Assembly (NCBI GenBank): GCA_934096595.1
Contig: CAKOMH010000001.1
Location: 494-64,493, forward strand
Reading direction: 5' to 3'
DNA: 64,000 nt
Source of the DNA: an uncultured Bacilli bacterium
GTDB lineage: Bacteria > Bacillota_I > Bacilli_A > RF39 > UBA660
In this document: piece by piece, positions 1 through 64,000 of the stretch
How positions within the stretch are numbered: position 1 is the stretch's first letter
Layout: the number at the start of each line of letters is the position of its first letter
The notes under the pieces: generated by a model
Seen by the model: only the letters and a program-made list of their open reading frames with translations
What the model was told of the DNA's origin: nothing
Database searches by the model: none
Position numbers and translations under genes: made by a program

Positions 1-1739
1 CAAGTATATTTATATGTTGTAGTTGTTTCTTTTTCAGCAGTTATATAACATGTAGTACCTTCTTGTTTATATCCAGCAGGACAAGTATATTGAGTTTCTG
101 TAGTATTCTTAGTTGGTTCTACTGAATCAATTTTTTGACAAGTATTAGTAAATATATTCATGTAATATCCATTAGCCGTATCGCAAGTATAAGAAGTTTC
201 TGTCTTAGTTTCTTTAGTTGCATCATAATAACAAGTAGATTCGTCGAATGATAATTTACCACCCTTATCACAAGTTGAAGTTTTCTTTCCTTCCATTTCA
301 ACATATGTCTGTGAAGTTCCAGGAGTACAATTAGTAATAGTGGTACTTCCAGTAGTACAATTTCCGTTACCATCATATGTACCAGATGAACAAATAGCAT
401 TCATACTCTTACAAGAATAAATAGTTTTGCCCATAGTAGTTGAAGCATTACATACAATCTTACCTGAACTAGTATAACCTGATTGATCAGTAGAATAACT
501 ACCATACGATTTAGCATTATCCCAAGTAGCAGGAACACTACTACCTTTACCAATACATCTACCTAAAGAATCTTTAGTTGTACCAGAAGGACAATCACAA
601 GTTGGCGTAGTTTTTAAACATTTATCACCACTTGGTGTTGTACCAGAAGGACAATAACGATTATCTGTAATAGTAGCAGAATAACGGCATTGTTTTGTAA
701 ATGAATTCAAACTATCTGATGAATATCTACAAGAATACTCATCTTTTGTAGTTGAAGTTTGAGTTGGTGCTACAGTTAATAGCTTCTCACATTTTTTTGT
801 TATAGAATTATAACTATAACCATTTTTTGTATCACAAGTATAAGTTGTTGTACCTGGGGTTACAGTAGCTTCTACATATTTAACACATGTACTATTTACC
901 TCAGTATATCCAGCAGGACATTTAGTTTCGGTTTTATCTACTTCTTTCTTAGGAGTAGCAGTTTCATCATAACCACCAGTTGTATTTTTCTTAGCCTCGG
1001 TTACAGTTTTATTATCCTCAAAATATATTGGAGTAGCAGGAATTGTTTCCCCAGTTACTTCTTTATAACATCTATTAGTTGATGAATCTAACTTATAACC
1101 ATCTTCACAACGATAAGTGTTTTTTGTATTATAAACTGGTTTCTTAAATTCATATTCTTTTACAGTTTTAATAACATTACCATCTTTATCGACAGTTTCA
1201 TTATCTTTTATTTTATCTTCTTCATCATCTTCGCTATTATTAATACCATCATTTTGTTTATTATCATCAGTAGTAGTTGAATCTTTACCACTATCAGATC
1301 CTTTATCAATATTTGTGGTATTCCTTGTAGTAATTGTTTCTAAAACATAATCACTTGAAGTATCACAAGCAAGTTGAGTTTTTAAAACATACTCACTTGT
1401 TCCTGTCTTTGTTATTTGAGCATAAGAATTAGTTTTATTACAAGATTTATTATTCTTATCAACAAAATCAGAAACCAATTTTTTGCTTATCATACTATCT
1501 AAATTAATAGTAGATGATTCACCAATATTTTCTGGCATATTACCACTAGAAGTATAATAACTTTTAGCGGCTTCTTTCATAATATTTAAATTCGTTGTAA
1601 ATGCTTGTTTATAATTAGCATCTTTATTAGTTTTTGGCATAATTAGCATCATAACAATTACTGTTAACGCAATTACACCAACAACAAATAAAATATTTTT
1701 CCAATTAATTTTTAATTGATATTTAGTATCTTCGTACAT
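1..1739 (-). CDS. Partial large surface-anchored Cys-repeat protein. The gene starts at 1739 and runs off the window at position 1. It has an N-terminal signal-anchor (MYEDTKYQLKINWKNILFVVGVIALTVIVMMLIM), then a Thr/Asp-rich linker and repeated Y-x-C-x-x-G-Y-x(5-10)-C modules.
   Basis: Manual reverse-complement translation from the ATG at 1739 stays open to the window edge. There is a GGGGGA RBS 7 nt upstream. No competing ORFs of 60 aa or more occur in 401-1757 in any frame. Repeats include CPAGYTEVNSTC, CDTKNGYSYNSITKKC and CEDGYKLDSSTNRC. Confidence 0.5.
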   Translation of the reverse strand, partial: MYEDTKYQLKINWKNILFVVGVIALTVIVMMLIMPKTNKDANYKQAFTTNLNIMKEAAKSYYTSSGNMPENIGESSTINLDSMISKKLVSDFVDKNNKSCNKTNSYAQITKTGTSEYVLKTQLACDTSSDYVLETITTRNTTNIDKGSDSGKDSTTTDDNKQNDGINNSEDDEEDKIKDNETVDKDGNVIKTVKEYEFKKPVYNTKNTYRCEDGYKLDSSTNRCYKEVTGETIPATPIYFEDNKTVTEAKKNTTGGYDETATPKKEVDKTETKCPAGYTEVNSTCVKYVEATVTPGTTTYTCDTKNGYSYNSITKKCEKLLTVAPTQTSTTKDEYSCRYSSDSLNSFTKQCRYSATITDNRYCPSGTTPSGDKCLKTTPTCDCPSGTTKDSLGRCIGKGSSVPATWDNAKSYGSYSTDQSGYTSSGKIVCNASTTMGKTIYSCKSMNAICSSGTYDGNGNCTTGSTTITNCTPGTSQTYVEMEGKKTSTCDKGGKLSFDESTCYYDATKETKTETSYTCDTANGYYMNIFTNTCQKIDSVEPTKNTTETQYTCPAGYKQEGTTCYITAEKETTTTYKYT

Positions 1740-1757
1740 ATAAATTCCCCCTTTAAG

Positions 1758-2966
1758 TTATAATGTTAATCTGGTATCTTTAGCTAACGATAACACACGC
1801 GACTTTGAAGTGACTTTTGCTCTTGAATGAAGTTTATCCTTAACACTATTTGTCTCCTCATTTGAATTTGTCATCTCAAAACCAGACAAAATGCGTTGAT
1901 ACTTGTTATTCTTAATATCATTCAATATTGAATTAAATTCGGTTCTATCAATAAACAAGAAGCCCATAAGATCCTCATCAGTATATGGATCACTTGGATT
2001 GTTTTTGTTGTAATCAGCAGCCCAAGCAACAATAGAACAAGCAACGCCATGATTATAACTATAGTTATTCAAATCAACAAACATTTGCATTTGATCTCCA
2101 GATGTTCCTTTTTGAGTTCCTGAATGTCTAGGTGTAGAATCGGTTCTAGTTCCACGAGTTCTATTTCCACATAGAGTAGCTACTATGTCTTGAACACAAG
2201 CACCTTCAGCCTCAGCCTTTGGTCCTAAATCTTTTGGCTTAGTATGTTGGATTGCATAATCAATGGCAGAAACTTTATCCCATGCTGCTTGCACCATTTC
2301 TGACACAGTTTCATAAAGTGGAATATTTTGAATTCCATTAGATAAACTAAATAAAGCCCCAGGACAAACCATATTTTCATATATAAATCTAAAGAAATCA
2401 ACAGTTGAAAATAAATCATTCGATTTTATAACATTATACAATTTATTTTCACATTTATTTAAGAAATTTCTTTGATTCTTGTTGGCCTCAGAATACTCAT
2501 CATTACCAGGAAAATAAATATAATTTCCACCAACATTTTTTCTAAAATCAGAATCACTAACAGTCTTTGTACTACGAACTTTGTTAATAAAATTTATGTA
2601 ATAATTATAAATTATAGGATTATGCTTTGCATCTGTAATAACACATTGATGATAATTATTTCTAACATTAATAGGAACGACCTTATCATTTCCATTCTTG
2701 AAGTATATCCATTCAAAATTAATTCCCTTATTTTTTCCAGCATCCTTAACAAATGTACCACTAATAAAGTCGTTTACAAATTGAGAATACAGAGCCTCAT
2801 TTGTTACTGCGGCAGCATCAGCTTCAAGAATAAAATCGAATTTTGACATAGCAGCCATCATTCCGACCATTACTAAAGCGTCTCGGGATTTTTTTAAAAC
2901 TTCCCTTCTACTATACAATTTTTGTGTAGATAATTCATTTGCTACATTCTTATTTTCATTTTCCAT
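1758..2966 (-). CDS. Secreted hypothetical protein of about 402 aa with a twin-arginine (Tat)-like signal peptide: SRREVLKK, a hydrophobic stretch, then ADAAA.
   Basis: The ORF track gives 1758..2984. The likely true start is the ATG at 2966 (MENENKN), with a GGGGGA RBS 7 nt upstream. The signal matches the S-R-R-x-[FV]-L-K Tat consensus. The mature domain was not recognised. Confidence 0.55.
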   Translation of the reverse strand: MENENKNVANELSTQKLYSRREVLKKSRDALVMVGMMAAMSKFDFILEADAAAVTNEALYSQFVNDFISGTFVKDAGKNKGINFEWIYFKNGNDKVVPINVRNNYHQCVITDAKHNPIIYNYYINFINKVRSTKTVSDSDFRKNVGGNYIYFPGNDEYSEANKNQRNFLNKCENKLYNVIKSNDLFSTVDFFRFIYENMVCPGALFSLSNGIQNIPLYETVSEMVQAAWDKVSAIDYAIQHTKPKDLGPKAEAEGACVQDIVATLCGNRTRGTRTDSTPRHSGTQKGTSGDQMQMFVDLNNYSYNHGVACSIVAWAADYNKNNPSDPYTDEDLMGFLFIDRTEFNSILNDIKNNKYQRILSGFEMTNSNEETNSVKDKLHSRAKVTSKSRVLSLAKDTRLTL

Positions 2967-3045
2967 ATTGATTCCCCCAATCAATTACTCTTTCATGTAC
3001 ATCTCAAGTTGTTTTCGCCACATATGTTAACACAAAATACACATC

Positions 3046-3074
3046 TTGTCAATCAGTATTCGATATGATATAAT
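3046..3074 (+). promoter_or_regulatory. Sigma-A type promoter for ssrA: TTGTCA, 17-nt spacer, TATAAT. The predicted TSS at about 3082-3083 coincides with the tmRNA 5' GGGG.
   Basis: TTGTCA at 3046-3051 and TATAAT at 3069-3074, with an exact 17-bp spacer. Confidence 0.7.
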
Positions 3075-3082
3075 TTACACAC

Positions 3083-3452
3083 GGGGCAGCATTGGTTTCG
3101 ACAGATATTTGTAAATTTTAGATGGCAAGTAGTCATGAAAACGACTTAAAATTTTCAATTAAATTTAAATGACGAAACAGAAGGAAACTTTGGTTTCAAT
3201 TTTGCTCCTTCATTTGCTTAAGTAAGCATTGGAGCTGCTTATTCTAGATTTATCTGTGATTTAGTTTAAGTATAATATTAGCGGATTATATTATTTTATT
3301 TGATTAGAATAAAATAATGAATAATATCTAATCTAGTTATAAATAAGGTAAGTTAAAGCCATTTTTATAATGAAATTCAAGTTTTAACTAAACTTGTAGA
3401 AGTCTAAGGTTTAGATATTTGGACAGGAGTTCAACTCTCCTCTGCTCCACCA
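3083..3452 (+). ncRNA. ssrA: tmRNA (SsrA), about 370 nt. It has a 5' GGGGCAGCATTGGTTTCGACAG acceptor/tRNA-like half and a 3' T-arm-like GAGTTCAACTCTCC plus GCTCCACCA end. The internal tag ORF ends ...NFGFNFAPSFA-TAA.
   Basis: The 5' and 3' ends match the hallmark tmRNA tRNA-like domain. The tag reading frame GAC GAA ACA GAA GGA AAC TTT GGT TTC AAT TTT GCT CCT TCA TTT GCT TAA gives a degradation tag ending in FA, as in Mollicutes/Erysipelotrichia-type tags. There is a consensus promoter upstream and a terminator downstream. Confidence 0.85.
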
Positions 3453-3491
3453 ATTAAAATAAAACTCAAATATTAGAGTTTAACATATTAT

Positions 3492-3518
3492 AACTAGAAT
3501 CACCTTCTAGTTTTTTTG
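3492..3518 (+). terminator. Rho-independent terminator after ssrA. An 8-bp stem (AACTAGAA / TTCTAGTT) is followed by a T7 run.
   Basis: Inverted repeat 3492-3499 / 3505-3512, followed by TTTTTTT. Confidence 0.55.
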
Positions 3519-3591
3519 TTATCAAAAGCACTTTACAGCCAATATAATTTATTATAAAGTAATATTGTTTAATCAAAAAGAAGGAAATATT

Positions 3592-4155
3592 ATGTATTTA
3601 TTGGAAGAAGACTTTATCAAATTAACAAGTTTATACAATTCTTTATTGAATTTATTAAAAAAAGAATTTATTAACAACTATGAAATAACAATTGAAAATG
3701 CTATATCGTATATTCATAACTTTTATTTACAATTACAAGCAAAATCTCTTGATACATTAATTCCTTCTCTTTATAATCTTCCAAGCGATGGTATATTAAG
3801 TTTATATGGTTTTCAAATATGTCGATACACAAATATTCTTTTATTTGATTTTCTTAATATATTAGGATTAAACCCTATTATTCAATATATTTATGTTGAT
3901 AATAAAAATGATTGGCACCAAGTAAATGCTATAAACGCTAATCATGTTGTTATTTGCATTTTAAAAAATAATAGCAAATTATTTCTTGATTTATATAATA
4001 ATATTTATTTTAAAGACAATTTAACTCTAATTAATATCTCATCACAGATAACTGTTCTAAATTTACTGTATATTCCAATCTTAAAAGATATAAATAACAT
4101 TATAGATAAATATATAAACGCCCAAAAACTTGGTATTAAACATCTCTACTACTAA
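3592..4155 (+). CDS. Hypothetical protein of about 187 aa with no recognisable domain.
   Basis: ORF track 3565..4155. The likely start is the ATG at 3592 (MYLLEEDF), with an AAGGAA RBS 8 nt upstream. A long ORF in AT-rich DNA is unlikely to be spurious. Confidence 0.5.
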   Translation: MYLLEEDFIKLTSLYNSLLNLLKKEFINNYEITIENAISYIHNFYLQLQAKSLDTLIPSLYNLPSDGILSLYGFQICRYTNILLFDFLNILGLNPIIQYIYVDNKNDWHQVNAINANHVVICILKNNSKLFLDLYNNIYFKDNLTLINISSQITVLNLLYIPILKDINNIIDKYINAQKLGIKHLYY

Positions 4156-4174
4156 ATCTACTACTAAAAAAAGG

Positions 4175-4420
4175 CTACATCTGTGCCTTTAATAATCTTG
4201 TTAAAATAGAAATTAAATTAGTATCAGTTACTGCATCAACATAAATATCTGCACCATCTAAAATTTCTTCTAAAATCTTTACTTTATTGGGAACCATTTC
4301 TAATTTTTCATCAATTCCCATTACTAAGAAATACTTAGTACCACCATACATAGTTTCATTTAAAACTACATACTTTTCATTATTTTCTAAAGTTATTATT
4401 GTATTTGTTTTCAAGCCCAT
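4175..4420 (-). CDS. Small protein, possibly of the DUF1292 family, with an ITL-x-N-E-x-Y-V-V-L...KYFLV pattern.
   Basis: 81-aa ORF. It has a weak resemblance to YrzB/DUF1292 proteins, which are often encoded near translation genes in Firmicutes. Confidence 0.4.
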   Translation of the reverse strand: MGLKTNTIITLENNEKYVVLNETMYGGTKYFLVMGIDEKLEMVPNKVKILEEILDGADIYVDAVTDTNLISILTRLLKAQM

Positions 4421-4431
4421 AATTACCTCTT

Positions 4432-5262
4432 TTAGTTATTAAAACTATCATCATTATTTAAATAATTAAATAAATCATTTAATTCACTTAATGAACTATC
4501 TTCTTCGTCTTCTTCTTTTTTCTCTTCTTCTATTTCTTTAGAAGTTTCTTCTTCATTTTTATCTTCTGTAAAATCAGTTATATCAACAACCTTTTGCTTA
4601 TCAATATGATTATCTTCTTCTTTATCTTCATCGTTAAAACCATACATTGATGAGAAATCAAATGACGAAGCAAAATCATCTTTATTTTCTTCTACAGTAT
4701 CTTCTTTTCTATCATCTTCAGTGTTTTCTACTTTTTCTTCTTCTTTATCTGAACTCTCAGCATCATCAGAGCCAAAAATATCTGTATCAAAATCTAAATT
4801 AAAATCATTATTATCATCAAAACTAAAAGGAACATCTTCTTCTTTTTCTTCTACACTAACATTATCTTTTTTAAAAGCACTTTCTTCACCGCCAATAAAG
4901 TCTACGGCATCAGTTAAAGCTTCATTATAGAAAGATACTGTTTCTTTAACAGAATCATACTTTTCTAATTCTGATGTATTATCTCTTAATTTATCAATTA
5001 AATCTTTAACACTAATCTTTAAATTTTCTAATTCGTTATCAGTATTATCATATTCTTTATCAATTTCAATAATCCTTAGAATTCTTTCCATTTCCCAATA
5101 AATATCTTTAGTTTTGTTTAATAAATCTAATAATTTAGTATTTTCTTCTTTAATACCTTTAAATTTTTCAGCATTGCTTCTTGCTTCTTCTTCATTTTGT
5201 GTAGCTTCCGTAACTACATTTTTAATTTTATCACACTGTTCTAAAATAATTTGTTTATTCAT
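4432..5262 (-). CDS. Hypothetical acidic coiled-coil protein. The N-terminal half is helical and the C-terminal half is very D/E-rich.
   Basis: 276-aa ORF immediately downstream of rplQ. Composition only; no recognised domain. Confidence 0.5.
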   Translation of the reverse strand: MNKQIILEQCDKIKNVVTEATQNEEEARSNAEKFKGIKEENTKLLDLLNKTKDIYWEMERILRIIEIDKEYDNTDNELENLKISVKDLIDKLRDNTSELEKYDSVKETVSFYNEALTDAVDFIGGEESAFKKDNVSVEEKEEDVPFSFDDNNDFNLDFDTDIFGSDDAESSDKEEEKVENTEDDRKEDTVEENKDDFASSFDFSSMYGFNDEDKEEDNHIDKQKVVDITDFTEDKNEEETSKEIEEEKKEEDEEDSSLSELNDLFNYLNNDDSFNN

Positions 5263-5337
5263 AACTATCCGTCCCTCTATTATTACTATAAATAAACTAT
5301 ACCATAAATACTTGTTTAATGCAATAAAAAAAGAACT

Positions 5338-5682
5338 CTAAACAAGTTCTAATTTTACAGTTAGAGCATCGTCTCCAACTCTTTCTTTTAATTTAATAAT
5401 TCTAGTATATCCACCGTTACGATCTTTATATTTAGGTGCTAGTTCATTAAATACTTTACTAACTACATCTTTATCATTATGTAAGAAAGCAAGTGCTTTT
5501 CTTCTAGCAACTAGAGAACCATCTTTACCATAAGTAATCATACGATCAACAAATTTTCTAGCTTCTTTAGCTCTAGCTTCAGTTGTTACAACATAACCAT
5601 TGTTAATAACATCTTTAGTAAGACCAGCAAGAATACTTCTACGAATACGAGATTCTCTATTTAATTTTCTGTACTTTGTCAT
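5338..5682 (-). CDS. rplQ: 50S ribosomal protein L17
   Basis: The translation matches the L17 family (…RRKALAFLHNDKDVV… GGYTRIIKL). Confidence 0.95.
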   Translation of the reverse strand: MTKYRKLNRESRIRRSILAGLTKDVINNGYVVTTEARAKEARKFVDRMITYGKDGSLVARRKALAFLHNDKDVVSKVFNELAPKYKDRNGGYTRIIKLKERVGDDALTVKLELV

Positions 5683-5697
5683 ATTACCTCCTAATAA

Positions 5698-6654
5698 TTA
5701 GTCTTTAAAATTTAGACCCATTTCTTTAACTTTATCAATTACTTCTTTTAAAGATTTTTTACCTAAGTTTCTAATCTTTGTAACTTCAACTTCTTTTTTG
5801 TTAATTAAATCTTGAACAGTATTTACGCCTGCTCTCTTCAAACAGTTATAAGCACGAACAGAGAATTCAATTTCTTCAATAGGAGTTTCTAAAGTCTTAG
5901 TAATTGTATCTACTTTCTTTTCTGCCATAATTCCACCAACATCAGCAATATTATTTAAATCAGCAATAATATTAAAATGTTCGATTAAAATCTTAGCAGA
6001 TAAAGCCATTGCTTCTTCGGGAGTTATTGAACCATTTGTATAAACATTCATAATTAGTTTATCAAAATTTTCATTTTGACCTACACGAGTTGGTTCTACT
6101 TCGTAACTAACTCTTTCGATAGGTGAGTATAAACTATCAATAGCAATAACTCCTAATTTTTTTTCTCCAAGTAATTTTTCATTTGCTTTTGCATCAACAT
6201 ATCCACGACCAGTATCAATAGTCATTTCCATATCAATTTTGCCACCCTTAACTAAATTACAAATAACTAAGTCAGGATTTACAACTTCAATTTCGGCATC
6301 GCAAGCAATCATACCAGCAGTTACTTTTCCTTCAGTATTTGCTGTTAAGTGAAGAACCTTATTTGCTAAACTCTCTTTACTAGCATGATTAATTAATACT
6401 ACACTCTTTAAATTTAGAATAATTGTTGTTACATCTTCAACTACACCATCAATTTTTTGGAATTCATGCATTACTCCATCAATTTTAACAGAAGTAATAG
6501 CACATCCAGGTAAACTTGATAACATAACTCTTCTTAAAGCATTACCAATAGTAGTACCAAATCCTCTTTCTAGTGGATCAAGTTCAAATCTTCCATAGTG
6601 ACTATTTTCAACATATTCTGCAATTTTATAATCAGGTTTTTCAAATTTTATCAT
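5698..6654 (-). CDS. rpoA: DNA-directed RNA polymerase alpha subunit
   Basis: The RpoA N- and C-terminal domain motifs are present. The start was moved to the internal ATG at 6654 (MIKFEKP), which has an AGGAAA RBS; the track ORF 5698..6732 overlaps rpsK. Confidence 0.93.
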   Translation of the reverse strand: MIKFEKPDYKIAEYVENSHYGRFELDPLERGFGTTIGNALRRVMLSSLPGCAITSVKIDGVMHEFQKIDGVVEDVTTIILNLKSVVLINHASKESLANKVLHLTANTEGKVTAGMIACDAEIEVVNPDLVICNLVKGGKIDMEMTIDTGRGYVDAKANEKLLGEKKLGVIAIDSLYSPIERVSYEVEPTRVGQNENFDKLIMNVYTNGSITPEEAMALSAKILIEHFNIIADLNNIADVGGIMAEKKVDTITKTLETPIEEIEFSVRAYNCLKRAGVNTVQDLINKKEVEVTKIRNLGKKSLKEVIDKVKEMGLNFKD

Positions 6655-6673
6655 ATAATTACAGTTTCCTTTC

Positions 6674-7057
6674 TTAATTTCTTGGACGTTTTGGTGGACG
6701 ACATCCGTTGTGTGGAACTGGTGTAATATCATTGATTGCAGTAATTTCTAATCCAGCAGTTTGTAGAGAACGAATAGCGTTTTCTCTACCAGCTCCTAAG
6801 CCTTTAACAAATACTTCAACTTTTCTAACACCATTGTCAAAAGCAACTTTAGCAGCAGCCTCAGCACTCATACCAGCAGCATAAGGAGTTTTCTTCTTTG
6901 AACCCTTATAACCAATAGTACCAGCAGAAGCCCAACTAATTACATTACCATTTACATCAGTAATTGATACAACAGTATTATTATAAGTTGCATGAATATG
7001 TGCTTGTGCTTCAGGAATATTCTTCTTTACTTTTCTTTTTCTTCTATTATAAGCCAT
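6674..7057 (-). CDS. rpsK: 30S ribosomal protein S11
   Basis: S11 family translation. Confidence 0.95.
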
Positions 7058-7070
7058 GATTGTTTACCTC

Positions 7071-7445
7071 CTACTTACTTATTTTTTTCTTATTTGCAAC
7101 AGTCTTACCCTTACCTTTTCTTGTACGAGCATTTCTACTAGTTCTTTGACCATGAACTGGTAAACCTTTTTTATGTCTTGTACCTTGGTAAGAATTAATC
7201 TCCATCTTGTTTTTAATGTTCATTTGAACTTCACGACGAAGATCACCTTCTACAACATATTTTTCAACTTGTGCTCTAATTGCAGCAACTTCAGCTTCAG
7301 TTAAATCTTTGCCTTTTTTAGTTCTATCAACTTTTGCATCATCGCAAATAGTGTTAGCAAGATTTCTACCAATACCATAAATTGCAGTTAAGCCAATACA
7401 AATATGTTTTTCGTTAGGAATTTCAATATTTTTAATACGTGCCAT
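7071..7445 (-). CDS. rpsM: 30S ribosomal protein S13
   Basis: S13 family translation (MARI.NI.IP..K...I.LT.IYGIG). Confidence 0.95.
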   Translation of the reverse strand: MARIKNIEIPNEKHICIGLTAIYGIGRNLANTICDDAKVDRTKKGKDLTEAEVAAIRAQVEKYVVEGDLRREVQMNIKNKMEINSYQGTRHKKGLPVHGQRTSRNARTRKGKGKTVANKKKISK

Positions 7446-7457
7446 AATTACCTCCTA

Positions 7458-7571
7458 TTAGCCTTGTACTTGTTTGTGTTTTGGATTTTCACAAATAACC
7501 ATTACTTTACCTTTTCTTTTGATAATTTTACATTTTGCACAAATTTTCTTTACAGATGGTCTAACTTTCAT
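7458..7571 (-). CDS. rpmJ: 50S ribosomal protein L36 (37 aa: [37 protein letters not shown])
   Basis: Found by manual translation of the gap between infA and rpsM. The 60-aa ORF-track cutoff excluded it. Canonical L36 sequence. Confidence 0.9.
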
Positions 7572-7584
7572 AATAATTCCTCCA

Positions 7585-7806
7585 TTATCTCTTATTCCAT
7601 ACAATGCGCCCACGTGTTAAATCATAAGGCGATAATTCTATTGTAACTGTATCACCTGGTAAGATACGAATCATATTAACGCGCATTTTACCAGAAACGT
7701 AAGCTTTAACAGTCTTTTGAAATTTAGGTAAGTTTACTAGGTATTCGCCACCTTTTAAAACTTCCGTTACTTTTCCTTCAACTTCTATTTTATCTTCTTT
7801 AGCCAT
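7585..7806 (-). CDS. infA: Translation initiation factor IF-1
   Basis: S1-like IF-1 sequence. Confidence 0.95.
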
Positions 7807-7807
7807 T

Positions 7808-8554
7808 TTATTCTCCTGTTAATATTTCGTAACCATCTTTAGTTACTAATACGGTATGTTCAAAATGAGCAGATGGACTTCCATCATCAGTACAAATAGT
7901 CCAGTCATCATCAAGCATATAGACATATCTTTCTCCCAAGTTTAACATTGGTTCGATAGCAATAGTCATGCCAGCCTTTAAAACCATTCCCGTATCTTTC
8001 TTTCCATAATTTAATACATCAGGATCCTCGTGAAGTTCTGTACCAATACCATGTCCACATAATTCTCTAACAACACTTAAATTATGTTCTTTAGCATATG
8101 TTTCAATAGCATTACTAACATTCCCTAAACGACATCCATCTTTAACTTGATTTATCCCTGCATATAAAGCCTTTTTAGTATGTTCAAGTAAATAAGCCTT
8201 TTCCTTACTAATTTCGCCTACAGGATAAGTAGCAGCAGAATCTGAATGATATCCTTTATAAATCATTGAAATATCAAGTTTTACAATATCACCATTCTTA
8301 AGCTTTCTTTTACCTGGAATTCCATGGACAACTTCATCATTAATAGAAATACATAAATAACCCGGATATCCTTCGTAACCAATAGTTGATGAAACACAAC
8401 CATTTGCTTCCATAAAATCCTTAGCTATTTTTTCTAATTCGCCTGTTGTAATTCCCGGTTTAATATTTTTTTCTAGAAGTTTGTGGCATAAATAGTTAAT
8501 ATGTCCAGAGTGTTTCATTAATTCAATTTCTTTTTCACTTTTAATACTAACCAT
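7808..8554 (-). CDS. map: Methionine aminopeptidase type I
   Basis: MetAP family motifs are present. It sits in the conserved position between adk and infA. Confidence 0.93.
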
Positions 8555-9208
8555 TTATACCTCCAAATATTTTTCTATATTTTCTAACATTTCTTGTGGA
8601 TTATCATTTACTTCTATATTTTCCAATTTACCAATTTTTTTAAAATAATCTAAAACTGGTTTCGTATCTTCAATATAGGTTTGATATCTAACTTTAAAAG
8701 TTTCTTCCGTATCATCGGCTCTAACTTCTAATTTACTTCCACAAAAATCGCATATTCCATCGACCTTAGGCTTAGTAGCCTCTTTAAATTTATTAAAGCT
8801 ACTCTTGCAATTACTGCAAATCATTCTTCCTAAAGTACGATGCATCGCCTCTTCATAATCGACATCAAGATAGATAACTACATAATCATTAATATTAAGT
8901 TCATTAAACAAATTAATTAAGGAATCAACTTGTTTAACATTTCTAGGATAACCATCAAGGATAAATCCTTTTTTAGCATCATCTTGTTTAATTCGATTTT
9001 CTAATAATTCTAAGACAATTTCATCTGGTACTAACTTGCCAGAAGACAACATTCCAGCAAGCATTTTCCCAAATTCATCATTCTTAGATTTTGCATCTCT
9101 TAGTAAATCACCTGTAGAAATATGAACATAATTATATTTATTTTTTAATAATGTACTCATAGTTCCTTTACCAGCAGCAGGAGGAGCAATAAAAATAATG
9201 TTTTTCAT
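8555..9208 (-). CDS. adk: Adenylate kinase (with Zn-finger lid)
   Basis: P-loop GAPGAGKGT-like motif and a C-x2-C...C-x2-C lid. Confidence 0.95.
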   Translation of the reverse strand: MKNIIFIAPPAAGKGTMSTLLKNKYNYVHISTGDLLRDAKSKNDEFGKMLAGMLSSGKLVPDEIVLELLENRIKQDDAKKGFILDGYPRNVKQVDSLINLFNELNINDYVVIYLDVDYEEAMHRTLGRMICSNCKSSFNKFKEATKPKVDGICDFCGSKLEVRADDTEETFKVRYQTYIEDTKPVLDYFKKIGKLENIEVNDNPQEMLENIEKYLEV

Positions 9209-10473
9209 TATCTACGATGCCTTCTTCCCTCACGGTAACTACGACTTACTAATGAACTTTCTAGTTGTTTATAAGTTTCAATAGCAACACCAACGACAAT
9301 TAAAAGTCCAGTGCCACCTATTGTTACACTACTAGGTAAACCTGAAAATTTAGAAAAAATTATAGGTAACCCAGCAATAATTACTAGAAAGATTGATCCT
9401 ACGATTGTAAGTCTTCCAATAACCTTGGAAATATAATCAGTAGTATCAGCTCCCGGTCTAACTCCCGGAATATAACCACCATTTTTATTTAAGTTTTTAC
9501 TCATTTCTTCTGGATTCATTTCCATAAAAGTATAGAAGTATCCAAAGAATAATATAAGTACAACATATAATAGAAAACCAGTAGGACTTGTATAAACAAT
9601 ATAATTGTTAACAAAGTTTATTGCGCTTTCATTACCAATCAAATTAACAATCGTAGTTGGAATAGTAATAAGAGTTGATGCAAAAATTACTGGCATTACT
9701 CCAGCCGCATTCAACTTAATAGGTAAATATGATGTTTGAGCACCATAAGCACTATTGGTACGATTAGAATACTGAATAGGTACTCTTCTCTCTGCAAGTT
9801 GAATAAATACAACGCCTAGAATAATTAAAATATAAACTATTACAAATAAAGCAAATAATAAGCTACCAACAACAGTAGAATAACTGCCAGATGTAACTAA
9901 GCTTTGGAAAGCCGTTACAAACATTGAAGGCATACTTTGAATGATACCAGCCATGATTAATAATGAAATACCATTACCAATACCTTTAGTAGTTACTTGA
10001 TCGCCTAACCAAAGTAGGAAGCAAGTACCTGCTGTCATAACAACGGTAGTCTTTAAAATATCAAGACTAGACATTCCTTTCATATATACAATAGTTAAAA
10101 TGTAACCTTGAATAAATGCAAAGATAATACCTAAATATCTAGTAATTCTATTGATTTTCTGTCTACCAGTATATCCTTCTTCTTTTAATTCTTTAAAATA
10201 AGGAATTATATCCATTTGTAATAATTGTGTAATAATAGATGCTGTGATGTATGGTGAAACACCAAGAGCAAATATTGAAAAACTTCTAAGACCACCACCG
10301 GACATCAAGTTAAATATTTCTAAGAAACCAAGTTCTTGATATAAAGCTGATGCCCAAGGGATAGTAATAGTTGTACCTAGGCAAAATAAGCCTAAGCACA
10401 TAAGAGTAAAATATATTCTTTTTCTTAAATCTTTATTAGAAGGACTAAATAGTTGCTTCAAACCAGCAAACAT
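9208..10473 (-). CDS. secY: Preprotein translocase subunit SecY
   Basis: A 10-TM protein with SecY signature regions. Conserved position. Confidence 0.95.
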   Translation of the reverse strand: MFAGLKQLFSPSNKDLRKRIYFTLMCLGLFCLGTTITIPWASALYQELGFLEIFNLMSGGGLRSFSIFALGVSPYITASIITQLLQMDIIPYFKELKEEGYTGRQKINRITRYLGIIFAFIQGYILTIVYMKGMSSLDILKTTVVMTAGTCFLLWLGDQVTTKGIGNGISLLIMAGIIQSMPSMFVTAFQSLVTSGSYSTVVGSLLFALFVIVYILIILGVVFIQLAERRVPIQYSNRTNSAYGAQTSYLPIKLNAAGVMPVIFASTLITIPTTIVNLIGNESAINFVNNYIVYTSPTGFLLYVVLILFFGYFYTFMEMNPEEMSKNLNKNGGYIPGVRPGADTTDYISKVIGRLTIVGSIFLVIIAGLPIIFSKFSGLPSSVTIGGTGLLIVVGVAIETYKQLESSLVSRSYREGRRHRR

Positions 10474-10474
10474 A

Positions 10475-10918
10475 TTAGATCACCTCAGTCTTGCCACCTG
10501 CTGCTTCAATCTTAGATACAGCAACGCTTGAGAATCTATTAGCTTTAACAGTTAATTTCTTTTCAAGAGTACCATTTGCTAAAACTTTAACACCAGATAA
10601 TTGATTTTTTAATATACCTTTCTCTTTTAATACTTCAGGAGTAACTACATCTCCATCTTTAAAATATTTATTTAAGTCATCTAAGTTAATAGTAGCATAT
10701 CTAGTTGCAAATTTAGCATTACTAAATCCGCGTTTAGGTAATCTTCTATATAATGGGGTTTGACCACCTTGGAACCATGGAGCAATTGATGCACCACTAC
10801 GAGACTTTTGTCCCTTTTCTCCGCGTGTAGATGTTTTACCCATTCCAGAACCAGGACCGCGTCCTACTCTTTTTCTAGATTTTGCTTCAGGTAGAGCATT
10901 TAATTCATGTAATTTCAT
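10475..10918 (-). CDS. rplO: 50S ribosomal protein L15
   Basis: L15 family. It is directly adjacent to rpsE, with no rpmD/L30 between. Confidence 0.95.
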
Positions 10919-10919
10919 A

Positions 10920-11423
10920 TTATAATTCCTCTACTTTCTTTCCTCTTAATTCAGCAACATGTTCTTTAGTTCTTTGTGCCTTTAATGCTTCTAAAGTTGC
11001 TTTAGCAACATTAACTTTTGTATTAGAACCTAATGATTTAGATACAACATCTTTAACACCAGCAAGTTCTAAAATAGCACGAGCAGCACCACCGGCAACT
11101 AAACCAGTACCTTCTTTAGCAGGTTTTAATAAAACTTCAGCACGACCAACTTTAGCAGTAGCCTCATGAGGAATAGTTCTATTATCAACTAAAGATACTT
11201 TTACAACATTCTTATTAGCAGCTTGAAGTGCCTTTTTAATAGCTTCAGGAACTTCATTAGACTTACCACTACCAAGACCAACTAGACCTTTTCTATTTCC
11301 AACTACAACAGTAGCTAAAAATCTAAAATGTCTACCACCCTTAGTAACCTTAGTAACTCGTCCAATTGATATAACTTGATCTTCAAGCATACTTTTTTTA
11401 GATTCAGTTTCTTTTTTTGGCAT
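10920..11423 (-). CDS. rpsE: 30S ribosomal protein S5
   Basis: S5 family. Confidence 0.95.
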
Positions 11424-11435
11424 ATTATCCTCCTC

Positions 11436-11792
11436 TTAGAATTCTAGTCCGTTTTCGCGTGCTGCTTCTGCTAATGCTTCAACACGACCATGATAAAGGT
11501 ATCCACCTCTATCGAAAACAACTTTTGTAATATTTTTCTTTTTTGCTTTTTCTGCAATATCTTTACCTACAAGTTTTGCGCCTTCGATATTGCCACCGTT
11601 GTTTAATTTTAGTTCAACAGATGATGAGCTAACTAAGGTAATTTGTTTTTCATCATCTATAATTTGAGCAAAAATGTTACTATTAGATCTAAATACATTT
11701 AATCTTGGACATTCACTAGTACCGTTAATTTTATTACGAACTCTTGTATGTCTAATCTTACGCATAACATTGTTTGATTCTTTTCTTATCAT
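11436..11792 (-). CDS. rplR: 50S ribosomal protein L18
   Basis: L18 family. Confidence 0.95.
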
Positions 11793-11809
11793 AACTATCT
11801 CTCCTTACC

Positions 11810-12349
11810 TTATTTAGCAGCTTTTTTACCTTCTTTGCGTCTAACAACTTCGCCCTTATAACGAATACCTTTACCTTTATATGGTTCTGGTTCTCTGATT
11901 GAACGAATTTCAGCAGCAAATTGGTTTAGCTTTTCTTTATTAATACCAGAAATTGTAATTTCGGTATTGCTTTCTTGTTTTACTTCTAAGTATTCTGGAA
12001 CCATTACTTCAACAGGATGAGAAAAACCTGCAGTAATACCAATTTTCTTTCCAGAAACATTGAATCTATAACCAACACCTACAGCTTCAAGTCCTACTGT
12101 ATAACCATCAGTTACACCCTTAATCATATTATTGATTAAAGCATTAGTAGTACCATGAAGTTGTTTTGTTGTTTTTTCATCATTTGGTCTAGTAGTTAAT
12201 ACTTTACCATCACTAACTTCTACTTTAATTAAATTACTAACAACAATTGATAATTCGCCTTTAGGTCCTTTAACAGTTACATTATTACCATTAACTGTAA
12301 CAGTAACACCCTCAGGAATAACTAAATGTCTATTTCCAATTCTACTCAT
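11810..12349 (-). CDS. rplF: 50S ribosomal protein L6
   Basis: L6 family. Confidence 0.95.
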   Translation of the reverse strand: MSRIGNRHLVIPEGVTVTVNGNNVTVKGPKGELSIVVSNLIKVEVSDGKVLTTRPNDEKTTKQLHGTTNALINNMIKGVTDGYTVGLEAVGVGYRFNVSGKKIGITAGFSHPVEVMVPEYLEVKQESNTEITISGINKEKLNQFAAEIRSIREPEPYKGKGIRYKGEVVRRKEGKKAAK

Positions 12350-12364
12350 AACTTAAGTTTTTCC

Positions 12365-12760
12365 TTACCAAATATAGGCAAGTACTTCTCCTCCTAAATT
12401 ATTTTCTCTAGCTTCTTTATCAGTCATTAATCCTTTTGAAGTAGAAATAATTGCAATTCCAAGTCCGTTTAAAACACGAGGAATTTCATTAGCCTTAGCA
12501 TAAACACGCAAACCAGATTTAGAAACTCTCTTTAAACCAGTAATTACGCGTTCTTTCTTTTCGCCATATTTTAAAGTAATAGTTAATTTATCACCAGTTA
12601 AATTCTTTTCATAATTATAATCAGTAATAAAACCTTCCTTCTTTAGAATTTCAGCAATTCCTAAAGTCATCTTAGTTCCATTAACTACTACTGTTTGATA
12701 ACGCATTTGTAATGCATTACGCATTCTTGTTAGCATATCTGCTATATTATCTTGTACCAT
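12365..12760 (-). CDS. rpsH: 30S ribosomal protein S8
   Basis: S8 family. Confidence 0.95.
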
Positions 12761-12777
12761 CTAAAATTCCTCCTTTC

Positions 12778-12963
12778 CTACCAACTTGATTTTCTTACAC
12801 CAGGAATTTGTCCTTTATTTGCAAGTTCTCTAAAGCAAATACGACATAATCCATATTTTCTTAAAACACCATGAGGACGTCCACATCTTTCGCAACGGGT
12901 ATATGCACGAGTACTAAACTTTGGTGTTCTTTGTTGTTTAACAACCATACTTGTTTTTGCCAT
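12778..12963 (-). CDS. rpsN: 30S ribosomal protein S14 type Z (61 aa, Zn-ribbon CxxC...CxxC)
   Basis: Short zinc-binding S14 variant. Confidence 0.93.
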
Positions 12964-12984
12964 AAATATTTTCCTCCTCTAGCA

Positions 12985-13524
12985 TTACTTTCTAAATGGA
13001 AGACCGAATGCATTTAATAAATGCAATGCTTCTTCATTTGTTTTCGCAGTAGTAACAAATACGATATCCATACCAGTTACTTTAACTACTTCATCATAAT
13101 TGATTTCAGGGAAAATTAATTGTTCTTTAATACCTAAAGTATAATTTCCTCTACCATCAAATGCAGTTTTAGAGATACCTCTAAAATCTCTTACACGAGG
13201 AAGTGCTAACTTTATAAGTTTATCCATAAAGTTGTACATATTTTCTCCTCTTAGTGTAACTTTGCAACCTATTGGTTGGCCTTCTCTTAACTTAAAGCCA
13301 GCAATAGATTTACGAGCCTTAGTAACAACAGGTTTTTGACCAGTAATTGCTTCTAAGTCTTTTACAGCTGCTTCAATAAATTTTGTATCATGAGCACCGT
13401 CACCAACACCCATATTTACAACGATTTTTTCTAATTTAGGAACTTCCATCTTAGAAGAATAATTGTACTCTTTCATTAAAGAAGCAGTTATTTCTTTATT
13501 ATATAATTCTTTTAAATTACTCAT
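12985..13524 (-). CDS. rplE: 50S ribosomal protein L5
   Basis: L5 family. Confidence 0.95.
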
Positions 13525-13536
13525 AACTTCTCCTCA

Positions 13537-13869
13537 CTAGCTTTCTTTTGCTTTCTTTGTAGTTTTTTTAGCAGTAGTTTTCTTTGCAGCTTTTTCTTCT
13601 ACTTTAGCATCTTCTACTTTAGTTTCTTTCTTCTTAGCAGCAGCCTTTTTAGCTTCTACTTTTTTTACATTAGAAACATGAATAGGTGCTTCCATAGTAA
13701 CGATAGAACCAGATTCATTAGTATATCTTGGTTTAACATGCTTTTTGATAACATTAATGCCTTCAACAACTACTTTATTTTCGTTCTTTAAAGTCTTAAT
13801 AATTTTGCCTTCTTTATTTCTATCTTTTCCGGCTAAAATTTTAACTTGATCTCCAACTTTAACTTTCAT
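13537..13869 (-). CDS. rplX: 50S ribosomal protein L24 with a Lys/Ala-rich C-terminal extension
   Basis: KOW-domain L24 plus a basic tail. Confidence 0.93.
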   Translation of the reverse strand: MKVKVGDQVKILAGKDRNKEGKIIKTLKNENKVVVEGINVIKKHVKPRYTNESGSIVTMEAPIHVSNVKKVEAKKAAAKKKETKVEDAKVEEKAAKKTTAKKTTKKAKES

Positions 13870-13880
13870 CTAAAAGCCTC

Positions 13881-14249
13881 CTATATTACTTCACTAGCAA
13901 GAGATACAATCTTCATGTAATCTTTATCACGAAGTTCTCTTGCAACTGGTCCTAAAACTCTTGTTCCAACTGGACTCTTATCATCTTTAATTAAAACGCA
14001 AGCATTATCATCAAATTTGATATAAGAACCATCTTTTCTTCTAACGCCTTCAACGCTTCTTACAATAACTGCTTTAACTACCTTACCTTCAGGAATATTA
14101 GAGTTTGGAATAGCTTTTTTAACAGTTCCAACAACTACATCTCCAATATTACCATATTTAACTTTAGAGCCACCCATTACGCGAATAACAAGCAATTCTC
14201 TTGGTCCTGAATTATCAGCAACTTTTAATCTACTTTCTTGCATTACCAT
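13881..14249 (-). CDS. rplN: 50S ribosomal protein L14
   Basis: L14 family. Confidence 0.95.
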
Positions 14250-14260
14250 AATGATACCTC

Positions 14261-14521
14261 CTATAGAATTACAGCTTCTTCTACTACTTTAACTAGTTCA
14301 TATCTCTTAGTTTTAGATAATGGTCTAGTAGCAGCAATTCTTACTGTATCTCCTTCTTTAGCTACATTATTTTCATCATGAGCTACATATTTTTTAGAGT
14401 ATTTAACTCTCTTACCATAAAGTGGATGATTTTTATAAGTTTCAACTAAAACAGTAATAGTTTTATCACATTTAGCCGATACAACTTTACCTACAAGTTC
14501 TGCTCTTTTAGTTTCTGCCAT
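14261..14521 (-). CDS. rpsQ: 30S ribosomal protein S17
   Basis: S17 family. The start was moved to the ATG at 14521 (MAETKRA), which has an AGGAGG RBS; the track ORF overlaps rpmC. Confidence 0.93.
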
Positions 14522-14522
14522 A

Positions 14523-14729
14523 TTAGTTTTCTCCTCCTTCTGATAATTCTCTTTCACGAAGAATAGTTTTCATTCTCGCTACATCTTTTCTTAATTCATG
14601 GATTTTAGAAGGTTTTTCTAAACTTCCAGTTGATTGTTTAAATCTTAAATCTAATAATTCTTTTTTAGATTCAGTAATTTTCTTAGTTAAATCTTCACTA
14701 GTTAATTTTCTTAATTCATTAACCTTCAT
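14523..14729 (-). CDS. rpmC: 50S ribosomal protein L29
   Basis: L29 family. Confidence 0.93.
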
Positions 14730-15144
14730 TAGAAATACCTTCTTTCTTTACAAATTTGCATGTAACAGGTAATTTATGAGAAGCAAGACGAAGTGCCTCA
14801 CGAGCAGTTGCTTCATCTACATCGCTGATTTCAAACATAATCTTACCTTTTTTAACTACAGCAACCCAATCATCAACATTACCTTTTCCGGTACCTTGAC
14901 GAGTTTCTAGTGGTTTTTTAGTTAATGCTAAGTGTGGGAAAATATTAATATATACTTTGCCACCGCGTTTCATATAACGCGTCATAGCAATACGAGCAGC
15001 TTCAATTTGACGAGCAGAAATCCAAGCGCCTTCTTTAGCCATTAGACCATATTCGCCTAAATGAAGTTCTGTATTACCCTTAGCATGTCCATCGTAACTT
15101 ACTCTATGAGGTTTACGATATTTAGTTCTTTTTGGAATTAACAT
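14719..15144 (-). CDS. rplP: 50S ribosomal protein L16
   Basis: L16 family. Confidence 0.95.
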
Positions 15145-15802
15145 TTATAGTCTCTCCCTTCTTAACATTTTTAGTTGGAAGAATTTCTCCTTTATAAATC
15201 CAAACTTTAACACCAATGATACCATAAGTAGTTAAAGCCTCAGCAGTACCATAATCAATGTCAGCACGAACAGTATGTAAAGGAACTGTACCTTCTGTAT
15301 AACCTTCGTTTCTTGCCATTTCAGCACCACCAACACGACCAGATACTAAAGTTTTAATACCTTTAGCGCCCGCCTTCATAGCATTTCTAATTGCGCGTTT
15401 TTGAACACTTCTAAAAGGTGCTCTTGCTTCAATTTGTAAAGCAATATTTTGTGCAACGATTTGTGCATTTAAATCTGGATTTTTAACTTCAACGATAGAT
15501 AAATAAATATCTTCGCCAACTAATTTTTTTAATTTATTTCTTAATTTTTCGATGTCTTCTCCACCTTTACCAATGATTACTCCTGGTTTAGCAGATTTAA
15601 TAGTAACATCGCATCTTTTGTCATTTCTTTCAATAACGATTGAGGCAACTGCTGCTTCTTTTAGTTCTTTTGCTAAGAATGAACGAATTTTAATATCGTT
15701 ATTTAAACATTTAGCAAAATCATTATTGTTGGCAAACCATTTAGATTCCCAATCTTTATTAACACCAATTCTTAAGCCAATTGGACTTACCTTTTGTCCC
15801 AT
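15122..15802 (-). CDS. rpsC: 30S ribosomal protein S3
   Basis: S3 family with a KH domain. Confidence 0.95.
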
Positions 15803-16149
15803 TATTTTGCCTCCTTAATGTTATCACTAACTTTAATAGTTATATGACTAGTGCGTTTATCATGTCTATCAACATTTGAATGACTACCAAATCTAATTTT
15901 CTTACGAGTTACACCTGGATTAATGTAACATTCACTGATAACTAGATCGGATTCTTTAGCGCCATTATTATTAACAGCGTTTGCAACAGCGCTATTTAAA
16001 ACTTTGCTGATTAAACGACTAGCTTTTGTATTTGTATTAGCTAAAATACCTTGTGCAGTCTTAACATCCTTACCACGAACTAAATCAAGAGTCATTCTTG
16101 CTTTGCGTGGAGGAACTTGTGCACCTTTATGTATTGCGTATGCTTCCAT
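15802..16149 (-). CDS. rplV: 50S ribosomal protein L22
   Basis: L22 family. Confidence 0.95.
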
Positions 16150-16163
16150 TCTAATTATCCTTC

Positions 16164-16427
16164 CTATTTTTGACCAGCATGGCCACCAAATTTACGAGTT
16201 AACGCAAATTCACCAAGCTTATGTCCTACCATATCTTCAGTTATATAAACTGGAATAAATTCTTTTCCGTTATGAACAGCAATTGTATGTCCTACAAAGT
16301 CAGGGAAAATTGTTGAACGACGCGAATAAGTTTTAACAACTTCTTTTTTACCAGTTTCATTTAATTTTTGAACTTTCTTAAGTAATCTATCGAATACATA
16401 AGGTCCTTTTTTTAAACTTCTTGCCAT
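16164..16427 (-). CDS. rpsS: 30S ribosomal protein S19
   Basis: S19 family. Confidence 0.95.
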
Positions 16428-16439
16428 TATTAAATCCTC

Positions 16440-17270
16440 CTATTTCTTTCTACGACTAACAATTAACTTGTCAGATGCTTTCTTATTTTTTCTAGTCTTC
16501 AAGCCTAGAGCTGGTTTACCCCAAGGAGTCATTGGTGCCTTGCGTCCAATTGGAGTACGGCCTTCACCACCACCATGTGGGTGATCATTAGGGTTCATAA
16601 CAGAACCACGGTTGGTTGGATTAACACCCATATGACGCTTTCTACCAGCCTTACCAATGTTTACAAGCTCAAAGTCTTCATTACCTACAACACCGATTGT
16701 AGCCATACAAGCACCTAGAACTTTTCTTGTTTCACCAGATTGTAATCTTAACATTACATATTTACCTTCGCGACCAAGAATTTGTGCACTGGCACCAGCA
16801 GAACGAGCTAGTTCAGCACCCTTTTCTGGTTGAAGTTCGATGCAATGAACAACAGTACCAACAGGAATAACTTCTAGAGGAAGAGCATTACCAACTTTGA
16901 TATCAGCATCTCTACCAGATTCAACAATCATTCCTACTTTTAAATCTTTTGGTGCAATAATATATCTTTTTTCACCATCTAAATAATTAATAAGAGCAAT
17001 ATTAGCATTACGATTTGGATCATATTCAATAGTAGCAACTTTACCAGTTACACCAGTTTTATTTCTCTTAAAATCAATTATTCTATATTTTTGTTTAGCG
17101 CCGCCACCAATGTGTTGAACAGTCATTCTACCTTGATTATTTCTACCACCAGATTTAGTCTTTTTAACTAAAAGGCTTTTTTCAGGAGTAGTAGTAGTAA
17201 TTTCTGTATTAGCAAGTGTCGACATACCTCTTCTACCATTAGTAGTAGGTTTATATTTCTTAATTGGCAT
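16440..17270 (-). CDS. rplB: 50S ribosomal protein L2
   Basis: L2 family. Confidence 0.95.
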
Positions 17271-17286
17271 AATATCAGCTCCTATC

Positions 17287-17562
17287 CTAATATTCTATCT
17301 TTTCGCCATCTTTTAATGTAACGATAGCTTTCTTGTAAGTCTTAGTTTTACCTGTATAACGACCTACTCTTTTACTTTTTGCTTTAGTATTTACAGTATT
17401 AACGCTTGCAACCTTAACACCAAAATATTTTTCAATAGCATTTTTAATTTGGATTTTGTTAGCACTTTTACTAACTTTAAATGTATATACACCATTATTT
17501 TTAGCATACATAGATTTTTCAGTTATAACAGGTGCAATAATTACATCAGTATAATCTTTCAT
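17287..17562 (-). CDS. rplW: 50S ribosomal protein L23
   Basis: L23 family. Confidence 0.93.
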
Positions 17563-18185
17563 TATTTAAGTGCCTCCTCTATCATTTTAACAGCAGCTTC
17601 TTCCATAACTACATAATCAGCATTAACTAAATCATAGCAGTTAACCTCATCGCTCATAAGTGTATAAGTATAACCAAGATTTCTTGTTGCTAAATATAAA
17701 TTAGCAGCTTCATCAGCAGTTACAAATAACACTTTGCCGTCTAAGCCTAAAGTCTTAAGTAATTCTTTTACTGTTTTAGTCTTGCTATCAGCAAGTTCTA
17801 AACAATCAACAATGATTAATTCCTTATTATTAACTTTATCAGTTAAAGCACTCTTAAGAGCTAAGCTTCTTTCTTTTTTATTCATTTTGAATGTGTAATC
17901 ACGAGGAACTACGCCACCAGCGATTCCACCGCCACGCCATTGTGTAGCACGAATACTACCTTGACGAGCACGACCAGTACCTTTTTGTCTCCAAGGTTTT
18001 CTTCCACCACCAGATACTTCAGCAACTGTCTTAGTTTTTGCAGTTCCTTGTCTAGTAGCAGCAAGTTGTAAATCGATTGCTTTTTTCAAAACAACTTCAT
18101 TTACTTCAACGCCAAATACTTTGGCATTTAATGTTAAATCTTTAGTTTTTTCATTTTTTAAATTCTTTACTTCAACTTTTGCCAT
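17562..18185 (-). CDS. rplD: 50S ribosomal protein L4
   Basis: L4 family. Confidence 0.95.
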
Positions 18186-18208
18186 AGATTAATCACCTTT
18201 CTAGAAAA

Positions 18209-18928
18209 TTAATTTTCTTGGCTTTCTTCTTTAGCTTCTGCATCGTCGTTAGCAACGCTATCAACAACTGTTTCGTATGAAACTAATTCATTATTTTCTG
18301 CTTTTCTTTCATTTTTAGCAGCAGATTTAATTAAAACTAAAGATTGCTTTGCACCTGGAACATTACCACTAACTAAAATATAGTTTTCTGTTGGATTTGC
18401 CTCAACTACTACTAAATTTTGAATAGTAACAGTTTCACAACCCATATGTCCTGGTAATGCCTTACCTGGTAATACTCTCATTGGTCTCATAGTACCCATT
18501 GAACCTGGTCTTCTATGATAACGCGATCCGTGTGCAGATGGACCACTCTTTTGGCCATGGCGTTTAATAACACCTTGTGTTCCATGACCTTTGCTTGTTC
18601 CTGTAACATCTACTACTTCACCAGCAGTAAATAAGGAAGCATCTATTGTATCCCCTAAGTTATAAGAGCCTTCATAATCTCTTATTTCTTTTAAGAAGCG
18701 CTTAGGATTTGTATTAGCCTTTTTAGCATGACCAATACTAGCTTTAGTGGCGTTCTTTTCTTTTTTGTCACATACGCCTAATTGAATTGCATTATAACCG
18801 TCATTTTCAACAGTTTTAACTTGCATAACAGTATTTTTTTCAACTTCAATTACTGTGACAGGAATTACTTTACCTTCTTTAGTGAAGACTTCAGTCATTC
18901 CAACCTTACGTCCTAAGATTCCTTTCAT
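18209..18928 (-). CDS. rplC: 50S ribosomal protein L3 with an acidic C-terminal extension
   Basis: L3 family. Confidence 0.95.
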
Positions 18929-18951
18929 AATTTTTCCTCCGTTATTTTTTA

Positions 18952-19257
18952 TTATAATTGTTTGATACTAATTGCAACTCCACTTGGTAAGTCTAAACGA
19001 CTTAGAGCTTCAATAGTTTCTTTACTAGGTTCTTTTACTTCAATTAGTCTCTTGTGAGTACGCGATTCAAATTGCTCGCGTGCATCTTTGTACTTATGTA
19101 CAGCTCTTAATACTGTAACCTTTTCGATTTCAGTAGGAAGAGGAATTGGACCAGAAATAGCTCCCCCAGTTCTTTTTACAACATCTACAATCTTGCCAGC
19201 AGCTAAATCAATACTTCTATGATCATATGCTTTAAGATTAATGCGTATTTTTGACAT
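18952..19257 (-). CDS. rpsJ: 30S ribosomal protein S10
   Basis: S10 family. It is the first gene of the S10 operon. Confidence 0.95.
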
Positions 19258-19470
19258 TATATGTCCTCCCTTCGCCTATATCTAGTATAGACTTGCTCCG
19301 TAATGAATTACCTGATATTGACAATTTTGATTAATTTTTATCAATCAACCCCGCCTAGCGTATCAGCAACCTCACACATCCCTGCAGTCATACAATCAAA
19401 ATAATACCATACATTATGCCGAAAAATCAAGCTTTTTTTTCAACTTTCGAGTAAATTTTGTCAGCCTAAT
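19258..19470 (-). promoter_or_regulatory. S10-operon promoter and 5' leader. On the minus strand there is a TTGAAA...CATAAT promoter-like element near 19420-19455. It is followed by a roughly 150-nt leader with a locally GC-rich structured segment (gactgcagggatgtgtgaggttgctgatacgctaggcgggg) before the rpsJ RBS GAAGGGAGGA.
   Basis: Read from the reverse complement. The spacing of the -35/-10 candidates is 18-19 nt, which is imperfect. Confidence 0.3.
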
Positions 19471-19916
19471 TTTCAATATGGATTTAAATTTCAAAAACTA
19501 TTTTCTTAAAAAAATTCCATTAAAATATTATTAGAAAATAAAATTAAAAGCTTAAACAAGCTGACATTACAAACAGAATTAACTAATACACTAATAATTA
19601 TTTTTAACACTATATATCATAATGTTTTTATTATTAATTCTTATCATTAATTCTTATCATTAATAAAAATTCAATTAAGCCAATCACTAATATTTATATC
19701 AAAAAAAGAACTAAAAATAGGAAAACTAAAAAAAAGAAAAAAGCCCTTATCAAGCAATAAGAACTTTAAAGAAAAAAGCTCCTATCAAACAATAAGAACT
19801 TTTTAAAAGCAATTTAGAAACAATTTATCTGCTAAAAAACAATTAGTATATTCTCATCTTTAAATAATTTTCCAACACTTACTATTTCTCACAGCAAGCA
19901 CTGGAGGATCTAACTA

Positions 19917-21443
19917 TTAATTTTCTTTTTCTAAAGCTTCATCAACAAACAAGATATCAGTATCTTTCATTTCGGGAGGACAAGCAATATCCATATATTT
20001 AAGGATAGTCGGAGCAACCATAGTTAAATCACCATTTTTTAATTTAACATTATTATCCGTAACAATAAAAGGAACAGGATATAAAGAATGCGTTGTTATA
20101 ACATTATCATTATCATCAAGCATATAATCACAGTTTCCATGATCAGCCATTATAAATAATGTATAATCATTTTCTTGAGCTTTAGAATAAATACTTCCTA
20201 AACAATAATCAACAACTTCTAAAGCCTCAATTGTTGCCTCCAAATTACCAGTATGTCCAACCATATCTGGGTTAGCAAAGTTAACTAAAATAAAATCATA
20301 ATCTTTATCTAAACATTCTAGACATTTTTTTGTTACTTCTTTACAACTCATTTCTGGTTTTAAATCATAAGTAGCAACTTTAGGACTAGGAACTAAATAG
20401 CGATCACATTTTTCTAATTTATATTCCTTGCCACCATCAAAGAAGTAAGTAACATGAGCATATTTTTCCGTTTCCGCAATACGAGCTTGTGATAATCCTA
20501 ACTCTTCTAAGTAAACACCTAAACTATTTTCAATATCTGGTGTATCTAAAAAATGATAAGATTTTTTAGCTTCTTCAATTGGATAAATCGTAAACACTTG
20601 TAAATTTTTATATTTAATCGTGTCATATTCTTTAAAACTATTATCTGTTAAAACTTGTAAAATTTGCTTTGCACGATCAGGACGATAATTCATCCATAAA
20701 ACAACATCGCCATCTTGTATTTTAGGTGTATCTTCCATCACAATTGGTGGCAAGAATTCATCAGTAACATTTTTTTGGTAGCAAAAATTAATTGCTTCTT
20801 TTAAATTTTTAACTCTAGCCCCTGTTCCTAAAGTCAACATATCACTATATAATTTAGTTCTATCCCATTTCTTATCTCTATCCATGGCATAATATCTACC
20901 ACAAACACTAGCTACTTCATTATAACCGTACTCTTTTAACTTAGCATTTGCCTCATCAATATAATTTTGACTGGTAGTTGTTCCTGTATCACGGCCATCA
21001 GTAATAGCATGAACATAAACTTTTTCAATTCCCATTTGGTGCAAATAATCAAGCATCCACAAATTAAACTTAATATGGGAATGGATACCACCATCTGATA
21101 GCAATCCTAACATATGAATTGGCTTATCATTTTCTTTAGCATATTCAACCATTTTTAAAAAATTTTCGTTTTTTAAAATTTCTTTTTTATTAAACCAATC
21201 GGTTATTTCCATAAAGTTTTGTTTAATTAAACGCCCCGCGCCAATTGTTGTATGCCCAACTTCACTATTGCCCATTTGACCTTTTTCTAAACCAACCGCT
21301 CTTTCACTAGCTAGTAATTGACTATGAGGATATTCATTCCATAATTTTTTAAAGTTTGGCATTTTAGCTAATTTTACCGCATTACCATGAATGGCATTAC
21401 GAAGTCCAAACCCATCTAATATTATTGTTAATACTTTTTTCAT
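19917..21443 (-). CDS. gpmI: 2,3-bisphosphoglycerate-independent phosphoglycerate mutase
   Basis: iPGM family throughout (…LDGFGL…, metal-binding motifs). The start was set to the ATG at 21443 (MKKVL) behind an AGGAG RBS; the track start at 21452 is a GTG inside the RBS. Confidence 0.93.
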   Translation of the reverse strand: MKKVLTIILDGFGLRNAIHGNAVKLAKMPNFKKLWNEYPHSQLLASERAVGLEKGQMGNSEVGHTTIGAGRLIKQNFMEITDWFNKKEILKNENFLKMVEYAKENDKPIHMLGLLSDGGIHSHIKFNLWMLDYLHQMGIEKVYVHAITDGRDTGTTTSQNYIDEANAKLKEYGYNEVASVCGRYYAMDRDKKWDRTKLYSDMLTLGTGARVKNLKEAINFCYQKNVTDEFLPPIVMEDTPKIQDGDVVLWMNYRPDRAKQILQVLTDNSFKEYDTIKYKNLQVFTIYPIEEAKKSYHFLDTPDIENSLGVYLEELGLSQARIAETEKYAHVTYFFDGGKEYKLEKCDRYLVPSPKVATYDLKPEMSCKEVTKKCLECLDKDYDFILVNFANPDMVGHTGNLEATIEALEVVDYCLGSIYSKAQENDYTLFIMADHGNCDYMLDDNDNVITTHSLYPVPFIVTDNNVKLKNGDLTMVAPTILKYMDIACPPEMKDTDILFVDEALEKEN

Positions 21444-21832
21444 TAAAATCACTCCTAATAAATATTGATACTAAATTTAACTTTTTATCCATCTTCTTCT
21501 TTGATTATTTAAAATTACTCTCACATTTTCTCTATTTATTGCAAGCCTAATTACTTTAATAAAACAGCTTTAATAAGTAGTTATTAAAAAATTATTTAAC
21601 TATGATAAAACTAAACTTATACCAATCTCTTTTCTTATATTAGCAATCAAATATTACCATAAAAGACCCTTTCTTTTCAAGATTTATTCCATCATTTTCT
21701 AAACTTTATAAGATTAATTTGTTAAGAATAATTTGCCTCATAATACAATACCTTATATCTTTTAATTTTGCTAAAAAAACAAATAGAAATAAAAACATTT
21801 AATAAAATAGAATGAAAAAAATAGAAAAAATG

Positions 21833-21877
21833 GAAAGAATAGAAAGAATAGAAAGAATAGAAAGAATAGAAAGAATA
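21833..21877. repeat. Tandem 9-bp repeat (GAAAGAATA) x5, inside a longer purine-rich tract (about 21800-21880).
   Basis: Five exact head-to-tail copies. Confidence 0.8.
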
Positions 21878-21940
21878 AAATTAAAAGTTAGTAAAACTCA
21901 AAATAAAAAAGACAAAACTAAAAAGCCCTAAATAACAAGC

Positions 21941-21986
21941 GTCATGTCTTTTAAATAAACTACAAATGTCATATCTTTTAAATAAA
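21941..21986. repeat. Two direct 19-bp repeats, GTCAT[G/A]TCTTTTAAATAAA, spaced 27 bp apart, between the spo0A-like stop and the gpmI upstream region.
   Basis: Direct sequence reading. Possibly operator-like (ATGTC...ATGTC). Confidence 0.5.
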
Positions 21987-22012
21987 TAGATTTTATATAC
22001 CTTCCTTAATCG

Positions 22013-22780
22013 CTAATTATTACCGCCTTTAAACTCTAAACAAAGCTTGTCAGCAATTGTCGCTAAAAATTCTGAATTAGTAGGTTTAGCTCTATCAAAA
22101 TCAACTGAATGTCCAAATATTTCTTCCATTAAATCATAATCGCCCCGAGTCCAACTAACCTCGATTGCGTGTCTAATAGCGCGTTCTACCCTTGAAGGCG
22201 TTGTATTATATTTATCAGCAATAAAAGGATAAACTTCTTTGGTTATACCACCTAAAACATTGGGATTATTATACATTAACTCAATCGAATCTCTAATATA
22301 TTGATATCCCTTAATATGACTAGGCATCCCAAGATCATGTAGTAATCGTGAAATTTCTTTAGTCATTTCTTGAATAGGTTTATTTTCTTCTAAAGCATCT
22401 TTTGCCTTTAATTTACCAACATCAAGAATTCTATCTTCTAATAAATTTAAATCTGTTCCTTTATAAAGAATAAACAAAATTCTATAATCTCCTAATAATT
22501 TAAGTAAATCCAAATTAGTATTATGAGTATATAAAATTACCCGTTTATTAATATTTTCGTTTTTTAAATATTTTAAAATGCCAACCCCATCAAAAGAAGG
22601 TAAAACTAAGGATAACACAATACAATCAATTTCATCTAAATGTTTTTTAATTGCTTCTAATCCTTCTAAACCATCACTGTATTTATATTTTATATTAACC
22701 TGCGTACTACTCTTTGAATCCAAAAACTCCGTAAATTCCTTAATACTAGATACTTCATCTATCATAAGTACATTTATCAT
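22013..22780 (-). CDS. Spo0A-family transcription factor with a divergent, apparently phosphorylation-incompetent receiver domain. The C-terminal Spo0A_C DNA-binding domain is intact.
   Basis: The C-terminus PSHIKGYQYIRDSIELMYNNPNVLGGITKEVYPFIADKYNTTPSRVERAIRHAIEVSWTRGDYD...AKPTNSEFLATIADKLCLEFK aligns nearly motif-for-motif with the B. subtilis Spo0A effector domain. The N-terminus has a receiver-like hydrophobic pattern, but the phospho-acceptor position reads …DCIVLSLVLP… (Ser where the Asp is expected) and the acidic pair reads D-E. ATG at 22780 with an AAGGGAG RBS. Confidence 0.8.
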   Translation of the reverse strand: MINVLMIDEVSSIKEFTEFLDSKSSTQVNIKYKYSDGLEGLEAIKKHLDEIDCIVLSLVLPSFDGVGILKYLKNENINKRVILYTHNTNLDLLKLLGDYRILFILYKGTDLNLLEDRILDVGKLKAKDALEENKPIQEMTKEISRLLHDLGMPSHIKGYQYIRDSIELMYNNPNVLGGITKEVYPFIADKYNTTPSRVERAIRHAIEVSWTRGDYDLMEEIFGHSVDFDRAKPTNSEFLATIADKLCLEFKGGNN

Positions 22781-22850
22781 ATTTTCTCCCTTTTTTCGTA
22801 CTACATATATTCATTATAAATATTTTCTTTACAAAATTCCACACTATTTT

Positions 22851-22868
22851 TTGACAACATTTGTCGAA
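22851..22868. promoter_or_regulatory. Inverted-repeat element TTGACAACATTTGTCGAA containing a perfect Spo0A-box heptamer TGTCGAA (22862-22868). It lies about 70-90 bp upstream of the spo0A-like start.
   Basis: The 0A box consensus is TGNCGAA. GACAA and TTGTC form inverted arms. Confidence 0.45.
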
Positions 22869-23032
22869 TAAAAGTAACTTTCTTATTTATAACTTAAACT
22901 CACATTTTATAACTTCAATAAAAATAATTTATTTTTTATTTAGTATCCTTTATTTCAACTCCCACCTTTTATTTCAATCTCCATCGATTTACTTATAATC
23001 ATTTTTACAAATAGCTCTAACTTTAAAAAATT

Positions 23033-24232
23033 TTATAAAACTTCTTCTTTATCGGCAATAGCATTAATTGCTGGCAAGTTCTCATTTATAATATACTCCA
23101 ATGTCGCCCCACCACCAGTTGAAATGTAGGTAAACTTATCTTTCATATTAAATTTATCGATTGCCCCAATACAGTCGCCACCTCCGGCAATAGTCTTAGC
23201 CATACTTGATGTAACGATATTTAGTAATTCTAAGGTTCCATTACTATATTTGGGTTCTTCATAAATACCAGCCGTTCCATTCATAAAAATAGTCTTTGAT
23301 TCATCAATTATTTTTTTATAAATCTTCAAAGTCTTTGGACCTATATCTCCAATTATTTCATCATTTTCAATTTTATTGATATCTTTACTAACAACAAATG
23401 TTTCATCATATTTTTTTCCCACGATAGCATCAAATGGTAAAACAATTTTTTTATTATATTCTCGTAAAATATCTTTAACTTTTATAAGTGTTTCTGAATC
23501 AAGAGTAGCAAGTGATTCGCCCGTTTTAAGTCCTAAAGATTTAAGACAGCTATTAGCAAGACCTCCCGTAAGTAACATATGACTACATTTTGGTAATAAT
23601 TTTTCTATCAAAGGTAGTTTATCGGCAATTTTAGCGCCCCCCATAATTATGGTAAATGGCATTTCAGGATTTAAAACATATTTATTTAGCATATCCATTT
23701 CTTTTTGAACACAAAATCCCAAGCAACTAGGAATAAATTTAGCAATACCACTAGTCGAGGCATGCATACGATGACTACTAGCAAAAGCATCTAACACAAA
23801 AATATCACCTAAAGAAGCAAAATAGGCTGCTAACTGGGGATCATTATTACTTTCAAAACCGTTTGGTACATCTTCAAAGCGGGTATTTTCAACTAACAAT
23901 ATTTCTTTTAGTTGTAACTCCATAGCTTTAATTTCCAAAAAGCTACTCCTTGTCTCTGGCGAAAAAATAACATTACTACTAACTAATTCATTTAATCTTT
24001 CAGCTACAATTCGCAAACTGTACTTTTTCTTATCTTCTTCGGTCTTCACCTTACCAAAATGAGATAATAAAATAATTTTACAATTTTTATCAATTAAATA
24101 ATTAATCGTTTCTAAAGAAGCTTTTATCTTCGTATCGTCTAAAATTTTCCCATCCTTTACTGGAACATTAAAATCACAACGCACAATAACTCTTTTATTT
24201 AAAACATCCATCTCTTGTAACAAACACTTCAT
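23033..24232 (-). CDS. pgk: Phosphoglycerate kinase
   Basis: PGK family throughout (N-terminal RxDFNVP, C-terminal GGGA...). ATG at 24232 with a GGAAGGAAG RBS. Confidence 0.95.
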   Translation of the reverse strand: MKCLLQEMDVLNKRVIVRCDFNVPVKDGKILDDTKIKASLETINYLIDKNCKIILLSHFGKVKTEEDKKKYSLRIVAERLNELVSSNVIFSPETRSSFLEIKAMELQLKEILLVENTRFEDVPNGFESNNDPQLAAYFASLGDIFVLDAFASSHRMHASTSGIAKFIPSCLGFCVQKEMDMLNKYVLNPEMPFTIIMGGAKIADKLPLIEKLLPKCSHMLLTGGLANSCLKSLGLKTGESLATLDSETLIKVKDILREYNKKIVLPFDAIVGKKYDETFVVSKDINKIENDEIIGDIGPKTLKIYKKIIDESKTIFMNGTAGIYEEPKYSNGTLELLNIVTSSMAKTIAGGGDCIGAIDKFNMKDKFTYISTGGGATLEYIINENLPAINAIADKEEVL

Positions 24233-24235
24233 ATG

Positions 24236-24766
24236 CTACTTCCTTCCTTTTATATAATTAACTGGTAACTCTGAAATAACTCTTTCAACCGCTAAGCACT
24301 TTGTTCCCTCTTCTTTTTCAATATTATTATAAGCTCCTAAATCAGCTTTATCAAAAAATATAGCACCATCTATTAACATTGGTTTATAAGGTTTTCCATT
24401 TTCAGCACTTTGTTGCCCCAAAAGTAAATCATTGTATACTTTTTTTAAATTTTCAATAACAGAATTGCTTAATCCAACCTCATCATAATAAATAGCCAAA
24501 GAAATTGTATCATTAGTTAAAGGATTAGGTAACACTTGAACAACTATTCCTTTGACCGATTTAGCAACCAAAATACCTAGTTGCATAACATTATTTTCGT
24601 TAGATGATATTATCGAATAACCATCATTTTTTAATCTTTTGGCTATTATTTTTAGCATTTCCAAATGCGGTGAACTGGCCTTATTAATTTCCTCTGAACA
24701 ATCTTCATAATAGACCTTATTATCCGTTATCACAATCATTCGTGCATTATTTCTGTCATAATTCAT
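24236..24766 (-). CDS. Hypothetical 176-aa protein inserted between gap and pgk. It is not TpiA.
   Basis: ORF track. No TIM-barrel motifs and no recognisable family. Confidence 0.5.
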   Translation of the reverse strand: MNYDRNNARMIVITDNKVYYEDCSEEINKASSPHLEMLKIIAKRLKNDGYSIISSNENNVMQLGILVAKSVKGIVVQVLPNPLTNDTISLAIYYDEVGLSNSVIENLKKVYNDLLLGQQSAENGKPYKPMLIDGAIFFDKADLGAYNNIEKEEGTKCLAVERVISELPVNYIKGRK

Positions 24767-25005
24767 AAATTTAATTAGCTTAACCTTTCTAATAGTTAAT
24801 TTTCTATTATTAATTACTTTTTTATTATATCAAATTTCTTTTAAAAAAACTGTAAAAAAAATGTAATTTTCAAAAATGAAAAAAGAAGTGCAACAATAAT
24901 GGCCTTTACAACCTTATTATTGCCCCTCTTTAATTACTAGCCAACAAAAAAATTTTTAATAGTAATTTCTTTAAGCTCAAGTTTAATTAAAACACATTTC
25001 ATGCT

Positions 25006-25033
25006 TACCATCTATATTTCTTTATAGATGGTA
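25006..25033 (-). terminator. Stem-loop (TACCATCTA / TAGATGGTA, 9 bp) immediately downstream of the gap stop. It may be a partial terminator or a processing element between gap and orf176.
   Basis: Inverted repeat 25006-25014 / 25025-25033. The downstream T-run on the minus strand is weak. Confidence 0.35.
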
Positions 25034-25045
25034 TTTATATAAATT

Positions 25046-26059
25046 CTATTTGCCTAAACTTAAAAAATATCTTAAAGTAGAAATCATTTGATGAGTATAA
25101 CCCATCTCATTATCATACCATGCAATCACTTTGCCCAAACAAGTGTCCCCAATATTTATTACATCAGTAGAAAGTAAATCGACAATCGCTCCACATTTTT
25201 TGCCAATACAATCGCTTGAAACCACTGGATCATTAGTAACTTTTAAAGTTTCATTTTGATTACTAATAAATAAGTTATTAAGTTCTTCTTTAGTTACCGT
25301 CTTTTTTAGTTCTAAAGTTAAATCTATCATTGAACCATCTGATACAGGAACTCTAAAAGCTTTACCAACAATCTTACCATCTAATGAAGGTATAACCTTT
25401 CCAATCGCACTAGCAGCACCAGTAGAAGCTGGCACTATATTTTGAGCACACGCTCTACCTCGACGCGCATAAATTCCCTTATTATGAGTAATATCTAAGG
25501 TTGCTTGATCATTGGTATAAGCATGAACAGTACTCATTGCCCCACCAATAATTCCAATATTCTTTTCAATAACATCAACAACGGGAGCCATGCAGTTAGT
25601 TGTACATGACGCTGCAGAAATTATTTTCTCACTACCATCTAAAGTCAAATGATTAACATTATAAACAATCGTTTTCATATCGCCTTTACCAGGGGCAGAA
25701 ATCACTACTTTTTTAGCACCTGCTTCAATATGTTTATAGGCATCTTCATATTTTGTAAAATGACCACTACACTCTAAAACTGCATCTATTGCTAATTCCT
25801 TCCAAGGTAAGTTAACGGGATCTTTCTCGCTATAAACTTTTACTTTTTTTACTCCCGCAATAACAAGACAATCACCATCAAAGCCAATCTGACTTTCATG
25901 AAAACTGCGGTGATTAGTATCATACTTTAAAAGATAAGCTAACTCCTCAGCAGTAGCCAAATCATTAATAGCTACGACATCTAAATCCTTACTTGTAATC
26001 ATTTCCCTAAACGCTAAGCGTCCAATTCTTCCAAAACCATTAATTGCTATTCTTTTCAT
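25046..26059 (-). CDS. gap: Glyceraldehyde-3-phosphate dehydrogenase
   Basis: GAPDH family (NGFGRIGR, catalytic SCTTNC). Confidence 0.95.
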   Translation of the reverse strand: MKRIAINGFGRIGRLAFREMITSKDLDVVAINDLATAEELAYLLKYDTNHRSFHESQIGFDGDCLVIAGVKKVKVYSEKDPVNLPWKELAIDAVLECSGHFTKYEDAYKHIEAGAKKVVISAPGKGDMKTIVYNVNHLTLDGSEKIISAASCTTNCMAPVVDVIEKNIGIIGGAMSTVHAYTNDQATLDITHNKGIYARRGRACAQNIVPASTGAASAIGKVIPSLDGKIVGKAFRVPVSDGSMIDLTLELKKTVTKEELNNLFISNQNETLKVTNDPVVSSDCIGKKCGAIVDLLSTDVINIGDTCLGKVIAWYDNEMGYTHQMISTLRYFLSLGK

Positions 26060-26158
26060 TTTTTATTTTCTTCCTTTTTTCCTTATTTGCTTTATTTGCT
26101 TTATTTTTTATTTTTATAATCCGCATTTTTAGGTAAAATATCCTTGCCAAAGCCTAAT

Positions 26159-26197
26159 ATTTATTGTATCCTACTATATACATAAGATACAATAAAT
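26159..26197. promoter_or_regulatory. Perfect 12-bp inverted repeat ATTTATTGTATC-N15-GATACAATAAAT about 100-140 bp upstream of gap. It is a candidate operator or RNA stem.
   Basis: Arms at 26159-26170 and 26186-26197 are exact reverse complements. Confidence 0.45.
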
Positions 26198-26385
26198 CAT
26201 AGGAATTTTTTCCTTATTATATATAGGACATTTACAATCATATCCCAAAACATTATATCTTACTATTTACGGCATTTAAATTTTTTTCTTTATTCAAAAT
26301 CTTTTAAACCATTTTACTTAAATACTGCATCCCTTTTCCATCTTACTTTTTAACTAATCAAGTCCTAAAACAATTATAAAGACTT

Positions 26386-28044
26386 TCAACTTTCAAAACA
26401 TGAACCACCAATAAATTCCCGAAGCACACAATCATCTGCAATATACTCACTAGAGATTGGATAGTAGTTTTTCAAGAAATTGATAAGTCTTCTTGCCTCT
26501 TCATAATACACCGAATCGGTACCAACCGAGTAAAGAAGTGGCTCTGCAAAAACCTTCAAAACGCCTAGCTCATATACTAACGATGTATTAATAATAACAT
26601 CACTAGTATTAATATAAGGGAAAATGTACTTTTCCTCACCACTGCGAACATCTTGCCATGAACAAATAGTTTTACTAACATCATTTCCTCTTGTTCTGTT
26701 ATCTCTTATCATTCGTCTTATCAAACGCAAATCAGTCGTACTTATATAATTGTTACTATCTAAGTTAAGCGGCATAAAAGGACTTAAATATATTTTGTAC
26801 TTAATATCATTATTTATGTATGGTGTTAGTTCATCATTTAAACAATGCAAACCTTCCATTAAAATAATATAGTTATTATCAATCTTTGTCTTTCCCTTAA
26901 CAAATTCTCTAACTCCTGACACAAAATTATAAGTAGGAAGAGAAACTTCTTTGCCAACCAATAAATCATTAATATCCTTGTTTAAACTTTCAACATCTAT
27001 AGAAGCAATACTTTCAAAGTCATACTTACCATCAGGAAGCTTTGGCGTATCAACCCGATTTTTGAAATAGTCATCAACACTAATAGTTAAAGTTTTAATT
27101 CCCCTTGCCTGTAAATCCAAAGACAGCTTTTTACATGTCGTTGTTTTACCACTACTAGAAGGACCAGCAATCATAACAAACTTACTATTTCTTTCTAATA
27201 TCTTCGTAGCAACTTCATGAATTTTATTATCATAATTAATTTCACTTAAACGAATTAAATCTTTAATTTTACCACTAGCTACCACTTTATTAACCTGATA
27301 AACATAAGGAATATCTAGGCTTTTCAGCCAATTTTTTTCGTTTTTAAAACATTCAATAACCTTTTCATAATGGACATAAGATGGAACTTCATTCTTACTT
27401 CTTGGTGTTGGAAATAGTAAGACTACTTCTGAATCATTTAAAGCTACTAAATCAAACCTGCTCAAACAACCTGTACTATAAGGCATTTCTACATAGAAAT
27501 AATCAAAATAATTTTCTAATTTATACAGCGTTACTAAAGCATCATCAATATTTGAAACATTATAACAATTAGGAATTTTATTTTCTTTTTTATAAAATTC
27601 AACCATTTCTTTACTAAGAACATTCATCTTTAATATTCTTAAATCATCACTAATTATCTTAGTCATTCGTTCTTTAATTCTAATAATCTCTTTATTAGTA
27701 ATCTGCAAACCATTAATTGTTATGTGCATACCACGCATAATCGAATGGTCAAAACTTACCCCAATTTCTTTACCAAAAATATCGTAAACAGCGGCTAAAA
27801 AAACAAACTTTAAACCTGCTTGATACATTTTATAACCAGCTAAATCGTTGCTATCAATAAAATTAATAACAGTATCTCTCTTTAATTTCGTATCCATGCT
27901 TACAATAGCATTATCTATTTTCGAACCAACCACTCTTGTTTTTATTTGCGGGGGCAGTAATTTTACGATATCAATTATCTTTGTATTTTTATCAACTTCC
28001 AACTCTTTACCATTATTGTAAACAATTTTAATCTTATCACTCAT
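26386..28044 (-). CDS. Uridine kinase-family P-loop kinase fused to an N-terminal TGS (ThrRS/GTPase/SpoT-like) domain
   Basis: The N-terminus has a TGS-like beta-grasp pattern (KIKIVYNNGKELEVDKNTKIIDIVKLL). The centre has a Walker A GPSSSGKTT and a uridine/cytidine kinase-like core. Confidence 0.75.
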   Translation of the reverse strand: MSDKIKIVYNNGKELEVDKNTKIIDIVKLLPPQIKTRVVGSKIDNAIVSMDTKLKRDTVINFIDSNDLAGYKMYQAGLKFVFLAAVYDIFGKEIGVSFDHSIMRGMHITINGLQITNKEIIRIKERMTKIISDDLRILKMNVLSKEMVEFYKKENKIPNCYNVSNIDDALVTLYKLENYFDYFYVEMPYSTGCLSRFDLVALNDSEVVLLFPTPRSKNEVPSYVHYEKVIECFKNEKNWLKSLDIPYVYQVNKVVASGKIKDLIRLSEINYDNKIHEVATKILERNSKFVMIAGPSSSGKTTTCKKLSLDLQARGIKTLTISVDDYFKNRVDTPKLPDGKYDFESIASIDVESLNKDINDLLVGKEVSLPTYNFVSGVREFVKGKTKIDNNYIILMEGLHCLNDELTPYINNDIKYKIYLSPFMPLNLDSNNYISTTDLRLIRRMIRDNRTRGNDVSKTICSWQDVRSGEEKYIFPYINTSDVIINTSLVYELGVLKVFAEPLLYSVGTDSVYYEEARRLINFLKNYYPISSEYIADDCVLREFIGGSCFES

Positions 28045-28310
28045 AAATAACCTTCTATTCTTTCTTAAATTATATCAAAAATATTTTTAAAAGTCTTTTA
28101 AATTTTATTTCTTTTATATATCTTTAGAACTTAAAATGCCATAGTTAAATAAATTTTATACCTATAAGTCCCTTGTATCCCAACTAAATAACTAAAAAAG
28201 CGTAACAATCAATCACATTTAGTAATCAATTATTACGCAATACAGTCAACATAAATTATTAAGTTTATCTAAAGCATTTTTGAAAATTCTTATCTTTTTA
28301 TTAATAGATA

Positions 28311-29708
28311 CTAATCAAAGTTCCAAAACGACCAAGAGCCTAAAATATTATCCCAAAAATCTTGTACCTTAGAACTAACATTATCTTTTTTCGCCTGCGA
28401 CATTTCACTATAAGAACGAGTCTTACTAACATCTAAAGAATCAATAGTAATTTTATTAGAAGTATTGTAATCAACATTAGTACTTATATTAGTCTTATAA
28501 ATAAAAGTATCTAAAGAAACATTGATATTTAACAATCCCTTTATTCTATCTTGACTACTTTTATCTAACTTATTATTAGCATTAACATTAAAAGTCATTC
28601 CTAAACGAGTAAATTTACTGCTAAAAGTCAAAGCATCATCAGCATTATAATAATTAAAACTAGTTAACAATTTATTTTTAGCATAAATCGCCCCATTTAT
28701 TTTGCCGACATCATCTTTAGTAGTTTCTAACTTATAACCAGTTTTTGGTAAACTTAAACTCATTTTTTTAGAACTGGCCATATAACTAAAATGAACAACG
28801 CTACTATTATTACCTATTTCAATCATAGCAAATTTATTTAAAAGACCAGAAGTATAAATATTTATCTCTAAACTTTCTTGCATATCATTTATAGCGTTTG
28901 CAATGGTTTTATCGATATCTATCTCCGAATTAACATCATCAATAAAATTATAAACAATTTTTTTCAAATAATATTTAGCGGAATCATTCAATTTACTATA
29001 AATACTACTTAATGTATCTTTATCTAATTTTAAAGTATATTTTTTAAAATTAACATTCTCCTCATTAAATGTTCCTTTGTTACGATAAGTATTATTATTA
29101 TTAACACTATCTAAAACGGCATTCTTTAAACCCTCAATAGCCTTATCTATCGAAACATCTTTAGAACTAATCCCTAAATTATCTTTTTTAAATAATTGAA
29201 AATTAGTTAACTTGCAAGTAAAATCATTTTTATCAGTACAATTGGAAACATCATAAACATTATCTAAAAGACTCGAACTTGCAATATAGGTTTTATCCCC
29301 ATCATAAAATACAGTGCCATCAATAATATTCTGATTGTTTTCTAAAACCCTACCCGATAGTTGCAATTTTTCATTATCAAAATCAGCAAAACCATTTATA
29401 CTAAAAGAATCTTTATTTAAAGTATTACTTAATAAATCACCTTTCAATTTAATATTGGCCTCAAATTGCATTTTTCTATCCAAATTCTCAACATTATCAA
29501 TTTTTTTAAAAGTTTTAATAATACTTTGCTTAATAACATACTTTGGATTATTCATTAGAATTAAAAAACTAGCACTTAAAATACCCAGCATTATTAACGA
29601 AAAAATACATATTTTAAACCACTTACTAGACTGAATTTTCTTACCTAAATTAAAATTTTTATCTCCATTTTTATAAAACAAATTATTCTTTAAATCACTA
29701 TTATTCAT
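28311..29708 (-). CDS. Hypothetical type-II membrane protein: a short cytoplasmic N-terminus, one TM, and a large Asn/Lys-rich extracytoplasmic domain.
   Basis: ORF track. TM segment FKICIFSLIMLGILSASFLILM. Confidence 0.55.
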   Translation of the reverse strand: MNNSDLKNNLFYKNGDKNFNLGKKIQSSKWFKICIFSLIMLGILSASFLILMNNPKYVIKQSIIKTFKKIDNVENLDRKMQFEANIKLKGDLLSNTLNKDSFSINGFADFDNEKLQLSGRVLENNQNIIDGTVFYDGDKTYIASSSLLDNVYDVSNCTDKNDFTCKLTNFQLFKKDNLGISSKDVSIDKAIEGLKNAVLDSVNNNNTYRNKGTFNEENVNFKKYTLKLDKDTLSSIYSKLNDSAKYYLKKIVYNFIDDVNSEIDIDKTIANAINDMQESLEINIYTSGLLNKFAMIEIGNNSSVVHFSYMASSKKMSLSLPKTGYKLETTKDDVGKINGAIYAKNKLLTSFNYYNADDALTFSSKFTRLGMTFNVNANNKLDKSSQDRIKGLLNINVSLDTFIYKTNISTNVDYNTSNKITIDSLDVSKTRSYSEMSQAKKDNVSSKVQDFWDNILGSWSFWNFD

Positions 29709-29882
29709 TACAACTCCTCTATTCTTTTATTATTACCATCATTATTCATATAATACAACTAGAATATTCTGGACAATTAAATTTTTCTAACGCCAATATC
29801 AAAATAAAAACATATGTTTAAATATCTGTATCATACTTTCAAACATTTTTTTCTAGATAAAATTACCATCGTTAAATATTAA

Positions 29883-30812
29883 TTAATCATTCTTATTTTT
29901 ATGCCTATTTACCAATTCTTTTATTTTTCTAAAATAATGATTAATTCCCGACTTACTAATAGACTTTCCACTTTCAGTTGACACAATCTCAGCAAGTTCT
30001 TGATAAGATGTCTCGGGATATTTCAAACGATACTCAATAACTTCCTGAATTCGCTCATCTAAAAGACCAATTAAATCATGCTTTTTTAAATATTCTATAT
30101 CTTCTAACTGTTTAAGCCCCGTTATAGTAGTTTTTTCTTGATTAGCAATTTCACAATTATTAAGACGATTAACCATATTTTTATGATCTCTATAGATTCT
30201 TATATCCTCAAAGAAAAACATACTATTTATTGCTCCAAACATTTTTAAAGTATCACTAATCATTTCGGCTTGCTTTACATAAACCATATATCTAGTTTTT
30301 CGTTTTAGAATTTTTGATACCACATTAAACTCTTTTAACAAATGAACAATTAAGTTTGCTTCTTCTCTTGAGGCAACACTCATTTCCATATGATAGCCGC
30401 TTGTTTGAGGATTACTTACACTACCAGTGGCTAAAAAAAGACCACGCAAGAAAGCAATTTTTTCTTCCTTTGTCGCTAGCATATAAGCATTAGGCATAAC
30501 TTTAATACCATTTTCAAATATATTTAACTTTTCTAAAACAGCATTTATATTATTATTATAAGTTAAGATATAAATCTGTTTAACCCGAAAGCGATTTTGA
30601 ATTCTAACTGTCATCTTAGGTCGTACTTGGAAGCACATCTTCATTAAAGAGTATATTCTTCTAGCAACCGAAGCATTTTCCATCGTCAGGACTATTTCGT
30701 CATTTTTGATATCACCGTCAAACCGAATAAAAGCCGAAAGTTCTGCAATAGCTTCCACAATATCCGTATCTAAATGAGCAATTTCATCTTTTATCCTTGT
30801 TGTATAAGTCAT
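29883..30812 (-). CDS. whiA: Sporulation/cell-division transcription regulator WhiA (DUF199)
   Basis: WhiA-like N-terminus (TTRIKDEIAHL...ELSAFIRFDG), a LAGLIDADG-derived core and a C-terminal HTH. The start was set to the ATG at 30812 (MTYTT) with an AAAGGTGA RBS; the track M is a GTG within the RBS. Confidence 0.85.
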   Translation of the reverse strand: MTYTTRIKDEIAHLDTDIVEAIAELSAFIRFDGDIKNDEIVLTMENASVARRIYSLMKMCFQVRPKMTVRIQNRFRVKQIYILTYNNNINAVLEKLNIFENGIKVMPNAYMLATKEEKIAFLRGLFLATGSVSNPQTSGYHMEMSVASREEANLIVHLLKEFNVVSKILKRKTRYMVYVKQAEMISDTLKMFGAINSMFFFEDIRIYRDHKNMVNRLNNCEIANQEKTTITGLKQLEDIEYLKKHDLIGLLDERIQEVIEYRLKYPETSYQELAEIVSTESGKSISKSGINHYFRKIKELVNRHKNKND

Positions 30813-30860
30813 AAATATCACCTTTCTTTTCTTAGTATCCTTTATTATATTTTCTTTTTT

Positions 30861-30902
30861 TATTTATCTTTTTTTATTTATCTTTTTTTATTTATCCTCT
30901 TT
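30861..30902. repeat. Tandem 14-bp repeat TATTTATCTTTTTT x about 2.8, in the 570-bp whiA upstream region.
   Basis: Direct reading. Confidence 0.7.
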
Positions 30903-30950
30903 TATTATTTTAGTTTTAGTAATTTTTTTAAATTAACCACTTTTTTATAA

Positions 30951-30989
30951 ATGACATTTTAAGTAAATCACTTTTTAAAATTGTCATCT
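30951..30989. promoter_or_regulatory. Near-perfect inverted repeat ATGACATTTTAA-N13-TTAAAATTGTCAT upstream of whiA. Candidate operator.
   Basis: 12-13 bp arms with one indel. Confidence 0.35.
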
Positions 30990-31392
30990 TCTTGCTTTTA
31001 ATTATTTATCTTTAGAAATTTTATTACTTTTTATATTTTTTACTAAACTTCTAAATTATCAACAATATTATATCTAAACTTTCGCTTTTTTTATACAAAA
31101 CTTTTATCTTTAGTTCAAATACTTGTTATATTTTGCTAAAATAGCTTTTTGAACAAATAAAAGTAATATGATATTCTACCAATCGATGTGAGCAAATACA
31201 AGTTATATTCATAAAATTACCCCATTTATAACTAATATCAACTAATTAACTAAAGTAATATAACTTCTATATTTTCTAATTCTAATACCTTACTTCGGCT
31301 CACATCAAAAAAACTATATTTGAATTTCGTTTTCCGATTTTCTTATATAGTTCTTTTTTTACTTTAAATTACTAATATTCTTAAATTTAATT

Positions 31393-32613
31393 TTATCTCG
31401 AATACCACCAAACACCAGTTTTAGGATATCCAGGAGGTTCGATTGAATTGGCAATAAACCTCGACCAGCTTGTATAATCCTTCAAATAATAGCCTTTGGA
31501 AATACCAAAGTGAAGATGAGTACCAGTTGTACATCTATCATAACCGCCGTGAGCTTTCGCTGTTGAACCACCACCAATTAAACCAATAACTGTGTTAGTA
31601 GTAACCTTATCGCCAACTTTAACTTTAATTGATAAAAGATGGGCATACTGCATAGTATAGGCTTTACCTAAAACATTAACATGAACATAAACAATATTGC
31701 CACCACAACTAGATTTACGAGTTATCGCTGCAACCGTTCCAGCTGCTGCGGCATAAGCAGGAGTTCCTTCAGCATTACCCCCAATATCATGAGCATTGTG
31801 GAAACTTCCAGTATTAAGTACAGGATTGCGATAACCCCAACGCGAGTTAATCTTCCCTTTAGTAACTGGCTTTAACCATCCCGCTGAAGCTTGAACAGAT
31901 GTACAAGAAGTTAGCAACTGGGTTTCACTATTACAAATAGTTTTATAATAATCAATTAAAGTCTGTTGATTTTTAATCTGAGAATCTATATCCTCATTGA
32001 TATCATTAATTTCTTCTAACTGATTATTTAATTTAGAAATGGCTTGGAAAGTATTAGCTATTTTTTCATCTAATTGATTATTTTTATTAGCTAAATCTAC
32101 TTTTAATTGTTCATTTTCTTTAATTAAACCATCTAACTCATCAATCTTATTTTTATAATAACTAGACAATTGCGATACTGCTTCAACCCGCATAATTAAA
32201 TCAGTCGGACTAGAAGCTCCTGTAATATATTCTAAATACTCATTTTGATTAGTACTTAGTTGATAATATTTAAGTACTAAATCAACATCTTCTTTAGCCT
32301 TAGTAATATCTTCATTACTTTTCTTAATTTTTTCTTCGGCATCAACTACCGAACTTGCAATTTGTTGTTGTTCGGCTCTAGCATTTTCTACCGCTTGTTT
32401 ATTTTGATTTATTTGATTTTGGGTTTGTTTCTTATCGTTTTGAGCATCTGTTTTTTGCTTCTTTAACGCCTCTAATTCCTTTCTTAATCCCGCAATAGTC
32501 GTAGCCTTGCTATTATTTGTAGCAGCCATAACACTAAAAGGCTCTACAAAATAAGGAATTAGCATCAAAATAACTAAAATTAATCTAAAACTATAACTTA
32601 CTATTTTCTTCAT
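31393..32613 (-). CDS. Coiled-coil M23 family peptidase (EnvC/PcsB-like FtsEX-associated murein hydrolase activator)
   Basis: Signal peptide, a long Q/K/E-rich coiled coil, and a C-terminal M23 domain with HxxxD (NAHDIGG) and HLH (THLHFGI). Encoded immediately after ftsX. Confidence 0.85.
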   Translation of the reverse strand: MKKIVSYSFRLILVILMLIPYFVEPFSVMAATNNSKATTIAGLRKELEALKKQKTDAQNDKKQTQNQINQNKQAVENARAEQQQIASSVVDAEEKIKKSNEDITKAKEDVDLVLKYYQLSTNQNEYLEYITGASSPTDLIMRVEAVSQLSSYYKNKIDELDGLIKENEQLKVDLANKNNQLDEKIANTFQAISKLNNQLEEINDINEDIDSQIKNQQTLIDYYKTICNSETQLLTSCTSVQASAGWLKPVTKGKINSRWGYRNPVLNTGSFHNAHDIGGNAEGTPAYAAAAGTVAAITRKSSCGGNIVYVHVNVLGKAYTMQYAHLLSIKVKVGDKVTTNTVIGLIGGGSTAKAHGGYDRCTTGTHLHFGISKGYYLKDYTSWSRFIANSIEPPGYPKTGVWWYSR

Positions 32614-33521
32614 TATATTTTCAAATACTTTCTAACAGCCCTGCTACTGCCAAACATTCCAACAAGACCACCCACTACCATTAAAATTATTGAAACAAAC
32701 CACACTAAATTCATTGGTTTAATAAGCTCAACAATATGGGAAAATAAGTAACCATCAAAATGATCATAAATCAAAATATAACCATAAATAGTAATGATTA
32801 TGGGAATTATAGAACCAATAATCCCTAAAATAAAGCCTTCAATTATAAATGGTTGTCTTATAGCAAAATTACTAGTTCCAACTAATCTTTTTATTTCAAT
32901 CTCATTTCTTCTAGAGAAAATAGTTAATTTAATTGTATTGCTAATCAAGAAAGCTGTTACTAAAATTAAAGCACACACAATTACAATCATCGCTTTTTCA
33001 ACTACATCAAAGATGAAAACCAACTTATCAACACTATCTTCACCATACTTAGCTGATTTAACACCGTCCATATTTCTAATAGCCTCGGCAACATAAGACA
33101 AACTTTTAATATCAGTAACTTTAACTGTTATTGAATCTAATAAAGGATTCGTATCTAAATAACTCAATGTCGTCCCGAGCTCTTCGCTAGAATCTATCAT
33201 TTCTTGTTTCCAATCGTCTTTGGATTTATATATTAACGATTCGTAGTTGTTCAATCCTTTTATTTTTTCTTCAATTGTATTTCGTTCTTCTTCTGTAACA
33301 TCTTCTTTTAAATAAACCACAATCGTCAAAGTTTCCTCTAATCTTTTTGTAAAATGATCAACATTAGCACTTATTACCATCGCAATGGCTACTAAAACTA
33401 GTGTTATCGTTATACAAGTAATAGAGGCAATAGAAAGACTAAAATTTCTAAAAACACTGCGGATACCATCGCGAAAATTTCTAGTCAATATTCTCATGTA
33501 CTTCATAAACTTTATATTCAC
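32613..33521 (-). CDS. ftsX: Cell division ABC transporter permease FtsX
   Basis: Four-TM FtsX topology with a large extracellular loop. It follows ftsE. The exact start is uncertain (33521 or 33506) and it overlaps the ftsE 3' end. Confidence 0.85.
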   Translation of the reverse strand: MNIKFMKYMRILTRNFRDGIRSVFRNFSLSIASITCITITLVLVAIAMVISANVDHFTKRLEETLTIVVYLKEDVTEEERNTIEEKIKGLNNYESLIYKSKDDWKQEMIDSSEELGTTLSYLDTNPLLDSITVKVTDIKSLSYVAEAIRNMDGVKSAKYGEDSVDKLVFIFDVVEKAMIVIVCALILVTAFLISNTIKLTIFSRRNEIEIKRLVGTSNFAIRQPFIIEGFILGIIGSIIPIIITIYGYILIYDHFDGYLFSHIVELIKPMNLVWFVSIILMVVGGLVGMFGSSRAVRKYLKI

Positions 33522-34194
33522 CTCTTTCTATATCACTTACCTTAACACCATCTTCAATCGTAATAACTCTTTTCTTCATTTTATTAACAATTTCTTTATC
33601 ATGAGTTGCCATTACAACTGTAGTGCCTAATTCTTTATTAATTCTATTTATAGTTTTCATAATATCTTTAGAAGTTTCTGGATCTAAATTTCCCGTCGGT
33701 TCATCACATATTAACACTTTGGGTTCATTAACTATAGCTCTAGCAATACATACTCTTTGCATTTCTCCCCCAGATAATTCCTTCGGCATACTTCTTACCT
33801 TTTCTTTAAGACCAACTAATTCTAAAGCTGTCATAACTTTAGGTTTTATCTCACTAGCTTTAAAGCCTTGAGTCTCTAAAGGAAAAGCTACATTTTCATA
33901 AACTGTAAGTTTAGGAAGTAATTTAAAATCCTGAAACACCACGCCTAGTTTACGACGCAATTTATAAACTTTACCATTTCTTAATTTGCCAACATTAATT
34001 CCGCCAACATAAACTTCACCTTCGGTTGGTCTTTCCTCACGATAAAGCATTTTAATTAAAGTTGATTTTCCAGAGGCTGTTGGACCAATAATAAAAACAA
34101 ACTCGCCCTTTTTGATACTTAAATTAACATTTGCTAATGCTGTAACACCATTTTTATATACTTTTGAACAATTTTTTATTTCAATAAATTTCAC
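33481..34194 (-). CDS. ftsE: Cell division ABC transporter ATP-binding protein FtsE
   Basis: Walker A GPTASGKST, ABC signature LSGGEMQR, Walker B. The likely GTG start at 34194 (MKFIEIKN) has an AAGGTGG RBS; the track start at 34203 is a GTG inside the RBS. Confidence 0.88.
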   Translation of the reverse strand: MKFIEIKNCSKVYKNGVTALANVNLSIKKGEFVFIIGPTASGKSTLIKMLYREERPTEGEVYVGGINVGKLRNGKVYKLRRKLGVVFQDFKLLPKLTVYENVAFPLETQGFKASEIKPKVMTALELVGLKEKVRSMPKELSGGEMQRVCIARAIVNEPKVLICDEPTGNLDPETSKDIMKTINRINKELGTTVVMATHDKEIVNKMKKRVITIEDGVKVSDIERGEYKVYEVHENID

Positions 34195-34263
34195 TACAAC
34201 CACCTTACCATAATCAATATATCACAGTTTTGTGAAAAATAAAAGAACAATGCCCAATAGACA

Positions 34264-35355
34264 TTATTCTTCAGTAACTAAATACGCTGTATATTCATTA
34301 ATAATCATATTAATAATTGGTAATAATTTTTTTACCTGACGATAAGAACTATAATCATAACTTGACTTAGCACTAGCTAAAACAATCATTGGGTGATAGC
34401 CAAACAAAACTCCCGAAGAAATGGTTACATCTTTCGTAAATCCTTCCTTAGTAGCACTGCTAATATTAGGAATAGTATTTTTAAAATAATTATAAGCATT
34501 AGTAGAAAGTAAATTTAAGTACTCTTCTCCCCAAGAATTTTCAGTGGCAAAATGGTATATTTCTTGCCAAATCATCGCCATACTTCTTAAATCAGTAAGT
34601 CCCCAAGGATTATACAAAGACAAATGTAACTTTTTTATCCCCAGTTCATCTAACATTGCATTATAACCACTAACCCCAAAATGTCCGTGTAACATTTTAT
34701 AGGCCACATTATCACTATACACAACAGTTAATTTTATTAAGTCTCTAATCGAATACATCGTCCCAACTGGACTTAATTTAACGGTACCAGTGCCGCTATT
34801 ATAATAATTATAAGTATATGGTATTTCTTCGTCTAAGCTTATATTGCCAAGACTCACTTGCTTATAAAGATATAAACAGTACGCTGATTTAATTACACTA
34901 GCCGTTTGATAAGCTTGATCAACATTATAGCCAAAAGATGTTCCCGTAGCCATATCGATTACATAAATAGAAGAATAGGACTTGTAGTTATTGATAGTTT
35001 GATATAATAAATTTTTAACCCCATCACTTACAGTAAAATCTGTATTTAAAGTCGTCAATTCATTTTTTACATAAGAATAAGAATTTATATCTAGTCTATC
35101 AATATTTCTATCTAACTTTTCTCCTGGATTAAATTCATTTTCATAGTCATAATCATAATCAGGCATTTCTTCATTTTTACTTAAAAGTTCCTTATTTTCT
35201 TCAAAAGCATCATTCTTAGTCAAAGCATCAGCTTTTACATCACCATATGTTTTTTCTATATATAAATTAACTGTTTTACAGGCAAGTAGCCCAATGACTC
35301 CTGCCAAAAGTACCAATATAACAAAATATTTTATAAATTTCTTTATCATAGCCAA
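34264..35355 (-). CDS. Beta-lactamase-fold serine hydrolase lipoprotein (class A beta-lactamase/PBP-like: SVIK, SDN, K[E]G)
   Basis: Lipobox-like LLAC after the signal peptide. S-x-x-K (ASVIKS) and SDN (YSDNVA). The third motif reads KEG rather than KTG. Confidence 0.6.
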   Translation of the reverse strand: MAMIKKFIKYFVILVLLAGVIGLLACKTVNLYIEKTYGDVKADALTKNDAFEENKELLSKNEEMPDYDYDYENEFNPGEKLDRNIDRLDINSYSYVKNELTTLNTDFTVSDGVKNLLYQTINNYKSYSSIYVIDMATGTSFGYNVDQAYQTASVIKSAYCLYLYKQVSLGNISLDEEIPYTYNYYNSGTGTVKLSPVGTMYSIRDLIKLTVVYSDNVAYKMLHGHFGVSGYNAMLDELGIKKLHLSLYNPWGLTDLRSMAMIWQEIYHFATENSWGEEYLNLLSTNAYNYFKNTIPNISSATKEGFTKDVTISSGVLFGYHPMIVLASAKSSYDYSSYRQVKKLLPIINMIINEYTAYLVTEE

Positions 35356-35539
35356 TCCTTAGTTTCATCACATTTTTCTATAAATTTTATAATTCATAAG
35401 CCCACTTAAGCCAATTTTAATATTTACCAAATTAGTGTTTAACAAATTAATATACATTATCATGTTAACCAACTTATCAAATTTCTTTTTAAAGTAACAA
35501 CTTATATTTGAAATGAACTTATAACTTTTTCTAGCAAAT

Positions 35540-36424
35540 TTAAATTAACATTCTTTTTTCTTTCTTCCCACCAGTTACCTCATAACAATCACTAACAACA
35601 ATAAATGCATTAGGATCAATCTCTAAGATTTTTTCCCGAAAAGCATTATAAGCTCTAGTTGGCACCACTATTTGCAGCATTTTTCCTTTTTCAAACATAA
35701 AACCGCCAGTGGTATCTAAAATTGTTACCCCAGTATGCATATTATTAATAGCGTAATCCTGTATCTTGCGATATTTTTTGCTAGAAATTAAAAACATTTT
35801 ACTAGTAGAAATTCCAATAATAATTTTATCAACAATATTAGTAGAAATTATTAATAAAATCAGAGAATATATTGCCCTTGGTATTCCGAAAACCAAAATT
35901 CCTAGCAGAACAATTACGGTATTCATTAATAGCTGAGCATTTCCTTCAGTCAAATGTTGATATTTATGAATAATTTTCATAATAATATCACTGCCACCCA
36001 AAGTAAAACCACTCTTATAGATTAAGCCATTACCTAACCCCAACAAGACCCCCGCTATAATAATGATGATAACAATATTAGAAAATGTTAAAAAAGGAGC
36101 CATTACATCACAAAGCGGTTTGACAAAATCAATAAGTAAAGGATAAAGGATAGCTCCTATTACACTATTATAAGTTGTATCCTTATCTAAAGTAAAATAC
36201 GATAATATTATTAGAAAAATACTACTCCCAAAAATAAAATAAGATGGTTTAATTCCACATAAAAAATTTAGCATAGTAGCAATACCCGTCATACCACCAA
36301 TATTAAATTCATTTGGCAAAACAAACAAGTTATAATTAAATGCTAAAATCAACAAACCTACTAGAAATGCCAATAATTTTTTTAGTCTTTCCATATCAGT
36401 TATATGCCCTATTACTCTTTTCAT
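35540..36424 (-). CDS. YitT family membrane protein (DUF161 + DUF2179)
   Basis: Multi-TM N-terminal region and a C-terminal DUF2179-like soluble domain. Paralog of 54519..55388. Confidence 0.75.
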   Translation of the reverse strand: MKRVIGHITDMERLKKLLAFLVGLLILAFNYNLFVLPNEFNIGGMTGIATMLNFLCGIKPSYFIFGSSIFLIILSYFTLDKDTTYNSVIGAILYPLLIDFVKPLCDVMAPFLTFSNIVIIIIIAGVLLGLGNGLIYKSGFTLGGSDIIMKIIHKYQHLTEGNAQLLMNTVIVLLGILVFGIPRAIYSLILLIISTNIVDKIIIGISTSKMFLISSKKYRKIQDYAINNMHTGVTILDTTGGFMFEKGKMLQIVVPTRAYNAFREKILEIDPNAFIVVSDCYEVTGGKKEKRMLI

Positions 36425-36494
36425 TATTTTACTCCTATTATAATAATACTATATTTTTTTGATTTTGCATATAGTTAGTGAGGTGAATTTTTAA

Positions 36495-36935
36495 ATGAAT
36501 GGAACATATTATCAAAACCCAACTTTCCCAACTAACCAAAATAATTATGATGTCAACATGAATTCTATCCCGAATAATCAAGGTCTTCCTAACAATAACA
36601 ATATGGCTAATAGCACAAATATTCCAAGTACAATAAACAACTACAATCCTGATTATAATCCCACCACATCACTGCCTATGGAGCAAAGTTATATTGAAAA
36701 TATTTTAAGGTTGAATAAAGGAAAAATGGTTAAAGCTTATGTTAGTTTTCCGGATTCTACCGAATGGCGCAACAAAATTTTTGCAGGGCGCATTGAAGAA
36801 GCAGGTCGCGATCATCTAATTATCAGCAACCCCAACACTGGTGAGTGGGATTTAATTTTAATGATTTACTTAAATTATGTTACCTTTGATGAAAGAATAA
36901 ACTATAGCCATAGCTATTCACAAAAGAACTTCTAA
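36495..36935 (+). CDS. gerQ: Spore coat protein GerQ (YwdL)-like, with an N/Q/P-rich N-terminal region and a conserved C-terminal domain
   Basis: C-terminus SYIENILRLNKGKMVKAYVSF..S.EWRNKIFAGRIEEAGRDHLIISNPNTGEWDLILMIYLNYVTFDE closely resembles the GerQ core. N-terminus rich in N/Q/P. Confidence 0.65.
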   Translation: MNGTYYQNPTFPTNQNNYDVNMNSIPNNQGLPNNNNMANSTNIPSTINNYNPDYNPTTSLPMEQSYIENILRLNKGKMVKAYVSFPDSTEWRNKIFAGRIEEAGRDHLIISNPNTGEWDLILMIYLNYVTFDERINYSHSYSQKNF

Positions 36936-37432
36936 AAAAAGAAGTTCTTTACTATTTCTAAAGCAATTCCTAATTTTCCTGAATAAAAATGTCCCGGATA
37001 AATTTTTGTATCTAATGGATATTTGCTAATTTTTTCTAAAGATTTTTGCATTTCTTCATGACTTCCCGTTGGCAAATCCATGCGACCAATTGAGTTATAA
37101 AACAAAAAATCACCCGTAAACATTACCTTTTCATCAGCAAAATAAAAAGTTTTAGAATCATTTGTATGACCAGAAGTGGCAATTACTTCATATTTAAAAG
37201 TTTTATTTTTATATTGATTAGCTTTTACTCTGTATTTATCCTCTAATTGCTTCAAAGCTCCAATATGATCAAAATGATTATGGGTAACCAAAATTTCTTC
37301 TAACTCGCCATGAATTTCACTATCAATTTTTGCAAATTCATCGCCGGGGTCAATTACCAAATACTTACCATCTTTTTCTAAAATATAACAGTTTTCATCT
37401 AACTCTCCTACTACTAGTTGCTTTATTTTCAT
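36932..37432 (-). CDS. MBL-fold metallo-hydrolase (HxHxDH)
   Basis: THNHFDHIG motif, about 166 aa. Confidence 0.8.
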   Translation of the reverse strand: MKIKQLVVGELDENCYILEKDGKYLVIDPGDEFAKIDSEIHGELEEILVTHNHFDHIGALKQLEDKYRVKANQYKNKTFKYEVIATSGHTNDSKTFYFADEKVMFTGDFLFYNSIGRMDLPTGSHEEMQKSLEKISKYPLDTKIYPGHFYSGKLGIALEIVKNFFF

Positions 37433-37522
37433 CTATATCACCAGTAACTACAATAGCACATAATTTATTTACTAGCAAGTTTCTATGTGTTATACTATTC
37501 GTATAAGATATGAGGTGGAATT

Positions 37523-38068
37523 ATGGCGTTTATTTATGCTATCTTAATCATTTTGATTGTTGGCGGAATTGGTACTATCACATATATTGTTTATTACAAT
37601 GCTCTTCAAGATTGTAAAGTTAAAATTGATGAAGCAGAAAGTATGATAGATGAGGCTCTTCGTTCAAAATATGATATTCTTCTTAAGTTAGAGTCTATAA
37701 TTAAAAACAATATAAAAGAAACAAAAATCAATTTTAAGGATTTAAATGACCTAAAAAAAGAAAGCATCTCTAATTTTCAACTAGAGCGAAAATTAGTTGA
37801 TACTGTCTTACTTATTAGCAAAATTCAAGATGATTTTCCTGAATTAGAAGAGCAAAAAGATTATCGTGAGCTTCTAAATGACATTCGAGTTATGGATGAA
37901 AGAATAAATGCTTCTAAAAAATTTTATAACAAATATACTTCTAAATCTAATGAATTAGTCCGTAAATTTCCATCAAATATTATTGCTAAATTTCATAATA
38001 TTACCATTCGCAACTTCTTTGATAATAAAGATATGAATGATGATATCATTAATGATTTTAAATTATAA
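37523..38068 (+). CDS. lemA: LemA family protein
   Basis: N-terminal TM, then YN.L...E.V..A.S.ID..L.RR.DL and a C-terminal FPSNIIAKF motif. Confidence 0.85.
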   Translation: MAFIYAILIILIVGGIGTITYIVYYNALQDCKVKIDEAESMIDEALRSKYDILLKLESIIKNNIKETKINFKDLNDLKKESISNFQLERKLVDTVLLISKIQDDFPELEEQKDYRELLNDIRVMDERINASKKFYNKYTSKSNELVRKFPSNIIAKFHNITIRNFFDNKDMNDDIINDFKL

Positions 38069-38731
38069 TCGCCAATCAATCGGTTGGAGATTATTTTTTT
38101 GCAAAAATTCATTAGTTCTTGAAAAAGGTCGACTCCCAAAGAAACCACTACGACACGAAAAAGGTGATGGATGGGGGCTTGTTATAACTAAATGAATTGG
38201 ATTAGTTATATATTGAGCTTTAGACTTGGCAAAATTCCCCCATAATATAAACACTACTGGTGTCGTTTTAGCATTGACTTTTCTAATAATATAATCTGTA
38301 AGTGGCTCCCAACCTAGATTTTTATGTGAAGCAGGACAATCTTTTTTTACGGTCAAAACACTATTTAATAGTAAAACGCCTTCTTTTGCCCACTTTGTTA
38401 GATCACCATCTCTATGTGGCATAATACCTAAATCATCATATAATTCTTTATAAATGTTTTTTAAAGATGGTGGTATTTTTATATCTTTATGAACCGAAAA
38501 AGACAATCCCATCGCTTCCCCTACGCCATGGTAAGGGTCTTGGCCTACAATTACAACCTTTACATCTTTATAAGGCGTAAGTTTTAAAGCATTAAAAATA
38601 TCTTCTTTTGGTGGAAAAATAGTTTCTTTATTATATAAATTCAATACACCCTGATAAAATTTACCAAAGTTAGGGCTATCCCAAATAACTTTTAATTCAT
38701 TATCCCAATCATTACCTATCATAACTTTCAC
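38063..38731 (-). CDS. ung: Uracil-DNA glycosylase
   Basis: GQDPYH catalytic motif and C-terminal HPSP motif. Confidence 0.92.
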   Translation of the reverse strand: MKVMIGNDWDNELKVIWDSPNFGKFYQGVLNLYNKETIFPPKEDIFNALKLTPYKDVKVVIVGQDPYHGVGEAMGLSFSVHKDIKIPPSLKNIYKELYDDLGIMPHRDGDLTKWAKEGVLLLNSVLTVKKDCPASHKNLGWEPLTDYIIRKVNAKTTPVVFILWGNFAKSKAQYITNPIHLVITSPHPSPFSCRSGFFGSRPFSRTNEFLQKNNLQPIDWRL

Positions 38732-38828
38732 TTCTCTCTACATCTTAATTTTATCAAATAAAAAGACCACTGTCTTTAATTTCAGTAATCTTTTTAACTT
38801 TTTTAAAGTATTTATAATAAGTTGAATT

Positions 38829-39263
38829 TTATTTATGATATGTTTCATTATTATTTATTTTAAAAGCCCGATATATTTGCTCTAACAAAACACCTCTAAA
38901 TAAACCGTGGGGCATTGTCATCTTCGAAAATGACAACTTCAAATTAGCAGCATTTTTAATATTTTCTAATATTCCATCGGAACCACCAATAATAAATGTA
39001 ATACAACTATAATGATTAAAAGTTTCATTTATAAAACTAGCAAACTCTAAAGAATTCATTTGTTTTCCTTCGATTGCTAAAGCTACAACATATTCATTCT
39101 TGCCTATATTTTTAATAATTTCTTTACTTTCTTGTTCAATATTGCTATCTTTTACTTCAATAATATTAAATTTATGATACTTATTAATTCTTTTATTATA
39201 ATCTAAAATCATATCCATTAGATATTTTTCTTTTATTTTTCCAACACAAATCAACTTTATCAT
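38829..39263 (-). CDS. rlmH: 23S rRNA (pseudouridine1915-N3)-methyltransferase RlmH
   Basis: SPOUT-class RlmH length and motifs (ICVGK...EGK..S). Confidence 0.85.
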   Translation of the reverse strand: MIKLICVGKIKEKYLMDMILDYNKRINKYHKFNIIEVKDSNIEQESKEIIKNIGKNEYVVALAIEGKQMNSLEFASFINETFNHYSCITFIIGGSDGILENIKNAANLKLSFSKMTMPHGLFRGVLLEQIYRAFKINNNETYHK

Positions 39264-40033
39264 AACTCTATAATCTCCGATTTTTCATTTTGTTTAGCAC
39301 AACTAATATTTTCAAAATCAACCCCGTACTCCAAGAAAATATTTTTGATTGTTTCCATAGCTTTTTCTTCCGTATTATTTTCATGAGAAAGGTGCGTTAA
39401 TATTATTTTTTGCGTATTTTTGCCAATTAATTTAGCTAAATAGATACTAGCATCTTTATTAGATAAATGTCCATAAGGTCCAACAACTCTATCTTTTAAC
39501 CAAGCTGGATATTTACCATTTAGTAACATCTCCACATCATGATTACTCTCAAACAAATATACAGTCTTATCCCTTAAAGAGTTAAAATATTTTTGATTCA
39601 AATAACCAGTATCAGTTAAATAAACAACGCTATTATTTCCTTCATACAAAATATATCCTTTAGAATCCTTAGTATCATGGCTAGTTTTTATTACTTCAAT
39701 TTTAACATTATCTAAATAAATATCATCATCAAAAAGAATTAAATGTTCATACTTACTTATTGGGTTTTCACTTCCCAACTCACCTATCATTCCTACTGTC
39801 ATATAAACATTTGCCTGATATTTTTTTATATAATTTTCTAAAGCTCCAATATGATCGCTATGAATATGCGATATGATTATAGTATCAATATCAGTTAAAG
39901 AAACGCTTAATTCTTCTAAGCGTTCCTTTATATATCTAACATTAGTTCCCATATCAAACAATATTTTGTGTTTTTCCGTTTCTACATAAGTAGAGTTTCC
40001 CTTAGAACCACTAGCTAATACACATATTCTCAT
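39260..40033 (-). CDS. MBL-fold metallo-hydrolase, YycJ/WalJ-like
   Basis: HIHSDHIG motif. It is positioned before rlmH, as yycJ is in Bacilli. Confidence 0.75.
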   Translation of the reverse strand: MRICVLASGSKGNSTYVETEKHKILFDMGTNVRYIKERLEELSVSLTDIDTIIISHIHSDHIGALENYIKKYQANVYMTVGMIGELGSENPISKYEHLILFDDDIYLDNVKIEVIKTSHDTKDSKGYILYEGNNSVVYLTDTGYLNQKYFNSLRDKTVYLFESNHDVEMLLNGKYPAWLKDRVVGPYGHLSNKDASIYLAKLIGKNTQKIILTHLSHENNTEEKAMETIKNIFLEYGVDFENISCAKQNEKSEIIEL

Positions 40034-41553
40034 TATCTATATATTGTGATAGGATTTATAGCTTTACTGCCTTTTTGATATGGCACCCCAGTCCAGAAAC
40101 CTAAGTGTAAGTGCGTACCAGTAACCAAACCACTCTTACCCATGGCGCCAATCTTCTGTGCACGGCTTACTTGTTGATTTTTAGAAACATAGACATCTGA
40201 CAAGTGGGCATACAATGAACAGTATCCATTTGGATGTTGAACAATAATGTTTAAACCACTACTTTTACCAGCATATCCACCGTAACCAGTCCATATAACT
40301 GTACCAGATGCAATTGCAAAAATTGGTGAGCCATAACCAGTACCAGATATATCTAAACCATCATGACTTGTACGATTAAATAAGTAACGCGTACCAAAAC
40401 CCGAAGTAATAATATATGGCTTTAATGTTGGCCAAGCATATTCCGTACCATCATCAACATAATTACCCCAGTTACCACTCGAAATAGATTTTTTACCTTT
40501 AACAATAACTTCATTAACAGTTTCTCTTACCATATATGTATTATCTTTATCGATAACAACTTGTTGACTGGCATCTCCATTAATTACCTGTGTACGCGAA
40601 GCAACACGGCGAATACCATTAACGCCCTTCGTTTGAACTAAACGATAACTAGTATCTTTAGAATAATCATACTTTGTTTCTGTCGAATATTTTTCTTCAA
40701 CATCTTTAACAATATATTTATCATATACCAATTGTAACATTGGATTAATTAAGGATATAACTACTTTATCTCCAACTGCTAATAAGTCATTTTCACTATT
40801 ATATTTGGGATTAGCTACCAAAAATTCGGAAACATTTAACTCATTAGCCTCGGCAATACTAGCAATTGTATCTCCTACTTTTACTGTATATTCTGATTCT
40901 TTACTATCAGTTCCAAATAACAAATACTTACTTAAGCTATCTACATCTGTAAAAATTTTCTCATCAGTGCTTATATAAGATTCTTTAATTGATATATTTT
41001 CTTGAAAATAAATATTTTCAATTCGTTCACCTACATCAACAATCTCTTTTTGTTCATTATTAATATAAGCTAAATATTCATCTTCCGGAATAAATGATAA
41101 GATAACTTTCTTTATTGCTTCTTCAAATACCTTTTCATCTAAAACATTAATTTTAAACAATACTTTTGAATCTCCATTATCATCTTTATCACTTACTGTA
41201 ATAGTATAACCCTTTATAGTAAAATTCTTTGATTCTTTTATTTTATCATAAATTTCTGTAACACTAGAAACACTAGAATTATATGTATTTAATTTAGTTA
41301 TTGAAAATCCTTTTGGGGGATATACTTGATCTACATTATATTCTTCTTTTATACTCGATTGTTCTTCATTAATAAGTGCATAAAGTTCATCTTGACTACC
41401 AATCATTCCTATTTTTTCACCGTTTAAGTATACTTGATAAACCCCTTCTACTTCATCAGCATAACTAGTTTTATAAGAAGTGGCAATAAACATTGCTACT
41501 CCAAATATCATTGTCGTTAATATGCATAGAATTTGTGTCTTTTTACTCATCAA
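40033..41553 (-). CDS. Membrane-anchored LysM-domain M23 peptidase
   Basis: N-terminal TM, a central LysM (YTVKVGDTIASIA...), and a C-terminal M23 (HDGLDI ... THLHLGF). Confidence 0.85.
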   Translation of the reverse strand: MMSKKTQILCILTTMIFGVAMFIATSYKTSYADEVEGVYQVYLNGEKIGMIGSQDELYALINEEQSSIKEEYNVDQVYPPKGFSITKLNTYNSSVSSVTEIYDKIKESKNFTIKGYTITVSDKDDNGDSKVLFKINVLDEKVFEEAIKKVILSFIPEDEYLAYINNEQKEIVDVGERIENIYFQENISIKESYISTDEKIFTDVDSLSKYLLFGTDSKESEYTVKVGDTIASIAEANELNVSEFLVANPKYNSENDLLAVGDKVVISLINPMLQLVYDKYIVKDVEEKYSTETKYDYSKDTSYRLVQTKGVNGIRRVASRTQVINGDASQQVVIDKDNTYMVRETVNEVIVKGKKSISSGNWGNYVDDGTEYAWPTLKPYIITSGFGTRYLFNRTSHDGLDISGTGYGSPIFAIASGTVIWTGYGGYAGKSSGLNIIVQHPNGYCSLYAHLSDVYVSKNQQVSRAQKIGAMGKSGLVTGTHLHLGFWTGVPYQKGSKAINPITIYR

Positions 41554-42902
41554 TATTCTCCTTCTTTTTCAAGAACCATATAGTTTTTGAAATTCATCAT
41601 TGTCGGTTCAAATAGTACTGTAAATTTACCAGTACCACCTTTTCTGTGTTTTGCAATGATTATATCTGTCTCGACATTTTCCGATTTTCCTAACTCTGTC
41701 TTGGCTTTATAGTAATCTTTACGATTTATAAACATAACAATATCGGCATCTTGCTCAATTGAACCTGATTCTCTTAAGTCTGCAAGCATTGGTTCATTAT
41801 TTTCTCTTTTTTCTGCATTACGGGAAAGCTGCGCTAAAGCAATAACAGGAACTTTAAGTTCCATTGCCATCGTTTTAATAGCTCTTGAAATATCTGAAAC
41901 TTCTTGTTGTCTAGATTCTGGTCTCCTGCCGCCCATAGTAAGTAACTGCAAGTAATCGATAATAATTAATCCTAGACCTTCTTTTTTGGTTGCAAGTCTA
42001 CGACATTTAGCTCGAATATCATTAACAGTAATACCAGAATTATCTTCAATATAAATATTAGTATCAGCAAGTTGACTTACTGCTTCATTATATTTTTTCC
42101 AATCATTCTGTCCCAACTGACCATTAGTTAACTTTTTGCCTTCAATTCCTCCTAAAGCGCTAATCATACGATTGACCAACTGTTCGGCAGACATTTCTAA
42201 GTTGAATACAGCAATAGCTTTTTTCGTACTTTGAGCAGCATGAGTAGCAATATTTAAAGCAAATGCTGTCTTTCCCATACCGGGACGAGCCGCAATAACA
42301 ATCATTTCACCTTCATGTAAACCACTAGTTGCTTTATCTAAATCATAAAAACCAGTTTCTAAACCTGAAATAACACTATGATTTTGGGATAAATATTCTA
42401 ATTGCTCTTGAGCTCTTGCTAATACCTCATTAATTGGGGCAAACTCAGTTGTCTGACGCGATCTAATAACATCTAAAATATTTTTTTCAGCCGTATCAAG
42501 TAGCCCCGTAACATCATCTGAATCATTATATGCGTCTGTTACAATATCTGTTGCCGTCGTTATAAGATTACGAACTATCATCTTTTCTTTAATAATGTTA
42601 ATATAATAATCCAAGTTAGCAGCACTTACAACAGAGGTTATAACATCAGCCAAATATGTGGGGCCTCCAATTGCTCCTAAACTTTTAGACTTATCCAGTT
42701 CATCAGCCACAGTTGTTTGATCAATAGGTACTCCCGCATCATGTAAATTTTTTATAGCAAGAAAAATCTTTTTATTAGCATCACTATAGAACATATCATC
42801 AGTAACTTCTTCTAAGACTTTACTAACAACTCTTTCATCAAGAAAACAAACACCCAAAACTGACATTTCAGCATCTAAATTTTGTGGCATTTTTCTTGCC
42901 AT
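41550..42902 (-). CDS. dnaB: Replicative DNA helicase (DnaB family; dnaC in Bacillus nomenclature)
   Basis: DnaB N-terminal domain plus a RecA-like core with Walker A GARPGMGKT. Confidence 0.93.
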   Translation of the reverse strand: MARKMPQNLDAEMSVLGVCFLDERVVSKVLEEVTDDMFYSDANKKIFLAIKNLHDAGVPIDQTTVADELDKSKSLGAIGGPTYLADVITSVVSAANLDYYINIIKEKMIVRNLITTATDIVTDAYNDSDDVTGLLDTAEKNILDVIRSRQTTEFAPINEVLARAQEQLEYLSQNHSVISGLETGFYDLDKATSGLHEGEMIVIAARPGMGKTAFALNIATHAAQSTKKAIAVFNLEMSAEQLVNRMISALGGIEGKKLTNGQLGQNDWKKYNEAVSQLADTNIYIEDNSGITVNDIRAKCRRLATKKEGLGLIIIDYLQLLTMGGRRPESRQQEVSDISRAIKTMAMELKVPVIALAQLSRNAEKRENNEPMLADLRESGSIEQDADIVMFINRKDYYKAKTELGKSENVETDIIIAKHRKGGTGKFTVLFEPTMMNFKNYMVLEKEGEY

Positions 42903-42911
42903 ATTATCACC

Positions 42912-43352
42912 TTACTTCACTAAATTAACTCTGATATTGAAGCGCACCTTCTTATGTAGTTCAACTGTTACATTGTGAACTCCAAGTGTATCTAAAGGAG
43001 CGTCAATTTGAATTTGCTTTTTATCTACTTTATACCCCATTTTGTTTAAGCTCTCAGCAATTTGTTTAGAAGAAACATTACCGAAAACTTTATCCATAGC
43101 TCCCGTTTTTACTTTAAAAGTAATATTTTCTCTAATTATTTTATCACGCATTTCTTGCATTTCTTTAACTAGTTTTTCTTCTTCTTGCTTACGCTTATCA
43201 AGCTCATTTGATAATATTTTGGTACTAGTCTTTGTTGCCGCAACAGCTAAACCGTTTTTAATCAAATAATTCATTCCATAGCCATCACTTACTTCAATAA
43301 TATCATCTTTTTTACCTTGTTTTTTAACATCTTTTAGTAATATAACTTTCAT
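42912..43352 (-). CDS. rplI: 50S ribosomal protein L9
   Basis: L9 family (MKVILLKDV...). Confidence 0.93.
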   Translation of the reverse strand: MKVILLKDVKKQGKKDDIIEVSDGYGMNYLIKNGLAVAATKTSTKILSNELDKRKQEEEKLVKEMQEMRDKIIRENITFKVKTGAMDKVFGNVSSKQIAESLNKMGYKVDKKQIQIDAPLDTLGVHNVTVELHKKVRFNIRVNLVK

Positions 43353-43407
43353 GTTTTTTCTCCTTTTTAATTCCTACTTATTGTATCAAATATATACTTA
43401 TCAGTCA

Positions 43408-43450
43408 AAAAAATTTATCCTTTTATTATGGATAAATTATACTTTTTTTC
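43408..43450. terminator. Bidirectional hairpin (AATTTATCC / GGATAAATT) flanked by T-runs on both strands, 55-100 bp upstream of rplI.
   Basis: Inverted repeat with TTTTTTT on the plus strand and TTTTTTT on the minus strand. Confidence 0.4.
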
Positions 43451-43672
43451 CGTTCTTTTTTAGAAATTTACTCTATAAAAACTCCTGTTTACTATGTGTT
43501 ATTTAATACATATATAACTGGTTTTAAAACATAAATCTGTCTTATATTATTTTTCTGGTCATTATCATCAACTTTCTTATAAATACTAATCATTTTATAT
43601 ATCTTAATACTTATTTTACAACTCCAATTCCTAGTCTTTAATTTTTCTAAAATCTACACACTTATAAATATT

Positions 43673-43707
43673 TAAGGTCAAAAGAAAAAGACTAAAAATT
43701 AGTCTTT
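43673..43707 (-). terminator. Rho-independent terminator of rpsR. The stem AAAGACTAA / TTAGTCTTT includes the stop codon and is followed by a T-run.
   Basis: Inverted repeat 43687-43695 / 43699-43707, with TTTTTCTTTT following on the minus strand. Confidence 0.6.
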
Positions 43708-43917
43708 AACATATGGAATTAATGCCATAAATCTAGCATATTTAATTTGTTGTGCAATATGTCTTTGATGTTTAGCACAAGCACCGCTTTGTCTTCTGTT
43801 TACAATCTTACCTTTTTCAGTAATGTACTTTAGAATTATAGGTACATCTTTATAATCGATAGATTTTCCAGCACACATTTGACAAATTTTCTTTTTCTTA
43901 CGATAAAATTCTGCCAT
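43699..43917 (-). CDS. rpsR: 30S ribosomal protein S18
   Basis: S18 family. The start was set to the ATG at 43917 (MAEFYRKKK) with an AAGGGAG RBS. It overlaps the ssb 3' end. Confidence 0.92.
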   Translation of the reverse strand: MAEFYRKKKKICQMCAGKSIDYKDVPIILKYITEKGKIVNRRQSGACAKHQRHIAQQIKYARFMALIPYVKD

Positions 43918-43933
43918 TTTATATTCTCCCTTC

Positions 43934-44428
43934 TTAGAAAGGTAGGTCATCATCAGTTAATGATACTTCATTACCCATTGCAGCATAAGGATCCATATCC
44001 AAATCAGCAGTAACAATATCATTATTGACCATACCATTATTATTTGGAACCGCATTATTTGCAGTATAAGATGAAGTATTTAAACTACTTTCTGGAATTT
44101 GACTACCACCAGCTCTTGAGCTTAGGAATGTTACATTATCAGCTATTACTTCAGTAACATATCTCTTAGTGCCATCTTGGGCATCATAACTTCTTGTTTG
44201 TATACGACCTTCGACAGCTACTTGTGAACCTTTAGTACAATACTTAGCAATATTTTCAGCTTGTTTTCTCCAAGCTACACAGTTGATAAAATCAGCTTCT
44301 CTTTCCCCATTTTGATTAGTAAAATTTCTATTAACAGCAATCGTAAATGAGGTAGTTGCATTACCAGTTGCGATAGTGCGTAACTCAGGATCTCTTGTCA
44401 ATCTTCCAATTAAAATTACTTTATTCAT
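43934..44428 (-). CDS. ssb: Single-stranded DNA-binding protein
   Basis: OB-fold SSB with an acidic DDDLPF C-terminal tail. Confidence 0.95.
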   Translation of the reverse strand: MNKVILIGRLTRDPELRTIATGNATTSFTIAVNRNFTNQNGEREADFINCVAWRKQAENIAKYCTKGSQVAVEGRIQTRSYDAQDGTKRYVTEVIADNVTFLSSRAGGSQIPESSLNTSSYTANNAVPNNNGMVNNDIVTADLDMDPYAAMGNEVSLTDDDLPF

Positions 44429-44431
44429 TTT

Positions 44432-44722
44432 TTACTCCTCATCTAATTTGATAATTAAGTGTCTAATAATATTTTCATCAATAGACATTTTACGATTAAC
44501 TTCTTTGATAGCTTCTTTATTTGCAGTCATAGTCATTACAAAATAATAACCACTAATTTCCTTTTTTATAGGATAAGCTAACTTCTTTTGTCCCATTTCT
44601 TTAAAGCTTTCTACTTTAGCTTTAAGACTTTCAGCTAATTTTTTTACATTTTCAGCAGCAGCCTTAACATTACTTTCTTCCATAGTTGCTTTAACAATGA
44701 ACATCATTTCGTATTTATTCAT
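44432..44722 (-). CDS. rpsF: 30S ribosomal protein S6
   Basis: S6 family. Confidence 0.93.
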   Translation of the reverse strand: MNKYEMMFIVKATMEESNVKAAAENVKKLAESLKAKVESFKEMGQKKLAYPIKKEISGYYFVMTMTANKEAIKEVNRKMSIDENIIRHLIIKLDEE

Positions 44723-44794
44723 TTTCTACACCTCCTCTTGGTCTTCCGGCTTACACTTATTTGTGAAGCAAGGAGTAATCACTACTCGTTTTGT

Positions 44795-44823
44795 ATTATA
44801 GCAAACCAACTTCTTTAATTCAA
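44795..44823 (-). promoter_or_regulatory. Sigma-A promoter of the rpsF-ssb-rpsR operon (TTGAAT-N17-TATAAT on the minus strand). It is followed by an S6 leader of about 75 nt.
   Basis: Reverse complement of 44818-44823 is TTGAAT, and of 44795-44800 is TATAAT. The spacer is 17 nt. Confidence 0.6.
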
Positions 44824-44977
44824 GAACTTTTAAACATTTTTTGCTATTGATTTTGACCTTTATTTTTAATAAATCAACCCCTTTTTATCATGATACTTAT
44901 TTTTATATCAAAATTTATTAAATTTTCTTTTCATTTAATTTATTTTACTTTCCAACCAATTTTTTATAAAATTTTAA

Positions 44978-45003
44978 GACATAGAAAAAGACTTCCTAAG
45001 AAG
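44978..45003 (-). terminator. Terminator of the YfcC-like gene. The stem AAGACTTC / GAAGTCTT is followed by a T-run on the minus strand.
   Basis: Inverted repeat immediately after the stop at 45006. Confidence 0.55.
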
Positions 45004-45005
45004 TC

Positions 45006-46547
45006 TTAAACATAAGCCATTACTGCAAATATAATTAACAGTAGGACTAAAAGTATAACGGCAAATTTCCAAATGTTTTTTAGCCATTCTTTGTAAGAAA
45101 CATCATACATTGATAGACCAGTTACAAGTAAAACACTAGTTGGTGCTACCAAAGAAACTAAACCATTAATTGAAGTCATAATTACAAGCATTGTTCCAGT
45201 ATAATCAGCAAATCTAGCAGTATATGTAGCTCCTAAAGTGAAACCACTAAATCCGAAATCTACATGGAAGAATGATGCTAACGCATTTGCAACTGTTGCA
45301 CTAATTGGATTAAATGTTGTCCCAACAATCTTATCAACTATTGTATTAGTAAATCCACCCCAATAGCAAATAACAAACATTGTATAAGCAAGTACGATAA
45401 ATAAAGCAGGTTTTAATGTTTTCTTCATACCTTCAACAGCAGCTTCTAACAATTGGTCCATTTTAACCTTGCTAAATAATTTAACAAAAATTAATATTAT
45501 CATAGCAATATAACAAATTGTATAAATATCCCATTCTCCAAAGGCACTAACTTTACCAAGAATATAGCCAAAGATTGGATGTGAATTACCACCAATAGTA
45601 ACAGTAACTTTTGTTGTTAACCATGTATGGAATGTACTAAACACATCAATGCCAAAAGCACTACTCCATGGCATATATCCTAAAACGCAAAATGCAAATA
45701 ATAAAATAAATGCCGCAAGATATGGCCAAGCTTTACCATTTCTTCCATCACCTGTTAAAGGCACTAAATCAATTGGTTCGGCTACAGCTTCTTTATTCTT
45801 ATTTTTCATTTTAATTAAAACGATATTTAATAAGATTAATGCTAAAGCTAAAATTCCAAAACGAACTGGTAAGTTAGTAGTAATACTAACATTCATTGTT
45901 TTTGCTAGATAATCAAGACCTAAAGTTGAAGTTGTTTGTCCAACAAATCCCACTATCATCGCACCGAATGTCATTAAAACACTTTTTAGTTTTCCAAATC
46001 CTAGACGACTAGCAATACTTATTATTAATGGCATAAATAATAAAATTGGGAAACTTTGAGTTGCCATTGAAACAAACAAAGCAATAATAACAGTGTGAAC
46101 TAAAGCAAACCATTTTTTCTTACCAATCCAAAACTCTGCGGCATTATCTACTAACTTTTTATAACCGTTAGTTCTAGATAAAACACCATAGAATAGACCA
46201 ACAACAAGAGCAAATACTACTTGTAACAAATAATAGTTACTGGCATAAAACATTGCTAAAAATGTCTCATTAATCCCAGTTCTTGCAGGATCAGTTGTTT
46301 TAATGGTTGCTGAACTAAATGTACCTGCTGGAATTATCCATGATAGAATAATTGCAACAAAAATAGATATAGCTAGAGCCTTAAATAAGAAATGACTAGT
46401 CTTTTTAGGTTGTTTTTTATCACTAATTACTTCCTTTTTTGGAACTTCTTTTTCTGGTTTAGTTTCTTCTACAACAGCTTCTACTTCTTTTTTAACAGAT
46501 TTAGTAGTCTTTGTAGAACTTTTCTTTTTTCCATTTTTCTTTTCCAT
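45006..46547 (-). CDS. Polytopic membrane transporter, YfcC/DcuC-like (putative basic amino acid or C4-dicarboxylate carrier), with a Lys-rich N-terminal extension
   Basis: About 12 TM segments. Family assignment is by overall pattern only. Confidence 0.5.
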   Translation of the reverse strand: MEKKNGKKKSSTKTTKSVKKEVEAVVEETKPEKEVPKKEVISDKKQPKKTSHFLFKALAISIFVAIILSWIIPAGTFSSATIKTTDPARTGINETFLAMFYASNYYLLQVVFALVVGLFYGVLSRTNGYKKLVDNAAEFWIGKKKWFALVHTVIIALFVSMATQSFPILLFMPLIISIASRLGFGKLKSVLMTFGAMIVGFVGQTTSTLGLDYLAKTMNVSITTNLPVRFGILALALILLNIVLIKMKNKNKEAVAEPIDLVPLTGDGRNGKAWPYLAAFILLFAFCVLGYMPWSSAFGIDVFSTFHTWLTTKVTVTIGGNSHPIFGYILGKVSAFGEWDIYTICYIAMIILIFVKLFSKVKMDQLLEAAVEGMKKTLKPALFIVLAYTMFVICYWGGFTNTIVDKIVGTTFNPISATVANALASFFHVDFGFSGFTLGATYTARFADYTGTMLVIMTSINGLVSLVAPTSVLLVTGLSMYDVSYKEWLKNIWKFAVILLVLLLIIFAVMAYV

Positions 46548-46671
46548 TTTTCTTTACCTCCAATAAAATTATAACACAAAATCAAGGCTTGCCAAGTCTT
46601 TTTAAGTGAAATATAACTTCACAATAAGCCTAAAGTCCTATAATTTTTCTTAGGGTAAACAAAAATAACTT

Positions 46672-47721
46672 TTATCTACTAACTTTTTCTTTAACATCAG
46701 CACTTTTTAAGCAAAAAGATTCCAAATAAGGTATTAACACATTTTTATATAATTCTTCAAAAGAACTATAATTTGGCATATTCTCTTTTATAAGATCCGC
46801 TATTTCCTCAGTTCTAACAAAGCCAACTTTCTTAAACCATTCAAAATCTGGTCGCATTTCTTCTCTTGATATCCATTTTTCACTCATCAAGGCCGAAACA
46901 GCCCTTACAAAATATTCATATAACAGTGTTTTAGTCATTCCTGAATAAGTCTTAGGTAAACCATTTGTCAGTGCTTCCTTGATTAAATAATCATAATTAG
47001 AAACAGTATCATAATACTTATCCACAATTGGATTAACAAAATGATGAGCAAATTCATGATTTATCGAAATAAAATTATATCTTTTATTTACAGAGAACTT
47101 ACCATTTTCGTACTTAATCGCTCTAGTACAATATAGAAAATTACCAATGGTTGAAGAAAACCCACCATTCATAAAAATAGAACCACTAATATTTAAATCA
47201 ATATCTTCCTTACTTCCAAAGAAATTTAAAACATAAGCCTTATTATATCCATCTGGTAATTTACCCAAAGCCTCTTGTTGCAACTTTAATTCTTCTTTAT
47301 TATCTTCTAAAATTTTATTCATATCAAAAGATAAATAAACTTCTTTTACTAGTTCTAAATATTCTCTTAAATCCTCTTTTTTAAAAGGTTTATTAATTTT
47401 AACAATATCTTCATATCTAATAGAAAAATCCTCATTAAATAAATAAGCTATATGATTGTAATAAGCCTCATCATCTATATCTAACATATATTTTTCTAAT
47501 TGAGGAAATTTATCAAAATCAATCTTACTTACAATATCGTTAAAATACTTAGTATTTGGAAATTCTACCCAATCAAATTCATCTTTATTTTTATAATTAT
47601 TTTTTATTACATAACTACACACGATAGCATGAATAAAATCTACTCTCTTATCTAATCCAAATTTTATATCACACATAATATCATCTCTTTTCATCACTTT
47701 ATAATTTTTACTATTTATCAA
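46672..47721 (-). CDS. DUF4932-like putative zinc metallopeptidase (HEFAH, followed 25 aa later by KEALT, gluzincin-like)
   Basis: INHEFAHHFVNP motif. No signal peptide. Confidence 0.55.
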   Translation of the reverse strand: MINSKNYKVMKRDDIMCDIKFGLDKRVDFIHAIVCSYVIKNNYKNKDEFDWVEFPNTKYFNDIVSKIDFDKFPQLEKYMLDIDDEAYYNHIAYLFNEDFSIRYEDIVKINKPFKKEDLREYLELVKEVYLSFDMNKILEDNKEELKLQQEALGKLPDGYNKAYVLNFFGSKEDIDLNISGSIFMNGGFSSTIGNFLYCTRAIKYENGKFSVNKRYNFISINHEFAHHFVNPIVDKYYDTVSNYDYLIKEALTNGLPKTYSGMTKTLLYEYFVRAVSALMSEKWISREEMRPDFEWFKKVGFVRTEEIADLIKENMPNYSSFEELYKNVLIPYLESFCLKSADVKEKVSR

Positions 47722-47745
47722 TATACTTATTAAACATACTATCCA

Positions 47746-48573
47746 TTATTTTTCTTCACTACTTCTATATTTGAATAGTACTGATGGTCGATGCCCTTCA
47801 CCTTTTTTTACTTTATCCGTTTTTACAACTTTATTAGCGATAATCCTTCTAAACGCAGGATCTAACAATTCTTTATTTAAAATAACTTCATAAACTTGTT
47901 GCAAATCTCCCAAAGTAAAATATTCAGGCATCAAATTAAATGCAATATCCGTATAACTAATTTTATTTTTAAGCCTTTCAATACCAGTATAAATGATTAA
48001 GGAATGATCAAAAGCAATATCGTTACTCTCTTCTATTACATAAGAATAATTGTCAGAAGTTTTTTCTTTTAATATCTTTTTTAACTTGAACTTTAATTGC
48101 ACATTATTGTTATCTAGCAAAACTAAAATGTTATCTTCATCCTCAAAATATTTAACATTAAACCACGAAGCATTGAATGCTAAATTATTATTAAGCAAAT
48201 TTTTATCTACCAAAGCCATATATGATGTTGATAACACACGCATTCTTGGGTCTCTTTTTACACTTCCAAAAGTATATAACTGTTCCAAATAAATATTTTC
48301 TAAATTTGTTTCTTTTTTTAAAATTCTCTTAGGACTATCTTCTAAATCCTCATCAATTCCAACAAACCCTCCAGGTAAGCACCATTTATTTTTAAATGGA
48401 TAACTATCTCTCTTAACCAATAAAACGCTCATATGTTTCTTAGTTGTCTTACGATAATTTGCATTTTCTTCACTGCTAATACTAAACACAAGAATATCCG
48501 TTGTTACCGATAATAAATCAAAATCATTTTTATTATAATTTTTTAAAAATTCTTCCTCACTTTTATACATCAT
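47746..48573 (-). CDS. Nudix hydrolase fused to an NrtR-like C-terminal winged-helix domain (Nudix-related transcriptional regulator family)
   Basis: Nudix box GGFVGIDEDLEDSPKRILKKETNLE. C-terminus FTLGDLQQVYEVIL...GEGHRPSVLFKY resembles the NrtR wHTH. Confidence 0.65.
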   Translation of the reverse strand: MMYKSEEEFLKNYNKNDFDLLSVTTDILVFSISSEENANYRKTTKKHMSVLLVKRDSYPFKNKWCLPGGFVGIDEDLEDSPKRILKKETNLENIYLEQLYTFGSVKRDPRMRVLSTSYMALVDKNLLNNNLAFNASWFNVKYFEDEDNILVLLDNNNVQLKFKLKKILKEKTSDNYSYVIEESNDIAFDHSLIIYTGIERLKNKISYTDIAFNLMPEYFTLGDLQQVYEVILNKELLDPAFRRIIANKVVKTDKVKKGEGHRPSVLFKYRSSEEK

Positions 48574-48837
48574 GTTCTAAAATCCTTTCTTCTTAACCAA
48601 TTTATTATATCAAACATTATATTTTTCTTCACAAATTTTCCTTAAATCTGTCATCAACTTATAATAACTCCTTTATTATTTTGATTTTCTTTAATTATTT
48701 ATCATATAAAAACTAAAAAAATAACTATGCTTTATAAAAAAGAGGTATTTTTAACCCCAAAAGTTGTAATTCGCATAGTGACATAATTAGCAATACAATT
48801 AAAATATATTATTTTTCCCAATTTTATTTAATCTTTT

Positions 48838-49452
48838 TTATTTTCTTACCCATTTCCATTTATATAAACTTCTATCTAGCCGAATGCCATCTCTTGCCAT
48901 AGCATCCTTCAATTTTTCAGCATCTCTATACAGAAACGAGTCTCTTTCATCAACTAATGATAGTGAAACTATTATTTCAGCATTACGATTTCTATTCTTA
49001 AAATATCTCCTTAATAAAATTGTTAAATTTGCAATATCAGTCTCCAACAAAGTTCCAGCAAGTGTTATACTGGTCAAATTTGGCATCTTGTCTAAAAGTG
49101 CTAATAATTTCTTGGCATCCGCAAAATCTTTAAACACATCTATTTCTTTAACATTTAATTCTTGATATTTAATTTTATCTTTTTCTAAAAGCCCTTTTTT
49201 ATAGCAGAGATAACTACTTCTAATATATTTATTATATAGCATTTCCTTTGTTTCAAAGTCTAAATTGTTACCAGTAATTGATTTTATTCTTTTACAAGAA
49301 TCTAGTGTAGATGTATTTATAAAAAATATACTTTTATTATCATACACGCTATAATAAAGCAATGCCCGTAAATCACTCATTGTCTCTATCTGGCAAGCCT
49401 CATCGTTAAGTATAAATACCAAATTTTTTTCATTTTCTAATTTTGTTTCCAT
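48838..49452 (-). CDS. Hypothetical 204-aa protein
   Basis: ORF track. It has its own consensus promoter upstream. No recognised domain. Confidence 0.5.
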   Translation of the reverse strand: METKLENEKNLVFILNDEACQIETMSDLRALLYYSVYDNKSIFFINTSTLDSCKRIKSITGNNLDFETKEMLYNKYIRSSYLCYKKGLLEKDKIKYQELNVKEIDVFKDFADAKKLLALLDKMPNLTSITLAGTLLETDIANLTILLRRYFKNRNRNAEIIVSLSLVDERDSFLYRDAEKLKDAMARDGIRLDRSLYKWKWVRK

Positions 49453-49539
49453 ATAAAATCCCCCACAATTAAGTTATTATCATTTTGCTAATAACAGTGC
49501 ATATTTTTTAGAAAGAGTCTTCTCTCTTTCGTTATTAAC

Positions 49540-49568
49540 ATTATATTAATATCACAGCATTTTGTCAA
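49540..49568 (-). promoter_or_regulatory. Consensus sigma-A promoter (TTGACA-N17-TATAAT on the minus strand) driving the 204-aa gene. A short hairpin GAAAGAG/CTCTTTC lies in its 5' UTR.
   Basis: Reverse complement of 49563-49568 is TTGACA, and of 49540-49545 is TATAAT. Confidence 0.6.
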
Positions 49569-49607
49569 CTGTTTTTTACAAAATGTTAAAAAGATTTTTA
49601 ATTACTA

Positions 49608-49832
49608 TCATCTTATTTTTGGATAAGCCCTTCGTTCATTCGTAAGTCCAATTAAATAATCAACACTGGTATTATAAAATTTAGCTAGTTGTACTAATCT
49701 TTCTACAGAAATCAACTGTATACCTAATTCATACTTAGAATATTGTTGTTGTGTAGTCCCTAAAATTTTAGCAATATCACTTTGTTTATAATCTCTATCT
49801 TCTCTAATTTCTTTTAGCCTTGAAATATCCAT
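49608..49832 (-). CDS. XRE-family helix-turn-helix transcriptional regulator
   Basis: HTH_3 pattern: QSDIAKILGTTQQQYSKYELG. Confidence 0.8.
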   Translation of the reverse strand: MDISRLKEIREDRDYKQSDIAKILGTTQQQYSKYELGIQLISVERLVQLAKFYNTSVDYLIGLTNERRAYPKIR

Positions 49833-49886
49833 ATTTATTCCTGCTTTGCAAGAATAATCTCACACATCTTTTTATATGTAGCCTGT

Positions 49887-49904
49887 ATACATCTTTATAG
49901 ATGT
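49887..49904. promoter_or_regulatory. Palindrome TACATCT-TTAT-AGATGTA between the divergent XRE gene and the secreted-protein gene. Candidate XRE operator.
   Basis: 7-bp perfect inverted arms. Confidence 0.4.
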
Positions 49905-49960
49905 AAATTAATTTTTAAATTAAGTAATTGATTTAATATTTACTTAGAAAGTAGGAAAAT

Positions 49961-50887
49961 ATGAAAAAAATAATATCTTTAGTATCTTTAATACTTTGTA
50001 CGCTTACAATACCTATAATTTATTTTATTAAACAAAATAATAATAAATATATTGCCGTTTATCTTGATAATATAGAAAGTACTTCTATTCCTGATAGAAA
50101 TTCTAATTATATTATAGATAAAGTTATTTGTGATAATGATGCCACAGGAACTTGGGACAATGTAAATTGGAGTCTATTAGTAACTAATCTTTCCAAAAGA
50201 AGTAATTGTAAAACTTATTTTCGAAGTAAAAAAGATATTACAATCACTTATGACAATAACTATATAAAAAATAATATATTTGAAGAAAAATTTAATTCTG
50301 AATCATTAAGTATTTCATCAAATTGTACAAATAATACATATCTAACCCATAATATAAGTTACATTAATGGTTACAAAAAATATACCTTTCAAGCCGATAC
50401 AGCAGATTGTGTTAGAGACGGTATATTCCTTAATAATAAAAATGCCCTTGAGGAAAATACCATTTATCATTATAGCTTCGAAGCAAAAGCAAGTGAAAAC
50501 TTTTCTATTTATGTTGGTCCAGAACAAAATGGTCAAAAAACTTACTCTGTAAATCTTAATTGGCAAAAATATAGTACAACTTTTACTAGTAAAAACATAA
50601 GTTGGAGAGTAGCGTTTACCTTTTACTTTTGGATGCCTAGTTCTGGAACAAGAACATTAGAAGTTAAAAACATAGCTCTTCAAGAAGGAGAATATGATAA
50701 TTTTTCTACTACTATTTTAAAAGAATATGATAATCTAAATAACACATTGCCAACTCCAACTAGAGAAAACTATACTTTTTTAGGTTGGTATACTGATCCC
50801 ATTGAAGGAGAAAAAATATCTTCTAAAACTATAGTAACAGAAGATACAACTTATTATGCCCATTGGCAATACAATGAATCCGAATAA
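49961..50887 (+). CDS. Secreted or membrane-anchored protein with a C-terminal Listeria-Bacteroides repeat (Flg_new/InlB B-repeat-like: P.RE.YTF.GWYTD...YA.W)
   Basis: N-terminal signal-anchor. C-terminus TPTRENYTFLGWYTDPIEGEKISSKTIVTEDTTYYAHW. Confidence 0.65.
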   Translation: MKKIISLVSLILCTLTIPIIYFIKQNNNKYIAVYLDNIESTSIPDRNSNYIIDKVICDNDATGTWDNVNWSLLVTNLSKRSNCKTYFRSKKDITITYDNNYIKNNIFEEKFNSESLSISSNCTNNTYLTHNISYINGYKKYTFQADTADCVRDGIFLNNKNALEENTIYHYSFEAKASENFSIYVGPEQNGQKTYSVNLNWQKYSTTFTSKNISWRVAFTFYFWMPSSGTRTLEVKNIALQEGEYDNFSTTILKEYDNLNNTLPTPTRENYTFLGWYTDPIEGEKISSKTIVTEDTTYYAHWQYNESE

Positions 50888-50897
50888 ATCAAATAAG

Positions 50898-51052
50898 AAA
50901 AGCACCTACTCAACATTGAATAGATGCTTCTCACAAATTAACATAATGGACTAAAGAAACATCTAACAGCTCAAATCAAATGTATCTCTTTTTTTATTTA
51001 AGAACCTTCGTTCTTTCAATAGTAGTATAACATAATCAAAATTTTTTGCAAT
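50898..51052 (+). repeat. Copy A of a roughly 155-bp direct repeat. It begins with a hairpin 11 nt after the stop of the preceding gene.
   Basis: About 95% identical to 51327-51480. Confidence 0.85.
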
Positions 51053-51142
51053 TGTTTTTTAATTTTTATCATAATAATATATATTTTAATAAATTAATGG
51101 TTTTTAGTAGATTTATACTGGTCATTATGATACCATATTAGA

Positions 51143-51185
51143 TAGATACATTTGATTGTTAGGTGCTTTCTTTCTCAGTCCATTT
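51143..51185 (-). repeat. Partial inverted copy (about 40 bp) of the repeat's internal segment (GATACATTTGATT...TTCTCAGTCCAT)
   Basis: It is the reverse complement of ATGGACTGAGAAA...AATCAAATGTATC found in copies A and B. Confidence 0.6.
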
Positions 51186-51216
51186 TTATCTTTTAAAAAT
51201 GGAAGGAGGCGGTCCT

Positions 51217-51384
51217 ATGAAAGGAATTCTAAATGGAGTATTTAATTATGCTCATAGTAATTTTAGCCCTTGTGGACGAAATTATAAATTCCATCAAAAG
51301 GAAGTAAATTTTTTTATAAAAAATTTGAGAAGCACCTACTCAACATTGAATAGGTGCTTCTCATATATTACCATAATGGACTGA
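51217..51384 (+). CDS. Small ORF (55 aa, MKGILNGVFNYAHSNFSPCGRNYKFHQKEVNFFIKNLRSTYSTLNRCFSYITIMD) with an unusually strong GC-rich SD (GGAAGGAGG, 7-nt spacer). Its 3' third lies inside repeat copy B.
   Basis: RBS and ATG read directly. Coding status is uncertain. Confidence 0.3.
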   Translation: MKGILNGVFNYAHSNFSPCGRNYKFHQKEVNFFIKNLRSTYSTLNRCFSYITIMD

Positions 51385-51480
51385 GAAACATCTAACAGCT
51401 CAAATCAAATGTATCTCTTTTTTTATTTAAGAACTTTCGTTCTTTCAATAGTAGTATAGCATAATCAAAATTTTTTGCAA
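51327..51480 (+). repeat. Copy B of the roughly 155-bp direct repeat. It starts with the perfect hairpin GAGAAGCACCT-N14-AGGTGCTTCTC.
   Basis: Matches 50898-51052. Confidence 0.85.
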
Positions 51481-51573
51481 CTATTATTTAAGAATACATT
51501 AATAATATATACTAATATTTTATATTTATACTAAATAAATAATAATTACAATTTCCTGTATTTTATAATTCAT

Positions 51574-51603
51574 GGCTAATTTGCAGCCCATTGCAAATTG
51601 GCC
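51574..51603. other. GC-rich hairpin GGCTAATTTGCA-gcccatt-TGCAAATTGGCC. It is notable in an AT-rich intergenic region.
   Basis: 11-bp stem with one mismatch. Confidence 0.4.
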
Positions 51604-51620
51604 ATTTTTATTCTATTTAA

Positions 51621-51652
51621 AAAGATTAGCACTTAAAACCATACTAATCTTT
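51621..51652 (-). terminator. Rho-independent terminator of typA. The stem AAAGATTAG / CTAATCTTT is followed by a T5 run on the minus strand.
   Basis: Inverted repeat directly after the typA stop. Confidence 0.55.
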
Positions 51653-51659
51653 ATACTTA

Positions 51660-53465
51660 TTATTTTCTATTAACTCTAAATCTTTCATTAGGATCTAAAA
51701 TCTTCTTACGAAGTCTAATAATAGCAGGAGTAACTTCAACATATTCATCTTCTTCGATAAATTCTAAAGCCTCTTCTAAACTAAATGTCTTAGGAGTAAC
51801 TAAAGCAATGGCATCATCAGCCGACTTACTTCTGGTATTAGACATTTCTTTATTTTTACAAGGATTAACATTTAAATCATTATCTCTATTATGGATACCT
51901 ACAATCATACCGATATAAATATCAGCTCCCGGTCCAACAATCATTTGACCCCTATCTTGTAAGTTATATAATGAATAACCTAAAGCCTTACCAGTTTCCA
52001 TTGAAACTAGAACTCCGTTCTTACGGCCTCTAATCTCACCAGCATATGGTTTATATTCATCAAATGAACGAACCATAATACCTTCACCCTTCGTATTAGT
52101 AATAAAGGCACTTCTATAACCAATTAAACCACGAGTTGGGGCACTAAATTCTAAATGCGTATATCCTTCTTCTCCGTTAGACATAACAAGTAAAGTAGCC
52201 TTTCTTTCTTGTAAATCCGAAATAATAGTAGAAGCATAATCACTTGGTGTATTAACAATTACTGTTTCATAAGGTTCACATTTACGCCCATCAATTTCTT
52301 CAAATAAAACTTCTGGTTTAGAAACACATAATTCATAACCTTCACGACGCATTTCCTCAAGTAATACTGATAAATGTAATTCGCCACGACCAGATACTTT
52401 AAACCCATCAGTCCCCGGTAATTCTTCAACTTCTAAACCAACATTAGTTTCTAATTCTTTTTCTAATCTTTCTTTAATATGACGAGAAGTCAAGAACTTA
52501 CCACTTTGACCGGCAAATGGTGATGAGTTAACCATAAAATTCATTGACAAAGTTGGTCTTTCAATAATAATAGGAGGTAGAGGATCAACAACCCCTTGAG
52601 GACATAAAGTATCACCAATTGAAATATCCTTACAACCAGCAACTGTTACAATATCCCCGTAGTAAGCCTCACTTACTTCTTTTTTCTTAATACCTTCGTT
52701 TACAAATAATTTAGAAATTCTAAAAGACTCAACCGCACCAGTATTACGACATAAAGTAACCATTTCACCAGTTTTAACAACACCTTTAGTAACACGACCA
52801 ATACCCAAACGACCAATAAAGGAATCATAATCTAATTGGGAAACTTGAAGTTGTAAAGTATCATCAACACTGCCTTCATAAGGTTTAACTTGTTTTAAAA
52901 CTGTATCAAGTAATGGTGAAATATCATTACCTAAATTATTTAAATCAAGTGTCGCTTTACCATCTCTTGCAACCCCATAAACTATTGGAAAATCTAATTG
53001 TTCATCAGTTGCATTTAATTCCATAAATAAATCAAAAGTCATATTAACTACTTCTTCAGGTCTGGCATCTTTTTTATCAATCTTATTTATGAAAAGAATA
53101 GGTCTTAAATTCTGTTCCAAAGCCTTCTTAAGAACAAATCTCGTTTGAGGCATTGGTCCTTCCTTCGCATCAACAATTAGAATAACTGTATCAACAGTAC
53201 GCATAATTCTTTCAACTTCACTAGAAAAATCTGCATGTCCCGGAGTATCTACAATATTAATCTTATAATCCTTATATCTAATCGCACAGTTCTTAGAATA
53301 AATAGTAATACCTCTTTCTCTTTCTAAGTCATTACTATCCATAACTTGCTCATGAACTACTTCATTATCTCTAAATACTCCATTTTGTTGTAATAGTGCA
53401 TCTACCAAAGTACTTTTACCCGCATCTACATGCGCTACTACTGCAATATTTATAATCTTATCCAT
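51660..53465 (-). CDS. typA: Translational GTPase TypA/BipA
   Basis: G-domain AHVDAGKST, DTPGHADF, NKID. EF-G-like domain order and BipA length. Confidence 0.93.
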   Translation of the reverse strand: MDKIINIAVVAHVDAGKSTLVDALLQQNGVFRDNEVVHEQVMDSNDLERERGITIYSKNCAIRYKDYKINIVDTPGHADFSSEVERIMRTVDTVILIVDAKEGPMPQTRFVLKKALEQNLRPILFINKIDKKDARPEEVVNMTFDLFMELNATDEQLDFPIVYGVARDGKATLDLNNLGNDISPLLDTVLKQVKPYEGSVDDTLQLQVSQLDYDSFIGRLGIGRVTKGVVKTGEMVTLCRNTGAVESFRISKLFVNEGIKKKEVSEAYYGDIVTVAGCKDISIGDTLCPQGVVDPLPPIIIERPTLSMNFMVNSSPFAGQSGKFLTSRHIKERLEKELETNVGLEVEELPGTDGFKVSGRGELHLSVLLEEMRREGYELCVSKPEVLFEEIDGRKCEPYETVIVNTPSDYASTIISDLQERKATLLVMSNGEEGYTHLEFSAPTRGLIGYRSAFITNTKGEGIMVRSFDEYKPYAGEIRGRKNGVLVSMETGKALGYSLYNLQDRGQMIVGPGADIYIGMIVGIHNRDNDLNVNPCKNKEMSNTRSKSADDAIALVTPKTFSLEEALEFIEEDEYVEVTPAIIRLRKKILDPNERFRVNRK

Positions 53466-53724
53466 AAATAAAACCCACTTCCATTTAATACTTTTAAGAT
53501 ATTACTACATTTTTTTCTAAATTACAAGTAGTAAATAACCATTTTTCTATTTCCTTAAGTTCAACTATAATTATACATTTTAATCCCTTAACTTCAGATT
53601 ATTATTTTCATCGCCAAAAACAAAATCTTGTTTAGTTTCTTTATCTTGTTTAGTTTCTTCACATTAATATTTCTAACCGCTATCATTCCATGATACAATT
53701 ATCCTAGAAAGGAGTATTATTCAG

Positions 53725-54477
53725 ATGAAAGATAAGAAAAACATTCTAATTATTATTTTAAGTATTCTTTTAGTAATAACTGTTGGTTATATTGTTTATA
53801 GCGAACTAAATAACAAAAATATCGATAATTGTAACAAAACCGAAAACAACAATATTGAAAATAACAATTCCCACAAAAATAATGAAAATAATCAAAATCA
53901 AACCTCTGAGCAATCAGAATATAACATTATAGGCGAGGCTTATAACGGTATTAAAGTTATAAAAAATACTAATGAGGATGTTAATCCTAAAAATGGTGAT
54001 CCCATAGAACTTGTTGAAAAAGTTATATTACCTAAAATATTAAAAGATACTGATACTACCAAATCTATTAATAAAAAGATTTTAGATGATAATAAATGGG
54101 CCATCTCCATCGTTGAAAAAGGTTTACAAAACGAAGATAATCCCTATACTTTATATGATGTTACTACTAATTATGACTACACACTCAATAATAATATTCT
54201 CTACATCTTAGTAACAACTAAGAATTGGTATTATCATAGTGAAAGCTTCAACGATTATTATAGTTATTATTATGATATGAAAAACGATAAAGAATTAACA
54301 ACTAACGAAGTAGCCTCTCTTCTTAACATTAAACTAAAAGATATTAAAAATGCTAAAAAAATTACTAATATTATGTATATTAATAATTATAAACAAGCAA
54401 AAATCTATTATAAAGAATTAGAAGATAATTGTAGTAATGAAGAATGTAAAAATGAAACTACTATTGATTTAAAATAA
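53725..54477 (+). CDS. Hypothetical membrane-anchored Asn-rich protein
   Basis: ORF track. N-terminal TM, low-complexity N-rich linker, C-terminal Cys pair. Confidence 0.5.
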   Translation: MKDKKNILIIILSILLVITVGYIVYSELNNKNIDNCNKTENNNIENNNSHKNNENNQNQTSEQSEYNIIGEAYNGIKVIKNTNEDVNPKNGDPIELVEKVILPKILKDTDTTKSINKKILDDNKWAISIVEKGLQNEDNPYTLYDVTTNYDYTLNNNILYILVTTKNWYYHSESFNDYYSYYYDMKNDKELTTNEVASLLNIKLKDIKNAKKITNIMYINNYKQAKIYYKELEDNCSNEECKNETTIDLK

Positions 54478-54518
54478 ATTTTCAATAAAAAAGTCCACTA
54501 ATCCCTTAGTGAATTTTT

Positions 54519-55388
54519 TTAATTAACCTCTAAATTAAAATTACTTTTTTTCTTATTCTTTCGTTCTTCCTTATTAACATAGACCGTTTCATAAGAATCA
54601 CATACGGTAATAAAGGCTTTGTTATCAATAAGTAATATTACTTCTTTAATTTCTAAATAAAACTTACTTTTAATAGATACTACTAATATATCATTACTTC
54701 TATTACTATATCCGCCCCTACCTTTTAAGATCGTAATTCCATAATTATAAGTTTCACTTAAAAACTTTCTTATTTCTTTATTTTTGTGAGAATTTATATA
54801 AAGTATTTTATCTTCTTTAATCCCTAACATAAACTGATTAGAATATATACTTTGAAAAATTAATATTACAAAGGCATATATTAAATGTTCTACGCCAAAT
54901 ACTAACCCCGTTAAAACAACAACAATTCCATCTACCATAATAATTGCTTTATCCATTGAAATTTTTAAGTATTTACCTAAAATTGATTCAATTATATCAG
55001 TGCCTCCAGTTGTATACCCTGTTTTAAAAACCATTCCTAGACCAACACCATTAATAATTCCCCCAATAATAGCCTTTATTAATAAATCAACACTACTTAA
55101 ATCAATTAAACCAGTTATATAACTAGTTAACTTTAGCATAATAGGATAAATAAGTGCTCCTAAAATAGTTTTATAAGTATCACCTTTACCTAAAAATATA
55201 AAAGATAAGATAATTAAGAAAATATTAACTACTCCGACAAATAAAGAAGTATCAATCTTAATAAAATTATTAATTACTATAGAAAGACCACCAATTCCGG
55301 TAGAGGCTAGGTTATCTGGTACACAGAATAAGTTAAAAGAAAATGCTACTATAGTTATTCCTAATATAAATTTTATCCATTTTTTCAT
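54519..55388 (-). CDS. YitT family membrane protein (second paralog)
   Basis: Same architecture as 35540..36424. Confidence 0.75.
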   Translation of the reverse strand: MKKWIKFILGITIVAFSFNLFCVPDNLASTGIGGLSIVINNFIKIDTSLFVGVVNIFLIILSFIFLGKGDTYKTILGALIYPIMLKLTSYITGLIDLSSVDLLIKAIIGGIINGVGLGMVFKTGYTTGGTDIIESILGKYLKISMDKAIIMVDGIVVVLTGLVFGVEHLIYAFVILIFQSIYSNQFMLGIKEDKILYINSHKNKEIRKFLSETYNYGITILKGRGGYSNRSNDILVVSIKSKFYLEIKEVILLIDNKAFITVCDSYETVYVNKEERKNKKKSNFNLEVN

Positions 55389-55544
55389 ATAACCATTCCT
55401 TTATTATTTATTACTTAGATTGTATCAAATATAGAGTATTTTTTAAAGGATTATATAATTTAGTTAACCTTCCCACCCTCCCACCCTAAATATATTATTT
55501 AGATATAATTTATTATATAATAGATATACAAGGAGTTTTATAAT

Positions 55545-55787
55545 ATGAAAAGTTTAGAATATTTAATGTATGTTGATGAACAAGAAGAAAAAGAAAAGAT
55601 TTATAATTCTGAAACGAAAGAATTCTATAAAAATGGCGAGATAAAAGGCAAACTCAAAAAAACAAAAGAAACCATAAAAAATGCAACCAAAATGGGATTT
55701 ACATTAGAACAAATTTCTGGTTTAGTTAATCTTCCTATCAATGAGATATTAGTTATTCAAAACGAGATAAGCAATAATCAAGATTAA
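55545..55787 (+). CDS. Small standalone protein resembling the C-terminal tail module of Rpn/YhgA-like (PD-(D/E)XK, transposase_31) proteins
   Basis: …GEIKGKLKKTKETIKNATKMGFTLEQISGLVNLPINEILVIQNEI matches the characteristic Rpn C-terminal tail pattern (G.E.G......IAKKML..G...E.I...TGLS.EEI). There is no nuclease domain upstream. Confidence 0.45.
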   Translation: MKSLEYLMYVDEQEEKEKIYNSETKEFYKNGEIKGKLKKTKETIKNATKMGFTLEQISGLVNLPINEILVIQNEISNNQD

Positions 55788-55791
55788 TTTT

Positions 55792-55844
55792 AAAACTCTA
55801 TTACGCAATTTTCTATTTTTTTAGATTTTGCGTAATAGAGTTTT
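55792..55844. terminator. Perfect 17-bp inverted repeat (AAAACTCTATTACGCAA-N19-TTGCGTAATAGAGTTTT) between convergent genes. Bidirectional terminator or hairpin; the right arm contains the stop codon of the Gly-rich gene.
   Basis: Arms at 55792-55808 and 55828-55844 are exact reverse complements. Confidence 0.6.
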
Positions 55845-57258
55845 ATTCATCTATACTCGCCAAAGTTATTCTGGCATAACCATTGCCTTTTTTAGCACAA
55901 TAACTAATAGGCGTTTCTTCATTACAAGTAGTTGATATTGTTTTCGTACTCTCTTCATTAGACTCTTCACAATTGTAACAGTACATAACTTTGTTAGTTA
56001 AAAGCAAATTCCCGATATAACCTGAGCCACCGCCGCCAGCATTAAAATCTTCTCCGTAAGCAGAATTTATATTTCCACCATAAAATCCGCCACCGCCACC
56101 AGACACACCGTTACTATAGCCTATTCCTGTTCCGTCGCAACCTTTTCCAAAAGCACAGCCAGATATTTGATTTCCGCCAAGTCCACTATTATTTTCTCCT
56201 TGCATTCCAGCTATTCCACCGCCAGAACCGCCGTGTTGAGAATAGTTTCCAGCACCACCACCACCAGATACTATGTAAATACTATTTTTATAATTTTCTA
56301 AACTACTGAGCAAGCCTGATTTTGTGGCAATATGAGTTGCTCCCCCACCTCCGCCGCCAGTTTCAGATTGATTCGTATTTATTTCAAATTTGTTATTATC
56401 CCAAGTTCCAGAACCACCGCCATTATAACCGCCAGCAGTATCTTGACCTTTAACAGCTGTTGAGCCGGTGCCGCCAACATTTAAGTAAACAACATCATTT
56501 TTAGATAAAATAACAAATCCAGATGCAAAACCACCATATCCCCCCAACTCTAGTAAACGACCATCTATTATCGAACTTCCACCTTGTGCGCCCCATGTTT
56601 CTAACTTATAAGTTCCCGATACTGGGGCAATAAAAGTCTGCTCTGCTCCTGTATAATCAAAATTAAATACCATATCACCAGTATAATTAAAATTAATTGG
56701 TTTACCCACTACTACTATTTTAGACTTAAAAGTTTTAATCTCATTATTTAAATCTTCTAAAGTAGTATTATAATCTATCCATAATCTTAAAGAATAATCT
56801 TTACTTTGCCCTGATTTCAAAATACCTGTAGTTAATTTTCTACTTTCAATACTACTAGTATTTACTTTATTTGCATTATCAAAATTACTAAGTAGGTTTA
56901 TTTCTTTAATATCATTATTTTCCAACATGACATCAATAAATTTACTGGATAAAGTACTATTATTTAACACTTCTAAATTAACTGAATACTCAGCAGTTAT
57001 ATCACAAGTATTAATAACCGTAAAAGTATAAGGAGTTAAACTTTTACCCTTATCATTACTTATTGGATAAGCATTATCTAAATTAATACTATTCTCTTGA
57101 TTACTTATAGATAAGTCAAAACACTTAGATTCTGCCATATTAGTAGTATCTTGACTAACCGATATATTCCACATCGAATAAGATACTCCTATACCCAACA
57201 ATATTATTAATACTAAACTTATACTTATAAATATTACACTATTTTTCATAACTTCCAC
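55843..57258 (-). CDS. Secreted glycine-rich repeat protein: an N-terminal signal-anchor and Ig-like domain, then a FIAPVSGTYKLETWGAQGG motif followed by long GGxGG/GGGGG tracts and a Cys-containing C-terminal region
   Basis: Direct reading. Reminiscent of bacterial glycine-rich (Gly_rich-like) secreted proteins. No search was possible. Confidence 0.55.
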   Translation of the reverse strand: MEVMKNSVIFISISLVLIILLGIGVSYSMWNISVSQDTTNMAESKCFDLSISNQENSINLDNAYPISNDKGKSLTPYTFTVINTCDITAEYSVNLEVLNNSTLSSKFIDVMLENNDIKEINLLSNFDNANKVNTSSIESRKLTTGILKSGQSKDYSLRLWIDYNTTLEDLNNEIKTFKSKIVVVGKPINFNYTGDMVFNFDYTGAEQTFIAPVSGTYKLETWGAQGGSSIIDGRLLELGGYGGFASGFVILSKNDVVYLNVGGTGSTAVKGQDTAGGYNGGGSGTWDNNKFEINTNQSETGGGGGGATHIATKSGLLSSLENYKNSIYIVSGGGGAGNYSQHGGSGGGIAGMQGENNSGLGGNQISGCAFGKGCDGTGIGYSNGVSGGGGGFYGGNINSAYGEDFNAGGGGSGYIGNLLLTNKVMYCYNCEESNEESTKTISTTCNEETPISYCAKKGNGYARITLASIDE

Positions 57259-57386
57259 TATTCCTTATTATGTTTCAGTATAATATTAACAAAATAAAAT
57301 CAATATTTATGCAATGCTTTTTGTCTTATAATATGCAATCTATAATTGCCATACTTTATGTAATACAATCTTATTAGGAGTTACTT

Positions 57387-57578
57387 ATGAATGCGTTTAA
57401 AATATCACCTAAAGGAGAAACTGATAATAAAACTATTCGTTTTCCCTTAGAACTTATTGAAAAAATTGAAAAAGCAATCGTTGGTCAAGATATAACTTTT
57501 AGTAGATTTGTTATCTTAGCCTGTGAATATGCTCTTAATAATATGGAAAAAGAAGACAAAGATAAAACTAGTAAATAA
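57387..57578 (+). CDS. Small ribbon-helix-helix (CopG/Arc-like) protein
   Basis: TIRFPLELIEKIEKAI beta-strand plus helix pattern, 63 aa. Confidence 0.45.
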   Translation: MNAFKISPKGETDNKTIRFPLELIEKIEKAIVGQDITFSRFVILACEYALNNMEKEDKDKTSK

Positions 57579-57611
57579 ATTAAAAAAAGTCGTCTTAAAA
57601 CGGCTCTTTAT

Positions 57612-59318
57612 TTATTTTCTTTTTTTTATTAATAATCTATCTGCTAAAACATCATCTAACATTTTTAGCGAATCATCTTCATTAATATCTGTATAAAGAT
57701 AATTATTACCAATAATCTCTTGGATTTTAGGAAATTTCTCTAATAACTTACTTAATTTATTAGTAAATAAATAACTATTATTATCATTTATATTCTCTTC
57801 GGAAATACCAGAACTTATATTAGTAAATACATCTTTTAGATCTATCTTTTTATATTCTTCATAAATCTTTTCTATATCTTCTTCTTTAGTATAGTAAATA
57901 GTACTTAAGGCTTTAAAGAAACTATCTTTGATTATTTTATATTGTTTACAAAACTTATCATAACAATAAGTTTCATTATTATTACCTATATCATCTACTA
58001 AGAAGGCTCCATCTGCAATCTGATTAGCAATTAAATAATATAATAAAATATTATCTTCTAAACTTAAATCATTATTATCTATATTATATTTAATTAAATT
58101 ACTTATAGCAATTTTAAATATAGATATATAATGTAAATTACTAAGTGTATCATTTACTTTAAAAATATCATCTTTATCATAATTATCTTTACTACCTAAT
58201 AACTTAATTATATAATTATTTCTACAATCTAAAGCATCCATTGTATATATAATACTTAATATTTCTTTCTTTTCTTCAATATTATTAGCGCCCAAATAAC
58301 TAAATAAAGCCTCTATATCTTCATCATTAATAGCCTTATAATAATCTTTTATTCCATAGTCATTAAAAAGAGAGCATAATAACAATTTATTTTCTAATTT
58401 ACGATAATATTCATAAGTATAAGCAAACTCCTTGCTTAAAGATTCGTAGCCGCCTTCTATTCCTAAATTATATAAAATACTTTCCGCACTTGCTTCCATT
58501 AGAAAACTATGATTATGTCCATTGAAGAAATCAAGCTTTAAAACACCGCCGTTATCTAACTTATCGCTACAAGCCCTTTGTCTTACATGGCTAAGTTCAT
58601 GTTTTACTGTTTCATCAATCCTAGCCAATATTTTATCCAGATCATAACTACTATTTAAAATATTATTTAAGCATATTTCAATAACATTATTACTATAAGA
58701 ATAACTAGCATAGGCAATATTTTCTTCATCATGGCTTGCAATATTGGGAACAAAAACGACACTTAATTCTGTAAAACTATGGATATCTTCATTAGTTCCA
58801 GTACTTAAAACAAATCCTAAATAACTATATAAAGCATTATAAATATCATCTTTTATTAAAGCAATATCTTTTTCACTAAAAGAATAACCATATTCATTAG
58901 TAGCCTTAATATTATTAAAGTAATCCTCATCAAAAAATGAAGTATAATCTAATTCTTTTAGTTCATTTGCCAAGTTAAAAGAATTAACTTTTATTTTAGC
59001 AATCAACTCATCAATAGTAATATTAAAATCTTTTTCACACAGAATATTATCTCTATTAATAAGTTCATCTACTTCTGAATCATTTAATTTAACAACATCA
59101 GTAATTCCCAAATCCGTTAAATTTTTTATATTTTCTTGTAATAAAACTTCTAAGTCTTCTGTTCTATTATTTGAATCAGCCTTACTAACCATATCAATTT
59201 TATTATCTTGTTTACATCCGCAGGCATTTATGGTAACTGTTAAACATAATAGAAAAGATGCTATTCTTCTATTAATATTTTTCACTTTTTCCCCCTGTAA
59301 TTGCCTACTATTATACAC
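57612..59318 (-). CDS. Secreted protein or lipoprotein with an HExxH zinc-metallopeptidase motif (VKHELSHV, followed 30 aa later by MEASAE). Paralog of 59343..60935.
   Basis: Signal peptide with a Cys-containing lipobox-like INACGC. The family is distantly like DUF4932 (HE[FL]xH...EA). Confidence 0.55.
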   Translation of the reverse strand: MYNSRQLQGEKVKNINRRIASFLLCLTVTINACGCKQDNKIDMVSKADSNNRTEDLEVLLQENIKNLTDLGITDVVKLNDSEVDELINRDNILCEKDFNITIDELIAKIKVNSFNLANELKELDYTSFFDEDYFNNIKATNEYGYSFSEKDIALIKDDIYNALYSYLGFVLSTGTNEDIHSFTELSVVFVPNIASHDEENIAYASYSYSNNVIEICLNNILNSSYDLDKILARIDETVKHELSHVRQRACSDKLDNGGVLKLDFFNGHNHSFLMEASAESILYNLGIEGGYESLSKEFAYTYEYYRKLENKLLLCSLFNDYGIKDYYKAINDEDIEALFSYLGANNIEEKKEILSIIYTMDALDCRNNYIIKLLGSKDNYDKDDIFKVNDTLSNLHYISIFKIAISNLIKYNIDNNDLSLEDNILLYYLIANQIADGAFLVDDIGNNNETYCYDKFCKQYKIIKDSFFKALSTIYYTKEEDIEKIYEEYKKIDLKDVFTNISSGISEENINDNNSYLFTNKLSKLLEKFPKIQEIIGNNYLYTDINEDDSLKMLDDVLADRLLIKKRK

Positions 59319-59342
59319 AAACTTTGGAAAAAGTAAAGTTTA

Positions 59343-60935
59343 TTATTTTAAAACGAATCTAAATTCACTATCATTCTTTATTAAGCCATCTTTAACTATC
59401 AATAAATTATTATAATTAAAATCACTTAAAAAAGTACCACCATTTACTATATTTCTAATTTTAGGAAACTTATTTACTAAATTGGCTATTTTGCTAACAT
59501 CTTCACCACTTACTTTAGATTCTTTAACATAACTACTTATATTGCTTAACCAAATTTCTTTATCTTTATTATCATAATAATCTTTTATATCTTCATAACT
59601 AAGATTATATATTGAACTTAAATAATTAAAATATATCTCTTCAATCAACTTATAATTATCTAAAAATTCTTTATAAAATGTATAACTAACTTCATGAGTA
59701 GTATAATCATAATTACCAAAACTAGCACTATCTAATATATTTACTAAGATAAAATGATATAATATTAAATTATCATCCAAACTTAATACTTCTTTTTGCC
59801 TATTATAAAGTATTAACTGGAGAACACTATTTTTTAATATATAACTTTCAATAATTCCCCCAGTACTATCTGTTAAAAATTCATTTATATTAATATCATT
59901 TAATTTACTAAAATCATCACTATTAATTAATCTACTCCAATAACTATTTCTAACTAATCTTCCATCAATTAACCACAACATACTTAATAAATCTTTTATT
60001 TCTTTATCACTATAAGCATTAAAATAGTTACAAAAATTTAAAATATCGCCTTTAAATAAAGTCTCATAATATTTGTCTATAGATTTATCATTATCTAAAA
60101 AACTTAATAAAAGCAACTTACTTTCATACTTTCTTTCTTCTAAGTTATTATAACTATAATTAAAGTTCTTATTAATTGGTTGATAATTATTTTTTAAAAT
60201 ATTATAGTTATAAGAAGTTGCAACCGCCTCATTTAAGAAAGATATTCCCCCTTCTCCTTTTAATTTATAATGACATTTGTTATCTTCGCAAGGTACTACA
60301 AACATATGATTAAATTCATGATTAATTGTATCAAATAAATTCATATATAAATCATCCAAGTTATTAGCATTCTTTAATATATTATTTAAAGATATAACTA
60401 TCAAATTATCTTTTTCAAAATATTCTCCCAGTTGTTCTTGGTCTTCAAAATCACCCATTAATATTTTTAAAGATAATAACTTATGAACATCATCTTTTCT
60501 TCTCTTATCTAAAAGTACTCTATTAATAATATCTAATATAGTATTTTCTATATATTTTCTTATTTCATCATCAGCTATATCACTAATTAATAAATAATTT
60601 TCTTTATCTTGAATATATATTTTACTATTTAAATTTATAATGTTATATAAATCTATTTTATTGCCCGTAAAGTTATAATCACAAGAAACATTACTAATTT
60701 TACCTATTTTTATTAAGTCTTGTAATTCTTTATCGCTTAATAAAGTCTTAGCATTTAAAGGCATGGTAATATCATTTACTTGATTTATAAAATCAATGTC
60801 ACTCTTAGTATCATCTATAGCCTCTGCTTTAGCCTTAATTAAATGATTTTCTCTTCCATTTATAAAAGAAACTATAGTTATAGAAAGGCAAAGTCCTAAT
60901 ATCGCTCCCATCTTGCCTAAGCTTTTAATTGTCAT
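59343..60935 (-). CDS. Secreted HExxH putative metallopeptidase (INHEFNHMFVVP, followed 27 aa later by NEAVAT). Tandem paralog of 57612..59318.
   Basis: Signal peptide with AKA-EA cleavage. Shares a C-terminal ...KFPKI[QR].I.G... block with its neighbor. Confidence 0.55.
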   Translation of the reverse strand: MTIKSLGKMGAILGLCLSITIVSFINGRENHLIKAKAEAIDDTKSDIDFINQVNDITMPLNAKTLLSDKELQDLIKIGKISNVSCDYNFTGNKIDLYNIINLNSKIYIQDKENYLLISDIADDEIRKYIENTILDIINRVLLDKRRKDDVHKLLSLKILMGDFEDQEQLGEYFEKDNLIVISLNNILKNANNLDDLYMNLFDTINHEFNHMFVVPCEDNKCHYKLKGEGGISFLNEAVATSYNYNILKNNYQPINKNFNYSYNNLEERKYESKLLLLSFLDNDKSIDKYYETLFKGDILNFCNYFNAYSDKEIKDLLSMLWLIDGRLVRNSYWSRLINSDDFSKLNDININEFLTDSTGGIIESYILKNSVLQLILYNRQKEVLSLDDNLILYHFILVNILDSASFGNYDYTTHEVSYTFYKEFLDNYKLIEEIYFNYLSSIYNLSYEDIKDYYDNKDKEIWLSNISSYVKESKVSGEDVSKIANLVNKFPKIRNIVNGGTFLSDFNYNNLLIVKDGLIKNDSEFRFVLK

Positions 60936-61014
60936 ATAAATATTATCTCTCTTTTCTTTGCTTTTATTTACTACTTAACCTTTATTTTATTTTTTTTGCT
61001 TTAATTATAAAATT

Positions 61015-62098
61015 TTATTTTTTTAATTTTAATACTGACTCCATAATAGCCAATATATCTCCATCTAAAACTTTGAAGGCTTGACTAGTTTCATATCCAC
61101 TTCTTAAGTCTTTTACCAAAGTATAAGGTTCTAAAACATAATTTCTAATTTGACTACCAAAATTAATGCTATCACTAATTCCCTTTTCTTTATTTAACTC
61201 GGCTTCTTTTTTTTCTACTTCTAATTGATACAATTTAGATTTTAGCATTTCCATGGCTCTTTCTTTATTGCGTAGCTGACTTCTTTCTACTTGGCAAGAT
61301 ACCACTATTTTGGTTGGCAAATGCGTAATTCTAACCGCCGAATCACTAGTATTTACCGATTGACCACCAGCCCCACTCGAATGAAAAACATCTATTTTTA
61401 AGTCTTCATCTTTAATTTCAATATCACTTACTTTATCAAATTCTGGCACTACTGTAACAGAAGCAAAGGAAGTATGGCGTCTTTTATTAGAATCAAACGG
61501 TGATATTCTTACTAGTCTATGGACCCCTTTTTCGCCTTTAAAATATCCATAACTCATATTGCCACTAATTCTTAAAGTTACCGATTTTACCCCTGCTTCT
61601 TCGCCTTTTAAAAAGTCAATAACCTCATATTTATATCCATTTGCCTCACAAAATCTCTCATACATTCGAAGTAACATCGAAGCCCAATCCATAGCCTCGG
61701 TTCCCCCCGCCCCCGGATGAATTTCTAAAAAGCAATTTAAATTATCATAAGGCCCATTAAGTAAGGTTGCTACTTCTAATTCTTCAATTAATTTTTCAGC
61801 ATTTAAAAACTCGGTCTCTAAATCATCTTTTAGGCTATCATCTAAACTAACTAACTCTATTAAGTCTTTTAACCCATCAACGATACTACTAGCCTTCTTT
61901 AAATCACTAAGTTCTTTTTTTAAATTAATAAGTTCACTATTAACTTTATTGGCATAAACATTATCATTCCAAATATTAGGTTGATTTAAAATATCCTCTA
62001 ATTCTTTTATTCTTTTGTCTTTAGCACTAACATCAAAGTGACCTCCCAATATCACTTAATTTATTTACTAACACATTATATCTTTCATTAATATCCAT
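61015..62098 (-). CDS. prfB: Peptide chain release factor 2 with a programmed +1 ribosomal frameshift. Frame 0 gives MDINERYNVLVNKLSDIGRSL and stops at TGA; translation continues in the +1 frame as DVSAKDKR...
   Basis: SPF tripeptide motif (RISPFDS) and GGQ (SGAGGQS). The frameshift cassette GGGAGG-TCA-CTT-TGA-T lies at about 62030-62050. ATG at 62098 with a GGAGA RBS. The track ORF 61015..62055 starts at an artefactual GTG. Confidence 0.9.
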
Positions 62099-62834
62099 TA
62101 TTTATTCTCCTTAAAACCATATCTATATCTAAAAGAGTAGTATTATCATCTACCTTTAAAGACTTTTGTAAACTAAAATAAAACTCCTCTAAACTCTCAG
62201 TAACACTAATTATACCACATTCTAAAGCCCCTCGGCTAAAATCTACTAATCGAAAGTGATTTAAAACTTCATAAAGACTATAATCCCCTAAATATTTAAA
62301 AATACTTCTTAAAATTATTTGCCAAATTTTATAAGCCATCTCAATATATAATTTATCGCTATCATAATTTTTATCAATATTAGATAAATCAAAATCTAAT
62401 AAATATAAATTACCATTTTTATAAAGCATATTACCAGAAAGAATATCAACTAAGTTAATATTATTATTAGCCAATAGTCTAATACTTTCTAATAACTTTT
62501 GATAAGCCTCCAATAACTCTTTTATCTTCGTTTCTCTATTTATAAAATTAACATTAGAAGCGTTTATAAACTTCGTATTATATCCCAAGATAGCCTTATC
62601 AGTCATATATATATCACGAGGTAATATTAACTGACTTTCACCATCTAACTTTCCTAATTTAACTAATAAATTAAATATATCTTTTCCAATTTTTTGGTCT
62701 AAACTACGATAACAATCTAAAAATATTTTTACGATATAATCATTTTCTTGAAAATACAATTTATTTGTACTTTTTACTTTAAACTCCTTTAATTTTGGTA
62801 TATCTTTAACACTTTGCACTTTAATTATTGCCAT
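62088..62834 (-). CDS. Mini protein-kinase-like fold protein (Kdo/RIO/CotS-like phosphotransferase), paralog 1. It has a beta3-Lys (IVKIF), a catalytic D-x4-N (DILSGN) and a DFD (LLDFD).
   Basis: Direct motif reading. It overlaps the prfB start by 11 nt and paralog 2 by 10 nt. Confidence 0.5.
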   Translation of the reverse strand: MAIIKVQSVKDIPKLKEFKVKSTNKLYFQENDYIVKIFLDCYRSLDQKIGKDIFNLLVKLGKLDGESQLILPRDIYMTDKAILGYNTKFINASNVNFINRETKIKELLEAYQKLLESIRLLANNNINLVDILSGNMLYKNGNLYLLDFDLSNIDKNYDSDKLYIEMAYKIWQIILRSIFKYLGDYSLYEVLNHFRLVDFSRGALECGIISVTESLEEFYFSLQKSLKVDDNTTLLDIDMVLRRINNGY

Positions 62835-63550
62835 AACTTCTCATTCCTTAAACATCTTCTTATATCACCAACGGTTTCTATTTTTTCTTGACTCTTTCTT
62901 GCTATTTTTAATCTTAGTAAATTTATAAAAGCAATATAATCCGTACTTTCTAAGTTATCAATTCTTTCTTTTATATAATTAATATCTATATCATTTAACC
63001 AATTTAAATCATAGGAATCAAGCATTCTATCAATTATTAAATTAAACAAAGACATTCCCATTATTTTATAAGCCATATCTATATCATCAAAATAAATACA
63101 GTTATCAAAATCAATTAAATATAAATTATTTTTATCAAATAAAACATTTCCGCCCCAAATATCGGGATTTAAAATACCAATAGCACTTATTTTTTGAATA
63201 TCTTCTAAAAGCCCCATTACCATTTTAATAACCTTATTAATAAATATATCTTCAGTTAAGTAATCCAACGGTTTTCCTAAACAGATAGGCATACTATAAC
63301 CTAGAAATTCTTTTTCAGTTATATATAAATTTTGAGGTAACTCTAAATATTTAATGTCCTTTAATTCTGATAACTTTTCTAATACTTGCAATCTATTATA
63401 ATTAGTCCCATCGCTTAATAATCTATCACAAATATTTAAGACTTTTAAATACTTACCATTTTTATAATAGATTTTACTTCTACTCCATATCATTAATTCT
63501 TTATCCGGAAGTCTTAAATCTTCAATACTTTTTACCTTTACTATTGCCAC
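62825..63550 (-). CDS. Mini protein-kinase-like fold protein, paralog 2 (YLKVLNI, DIWGGN, LIDFD)
   Basis: Same motif set. The C-terminal ETVGDIRRCL block is shared with paralog 3. Confidence 0.5.
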   Translation of the reverse strand: MAIVKVKSIEDLRLPDKELMIWSRSKIYYKNGKYLKVLNICDRLLSDGTNYNRLQVLEKLSELKDIKYLELPQNLYITEKEFLGYSMPICLGKPLDYLTEDIFINKVIKMVMGLLEDIQKISAIGILNPDIWGGNVLFDKNNLYLIDFDNCIYFDDIDMAYKIMGMSLFNLIIDRMLDSYDLNWLNDIDINYIKERIDNLESTDYIAFINLLRLKIARKSQEKIETVGDIRRCLRNEKLWQ

Positions 63551-63552
63551 AT

Positions 63553-64000
63553 TTATCCTCTTTTAGTTAAATTAAGACACATTCTTAAATCGCCAACTGT
63601 TTTTATTCTTTTCCTAGTATAAGTTTCCAATTTCCATCTTAATAGTTCAAAATATAAATCATAATTAGTACTTCTAAAAGACTTAAATTCTTGTTCTAAA
63701 GTCTCTAAATCTCTTTCCATTAATAAGGGTGACCCAAAACCATCTTTTACTAAACTTAAATATACAGTTTGAAATATATTATGTAAAGTTCTTAAATATA
63801 CTCGATCATCGCAATAAATACTATTATCAAAATCAATTAAATACATTCTTCCATCATATAAAATATTATTAGAAGTAGTATCATAATTAAATATCTTATT
63901 ATCTGCAAGTATTCTTATATCTTTTCTAAGTAATTTAAAAGATTTTATTACATCATCATATTTACTATTTAAACTAATATCCATTATTGTCTTAGCATCT
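63553..64000 (-). CDS. Mini protein-kinase-like fold protein, paralog 3. It is 5'-truncated by the window end; the reading frame stays open to 64000.
   Basis: YLIDFD and the C-terminal KTVGDLRMCL block. No stop is found upstream of the M at 63984 within the window. Confidence 0.5.
   Translation of the reverse strand, partial: DAKTIMDISLNSKYDDVIKSFKLLRKDIRILADNKIFNYDTTSNNILYDGRMYLIDFDNSIYCDDRVYLRTLHNIFQTVYLSLVKDGFGSPLLMERDLETLEQEFKSFRSTNYDLYFELLRWKLETYTRKRIKTVGDLRMCLNLTKRG

Follow-up and report, generated by a model that had tools for sequence, protein, structure and literature searches.

According to the textbooks, a Firmicute times its sporulation by phosphorylating Spo0A to a graded extent on Asp56, and gut-metagenome surveys use spo0A, where it is present, as a marker for the potential to sporulate. 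In canonical receivers the phosphorylation is transmitted by an aromatic switch residue and by the Pro which follows the conserved Lys. Some regulators have another residue at the acceptor site, as does HP1021 of H. pylori, which has a Ser there. Aspartate-less receivers (ALRs) make up about 4% of receiver domains; they tend to keep the first acidic residue, the Thr and the Lys, and Ser accounts for 15% of their substitutions (PMC4395418). Known examples are RitR (Asn), ChxR (Glu), HP1043, FrzS (Ala) and BldM/WhiI, and several regulators of this class bind DNA or act without phosphorylation, according to PMC4395418, PMC3960148 and PMC4125116. In the literature on ALRs and on sporulation we found no description of an aspartate-less or atypical Spo0A.

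We analysed a window of 64 kb, by which we mean the whole stretch of DNA presented above, and collected the coordinates of its features in Table 1. A preliminary description had placed there, at 22013-22872, a Spo0A homolog with a Ser instead of the phospho-acceptor Asp; the open reading frame occupies this range up to 22780, while 22781-22872 is upstream region and does not belong to the gene. The protein is a true member of the Spo0A family. In Pfam, the Spo0A_C domain is matched over its full length (E 1.4e-40, profile positions 1-104 of 104), and the C-terminal half of the protein matches the solved Spo0A C-domains 1lq1 (1.1e-40) and 1fc3 (about 1e-40), its recognition-helix motif NTTxSRVERAIRHAIEV being that of 1lq1 except at the variable x position. 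The N-terminal receiver domain is recognised as well (Response_reg, 34.5 bits for a gathering cut-off of 30.2), and the best solved receivers found with a profile of the clade are the Spo0A receivers 5wq0, 9phz and 1dz3. The AlphaFold2 model, of mean pLDDT 87 and of 96-98 in the receiver core, has a regular (beta-alpha)5 fold; in Foldseek the target-normalised TM-score (TMt) reaches 0.86-0.90 for the C-terminal half against 1fc3/1lq1 and 0.84 for the N-terminal half against 5wq0. The NCBIfam model TIGR02875 (spore_0_A) yields 197.4 bits for an equivalog cut-off of 200, and it is because of the divergent receiver that these 2.6 bits are missing. We rejected a regulator of the OmpR/PhoB or NarL/FixJ type, as Pfam detects no Trans_reg_C or GerE/LuxR-type output domain; the output domain is Spo0A_C, and CseB, NarL, VanR and similar NCBIfam models match the receiver only, with 13-25 bits for cut-offs of 235-800.

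Table 1. Positions in the window of spo0A, of its upstream elements and of the neighboring genes discussed in the text.
Feature	Positions	Strand	Basis
spo0A ortholog, aspartate-less, 255 aa	22013..22780	-	ORF, Pfam, TIGR02875, metagenome matches
Receiver (pseudo-receiver) domain, residues 1-122, with D8, E9, S57, T85 and K107	22415..22780	-	AlphaFold2 model, Foldseek
Ser57 codon (TCC), in the place of the phospho-acceptor Asp (D56 of B. subtilis)	22610..22612	-	alignments, model
Spo0A_C DNA-binding / transcription-activation domain, residues 143-246	22043..22354	-	full-length Pfam match
Ribosome-binding site GGGAG, 5-nt spacer to ATG	22786..22790	-	sequence; conserved in S-type loci
TATAAT, putative -10 of spo0A's own promoter	22813..22818	-	invariant in 14 aligned upstream regions
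Imperfect inverted repeat TTGACAACATTTGTCGAA: 0A box and second half-site with one mismatch	22851..22868	+	sequence
0A box TGTCGAA (TTCGACA on the strand of the gene), -82 to -88 from ATG	22862..22868	+	sequence, conservation
pgk, upstream neighbor	23033..24232	-	Pfam PGK 5.6e-119
gpmI, downstream neighbor, 560-bp spacer to spo0A	19917..21452	-	Pfam Metalloenzyme and iPGM_N
gerQ (spore coat protein)	36495..36935	+	Pfam Spore_GerQ 2.4e-34; TIGR02728

The protein of the window shares with the Spo0A of Bacillus subtilis and Geobacillus (1lq1, 1fc3, 1qmp/1dz3) the two-domain architecture, Spo0A_C with its recognition-helix motif, the equivalents of D10, T86 and K108, and a 0A box upstream of its own gene. 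It differs from them in the phospho-pocket, where Asp56 is replaced by Ser and D11 by Glu and where the aromatic switch residue and the Pro are lost, in its context, which is pgk/gpmI and not spoIVB/recN, and in its host, an uncultured small-genome gut bacterium. The Ser is found at the acceptor position both in the HMMER alignment to Spo0F, where "dcivlSlvlpsfdg" of the query stands over "dlvllDmkipgmdg", and in the MAFFT alignment to B. subtilis Spo0A, where D10/D11/D56/T86/K108 become D/E/S/T/K. In the AlphaFold2 model, strand beta3 comprises residues 53-56 and S57 comes directly after it, at its C-terminal end; therefore S57 occupies the canonical acceptor site, and an Asp shifted into this site by a gap is ruled out. 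The acidic pair is D-E in place of D-D, as had been proposed: it is D8-E9, in a stretch one residue shorter than the canonical D-D-N motif. T86 and K108 are kept as T85 and K107; three positions ahead of the Lys, the aromatic F/Y has become I/V/C, and the Pro that follows the Lys is now a Gly. Ordinary His-Asp transfer to residue 57 would be excluded by such a Ser, in line with the preliminary description, for which the protein could not be activated by a phosphorelay; with a Ser instead of the acceptor Asp, the switch has probably ceased to be under the control of a phosphorelay.

With a recognised (beta-alpha)5 receiver whose acceptor Asp is substituted, the protein falls into the class of the ALRs, which is already known and of which it is a Spo0A example. 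It has in common with the ALR regulators the receiver fold, the substituted acceptor and a DNA-binding output; unlike it, those have OmpR/PhoB-, NarL- or other outputs and are mostly orphans serving other processes.

We compared the locus with its relatives in GTDB, retaining the best 80 of 557. The canonical relatives (loci L017-L086, from "uncultured Tenericutes/Mollicutes/Bacilli" MAGs and Clostridium sp. CAG:433) are 47-55% identical overall to the protein of the window and nearly identical in the effector domain. They keep the motif D-D-N...D...T...K-P-F (D-D-N...D...T...K-P in 97/97), whereas the clade of the window has lost it. In this atypical clade, nested inside the Spo0A of the group in a neighbour-joining tree, the acceptor is N, S, G or E depending on the sublineage, and the second acidic residue (D11) is gone as well; one of its N-type members bears at NCBI the name "sporulation transcription factor Spo0A". 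As judged from the sequences, the pocket has decayed stepwise, D11 being lost first and D56 being turned into N, S, G or E afterwards. All 47 sequences of the S-type subclade, to which the window belongs, have a Ser at the acceptor position, encoded by TCC, TCT or TCA depending on the species. Its nearest sisters have there a Gly (P0036) and a Glu (P0042), and across the clade the acceptor has been lost in several ways, at least two or three times. The S-type clade shows no variation at D8, E9, T85 and K107, while the Thr position drifts to Ser/Ala in the N-type clade. Within the S-type clade (dS about 0.6-2.3), dN/dS amounts to 0.09-0.28 for the receiver and to 0.014-0.055 for the effector domain; the rate of evolution of the receiver is several-fold that of the effector domain, and the linker is close to neutral. 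This means that Spo0A is under purifying selection and that its DNA-binding domain is very strongly constrained. Every S-type locus and sequence recovered has an intact open reading frame; together they represent at least seven species-level lineages.

The organism is known from metagenomes only. The identical protein is present on many human-gut metagenome contigs, where the gene order is unchanged.

On the minus strand of the window the genes follow each other in the order gap, orf176, pgk, spo0A-like gene, gpmI and S10 ribosomal operon, as claimed earlier for the first five. It is also correct that cggR, tpiA and eno are absent from the vicinity: tblastn yielded no match to tpiA within the 64-kb window, and Pfam yielded none to enolase or CggR among the window ORFs scanned. 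The idea that spo0A had taken the slot of tpiA does not hold, since the canonical relatives have pgk-tpiA-spo0A-gpmI: spo0A stayed and tpiA went. Among the relatives retained, 64 canonical loci have tpiA upstream of spo0A, mostly immediately upstream and ending about 100-150 bp before it, and 16/16 atypical ones lack it. The usual canonical orders are pgk-tpiA-spo0A-(x)-gpmI or pgk-two genes-tpiA-spo0A, and the series whiA, PRK-like gene, gap, pgk, (tpiA), spo0A, gpmI, S10 operon is common to L033, L055 and L062. We searched by tblastn for a remnant of tpiA in the pgk-spo0A spacer and in orf176, and there was no match. The clade of the window and the canonical loci thus share the position of spo0A after the glycolytic genes and before gpmI and the S10 operon; as a large group with canonical Spo0A has the same neighborhood, the glycolytic context is ancestral. 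The spoIVB/recN context is indeed missing, but this is no peculiarity of the present copy, for the whole group lacks spoIVB/recN there. Two further suggestions, a paralog and its recruitment to carbon-metabolism control, find no support. Synteny with the canonical spo0A of the relatives makes a paralog unlikely, and the gene would be the syntenic spo0A of its lineage and not a stray copy. As for carbon metabolism, the context gives no particular sign of such a role, and the intergenic stretches ahead of gap and gpmI contain no 0A box.

The perfect heptamer TGTCGAA announced 70-90 bp upstream of the gene is there; the inverted repeat around it is imperfect, with arms TTGACA and TCGACA. Within the 64-kb window TGTCGAA occurs 4 times for 3.28 expected, which is no excess over chance, and we therefore relied on conservation across loci. 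A perfect TTCGACA is found at most 200 bp upstream of spo0A in 72/80 related loci, canonical ones included. In the atypical clade the box lies at -86 to -101 in all loci but L015, which has TTAGACA, and its flanks diverge. The arrangement TTCGACA-N(2-7)-TGTC is common to all S-type loci shown (L001, L007-L012) and to 6 canonical loci. Because TTCGACA is kept in 72/80 loci, the box is a real conserved element and the autoregulation suggested from it is plausible. The other strict 0A boxes of the window are all inside the tmRNA gene or coding sequence. The looser TGNCGAA has 19 matches in the window for 11.4 expected; we rejected its cluster at 3014-3176 as a regulon signal, because it lies in or next to the tmRNA gene (2/3 matches are inside), whose conserved 5' end contains TTCGACA. 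A scan for consensus promoters and terminators between 19.2 and 26.5 kb told us little in this AT-rich DNA, with 51 promoter-like sites for 45.7 expected. The positions of these elements suggest the assignment of the promoter of spo0A and, for the 0A box, activation and not repression.

Among the readings proposed in the preliminary description, a phosphorylation-independent Spo0A lineage is the one which fits the data best. We consider it rather probable that the window holds the lineage's own syntenic spo0A, with an aspartate-less "pseudo-receiver", working without a phosphorelay. A histidine kinase or phosphorelay would then give no phosphoryl group to this Spo0A, which would bind TGTCGAA boxes as Spo0A does, including the conserved box upstream of its gene. 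Bound about 50-60 bp upstream of the putative -10, it would activate its own promoter. Its activity would be set mainly by the concentration of Spo0A, or else by something that acts on the receiver, a partner or a ligand, and its targets would probably be what remains of a sporulation or transition-state programme. The gerQ gene is intact nearby. Two facts count against this explanation. In B. subtilis, the effector domain is inhibited by the receiver as long as the latter carries no phosphate; and D8, E9, T85 and K107 are invariant, although a pocket freed from its chemistry might be expected to decay further.

It is also possible, though we hold it for unlikely, that spore formation is lost and that the phosphorelay-free Spo0A is a transition-state, biofilm or replication regulator, gerQ being a leftover. 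In a survey of 180 genomes, 40 non-spore-formers encode Spo0A (10.1101/2022.02.25.481979). RF39, RFN20 and ML615J-28, uncultured orders of small-genome Bacilli related to mycoplasmas, have reduced and patchy sporulation gene sets (PMC10868615); the related genomes L016 and L061 are of about 1.26-1.34 Mb only, and besides spo0A and gerQ we found no further sporulation gene in the window or in the approximately 9 kb past its right end. However, according to the same source RF39 and parts of RFN20 are predicted to form spores, and ML615J-28 to do so in a limited form (PMC10868615). Moreover gerQ, 14 kb from spo0A, is intact and is context evidence for retained sporulation genes: its product scores 112.4 bits in the NCBIfam equivalog TIGR02728, for a cut-off of 88.95, and shares 60-88% identity with homologs in public gut metagenomes, several of them named GerQ of Bacilli/Bacillota MAGs. 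A coat protein would be of no obvious use without spores.

We find it quite improbable that Ser57 is itself phosphorylated, by a Hanks-type Ser/Thr kinase or by transfer from a histidine kinase to the hydroxyl, the pocket being kept for Mg2+ and phosphate. CheY D57N was reportedly phosphorylated on the neighboring Ser56 (Appleby and Bourret 1999). The constancy of the Ser in 47/47 sequences under synonymous codon changes is on the side of this explanation, as is the invariance of D8, E9, T85 and K107 in a clade whose N-type relatives let the Thr drift. According to the survey of the ALRs (PMC4395418), a Ser, Thr or Tyr which has replaced the acceptor is a candidate target of kinases, but no atypical or aspartate-less receiver has been shown to be regulated by modification there. 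Both the aromatic switch residue and the Pro behind the Lys have disappeared, and we found no recognisable protein kinase in the 64-kb window, nor any kinase in the approximately 9 kb beyond its right end. The sisters P0036 and P0042 have a Gly and a Glu; therefore there is no conserved phospho-Ser mechanism at the level of the subclade. With an equally slight probability, this whole clade of abundant, uncultured small-genome gut Bacilli would still make endospores, gerQ being retained, without His-Asp transfer to Spo0A, and in the subclade of the window a stable phospho-serine would replace the labile acyl-phosphate at the same position of the pocket. Such a switch would account for the conservation of S57 alongside D8, E9, T85 and K107.

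Very unlikely, in our opinion, is a specialised second copy, with a canonical Spo0A elsewhere running sporulation and this one another regulon, for instance glycolysis. A remoter copy in the same assembly could fall outside a comparison made on the best 80 of 557 relatives, and two or three paralogs do occur in some Clostridiales; they are reported there only, not in Bacilli or Erysipelotrichia, and 107 of 118 genomes have a single spo0A (10.1101/2022.02.25.481979). No locus compared has two copies within 20 kb, we found no second spo0A in the approximately 9 kb beyond the right end of the window, and both the synteny and the location of the strict 0A boxes speak against a second copy. Finally, that the gene is a decaying relic whose Ser results from drift can be dismissed as extremely improbable: the fast receiver, the nearly neutral linker and the TIGR02875 score just under the cut-off would agree with it, but dN/dS well below 1 in both domains contradicts a pseudogene, and the intact reading frames and the conserved ribosome-binding site, TATAAT hexamer and 0A box contradict decay.

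We thus have, in a clade of human- and animal-gut Bacilli, a syntenic and selected spo0A without acceptor, in which the DNA-binding domain is near-invariant and the putative autoregulatory box is kept. If the aspartate-less, phosphorelay-free Spo0A is real, the Spo0A regulon can run without a phosphorelay, as a natural counterpart of the laboratory bypass mutants, and "spo0A present" needs qualifying in genome-based predictions of sporulation. The extant series D-D-D, D-x-D, D-x-N/S/G/E would then be a tractable system for the change from receiver to pseudo-receiver. The phospho-serine, if it were true, would give the master regulator of sporulation a chemistry that is new to it.

The loss of the Asp extends to other members of the family. 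Of the cluster representatives of Spo0A-family metagenomic proteins in which the receiver spans the active site, 16/101 are without it, among them P0167 (Ser), P0135 (Asn), P0178 (Glu) and P0170 (Gly). These have the same pair of domains, REC and Spo0A_C, and the same kind of substitution as the protein of the window; they differ from it, a syntenic ortholog, in belonging to unrelated lineages, with 35-45% identity, and they may be additional paralogs of the kind known in Clostridiales. With 16/101, the phenomenon seems to be general and too seldom described.

The product of the spo0A-like gene is a member of the Spo0A family, as follows from its matches in Pfam, in NCBIfam and among solved structures. 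Pfam recognises Spo0A_C over its full length (residues 143-246, E 1.4e-40) and a receiver domain which is weak yet above threshold (34.5 bits for a cut-off of 30.2); the NCBIfam Spo0A equivalog model reaches 197.4 bits, narrowly below its cut-off of 200. Among solved structures, the Spo0A C-domains 1lq1 and 1fc3 are hit at about 1e-40, and the recognition-helix motif NTTxSRVERAIRHAIEV is the same as theirs except at the variable x position. When a clade profile was used for the search, Spo0A itself supplied the best solved receivers (5wq0, 9phz, 1dz3/1qmp). According to Foldseek, the C-terminal half resembles Spo0A-C (target-normalised TM-score, TMt, 0.86-0.90) and the N-terminal half resembles receiver domains, including the Spo0A receiver 5wq0 (TMt 0.84). 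A grouping with OmpR- or NarL-type regulators, which the preliminary description had named as contrary to its reading, was ruled out by the Spo0A_C match and by the Spo0A receivers being the best structures.

The Ser reported in place of the phospho-acceptor Asp is real. In the HMMER alignment it falls on D54 of Spo0F, and alignments to B. subtilis Spo0A give D/E/S/T/K at D10/D11/D56/T86/K108, that is D8, E9, S57, T85 and K107 when counted along the protein itself. With 87 homologs as input, AlphaFold2 gave a model (mean pLDDT 87, receiver core 96-98) that has a regular (beta-alpha)5 domain with beta3 at 53-56, beta4 at 80-85 and beta5 at 101-106. These limits put S57, T85 and K107 on the ends of the strands or right behind them, at the acceptor, Thr and Lys sites, and a structure-aware check (AlphaFold2, Foldseek) brought no shifted Asp into the acceptor site. 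The residue three before the Lys is F/Y in 96 of 97 canonical relatives and I, V or C in the S-type sequences (those with Ser at the acceptor position); the residue after the Lys is Pro in all 97 and Gly in S-type. Two further switch elements, the aromatic residue and the Pro following the Lys, are lost here.

Many contigs from human-gut metagenomes, Hadza among them, encode the identical protein and have the same neighbours. We scanned GTDB with one genome per species and kept the best 80 of 557 relatives as related loci: at the top, with 74-88% identity, come uncultured Bacilli MAGs and "Mycoplasma sp. CAG:956", followed by "Coprobacillus sp. CAG:605" (65%), one uncultured Bacilli MAG (63%) and a large uncultured Tenericutes, Mollicutes and Bacilli set at about 50%. 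In 72 of these 80 loci, canonical ones included, spo0A is preceded within 200 bp by a perfect TTCGACA of the same orientation, frequently as TTCGACAAAA and sometimes repeated in tandem at a distance of 10 bp or inverted as in the window. In the atypical clade it stands at -86 to -101 in every locus except L015, which has TTAGACA, and the flanking spacer diverges. Given this conserved position, the element is a putative inherited Spo0A operator, even though TGTCGAA is not enriched in the window by count (4 found for 3.28 expected). It precedes a conserved TATAAT by about 45-50 bp, which is compatible with activation, as we infer it; a consensus promoter scan of the spo0A region was uninformative. 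A cluster of 0A-box-like sequences at 3014-3176 is spurious, TTCGACA being contained in the conserved 5' end of tmRNA.

We consider it fairly probable that the spo0A ortholog has turned into an aspartate-less pseudo-receiver regulator, free of His-Asp phosphotransfer and regulating itself through 0A boxes. Spo0A would no longer be driven by phosphotransfer, would still bind 0A boxes and autoregulate, and its activity would depend on how much of it is present, or on a factor that acts on the receiver, which is still under constraint. The phosphorylation-independent Spo0A lineage of the preliminary description holds up as a probable reading. Domains, orthology and operator are those of a Spo0A; the acceptor Asp and, marginally, the equivalog score are not. 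Aspartate-less receivers (ALRs) are a recognised class, about 4% of receiver domains, with Glu (26%), Asn (16%), Ser (15%) and Gly (11%) among the substitutions, and ChxR, HP1043, FrzS and RitR are active without Asp phosphorylation (PMC4395418). Both sequence features of this class are found in the window protein.

Our literature search found no paper describing a Spo0A without acceptor Asp. We searched exhaustively 1.84 billion cluster representatives and retained the best 101 Spo0A-family ones with a receiver covering the active site: the Asp is missing in 16 of them (E 6, N 6, S 2, G 1, C 1). This means that the phenomenon is wider than the window's lineage, and it is apparently undescribed. 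It is notable for specialists of sporulation and of two-component systems, tempered by the facts that ALRs are generally common and that the host organisms are uncultured. Three cluster representatives of 428-454 aa (P0121, P0122, P0123) each contain three or four separate Spo0A_C-like stretches, an architecture of which we know no example.

A lineage which no longer sporulates and keeps Spo0A for other regulation is a tentative alternative, and we think it rather unlikely. Of the genes in the 64 kb window, an intact gerQ (Pfam 2.4e-34; NCBIfam equivalog 112.4 bits for a cut-off of 88.95) alone was recognised as specific to sporulation, the genomes of close relatives being about 1.3 Mb (a 1.26 Mb contig for L016, a 1.34 Mb chromosome for L061). 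Public gut metagenomes contain homologs of gerQ at 60-88% identity, several of them named GerQ of Bacilli/Bacillota MAGs. The window and about 9 kb to its right yielded no further sporulation gene, and no histidine kinase, Spo0F/Spo0B or sigma factor either. For RF39, RFN20 and ML615J-28, three uncultured small-genome Bacilli orders related to mycoplasmas, a 2024 study reports spo0A together with reduced and patchy sporulation gene sets, the acceptor residue going unmentioned (PMC10868615).

We scored about 200 homologs for the pocket residues. The canonical relatives read D-D-N...D...T...K-P-F in 97 of 97 sequences, and the atypical ones form one monophyletic clade in a neighbour-joining tree. 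The first loss in this clade was that of the second acidic residue, D11 being replaced by N, S, G or A, and often that of the Pro following the Lys. Asn replaced the acceptor in one large subclade and, a second time, in P0073/P0080; the window's subclade has Glu (P0042), Gly (P0036) or Ser there, the last in 47 sequences from at least 7 species-level lineages. The distance tree suggests at least two or three independent acceptor losses, the exact number being uncertain. A switch by phosphorylation of S57 itself could account for the conserved Ser and the invariant D8, E9, T85 and K107, but sister sequences carry Gly and Glu and switch residues are lost, so we hold it to be improbable.

Pairwise dN/dS values (NG86) within the S-type clade are 0.09-0.28 for the receiver, 0.014-0.055 for Spo0A_C and about 0.4 to above 1 for the linker, with dS of about 0.6-2.3, the upper values being near saturation. 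The ORF, its ribosome-binding site and the TATAAT hexamer are all conserved. Hence, both domains are under purifying selection and the gene is no relic; a reading as decay was rejected, the values for receiver and Spo0A_C being well below 1. The Ser57 codon differs among species (TCC, TCT or TCA), and these synonymous changes show that the Ser is maintained.

The window carries whiA, a TGS/PRK-like gene, gap, orf176, pgk, spo0A and gpmI in this order, followed by the S10 ribosomal operon; we found no enolase in it. In nearly all of the 80 loci kept from the 557 relatives, spo0A lies downstream of pgk on the same strand. In 64 canonical loci tpiA is upstream of spo0A, usually adjacent and ending mostly about 100-150 bp before it, as in L033 (pgk-tpiA-spo0A-gpmI, the tpiA-spo0A pair at 9130-9864 / 9989-10753); L044 has two genes between pgk and tpiA-spo0A. 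In these loci, a terminator-like hairpin often comes after tpiA, with the 0A box beyond it. The complete chromosome L061 has an extra 370-aa ORF (8658-9770) between tpiA and spo0A, which means that this junction tolerates insertions; by eye, it resembles an IS200/IS605-type TnpB. No tpiA was found within 10 kb in the 16 atypical-clade loci or the window. Already in the common ancestor of the large canonical-Spo0A group, spo0A adjoined tpiA, and tpiA was later lost or moved in the window's lineage; we know of no report of this pairing.

The usual context in Bacilli and Clostridia is spoIVB-spo0A. The ancestral neighbourhood implies that the missing spoIVB/recN context belongs to the whole group and is no oddity of this copy, and spo0A does not occupy the slot of tpiA, as had been proposed, tpiA being its upstream neighbour elsewhere. 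Recruitment to carbon metabolism loses its ground as well: the glycolytic neighbourhood is ancestral, and no 0A box was found in the window's intergenic regions before gap or gpmI. From the shared position we concluded that the gene is orthologous to the spo0A of the group. A specialised paralog, with a canonical copy elsewhere in the genome, is very improbable, contradicted by this synteny and by the published rule that genomes outside Clostridiales carry one spo0A (10.1101/2022.02.25.481979).

Features of the window
Feature	Position	Strand	Remark
tmRNA (ssrA) gene	3083-3452	plus	Rfam RF00023, 119 bits
35-bp direct repeat	19733-19802		2 copies; between gpmI and S10 operon
9-bp tandem repeat	21816-21877		6.9 copies, AAAGAATAG on plus strand; in 560-bp spo0A-gpmI spacer
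spo0A ORF	22013-22780	minus	255 aa
Ribosome-binding site GGGAG of spo0A			good site; 5-nt spacer to ATG
0A box TGTCGAA	22862-22868	plus	TTCGACA on gene's strand; -82 to -88 from ATG
orf176	24236-24766	minus	between gap and pgk
TGS/PRK-like gene	26386-28044	minus	552 aa; N-terminal TGS + PRK/uridine-kinase domain
orf465	28311-29708	minus	465 aa, no family match; between whiA and TGS/PRK-like gene
gerQ (spore coat protein), intact	36495-36935	plus	about 14 kb from spo0A
ALK/LTK glycine-rich domain protein (PF12810)	55843-57258	minus	471 aa; 6.7e-33

No clear terminator was called by the scan after spo0A. The PF12810 domain is named after animal receptor kinases; its gene is flanked here by large ORFs without family match (57612-59318 and 59343-60935). 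The product of orf176, which has no Pfam or NCBIfam match, is 29-41% identical among S-type species when neighbouring genes show 76-91%; the ORF is split in two (76 and 87 aa) in L002, and a 190-aa ORF takes its position in L013. It is either fast-evolving or decaying. The position of orf465 is kept, with just 38-45% identity where flanking genes show 68-90%, and the TGS/PRK-like gene is syntenic between whiA and gap in much of the group.

Follow-up and report, generated by a model that had tools for sequence, protein, structure and literature searches.

What is the repeated arrangement that occupies positions 50888-51491 of the 64,000-nucleotide stretch analysed here (the window), and what, if anything, does it encode? 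An earlier note, made from the letters of the DNA, had described two direct copies of ~155 bp and about 95% identity, each opening with a hairpin and closing on a common end, with an inverted partial copy between them and a strong Shine-Dalgarno (SD) sequence followed by an ATG and a 55-codon ORF that reads into the second copy. All of these elements are present. The direct copies, A (50900-51051) and B (51330-51480), share 94.7% identity over 152 aligned nucleotides, with a fainter likeness that reaches 50891-51062 and 51321-51491, and on the plus strand both end in AATCAAAATTTTTTGCAA. The opening hairpin of copy B is perfect on that strand (GAGAAGCACCT...AGGTGCTTCTC, -24.2 kcal/mol). The repeat scan resolved the inverted partial copy into two blocks of 14 nt without mismatches: that at 51144-51157 is reverse-complementary to both 50974-50987 and 51403-51416, and that at 51171-51184 to 51375-51388. 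Neither alignment nor nhmmer detected a further copy of the element within the 64-kb window. Two things had been overlooked in the earlier reading, a minus-strand small RNA (sRNA) gene that runs from promoter to terminator and a 24-aa hydrophobic ORF in another frame. We read the locus, with a probability of about 70%, as a chromosomal type I toxin–antitoxin (TA)-like module whose family is absent from Pfam, NCBIfam and Rfam. The features predicted from its sequence are collected in Table 1.

Table 1. Predicted features of the locus, in window coordinates.
Feature	Position	Strand	Details
sRNA gene copy A, orphan antitoxin candidate	50889-51051	-	promoter/terminator scan, fold
Copy A signals	-35 TTGCAA 51046-51051; TRTG and -10 TATACT 51024-51029; terminator hairpin 50897-50932	-	scan
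Copy A predicted transcript	~51018 to ~50889	-	scan
Predicted toxin-mRNA promoter	51126-51136	+	-16 TATG, then A, then -10 TACCAT
mRNA 5'-end blocks AGATACATTTGATT and GTTAGGTG	51144-51165	+	partners 51403-51416 and 51389-51396
anti-SD CTCAGTCCAT	51174-51183	+	arm of SD1-sequestering hairpin (51174-51209); alternative partner 51376-51385
SD1, GGAAGGAGG	51201-51209	+	
ORF1, 55-codon leader-like frame	51217-51384	+	ATG 51217, TGA 51382-51384; overlaps 24-aa ORF; crosses hairpin 51327-51362
Candidate toxin ORF, 24 aa, MEYLIMLIVILALVDEIINSIKRK	51233-51307	+	own SD-like AAGGA 51221-51225
Hairpin common to convergent transcripts	51327-51362	both	sRNA B terminator on -; stable on + without U tract
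mRNA 3' tail	51376-51424	+	partner of 5' blocks and anti-SD; T7 at 51418-51424; sRNA B body on -
sRNA gene copy B, cognate antitoxin candidate	51318-51480	-	scan, fold, 12-copy consensus structure
Copy B signals	-35 TTGCAA 51475-51480; TRTG and -10 TATACT 51453-51458	-	scan
Copy B predicted transcript	~51447 to ~51318, ~130 nt	-	scan

Judged by its predicted signals, each ~155-bp copy is a complete sRNA gene on the minus strand, with a promoter, a ~130-nt RNA of three hairpins and an intrinsic terminator. The promoter and terminator scan returned the pattern TTGCAA-16 nt-TRTGnTATACT at one end and a T tail after the terminator hairpin at the other. The copy B RNA folds into three hairpins at -46.8 kcal/mol (z = -8.4 against shuffles) and the copy A RNA into three hairpins at -38.8 kcal/mol (z = -4.9). 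Asymmetry of the fold between the strands designates the minus strand as that of the sRNA, since its G-U pairs become A-C mismatches on the plus strand. The terminator hairpin of copy A, with two such mismatches, reaches -10.2 kcal/mol on the plus strand versus -21.7 kcal/mol on the minus strand, and hairpin 2 folds at -11.5 and -10.0 kcal/mol on the minus strand versus -4.7 and -1.3 kcal/mol on the plus strand, three invariant G-U pairs making it stable on the minus strand only. Among the 16 homologous units described below, the promoter hexamers are invariant, the spacer always measures 16 nt but varies in sequence, and hairpins 1 and 2 are conserved (alignments A3, A6), while the terminator stem carries compensatory changes at four to five pairs (consensus from 12 copies; 16-unit alignment). 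Copy A is matched by nhmmer over the sRNA part of the unit model only (positions 266-431), its signals are intact and it is conserved in the orthologous locus L009; with 95% identity to copy B, it should be able to pair with the same mRNA tail. Copy A is most plausibly a second, orphan antitoxin gene or else what is left of a unit after loss of its toxin. The copy A terminator also closes a convergent gene encoding a 308-aa Flg_new protein.

Relatives were sought by scanning species-representative genomes with the conserved core patterns, which matched 3 stretches in 185,579 species genomes, located in two 'uncultured Bacilli' Hadza gut MAGs, and 4 stretches in a metagenome collection. A profile of ORF1 peptides retrieved 46 proteins, named only 'unknown [Mycoplasma sp. 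CAG:956]' or 'hypothetical protein [Bacilli bacterium]', and their contigs supplied further loci. The 'Mycoplasma sp.' label suggested genetic code 4, which we rejected: the long ORFs are intact under code 11, with TGA as a stop. With a unit profile, nhmmer identified 16 distinct complete units in related metagenomic genomes. The window locus and L009 each hold one unit and an orphan sRNA, and the near-identical strains L001-L005 match the window in structure. At a locus lying downstream of a YunB-family gene, the number of units varies by genome from one (L012-L016) to two (L010) or three (L011); two units adjoin a Peptidase_S11 gene (L017), two follow a histidine kinase gene (L018), and decayed remnants were found at L019 and L020. 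At least four chromosomal contexts thus harbour units, either single or arrayed in tandem as pairs or triplets. Relatives with a TypA of 87-90% identity have DcuC immediately after TypA; in the window, ~5.1 kb (46583-51659) lie between the two genes, and the module sits at the TypA-proximal edge of this segment. Tandem arrays, several contexts and a position at the edge of a segment absent from relatives would be behaviour typical of type I TA modules. The homologues recovered by these searches are confined to one narrow clade of uncultured gut Bacilli.

These data bear on the two readings that the earlier note had offered, a MITE-like or miniature mobile element and a terminator/attenuator cassette with a leader peptide. 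The check on other genomic copies that it had proposed gave a positive answer, as at least four loci carry the unit, in one to three tandem copies and with polymorphism in copy number; recurrence in several contexts and in tandem is what a mobile element would show, and the hairpins are indeed predicted terminators. The ends of the copies, GAGAAGCACC... and ...TTTTTTGCAA, are nevertheless not inverted repeats, no target-site duplications flank the 155-bp copies, and the copies occur solely as parts of the module, the core-pattern stretches numbering 3 + 4 in all. Of the cassette reading, the terminator hairpins and the leader-like character of the strong-SD ORF hold, but a plain local tandem duplication does not: a passive repeat with a fortuitous ORF would not be expected to show conserved promoter hexamers, G-U pairs specific to one strand, or purifying selection on a peptide. 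Nor is the arrangement of the repeats due to chance, since 16 homologous units keep the order of the blocks despite an identity of only 70-82% elsewhere. We consider a mobile element or a simple duplication to be a highly improbable account of the locus.

If the locus is a TA-like module, which frame encodes the toxin? The plus strand carries two overlapping frames whose starts are only 13-16 nt apart. The shorter encodes a peptide of 24 aa in 15 of the 16 units (23 aa in L017_u1), with start and stop at constant alignment positions, an ATG or GTG start codon and an SD-like AAGGA or GGAG 7 nt before it; its distance from SD1 is constant at 22-24 nt (11 units measured). The peptides, exemplified by MEYLIMLIVILALVDEIINSIKRK, MEYLVALIVILVLIDKITSSNKRD, MEHLIALIIILVLIDRIVNSNYRD and VEYLVIFALILVILDEVINSIRRK, have a hydrophobic core, with ~13 strongly hydrophobic residues, followed by a charged tail, and the substitutions between units are conservative. 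The longer frame, ORF1, begins with an ATG 7-11 nt after SD1 in 15 of the 16 units and with ACG in L010_u2. Its length varies from 42 to 63 aa, the frame in which it crosses the hairpin differs between lineages, and its stop falls within the loop of the hairpin in some lineages and within the 3' tail in others. Over the same 72 nt in 16 units, pN/pS is 0.39 for the 24-aa frame versus 0.89 for the ORF1 frame. As judged from these ratios, purifying selection acts on the 24-aa frame alone.

ORF1 is nonetheless kept open. It contains no stop in the 11 units counted, versus 3-7 in the third frame, and when the toxin was recoded synonymously with the codon usage of the window, ORF1 remained open with P = 0.0002-0.003 per lineage (0.02-0.33% of trials). 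Asp15 of the 24-aa peptide is always encoded by GAC, in a genome of 29% GC. Because this openness is so improbable, it appears that selection has favoured translation across the toxin ORF as far as the hairpin, while the sequence of the ORF1 peptide has not been conserved. ORF1 may be coupled to translation of the toxin, as mok is to that of hok, or may occlude the toxin start. An alternative is that ORF1, a basic peptide of 42-63 aa, is itself the functional product, with the 24-aa frame as a by-product and the flanking RNAs as unrelated trans-acting sRNAs. In favour of ORF1, its SD and spacing are the best, its frame stays open, and gene callers annotate it, if only as 'unknown' or 'hypothetical'. 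However, its pN/pS of 0.89, its lineage-dependent length, end point and frame through the hairpin, and the ACG start in L010_u2 argue against it, and the conserved length, the fixed start and stop positions and the conservative substitutions all belong to the 24-aa frame. We regard ORF1 as a very unlikely product of the locus and retain the 24-aa peptide as the candidate toxin.

Where does the candidate toxin mRNA begin and end? A TRTGnTA(C/T)(C/T)AT element lies ~7 nt upstream of TAGATACATTTGATT (alignments A3, A6) and is kept in 15 of the 16 units, L018_u2 having TATA in place of TRTG. This position suggests that the mRNA probably begins at the first inverted block, with a predicted start near 51144. 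The TATACT at 51114-51119, our first choice of promoter, was ranked below the TRTG-type element, as L012, L014, L017 and L018_u1 do not conserve it; in several units AGTACC, TTTAAT or TTGCAT stands at this site. At the other end, no clear intrinsic terminator was found on the plus strand, the common hairpin having no U tract there. An autonomous terminator at the downstream T-run was likewise rejected, the local 3' hairpin being worth -4.7 kcal/mol; the 3' tail is almost unstructured on the plus strand at this energy and structured on the minus strand (-11.5 kcal/mol). Near its start, the mRNA would lock its own ribosome-binding site (RBS): the anti-SD CUC(A/G)GUCCAU pairs with AUGGAAGGAG, which includes SD1, in a hairpin conserved in the units, and one anti-SD pair (alignment columns 74/309) is AU in 7 units, GU in 8 and GC in 1.

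The inverted blocks, which had been taken for inverted repeats bracketing a mobile cargo, correspond instead to predicted 5'-3' pairing within this mRNA. In the plus-strand minimum free energy structure, 51144-51165 and the anti-SD pair with 51376-51416. The 25 pairs of the 5'-end blocks are 97-98% paired in 16 units, and the 35 long-range pairs are 94-98% paired versus 28-46% after a shift of the partner by 1-3 columns. Double changes occur at one or two pairs, including AU to GC in L017_u2, and two long-range pairs cycle through AU, GU and GC across the 16 units. Covariation in this pairing is sparse, and the sRNA hairpin places an additional constraint on the 3' arm of the pairing. The hok mRNA carries a fold-back inhibition element, and the extensive predicted fold-back of the full-length mRNA between its 5' and 3' ends resembles it as a functional analogy only. 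In a partition-function model, the probability that SD1 is unpaired is 0.32 in the full-length mRNA versus 0.23 when the tail is removed or blocked; that of the ORF1 AUG shifts in the opposite direction, from 0.52 to 0.65.

With inverted repeats in the DNA and convergent genes, one and the same sequence appears in the sRNA and at the 5' end of the mRNA: the 5'-end blocks are identical, not complementary, to the arms of sRNA hairpin 2, and the 3' arm of the mRNA is exactly antisense to the body of the sRNA. The sRNA and the mRNA 5' end would not pair with each other, and both can pair with the mRNA tail. Consistent with this topology, a duplexfold search found no complementarity of the sRNA to the 5' or ribosome-binding region of the mRNA beyond that of shuffles, and a par-like trans-pairing mechanism was dropped on this result. 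The predicted complementarity between sRNA and mRNA depends on where the mRNA ends, and would cover at least the 36-nt hairpin and at most ~105 nt.

These elements can be assembled into a mechanism, which in its details we put forward as tentative. The plus-strand mRNA, transcribed from a weak predicted promoter and starting near 51144, would encode the 24-aa peptide and pass the shared hairpin, which has no U tract on the plus strand, as far as the T-run at ~51424, giving ~105 nt of overlap with the sRNA. The sRNA, with a much better predicted promoter, would be abundant and bind the locally unstructured mRNA tail, pairing being seeded from its single-stranded CUCAGUCCAU linker. The long duplex between sRNA and tail would then lead to RNase III-type decay, as in TxpA/RatA, and binding may also alter the fold around the RBS, as in BsrG/SR4 (PMC4147584). 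When the sRNA is absent, the tail would pair with the mRNA's own 5' end in a hok-like fold-back, and toxin translation would be set by SD1 and ORF1, by coupling, as mok does for hok, or by occlusion. A possible but doubtful extension is RNA mimicry, in which the sRNA, as a copy of the mRNA 5' end and anti-SD, competes for the 3' tail instead of masking the RBS. Were this so, the outcome of the competition would decide translation of SD1/ORF1 and hence of the 24-aa toxin, and, taken together with the mok-like leader ORF and the hok-like fold-back, hok logic would have evolved convergently in Firmicutes, with the antisense RNA at the other end of the message.

How does the module compare with known type I systems? 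All Gram-positive systems known up to the review of the field produce convergent RNAs that overlap at their 3' ends; SR4 acts on the RBS from a distance, and translation of hok requires mok (PMC4147584, PMC8594479). The module shares with the Gram-positive systems the convergent layout, with the sRNA on the 3' side and clear of the toxin ORF (PMC8594479, PMC4147584). TxpA/RatA and BsrG/SR4 resemble it in the overlap of mRNA and sRNA 3' ends, predicted here, in an sRNA without complementarity to the RBS, in an SD held in an intramolecular stem, and in the likely recourse to duplex-triggered decay, a remote structural effect on the RBS, or both (PMC4147584). By contrast, neither toxin nor sRNA has any sequence relationship to these systems, the candidate toxin has 24 aa versus 38-59 aa, and the predicted sRNA ends at ~51318, at least 11 nt past the toxin stop at 51307, so that it overlaps ORF1 only, whereas the antisense RNAs of TxpA/RatA and BsrG/SR4 reach into the 3' part of the toxin ORF. 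The overlapping leader ORF, the 5'-3' fold-back and the non-prophage context further set the module apart.

Convergent promoters with a hairpin between the genes, an sRNA lying off the toxin ORF, a 5' stem-loop that sequesters the SD and a small hydrophobic peptide with a charged C-terminal tail are shared with Fst/RNA II (par of pAD1) and SprA1/SprA1as (PMC7472228, PMC8594479). In par, however, the direct repeats DRa and DRb make the RNAs complementary at the translation start (PMC7472228), whereas the repeats of the module are inverted and its sRNA is identical to the mRNA 5' end, the opposite topology. The par RNA II has ~40 nt (PMC7472228) versus ~130 nt for the sRNA here, and where par has a shared bidirectional terminator, the hairpin common to both transcripts here is a good terminator on the minus strand only, with no U tract on the plus strand. 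The 16 peptides have neither the PXXXG motif nor the conserved Trp of Fst, and none matches Pfam Fst. With the enterobacterial hok/mok/sok and Ldr/Rdl systems, the module has in common an open leader ORF running out of frame over the toxin ORF and a sequestered SD (PMC4147584). Unlike hok/sok, it belongs to a Gram-positive lineage, has no HOK_GEF homology in Pfam, and places the antisense RNA at the 3' end, not over the start of leader translation, without complementarity to the 5' end. The literature searched held no example of a leader ORF combined with fold-back in a Gram-positive system, and no account of this module.

Pfam and NCBIfam scans with ORF1 and four variants of the toxin yielded nothing above noise, with no match at E <= 10, and a permissive E-value scan of 50500-51900 against Rfam found nothing near a gathering score (best 26 bits versus 49, and 25 versus 48). 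With Pfam, NCBIfam or Rfam, none of the sequence features that define Fst, TxpA/BsrG or Hok was detected. In phage and plasmid collections, blastn of the unit gave no match, and neither did a core-pattern scan of viral contigs. The 24-aa peptide had one weak match by tblastn (E = 5), on an Anaerotruncus plasmid, and none in phages; the reciprocal search of the plasmid match returned nothing, and masking by the low-complexity filter is suspected. We file the module provisionally as a new family or variant within type I TA systems, belonging to no named family. Its 24-aa candidate is, by sequence, a hydrophobic toxin ORF of fewer than 60 aa, and the RBS-masking mRNA structure and frequent tandem repetition known from type I systems have their counterparts in the predicted SD1 hairpin and in the arrays of one to three units.

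Could the peptide instead be harmless? A small membrane-protein gene, tuned by a cis-antisense RNA and producing a physiological peptide such as a modulator of a membrane protein, would have no relation to TA systems. All of the structural evidence is equally compatible with such a gene; moreover, the hydrophobic stretch of the peptide is short, its toxicity is a prediction, and the loci are chromosomal, without DNA matches in phages or plasmids. On the other hand, tandem amplification, copy-number polymorphism, an orphan sRNA, the remnants at L019 and L020 and layered translational locks are hallmarks of type I TA modules that would be unusual for housekeeping small proteins, and an excess of antitoxin is what one would expect where the sRNA promoter is strong and the opposing mRNA promoter weak. 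We consider a non-toxic membrane protein unlikely and favour the type I TA-like module.

Homology is a poor guide to type I TA systems, which have been reported from few phyla (PMC12390103). The hosts of this module are uncultured human-gut Bacilli, from Hadza and other gut metagenomes, and the only public annotation of the family is 'hypothetical protein' in the wrong frame. A description of the family would add toxin-peptide and sRNA families to the catalogues and mend genome annotation. The locus would also be a compact natural test case for the control of 5' translation by a 3'-bound antisense RNA, and it bears on whether leader ORFs act by coupling or by occlusion and on why orphan antitoxin genes persist at some loci.

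The module, a candidate type I toxin–antitoxin-like locus, lies within a segment of ~5.1 kb that separates TypA and DcuC in the window. This segment is missing in relatives whose TypA is 87-90% identical (L021-L023), and there DcuC directly follows TypA. A near-perfect palindrome with a plus-strand T tail sits between sRNA B, the cognate antitoxin candidate, and the end of TypA; it has a terminator score on the plus strand and could block read-through from the module into TypA. On this same side, three metagenome contigs with an identical TypA protein (L006-L008) end 79-85 nt beyond the TypA stop codon, just before the module, which would fit an assembly interrupted either by strain variation or by the sRNA gene repeats. 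In public annotation, the 55-codon leader-like frame ORF1 is named 'unknown' or 'hypothetical' protein (CCY88027.1, MDY5873353.1), and in the window's own strains (L001-L004) the stretch separating TypA from the gene of 308 aa has no called gene.

Features discussed in this part, with other features of the window
Feature	Sequence	Position	Strand	Details
tmRNA gene	window	3083-3452	+	tag peptide DETEGNFGFNFAPSFA
T-rich tandem repeats	window	30825-30979		intergenic; 14-nt unit TCTTTTTTTATTTA, ~6 copies; neighbouring 16-nt unit, ~3.5 copies
TypA-DcuC segment	window	46583-51659		DUF4932; NUDIX/NrtR-like regulator; 204-aa ORF; Xre-type HTH; Flg_new-repeat protein; module
Palindrome	window	51572-51605		34 nt, ATGGCTAATTTGCAGCCCATTGCAAATTGGCCAT
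Interrupted unit	L020	235-520		toxin ORF MEYLIALIVILVLIDKIINSNKKD
Remnant	L019	367-457		toxin-like ORF, 24 aa, VEYLVIFVLIIGILAKVINSIRRK
Plasmid ORF	L024	501-572		23 aa, MEYLIMLVVILLVLDSIFRNKKR
Tandem units at YunB locus	L010	5650-6610
Tandem units at YunB locus	L011	5690-7090
Single unit at YunB locus	L012-L016

Two loci carry incomplete units. In L020, promoter, 5' UTR, ORF1 and toxin ORF are all intact; within the shared hairpin, in its 3' half, the unit is interrupted by unrelated DNA with a minus-strand ORF of 296 aa, and it therefore has neither the 3' tail nor the sRNA gene. Since the contig is short, this interruption might also be an assembly chimera. L019 holds a decayed remnant, a toxin-like ORF devoid of 5' UTR and sRNA. 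Its ORF1 frame is joined with an ORF lying upstream, at the 3' end of the latter; by its appearance, we take this upstream ORF to resemble a SpoIIAA/STAS protein.

A 23-aa ORF without annotation on an Anaerotruncus colihominis plasmid (L024, NZ_CP094683.1) may be a distant, plasmid-borne relative of the window's candidate toxin peptide, with which it shares 61% identity at a non-significant E value of 5. Its SD is covered by a CCCCC-AAAA-GGGGG hairpin, its stop codon is spanned by a terminator hairpin, and a promoter-like TGnTACAAT site lies downstream, oriented toward the ORF.

Downstream of a YunB-family (sporulation) gene, one, two or three tandem units are found depending on the genome (L010-L016), and this differing number is a copy-number polymorphism. 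Because the YunB gene is present and long ORFs are intact under code 11, we argue that 'Mycoplasma sp. CAG:956'-type labels are misleading for this clade.

Follow-up and report, generated by a model that had tools for sequence, protein, structure and literature searches.

A many-copy protein family of uncultured gut Bacilli with a predicted ALK/LTK-type glycine-rich domain and a hypervariable core

Introduction

What kind of protein is encoded by a long glycine-rich reading frame that an uncultured human-gut member of the Bacilli carries among housekeeping genes, and what could it be used for? The frame lies in a 64,000-nucleotide stretch of DNA (hereafter the window) and had originally been predicted, from the letters alone, to encode an exported glycine-rich repeat protein resembling a beta-solenoid, without kinship to a well-characterised family and of a sort poorly characterised in Firmicutes. 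The last point agrees with the literature. Bacterial members of the corresponding Pfam family PF12810 (ALK_LTK_GRD) are hardly characterised and almost nothing on the function of prokaryotic relatives is found in the searchable literature; the phage protein PtsM is the only prokaryotic case studied functionally.

In ALK and LTK, ligands are bound by the glycine-rich domain (GRD), which forms part of an extracellular protein tethered to the membrane. The domain is medically important and has been regarded as a structural rarity. The locus explored here is a tractable example of a possible bacterial use of the ALK-type fold in an abundant uncultured human-gut lineage; what is new is the large number of copies, the division of the hypervariable core into discrete types, and the connection with pilins and with receptor-binding proteins of phages. 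Should the variable loops bind, they would account for a large share of the surface differences between strains of these organisms, provide a new natural binder scaffold and inform views of how the ligand-binding domain of ALK arose.

Results

The frame at 55843..57258 (minus strand) is a genuine ORF with a product of 471 aa if started at the GTG at 57258. That codon lies only 3 nt downstream of an AAGGA ribosome-binding site, which is located 12 nt upstream of the ATG at 57249, and homologues are called at 468 aa with N-termini MKK or MTKK. Both the spacing and the homologue starts favour the ATG. The predicted ORF thus stands, with a product that is probably 468 rather than 471 aa long (coding sequence 55843..57249, minus strand, stop codon 55843-55845). 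Glycine accounts for 59 of the 190 residues from 225 to 414, in agreement with the predicted Gly-dominated region, and the glycine-rich part forms a local GC peak of 0.43 against a background of about 0.25. At the DNA level the label repeat protein does not apply: the gene contains no tandem repeats and its longest homopolymer does not exceed 6, which also rules out slipped-strand or tandem-repeat variation.

The Pfam search proposed with the original prediction yielded a match to nearly the full PF12810 model (E 6.7e-33; 115.1 bits, cut-off 24.5; positions 7-242 of 243). It spans 55861-56619, within an ALK/LTK-type glycine-rich (TG-like) module that we place at residues 191-468 (55846..56679, minus strand). 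A profile of the family matched ALK GRD chains among the PDB sequences at E 1e-5, motif by motif. Profiles were required here, since a single-sequence search of the PDB sequences found no ALK match and only a designed Kelch-like protein, at a GG-containing stretch; sequence identity to ALK/LTK is only about 17-20%. In the profile alignment the Gly blocks of the protein line up with those of ALK. Shared motifs are QxFxxPxxGxYxxxxxGAxGG, LYIxVGxxG, GGGGGAT and GGGxGYIGxN, together with a (V/A)xGGGG block that reads VSGGGG in the protein and AAGGGG in ALK; the FIAPVSGTYKLETWGAQGG motif noted originally is present as well.

An AlphaFold (AF2) model was obtained (pTM 0.73), in which most of residues 191-420 have a pLDDT of 85-98. 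When this was compared with the PDB by Foldseek the best 21 matches were all ALK or LTK structures (among them 7LRZ, 7MZY, 7N00, 7NX1 and 7NWZ), with E-values from 7.6e-9 to 3.3e-6 and probability 1.0. TM-scores normalised by target are modest (0.24-0.52, or 0.34-0.52 without one partial alignment), which means that loops differ. HMM, profile and predicted fold hence identify the glycine-rich half as a bacterial relative of the human ALK/LTK ligand-binding domain and, by homology, it is predicted to be a TNF-like beta-sandwich packed on a lattice of polyglycine-II helices. The lattice has indirect support from the matching Gly blocks and from a glycine-rich region that is modelled confidently, yet as neither helix nor strand. 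Orphan status is rejected, given the Pfam and ALK/LTK relationship and the many homologues. The domain belongs to a structurally well-characterised family, so the supposed lack of such relatives holds for the scarcely studied bacterial members and fails for the structure.

The resemblance to ALK and LTK is restricted to this domain. The chain ends at the GRD, has neither kinase nor cytoplasmic domain and lacks the MAM, LDLa and EGF modules, in place of which it has a jelly-roll stalk. Its anchor is N-terminal whereas that of ALK/LTK is C-terminal, and the bacterial protein has hypervariable loops and many gene copies. We know of no bacterial counterpart of the ALKAL cytokine ligands.

The sole hydrophobic helix is found at the N-terminus (residues 1-23, 57181..57249, minus strand), where the model has a helix at residues 3-23 and where a membrane anchor had been predicted; it may be a signal-anchor or a signal peptide. 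K2 would be cytoplasmic and the remainder of the protein extracellular. The description as exported, membrane-anchored and glycine-rich can be upheld, with export as the likely consequence of this helix. A lipobox is absent and the first Cys is residue 43. Directly after the helix comes a family-invariant S-Y-S-x-W-N...Q motif (residues 23-33, 57151..57183, minus strand), in which S23, Y24, S25, W27 and Q33 are invariant and of which distant members keep SYA[YL][WYL]. Possibly it serves as a signal for processing or assembly. The following conserved jelly-roll beta-sandwich, the stalk (residues ~40-186, 56692..57132, minus strand), carries C43 and C82, invariant among homologues and among the N-terminal cysteines noted originally. 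In relatives this domain is joined to different C-terminal heads. When the N-domain was used as query in a homology search, most matches were fragments belonging to the same clade, and none was an annotated relative. The organism encodes peptidoglycan hydrolases and is walled; with only two domains and an anchor in the membrane, the protein might fail to extend past the cell wall without release or polymerisation.

In total 3,744 homologues were found. Genome contigs supplied 66 loci of the family, many of them within one MAG, and tandem arrays of six occur, as in L033. Two human-gut Bacilli MAGs hold at least 12 and about 19 copies. The paralogues score 111-265 bits against PF12810, and 4,830 prokaryotic clusters (50% identity) match the domain at E <=1e-3. 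Across the paralogue loci no recurrent operon partner was seen, except for a divergent small regulator: seven other loci have tandem-HTH XRE regulators divergently upstream. At the present locus the divergent gene (57387..57578, plus strand) encodes a 63-aa small protein of the YlcI/YnfO family (E 3e-8, above cut-off), which is 100% and 98% identical at the positional orthologue loci and is a candidate local regulator. The intergenic control region between the two genes (57250..57386) is nearly invariant in four genomes, with about 95% conservation, and contains two copies of TATGCAAT (57308-57315 and 57332-57339), candidate operator sites.

Variation is concentrated in a hypervariable core (residues 225-405, 56035..56577, minus strand). 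Here nine variable segments (225-236, 247-255, 262-272, 281-299, 320-323, 334-340, 348-358, 371-382 and 394-404) lie between conserved Gly motifs, namely GGYGG, YNGGG, GGGGGATH, VSGGGG, GGSGGG, FGxG and GGGGGxYGG, and the dips in model confidence fall on the variable segments. The core is followed by a GGGSGYIGN motif and a four-Cys module that ends in an NGYARITL strand (residues 406-468, 55846..56034, minus strand). With pN/pS of 0.06-0.13 this is the most strongly constrained section of the protein, and the Cys-rich tail of the original prediction is confirmed, C424, C427 and C451 being invariant and C442 nearly so.

Strong purifying selection acts on the first 222 and the last 63 residues. 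Between paralogues within one MAG, pN is 0.04 and pS 0.47 for the C-terminus, and pN is 0.07-0.12 and pS 0.34-0.49 for the N domain. The core reaches pN 0.40 and pS 0.65, a pN/pS of about 0.6 and not above 1, in an alignment that is itself unreliable. That the conserved ends combine pS of 0.34-0.58 with very low pN indicates purifying selection on the protein, and the same pS rules out recent gene conversion as the source of their conservation.

Core sequences fall into discrete types: core identities among 120 homologues are 82% and higher or 51% and lower. Outside the core, those of the homologues that were inspected are 81-96% identical in the N-terminal part (median 84%) and 85-97% in the C-terminal part (median 90%). 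In a close relative that has the gene at the corresponding chromosomal position (L002), the proteins encoded nearby show 94-100% identity, and the protein itself is 89% identical in its N-terminal part, 51% in the core and 89% in its C-terminal part. Nucleotide identity at the orthologous locus drops with sharp edges from 83-100% to 39-64% between ~56040 and 56579, and then recovers. Compared with a 91%-identical allele the gene has a pS of 0.31, and its flanking genes 0.02-0.19. The core is thus subject to mosaic exchange between types. A diversity-generating retroelement was set aside because core variation involves many indels and the replacement of whole segments. Within the 64-kb window neither a second gene copy nor silent cassettes were found, and no invertible promoter was seen, strong inverted repeats around the promoter being absent.

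Discussion

We lean, with slightly more than even confidence, towards the reading that the protein is a surface-displayed variable binding module, adhesin-like or antigen-like, whose diversity is exchanged among paralogues and whose expression is locally regulated. It would consist of three parts: an N-terminal anchor or cleaved signal, the jelly-roll stalk and the C-terminal ALK/LTK-type domain at the cell surface. Gly motifs, flanking strands and Cys-rich C-terminus would together make a rigid scaffold, on which the nine loop segments can vary freely; these segments most likely make up the surface that binds. Variable core types would be traded by recombination among the 12 or more paralogues per genome. 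Since discrete core types are exchanged by recombination, strains and paralogues are expected to display differing specificities or antigenic faces; ligand diversity, phages or host antibody are plausible selective drivers. Expression is probably set by the conserved divergent promoter region together with the adjacent YlcI-like small DNA-binding protein.

Another possibility, which we regard as unlikely, is that the protein belongs to a surface fibre, either as its subunit or at its tip. The SYSxWN motif would then be a processing site or a donor strand, as in TasA and the bundling pili of archaea, with the jelly-roll as the polymerising unit and the GRD as decoration of the fibre. This would account for the invariance of the post-helix motif, retained in altered form by distant members, and for the low pLDDT (<50) of residues 19-39, as expected of an unplaced strand; it would also provide a way across the wall. 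Among relatives the GRD is found fused to type IV pilin N-termini (PF07963) in tandem arrays, for instance in L050 and L062 with the pilin motif KKGFTLVEL (PF07963 E 2.9e-6), which would represent the type IV pilus version. The fold comparisons point weakly in the same direction. The N-domain model has weak, generic jelly-roll matches by Foldseek to Pgp3 and to AbpA (7ueg), with TM only 0.3-0.4; the match to 7ueg, an archaeal bundling pilin, has probability 0.96 and TM 0.32, and the full-length model weakly resembles CanA (TM 0.15 normalised by query, 0.33 by target). Against a fibre, N_methyl, SipW-class signal, TasA/camelysin and Peptidase_M73 HMMs did not match even at E 10, the PF07963-type G-F-T-L-x-E pilin motif is absent from the N-terminus, which reads MKNSVIFISISLVLIILLGIGVSYS, there are no TasA-type matches among PDB sequences, and TasA does not occur among the 50 best N-domain fold matches. 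With HMM support nil and fold support weak, the TasA/SipW reading of the motif is retained only as part of this rival. Signal peptidase, pilus and sortase genes are not recurrent beside the paralogues, and short-N paralogues exist that lack both motif and stalk.

The same short-N paralogues place the domain near the membrane and could suit a structural or cell-wall protein of the envelope, in which the Gly lattice is mechanical or binds wall polymers and the loops mostly reflect drift and recombination, without specific ligands. A core pN/pS of about 0.6 fits relaxed constraint, the organism is walled and no ligand is known. We nevertheless judge this quite unlikely, as discrete core types on a constrained scaffold, and allele replacement at a locus that is otherwise 94-100% identical, are more typical of recognition molecules, and the domain is also carried by pilins and by phage tail and virion proteins.

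The phage connection is itself of interest. Seventy-five viral proteins have the same fold, the domain is carried by many phage virion proteins, and gp21 of C. difficile myophage phiCDHM11, encoded next to the tail-fibre gene, contains a full PF12810 domain (E 5e-48). The receptor-binding protein PtsM, which has the same Pfam domain, binds SlpA; its glycine-rich domain is conserved and its variable C-terminus is taken as the receptor-binding part (PMC9615553). As binding was assigned to this C-terminus and not to the GRD, the PtsM case does not establish that bacterial or phage GRDs serve as binding surfaces. PtsM-type receptor-binding proteins of C. difficile phages, prophages and diffocins (such as PtsHN10M and phiCDHM11 gp21) serve host recognition in prokaryotes. 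Like the protein studied here, they have a PF12810 domain of full length and combine conserved with variable parts. They differ in that their domain is N-terminal and conserved, with a separate variable C-terminus, whereas here it is C-terminal with the variation inside; their genes belong to a tail module, whereas ours has a chromosomal housekeeping context and a membrane helix.

Given that PF12810 is found in receptor-binding proteins of C. difficile phages and prophages and in many viral proteins, and given the flanking Rpn-family nuclease remnant and prophage-type YlcI gene, the gene might be thought a remnant or domesticated phage or tailocin receptor-binding protein, which we consider very improbable. 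The locus has no phage structural genes, its synteny with the housekeeping genes prfA, BipA and YitT is kept in four genomes, and a search of 2.9 million viral contigs with the family's own motifs gave no relative; on the strength of synteny and contig search we reject a prophage origin. Phage matches to the protein are confined to the ~70 residues at the start of the domain and show about 40% identity; the protein also begins with a membrane helix. The original picture of an orphan exported glycine-rich beta-solenoid is hardly credible: the glycine-rich composition with Y/N/S between the Gly tracts, in a group poorly characterised in Firmicutes, would suit it, whereas the full-length Pfam match, best fold matches exclusively to the TNF-like plus glycine-rich 'TG' module of ALK/LTK, a region (260-415) modelled confidently yet almost without regular strands, and DNA without repeat periodicity all oppose it.

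The variable binding module that we favour has parallels in organisation elsewhere. The segments of T-even phage gp38 are known as GRM and HVS. In gp38 of Salmonella phage S16 (PDB 6F45) conserved glycine-rich motifs that form a polyglycine-II scaffold alternate with hypervariable segments that determine receptor specificity, as far as Dunne et al. 2018 is reported in PMC13243192. The design principle is the same, with the likeness confined to the organisation of motifs and loops. The gp38 fold is different, a polyglycine sandwich without TNF-like sandwich, placed on the tip of a phage tail fibre, and 6F45 did not appear among phmmer matches, profile matches or the 50 best Foldseek PDB matches. 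Among variable surface proteins of small-genome Bacillota/Mycoplasmatota, multigene families such as those of the mycoplasma Vsp/Vlp/MgpB type put numerous paralogues into one small genome, keep the ends of the protein constant around a variable middle and undergo recombinational exchange. The present family resembles them in paralogue number, fixed ends with variable middle and evidence of recombination. It lacks a lipobox, tandem repeats and slippage homopolymer tracts, has no invertible promoter or silent-cassette array within the window, belongs to a walled organism and has an unrelated fold.

A wider extension of the variable binding module, which we put forward as doubtful, is that the ALK-type GRD was originally, in bacteria and phages, an all-purpose scaffold for hypervariable display built on a rigid polyglycine-II lattice, from which the metazoan ALK/LTK domain descended; small-genome gut Bacilli would shuffle cassettes of about nine loops among 12-20 genes, altering specificity or escaping phages or antibody.

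Downstream neighbourhood

The gene is followed by a convergent 80-aa ORF (55545..55787, plus strand) that matches the C-terminal end of TIGR01784 (E 4e-5), as expected of the Rpn-tail-like (Rpn/PDDEXK_2) neighbour described originally. Relatives have a full 303-aa Rpn gene at this place, and the ORF is probably a neighbour without functional link to the GRD gene. Between the two lies a perfect inverted repeat with a 19-nt loop (55791..55845), whose arms, 55791-55808 and 55828-55845, are 100% complementary and include the whole stop codon of the GRD gene. The hairpin had thus been correctly recognised as perfect and as containing the stop codon, with arms of 18 bp instead of the 17 first reported. 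A terminator scan gave it no score because its loop is too long and a T-tract is absent; it is a probable bidirectional transcript end.

Gene model and sequence features

The minus-strand ORF 55843..57258 exists as originally predicted, and its start is provisionally taken as the ATG at 57249. An AAGGA ribosome-binding site precedes this codon by 12 nt, whereas its spacing to the GTG at 57258 would be just 3 nt, and homologues are called at 468 aa with an MKK or MTKK N-terminus. Residue numbering follows the 468-aa form, except for the Pfam span, which is in 471-aa numbering.

All sequence features quoted earlier were found: an N-terminal hydrophobic helix (residues 3-23 in the AlphaFold2 model), a Cys pair in the N-terminal domain (C43 and C82, invariant across homologues), FIAPVSGTYKLETWGAQGG, a Gly-rich region (59 Gly in 190 residues) and four C-terminal cysteines, of which C424, C427 and C451 are invariant and C442 nearly so. 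Glycine codons cause a local GC of 0.43 over their stretch, against a background of ~0.25. Since neither tandem repeats nor long homopolymers were found in the DNA of the gene, the description as a repeat protein holds only for recurring Gly motifs.

Domain identity and fold

The proposed Pfam search gave a full-length match of PF12810, the ALK/LTK-type glycine-rich domain (GRD), to residues 214-466 with an E-value of 6.7e-33. A single-sequence search of PDB sequences with this GRD protein did not pick up ALK; a profile of 57 family members retrieved six ALK chains at ~1e-5, the signature motifs aligning block for block. The AlphaFold2 model (mean pLDDT 75.7, pTM 0.73) reaches pLDDT 85-98 over most of residues 191-420, and its best 21 Foldseek matches in the PDB are exclusively ALK and LTK TG/GRD structures (E 8e-9 to 3e-6, probability 1.0, TM by target mostly 0.34-0.52). 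Pfam, profile and Foldseek matches together establish the domain identity and indicate that the C-terminal half, as modelled, has the ALK/LTK fold, a TNF-like sandwich with a glycine-rich subdomain, which rules out the beta-solenoid of the original prediction.

The N-terminal domain (~residues 40-186) is modelled as a nine-strand jelly-roll and has neither an HMM match nor a PDB sequence match. Foldseek gave weak generic matches (TM 0.3-0.4) to the Chlamydia Pgp3 C-terminal domain, an archaeal bundling pilin, CBMs and viral jelly-rolls.

Conserved ends and hypervariable core

In the homologue alignment residues 1-222 (N region) and 406-468 (C region) are nearly invariant, whereas the core, residues 225-405, is highly variable and indel-rich (mean column entropy 2.1 bits, compared with 0.3-0.6 bits for the flanks). 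The core is made up of nine variable segments interspersed with the conserved Gly motifs GGYGG, YNGGG, GGGGGATH, VSGGGG, GGSGGG, FGxG and GGGGGxYGG, and dips in model confidence at 281-300, 371-380 and 391-400 coincide with variable segments. Among paralogues within one MAG, pN and pS are 0.04 and 0.47 for the C-terminus, 0.07-0.12 and 0.34-0.49 for the N domain, and 0.40 and 0.65 for the core. Low pN with high pS at the ends excludes recent DNA homogenisation as the source of their conservation and points to purifying selection on the protein.

Across 120 homologues the core falls into discrete types, its identity being 82% or more (nine proteins) or else no higher than 51%. In the alignment rows inspected the N region is 81-96% identical (median 84%) and the C region 85-97% (median 90%); homologue P0014, for instance, shows 96% in the N region, 37% in the core and 92% in the C region. 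A close relative has an orthologue in the corresponding chromosomal place (L002), and there neighbouring proteins are 94-100% identical, the 63-aa protein 100%, and the GRD protein 89%, 51% and 89% in N region, core and C region. Nucleotide identity to L002 is 39-64% at ~56040-56579, 83-100% before and 87-93% after, with a 93% island at 56280-56339. Such an abrupt drop and recovery rules out gradual divergence and marks an allele replacement by recombination. Compared with a same-type allele (91% aa identity), the GRD gene is the most divergent of the locus (pS 0.31 versus 0.02-0.19 in the flanks).

Family and domain architectures

Among the candidates scored, 3,744 homologues were found at E 1e-3 or better; the best 120 are nearly all 405-502 aa long and all contain PF12810 (120/120). 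Scanning one genome per species yielded 66 loci, nearly all from uncultured human-gut 'Bacilli' MAGs, the remainder including 'Tenericutes' UMGS735, Coprobacillus sp. CAG:605 and one buffalo-omasum MAG. The window holds a single copy; the Hadza gut MAGs CAKOMC and CAKOSN hold at least 12 and about 19 GRD genes, lower bounds from a pattern-based scan, and these per-MAG counts include six in a row at one locus (L033). At E 1e-3 or better the wider PF12810 family counts 4,830 representative clusters, with giant proteins (P0196-P0260) of 4,000-7,663 aa and up to 11 matched GRD stretches in one.

Five architectures were seen: anchor, jelly-roll and GRD, as in the window; anchor, short Cys domain (~70 aa) and GRD (~360-390 aa); the shared jelly-roll joined to different, unannotated heads at the C-terminus (~650 aa); two GRDs per protein; and, in one lineage, a tandem array of proteins starting with the type IV pilin motif KKGFTLVEL (PF07963, E 2.9e-6). 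This array (L050 1011-10214 and L062, Bacilli bacterium RGIG7548, JAFYYX010000001) has about eight genes, each with the canonical pilin N-terminus followed by one or two GRDs, and so makes up a pilin-GRD fusion family. At L003 (5914-17970), L006, L011, L013, L014, L016 and L018, genes with anchor and jelly-roll carry varied unannotated heads of ~300-460 aa and often adjoin GRD genes, which suggests a modular superfamily of surface proteins with a stalk and an exchangeable head.

Members also occur on contigs binned as Bacteroidota (L055, Muribaculaceae MAG; L057, Phocaeicola vulgatus bin), with C-terminal modules 75-79% identical to the window protein and, in L057, an N-terminal GVSYAYF motif; either misbinning or lateral transfer would account for them.

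Locus and control region

The locus is chromosomal and syntenic across four genomes, in the order prfA, two ~530-aa paralogues, 63-aa gene, GRD gene, Rpn or its tail, YitT, 250-aa protein and BipA. The 137 bp that separate the GRD gene from the divergently oriented 63-aa YlcI-family gene are ~95% conserved in these genomes and contain TATGCAAT twice, 24 nt apart. At seven other loci (L012, L015, L019, L020, L023, L031, L032) a tandem-HTH XRE protein of ~145 aa is encoded divergently, immediately upstream of a GRD paralogue, in parallel to the YlcI-like gene. A unit of small regulator plus GRD gene therefore seems to recur, which in turn suggests gene-by-gene control.

Elsewhere the window carries a tmRNA gene (3083-3452, plus strand; Rfam RF00023, 119 bits). 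The organism encodes a PcsB-like hydrolase (coiled-coil and M23; 31393-32613) and a LysM-M23 peptidoglycan hydrolase (40033-41553) and is therefore walled, though relatives are labelled 'Tenericutes'.

Comparison with known systems and proposed role

For ALK and LTK, the structure of the glycine-rich domain and its ligand binding have been studied in depth. Unlike these, the GRD protein has no kinase, is anchored in the opposite way and lacks a cytokine partner. The sole functional context found for prokaryotic GRDs is that of receptor-binding proteins of C. difficile phages, prophages and diffocins. PtsHN10M binds the low-molecular-weight SlpA subunit and combines a conserved Pfam glycine-rich domain (residues 14-267) with a C-terminus that is diverse (PMC9615553). 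The phiCDHM11 gp21 gene, directly after the tail-fibre gene, encodes a complete PF12810 domain (E 4.7e-48). The fold recurs at E-values of 1e-3 or below in 75 predicted structures of viral proteins, among them virion structural proteins of cyanophages and proteins of the gut virome. A search of viral contigs with the motifs of the bacterial family turned up no relative. T-even gp38 adhesins follow the same design, Gly motifs alternating with hypervariable segments (as cited in PMC13243192); homology to gp38 was not detected by PDB sequence, profile or Foldseek searches.

The data show domain identity, family structure, pattern of selection and mosaicism; what follows on topology, on the ligand and a role in binding, on the selective agent and on regulation is inferred. 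The protein would be exported, its N-terminal helix serving as anchor or signal and the jelly-roll as stalk; the GRD could form a rigid scaffold, with the nine loops between its motifs presenting a variable recognition surface, and the family would diversify through paralogue expansion and cassette exchange. The main rival reading, in which the protein belongs to a fibre, would suit the invariant SYSxWN motif, the N-terminal segment left unplaced in models, the pilin-fused relatives and the walled cell, but HMMs for pilin signals and for those of the TasA type gave no hit. The bacterial family was not found described in literature searches; the GRD protein adds to a known domain family a variant that is new in architecture and in evolution, and it provides little-studied prokaryotic ALK-type domains with a role that can be tested.

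Hairpin and flanking genes

The hairpin does take in the stop codon, its stem being 18 bp (55791-55808 / 55828-55845, loop 19 nt) and not 17 bp; it lacks a T-tract and received no call in the terminator scan. The only terminator-like site from the scan in this region is at 57588-57605 (+), just 3' of the YlcI-like gene.

Family-model matches bore out the predicted neighbours, an 80-aa ORF matching the C-terminal end of the Rpn model and the 63-aa YlcI/YnfO family member. The Rpn-family (PDDEXK_2) nuclease gene shows presence/absence polymorphism (window 55545-55787; L067 9463-10810): the window, L002, L007 and L012 have only a tail-like ORF of ~80-88 aa, and L067 and L047 a complete gene (~300 aa) with a tail ORF apart from it. 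A stretch of about 290 bp in the window matches L067 at two sites, indicative of a duplication through which the Rpn deletion could arise.

The tandem ~526/530-aa paralogues (57612-59318 and 59343-60935) have signal or lipoprotein-like N-termini, HExxH-like motifs (HELSH, NHEFNH) and no significant Pfam or NCBIfam match; L007 has four of them, identity from one relative to another is 68-94%, and they may represent an uncharacterised secreted metalloprotease-like family. Upstream of prfA, three successive ~240-aa paralogues (62088-63984) are without a Pfam match, and the 248-aa one has a pN/pS of ~1.1 to its L067 orthologue, in which it differs from all its neighbours.

Follow-up and report, generated by a model that had tools for sequence, protein, structure and literature searches.

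Gluzincins of the thermolysin and neprilysin type (MEROPS clan MA(E)) hold an HExxH motif on one helix and a glutamate on the next, have an acid four positions past that glutamate, and place a small sheet ahead of the active-site helix, which is followed by a helical lower domain. Asp170 of thermolysin and Asp650 of neprilysin are second-shell acids, and anthrax lethal factor and M34 represent secreted gluzincins of Gram-positive bacteria in which the third-ligand motif reads E-F-F-A-E. A spacing of 24-64 residues between the second histidine of HExxH and the glutamate has been quoted for known gluzincins, and the M60-like/enhancin group (PF13402) was first recognised by its HExxH...E pattern; its members are putative gluzincins that gut-associated microbes carry outside the cell, often on a lipoprotein anchor (PMC3267712).

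Two adjacent genes, A and B, found in a 64,000-nucleotide stretch of DNA from an uncultured Bacilli bacterium (the window), resemble the thermolysin/neprilysin type in the placement of HExxH and glutamate on successive helices, in a spacing that lies within the known range, and in the small sheet before and the helical domain after the active site. The acid four positions past the glutamate belongs to an E-x-x-A-E motif in the A/B family as opposed to E-x-x-x-D, and the fuller form of this motif, E-[AS]-x-A-E, resembles that of lethal factor. Sequence or Foldseek similarity to the thermolysin/neprilysin type is, however, not detectable, and the A/B family differs from it further by a long N-terminal helical region, a conserved Cys/His/Asp tetrad and anchoring through a lipoprotein signal. 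Compared with lethal factor, where HExxH and glutamate lie about 44 residues apart, the spacing across the A/B family is mostly 25-31 residues. Chains of lethal factor recur among the insignificant Foldseek matches (E 1.4-3.5, TM-scores 0.12-0.14), the ATLF family lies outside the 25 most frequent Pfam families in a scan of 88 members, and A and B do not match it at E<=1. The M60-like/enhancin lipoprotein mucinases are a plausible functional analogue, although A and B are without carbohydrate-binding modules and nothing points to a mucin substrate; PF13402 matches neither protein and is likewise outside the 25 most frequent families of the 88-member scan. Taking the motifs and the predicted topology together, it is reasonably probable that A and B are gluzincin-type zinc metallopeptidases on the cell surface of a reduced-genome gut Bacilli lineage.

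A tandem pair of exported paralogs

Both genes, and all features located within them below, lie on the minus strand. Gene A, taken from the open reading frame list, occupies 59343..60935 and encodes 530 aa (family HMM E 1.5e-110), and gene B occupies 57612..59285 and encodes 557 aa when read from its probable GTG start (E 1.9e-121). The longest open reading frame of gene B spans 57612..59318 (568 aa, start at 59318); the GTG at 59285 is the most likely start because a ribosome-binding site (AGGGGG) precedes it at a distance of 5 nt and orthologues begin MKNINRR. In BLASTP the two proteins share 31% identity over 406 aa (E 5e-35) and both have export-type N-termini, in agreement with the initial annotation, which had described them as exported tandem paralogs. 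The C-terminal KFPKI block that it had assigned to both was also recovered on translation, at 59457..59471 in A and 57723..57737 in B, and its proline is kept in 135 of 144 family members. Values of dN/dS are 0.17-0.22 for gene A and 0.23-0.29 for gene B (0.03-0.09 for prfB and YitT), and thus both are real, constrained genes under purifying selection.

Each protein starts with basic residues followed by a hydrophobic segment. In A, this segment (residues 1-27, 60855..60935) is a signal or anchor without a lipobox, and no candidate was found in the protein with PROSITE pattern PS51257, which served as the lipobox criterion and describes a signal peptide ending [LIVMFWSTAG](2)-[LIVMFYSTAGCQ]-[AGS]-C. 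In B, a lipoprotein-like signal peptide (59220..59285) ends TINA|C. The earlier description of two signal peptides, one of them lipobox-like, therefore stands for the export-type N-termini but not for a strict lipobox, as the sequence in B departs from PS51257, solely at position -2 (Asn). The strict pattern occurs in 58 of the 144 family members, [AGST]C within the first 50 residues in 103 of 147, and GC closes the N-terminal consensus of the family. Most members would be lipoproteins, with a degenerate lipobox in B and a signal peptide or signal anchor in A, and export of the two would place the bulk of each protein on the outer face of the membrane.

The protein family to which the tandem paralogs A and B belong is small and as yet without a name. 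An exhaustive profile search of 1.84 billion proteins returned 269 cluster representatives at E<=1e-3, nearly all of them full-length at 450-600 aa, and a second, word-indexed search with a 144-sequence profile at E<=1 added a single fragment but neither further full-length members nor annotated remote relatives. Scans of A and B and of 88 family members against Pfam, NCBIfam and PHROGs gave no match above threshold, and a look-up of clusters turned up no names. The hosts are very AT-rich, uncultured and mostly gut-derived Bacilli, with 'Mycoplasma sp. CAG:956' as the closest named record, and the cluster closest to gene A comprises 550 member sequences. A-B pairs are kept across 40-95% identity, with A always first. 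Searches with tblastn against phage and plasmid collections found no match and hence no sign of a mobile origin.

The initial annotation had counted a third copy, 11 kb away at 46672..47721 (minus strand; 349 aa, cytoplasmic; HEFAH at 47044..47058), and so arrived at an uncharacterised, DUF4932-like family of putative metallopeptidases with three members in 15 kb. It had placed this protein itself correctly, since Pfam identifies a genuine DUF4932 (PF16286, E 2.2e-9, 37.6 bits against a cutoff of 28.7); the same domain is found in 16 of 18 relatives, E249 and E269 are invariant within that family, and the true start of the gene is probably M16, at 47676. In all three proteins HE[FL]xH is followed 25-30 residues on by an EA motif, and a shallow profile built from the pair's family (A1) aligned with the DUF4932 protein over 52 columns round HExxH at an hhalign probability of 53%. 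This signal collapses with deeper profiles: profile A3 aligned over 19 columns at 0.8% with the protein and at 1.1% with its family, so that the lack of family-level similarity named beforehand as grounds for giving up a common family is what was found. BLASTP against the pair aligned 18 residues and no more, and in an unfiltered hmmsearch of the window's open reading frames with the A/B family HMM the protein was absent to about E 2.5. The HMM search that had been proposed for DUF4932 gave no PF16286 match to A or B at E<=1. Besides, the protein at 46672..47721 has no signal peptide, is about 334 aa long, and differs from A and B in domain layout and localisation. Its likeness to the pair consists of HExxH followed by a conserved glutamate (E249, E269), and all three could fall within the wider zincin superfamily; at family level, their union is already refuted and retains next to no probability.

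Putative active site and predicted fold

In gene A, HEFNH (H206, E207, H210; 60306..60320) is predicted to provide two zinc ligands and the general base, and E236 of EAVATS (E236..S241; 60213..60230) the third ligand, 25 residues further on. In gene B, counted from the GTG start, HELSH (residues 229-233; 58587..58601) is followed after 30 residues by EASAES (E264..S269; 58479..58496), which has the full family motif with E264 as the predicted third ligand and E268 as the second acid. Translation placed both HExxH motifs as given, and the succession of HExxH and EA motif noted at the outset for both genes is borne out. Among 144 family members, H206 is conserved in 139, E207 in 135, H210 in 136, and E236 and E240 in 137 each, with the complete H-E-H-E-E set in 131. 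Loss of H210 tends to go with loss of E236, a column pair that corrected mutual information ranks 14th of 86,903. Within the window, open reading frames of at least 100 aa contain three HExxH motifs against 0.2 expected from composition. The catalytic zinc would then be held by the two histidines of HExxH on one helix and by the first glutamate of E-x-x-A-E-S on the next, with the glutamate of HExxH as general base and the second glutamate of E-x-x-A-E as a second-shell acid comparable to Asp170 of thermolysin or Asp650 of neprilysin.

The AlphaFold models of gene A (pLDDT 79.7, pTM 0.80) and gene B (pLDDT 89.4, pTM 0.88) share one topology, in which three short strands lead into the HExxH helix, followed by the helix of the glutamate motif and a helical C-terminal domain. 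In model A, HEFNH lies inside helix 193-212 and EAVATS in helix 233-246; in model B, HELSH lies inside helix 216-235, after strands 175-178, 193-196 and 201-204, and EASAES in helix 261-273. The blocks of the HExxH helix have a pLDDT of about 88-97. A non-helical context of HExxH had been named in advance as incompatible with a zincin fold; in both models the motif is helical, with a small beta-sheet before it. HExxH on a helix and a glutamate on the following helix, the marks of zincins and gluzincins of clan MA(E), are thus present in sequence and predicted structure, and significant sequence or structural similarity of A or B to an established zincin family was not found. At E<=1e-3 Foldseek gave no match to the PDB for either model and none to the viral BFVD for model B; zincins appear only among the insignificant matches (anthrax lethal factor, selecase, 3lmc, LTA4 hydrolase and ColG). 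The assignment to the zincins is thus based on the motifs and on the predicted topology. Searches of PDB sequences with A, B and profiles A1 and A2 returned nothing at E<0.02 and no zincin below E 1.4, and a weak match to AetD (E 0.03, profile A1) disappeared with a deeper profile.

The recurrent sub-threshold Pfam matches among 88 members all belong to zincin families, namely DUF6782 (18 of 88), SprT-like (6), Zincin_1 (4), BSP (2) and DUF2268 (1). Those to DUF6782 and Zincin_1 cover the strand and the HExxH helix in the members inspected individually. Likeness to DUF6782 and to Zincin_1/SprT-like minimal zincins is confined to these weak matches, which fall below curated cut-offs and, in proteins about 550 residues long, take in about 40-55 residues. 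For DUF6782 (PF20573) the best family member reached 17.7 bits against a gathering threshold of 27, A and B did not match it, and a literature search on DUF6782 and DUF4932 found nothing useful.

Perhaps the two proteins are not peptidases at all but exported metal-binding or structural surface proteins, in which the HExxH/Glu site has another hydrolytic or a purely metal-binding role or the fold is not that of a zincin. The absence of a significant zincin neighbour by structure or sequence despite a high-confidence model would fit this, as would a mostly helical protein with no recognisable domain and the about 9% of members that have lost the motif yet remain full-length. Against it, H-E-x-x-H...E-x-x-x-E is complete in 131 of 144 members with gluzincin spacing and helix placement, and the recurrent weak Pfam matches are exclusively to zincin families. 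HExxH with a general-base glutamate is also overwhelmingly a hydrolase signature, and a non-peptidase function appears unlikely on this evidence.

If A and B are gluzincin-type peptidases, they may not be equally active. The second-shell position is acidic in gene B (E268) and a glutamate in 137 of 144 members, whereas gene A has Thr240. This threonine is fixed in all relatives read at >=92% identity to gene A (cluster of 550 members), and loss of the second-shell glutamate may have attenuated the activity of A or altered its specificity. A sub-functionalised tandem pair, in which B would be the active enzyme and A either weakened in catalysis or a pseudo-enzyme, would agree with this substitution, with the loss in A of the lipobox typical of most family members, and with the maintenance of A-B pairs in constant order over their whole identity range. 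It sits less easily with the retention of H206, E207, H210 and E236 in A, with its dN/dS, and with Glu240 in A-clade orthologues of sister species. Second-shell mutants of other gluzincins, moreover, are usually impaired and not dead, and such a division of labour seems rather doubtful. A further apparent deviation of gene A, Y264N, was set aside, since a two-residue insertion shifts the alignment at this place.

A putative second metal site

A conserved Cys/His/Asp tetrad was overlooked in the initial annotation. In gene A it spans 60282..60683 and consists of C85 (60681..60683), H151 (60483..60485), C216 (60288..60290) and D218 (60282..60284); in gene B it spans 58563..59039 and consists of C83 (59037..59039), H169 (58779..58781), C239 (58569..58571) and D241 (58563..58565). 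In gene A numbering, position 85 is Cys in 135 of 144 members, position 151 is Cys in 92 and His in 49, position 216 is Cys in 140, and position 218 is Cys in 85, His in 26, Asp in 25 and Glu in 4. The tetrad types are CCCC (52), CHCC (30), CCCH (22), CHCD (17) and CCCD (8). Tetrad cysteines are replaced by His or Asp and never by Ser or Ala, positions 151 and 218 rank 137 of 86,903 column pairs, and catalytically degenerate members without HExxH keep the tetrad. Judged from this pattern of substitution, Cys85, Cys/His151, Cys216 and Cys/His/Asp218 probably form a second, structural metal site, which would link the helical N-terminal region with the loop that follows directly on the active-site helix.

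That the tetrad forms two disulfides and no metal site is disfavoured, as this would leave an unpaired cysteine in 64 of 144 members and cysteine is replaced by His, Asp or Glu, not by Ser or Ala. Retention of C85 in members without HExxH likewise speaks against a 'cysteine switch' in which this residue would act on the catalytic zinc.

Genomic neighbourhood and possible role

As first reported, prfB lies directly upstream of the pair and a small convergent gene downstream. The latter (57387..57578, plus strand, 63 aa) runs towards gene B and encodes a YlcI/YnfO-family (RHH/Arc-like) protein, with matches to NCBIfam NF041551 (33.6 bits, E 3e-8, cut-off 30) and phrog_949 (E 1e-6) and a weak match to Arc-like repressors. 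Between it and gene B, a stem-loop flanked by an A-run and, on the opposite side, a T-run (57588..57605) is likely a bidirectional terminator that ends a prfB-A-B transcription unit. Conserved operator-like TATGCAAT repeats occur in the RHH gene's own upstream region, facing a divergent surface-protein gene at 55843..57258 (ALK/LTK glycine-rich or Flg_new).

One functional module of RHH gene and peptidase pair, for example a regulator with its targets or a toxin-antitoxin-like system, could be imagined from the nine related loci in which the RHH gene directly follows the last paralog in convergent orientation, and from its far stronger conservation (98-100% identity where A has 77-95%). Such a module is nevertheless very improbable given the convergent orientation with a terminator in between and given that the region of the TATGCAAT repeats is common to the RHH gene and the divergent surface-protein gene and not to A or B. 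In addition, the RHH gene is missing next to distant family members (L013, L014, L016), and three other loci (L005, L007, L009) have paralogs with no RHH match. The RHH gene probably stands outside the peptidase unit, and no evidence was found that connects A and B with it or with functions in the cell wall or spore coat. The idea of a functional tie to prfB was dropped because the adjacency is confined to the close lineage and distant members adjoin ftsZ, serS or other genes; with such unrelated neighbourhoods, genomic context offers no clue to the substrate.

Gut lineages of the RF39/RFN20 group, to which the window would belong, are reported to have genomes of 1.5-1.9 Mb, to be missing several amino-acid pathways and to import oligopeptides (PMC7301438). 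A likely role of A and B would be the extracellular cleavage of proteins or peptides for amino-acid supply, or cleavage directed against host or surface proteins. More tentatively, and with less than even confidence, the pair may represent a structurally distinct lineage of surface zinc metallopeptidases without a PDB neighbour, combining a gluzincin-like site with a Cys/His/Asp structural metal site. This lineage would occur only in uncultured, AT-rich gut Bacilli with reduced genomes, would have gone through repeated tandem duplication there, and would act as their chief protease outside the cell, scavenging amino acids or cleaving host proteins.

Metagenome mining routinely turns up HExxH families of uncertain substrate, and one more of them overturns no existing idea. 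The A/B family would nonetheless enter the classification of metallopeptidases as a new family, and the second metal site inferred for it is a structural feature that lends itself to testing. Uncultured small-genome gut Bacilli are common in human gut metagenomes, as the 550 sequences in the cluster closest to gene A illustrate, and almost none of their surface proteins have been experimentally characterised. A conserved, duplicated and exported putative protease family that is named in no database is therefore a reasonable candidate for a part in amino-acid acquisition or host interaction in these organisms.

Organization of the tandem HExxH paralogs and their distribution

Genes A (59343..60935, minus strand, 530 aa) and B (longest ORF 57612..59318, minus strand, 568 aa) are paralogs, as proposed in the initial annotation, sharing 31% identity over 406 residues by BLASTP (E 5e-35). 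The reading frames described there also hold for the small gene that converges on gene B (57387..57578, plus strand, 63 aa) and for gene C (46672..47721, minus strand, 349 aa). The start of gene B is most likely the GTG at 59285, 11 codons inside the longest ORF (giving 557 aa), as an AGGGGG ribosome-binding site precedes this codon by 5 nt and the N-terminal MKNINRR of orthologues begins there. Spacing between A and B is 24-57 nt. Among ORFs of at least 100 aa in the window, HExxH occurs in three (A, B and C), against 0.2 expected from amino-acid composition.

Gene A follows the end of prfB by 79 nt with no terminator-like site in the interval, and the sole terminator-like stem-loop (57588..57605) lies between gene B and the convergent small gene, an arrangement compatible with a single prfB-A-B transcription unit. 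The prfB gene itself (61015..62098, minus strand) contains a classical programmed +1 frameshift: frame 0 opens at ATG 62098 and runs past an SD-like GGGAGG to CTT TGA at 62038..62033, beyond which reading is in the +1 frame; for this reason just its 346-aa downstream part appeared in the mechanical ORF list. Upstream of prfB are three tandem paralogs of ~240 aa (62088..62834, 62825..63550 and 63553..64000, minus strand), with no Pfam match in the members tested. The pattern D-x-x-x-x-N ... (I/L)DFD occurs in all three. In the PDB, one of them weakly matches protein kinases (E 0.06-0.3) at the catalytic loop and DFG region; the three are possible small kinase-like proteins.

No Pfam or NCBIfam model matched A or B, nor did any PDB chain by sequence. 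A word-indexed search recovered 13 relatives, all unnamed metagenome proteins, while an exhaustive profile search across 1.84 billion representatives of protein clusters returned 269 at E<=1e-3, with 140 of them reaching E<=1e-30; almost all are full-length (450-600 aa). Family members read from ten of the clusters bore no functional names, and the phage and plasmid collections held no matches. Nearest among genome records were 'Mycoplasma sp. CAG:956' and MAGs from the Hadza gut that bear the label uncultured Bacilli or Tenericutes, and all loci fetched had a G+C content of 22-29%.

Gluzincin-like motif and putative second metal site

In the alignment of 144 family members (gene A numbering), the residues of the HExxH and Glu motifs are highly conserved: H206 in 139 members, E207 in 135, H210 in 136, E236 in 137, A239 in 134, E240 in 137 and S241 in 136, with the full H-E-H-E-E set present in 131. 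Further near-invariant positions are C85, N103, D149, C216, R268, E271, Y289, Y290, Y443 and P491, and the family consensus reads HELNHxRQxxCxCR ... SFLxESSAES. The gap between HExxH and the Glu motif, mostly 25-31 residues, falls inside the range of 24-64 quoted for known gluzincins (PMC3267712). By APC-corrected mutual information, the H210-E236 column pair ranked 14th of 86,903, a high rank that arises because a few degenerate members lose both residues together. In thermolysin and neprilysin, the Glu of the ExxxD motif serves as third zinc ligand, while its Asp positions one of the His ligands; the E-x-x-A-E of this family would parallel that arrangement.

Gene A has Thr at position 240. 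All relatives read with >=92% identity, drawn from a cluster of 550 members, share this residue, whereas A-clade orthologues at 61-78% identity have Glu there. Gene A is, by sequence comparison, still under purifying selection: its dN/dS was 0.17-0.22, that of B 0.23-0.29, and those of prfB and YitT 0.03-0.09.

While the HExxH/Glu motif had been recognized in the initial annotation, a Cys/His/Asp tetrad in the same proteins had gone unremarked. Position 85 is Cys in 135 of the 144 members and position 216 in 140; position 151 is Cys (92) or His (49), and position 218 is Cys (85), His (26), Asp (25) or Glu (4). The combinations are CCCC (52), CHCC (30), CCCH (22), CHCD (17), CCCD (8) and CCCE (2), with C-H-C-D in both A and B. 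This pattern is typical of a structural zinc site and likely marks a second metal site, as Cys is exchanged for His, Asp or Glu and never for Ser or Ala. Alternatively, the four positions could form two disulfides, but this would leave an unpaired Cys in 64 members, which argues for metal ligation instead. Columns 151 and 218 showed modest co-variation (rank 137 of 86,903). The tetrad also persists in members that lost HExxH and would thus be independent of catalysis.

Approximately 5-9% of family members have no HExxH and/or ligand Glu (alignment sequences P0041, P0087, P0114, P0116, P0143, P0145 and P0156). Being still full-length and having kept the tetrad, in all but P0156, despite the lost motif, these proteins suggest pseudo-enzyme offshoots.

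Predicted structure, export and the distinct family of gene C

AlphaFold models were obtained for gene A (pLDDT 79.7, pTM 0.80; 11-sequence alignment) and gene B (pLDDT 89.4, pTM 0.88; 88-sequence alignment). Their layouts agree: a hydrophobic helix at the N-terminus, a disordered linker and a helical region, followed by three short strands (B: 175-178, 193-196, 201-204), the HExxH helix (B: 216-235), a loop, the Glu-motif helix (B: 261-273) and a large C-terminal domain that is helical and includes one hairpin. In these predictions the order of elements is as expected of a zincin core, and HExxH lies within a helix in both models, in agreement with the helical context anticipated in the initial annotation. 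In Foldseek searches neither model had a PDB match at E<=1e-3, and the viral set gave no significant match, so the zincin-fold assignment rests on motifs, topology and weak profile matches. Zincins (LTA4 hydrolase, collagenase G, many anthrax lethal factor chains, selecase, 3lmc and DPP III) occurred solely among the insignificant Foldseek matches (E 1-5). Among 88 members, the only recurrent sub-threshold Pfam families were the putative metallopeptidase DUF6782 (18), SprT-like (6), Zincin_1 (4) and BSP (2), with DUF2268 seen once; in members inspected individually, the DUF6782 and Zincin_1 matches align to the strand and HExxH helix.

Both N-termini open with basic residues that lead into a hydrophobic helix, and in the family consensus the N-terminus closes with GC. 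A strict match to the PROSITE lipobox was seen in 58 of 144 members, and [AGST]C within the first 50 residues in 103 of 147. The lipobox-like site earlier suggested for one of the two proteins would be that of B, whose TINA|C fails the strict pattern at position -2 alone. The A clade has no lipobox, which points to a Sec substrate or a signal-anchored protein.

Gene C had been counted as a third family member within 15 kb, a claim that is not supported by Pfam, hhalign or hmmsearch. It matches Pfam DUF4932 with 37.6 bits (threshold 28.7; E 2.2e-9), a domain found in 16 of 18 of its relatives, and BLASTP aligned just 18 residues around HExxH with A and B. A shallow 11-sequence A/B profile gave an hhalign probability of 53% against gene C; the 88-sequence profile gave 0.8% against gene C alone and 1.1% against its family alignment. 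An unfiltered hmmsearch of the window ORFs with the family HMM did not list gene C down to about E 2.5. At most, A, B and C share the general zincin motif. The start of gene C is probably M16 (Met at 47676), the annotated TTG lying 15 codons too early, and its relatives start at the equivalent Met. Invariant in the gene C family are H222, E223, H226, E249, E269 and an NGGFSS motif; the third ligand could be E249 or E269 (in LLYEYFVRA).

Genomic context in related lineages

In twelve related loci the paralogs are tandem or lie no more than ~2 kb apart. For loci whose upstream side was read, the order is the three ~240-aa paralogs, prfB, A and B, and synteny of the ~240-aa genes was kept in these loci (L001-L003 and L015). 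Copy number among close relatives varies from two to four: a third copy occurs in the related loci L001 (13388..15094), L005 (12442..14142) and L008 (11132..12820), and L001 has a further copy 6 kb off (20946..21593). A distant genome also contains independent tandem pairs (L016, 6001..9766). Variable copy number and independent pairs indicate repeated local duplication, and the arrangement in relatives makes tandem duplication a recurrent trait of the family. Distant members (L013, L014 and L016) have unrelated surroundings, by ftsZ, by serS or in another tandem pair elsewhere, with no copy of the small gene nearby; adjacency to prfB and the small gene is thus lineage-specific synteny.

The small gene scored above the cut-off for NCBIfam YlcI/YnfO, which is consistent with an RHH fold. 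It has further matches, to phrog_949 and, at a weak level, to a family of Arc-like repressors. In nine loci a 63-65-aa version comes after the last paralog and is transcribed towards it; on its other side lies a divergently transcribed, variable surface-protein gene with either an ALK/LTK glycine-rich domain or Flg_new. Conserved TATGCAAT repeats lie upstream of it, facing the surface-protein gene; here two boxes are at 57308 and 57332, 24 nt apart, with a TGCAAT core invariant in six loci. These boxes are probably an operator shared with the divergent gene, and neither this locus nor the related loci gave evidence for regulation of A or B by the small gene. The small gene (57259..57578 with its upstream region; related loci L001, L008, L002, L010 and L011) is far better conserved than its neighbours, synonymous sites included. 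Its dS is 0.09-0.12, whereas the genes flanking it reach 0.6-1.1 when those genomes are paired. The divergent gene (55843..57258, minus strand) encodes 471 aa; the protein has a membrane or signal segment at its N-terminus, plus an ALK/LTK glycine-rich domain (PF12810, E 7e-33). It diverges quickly, at 60-71% identity between relatives in which prfB retains 95-97%, and Flg_new-domain proteins take its place in more distant relatives.

The best explanation for A and B is a tandem pair of exported putative zinc metallopeptidases, probably anchored in the membrane, from an undescribed gluzincin-like family that likely has a second, structural metal site. They represent a new family-level variant of a well-known kind of enzyme, which is unsurprising and deserves annotation. 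With the window taken as RF39, related small-genome gut lineages are reported to be missing several amino-acid pathways and to import oligopeptides (PMC7301438). These published descriptions would suit a role of A and B in providing nutrients by extracellular proteolysis.
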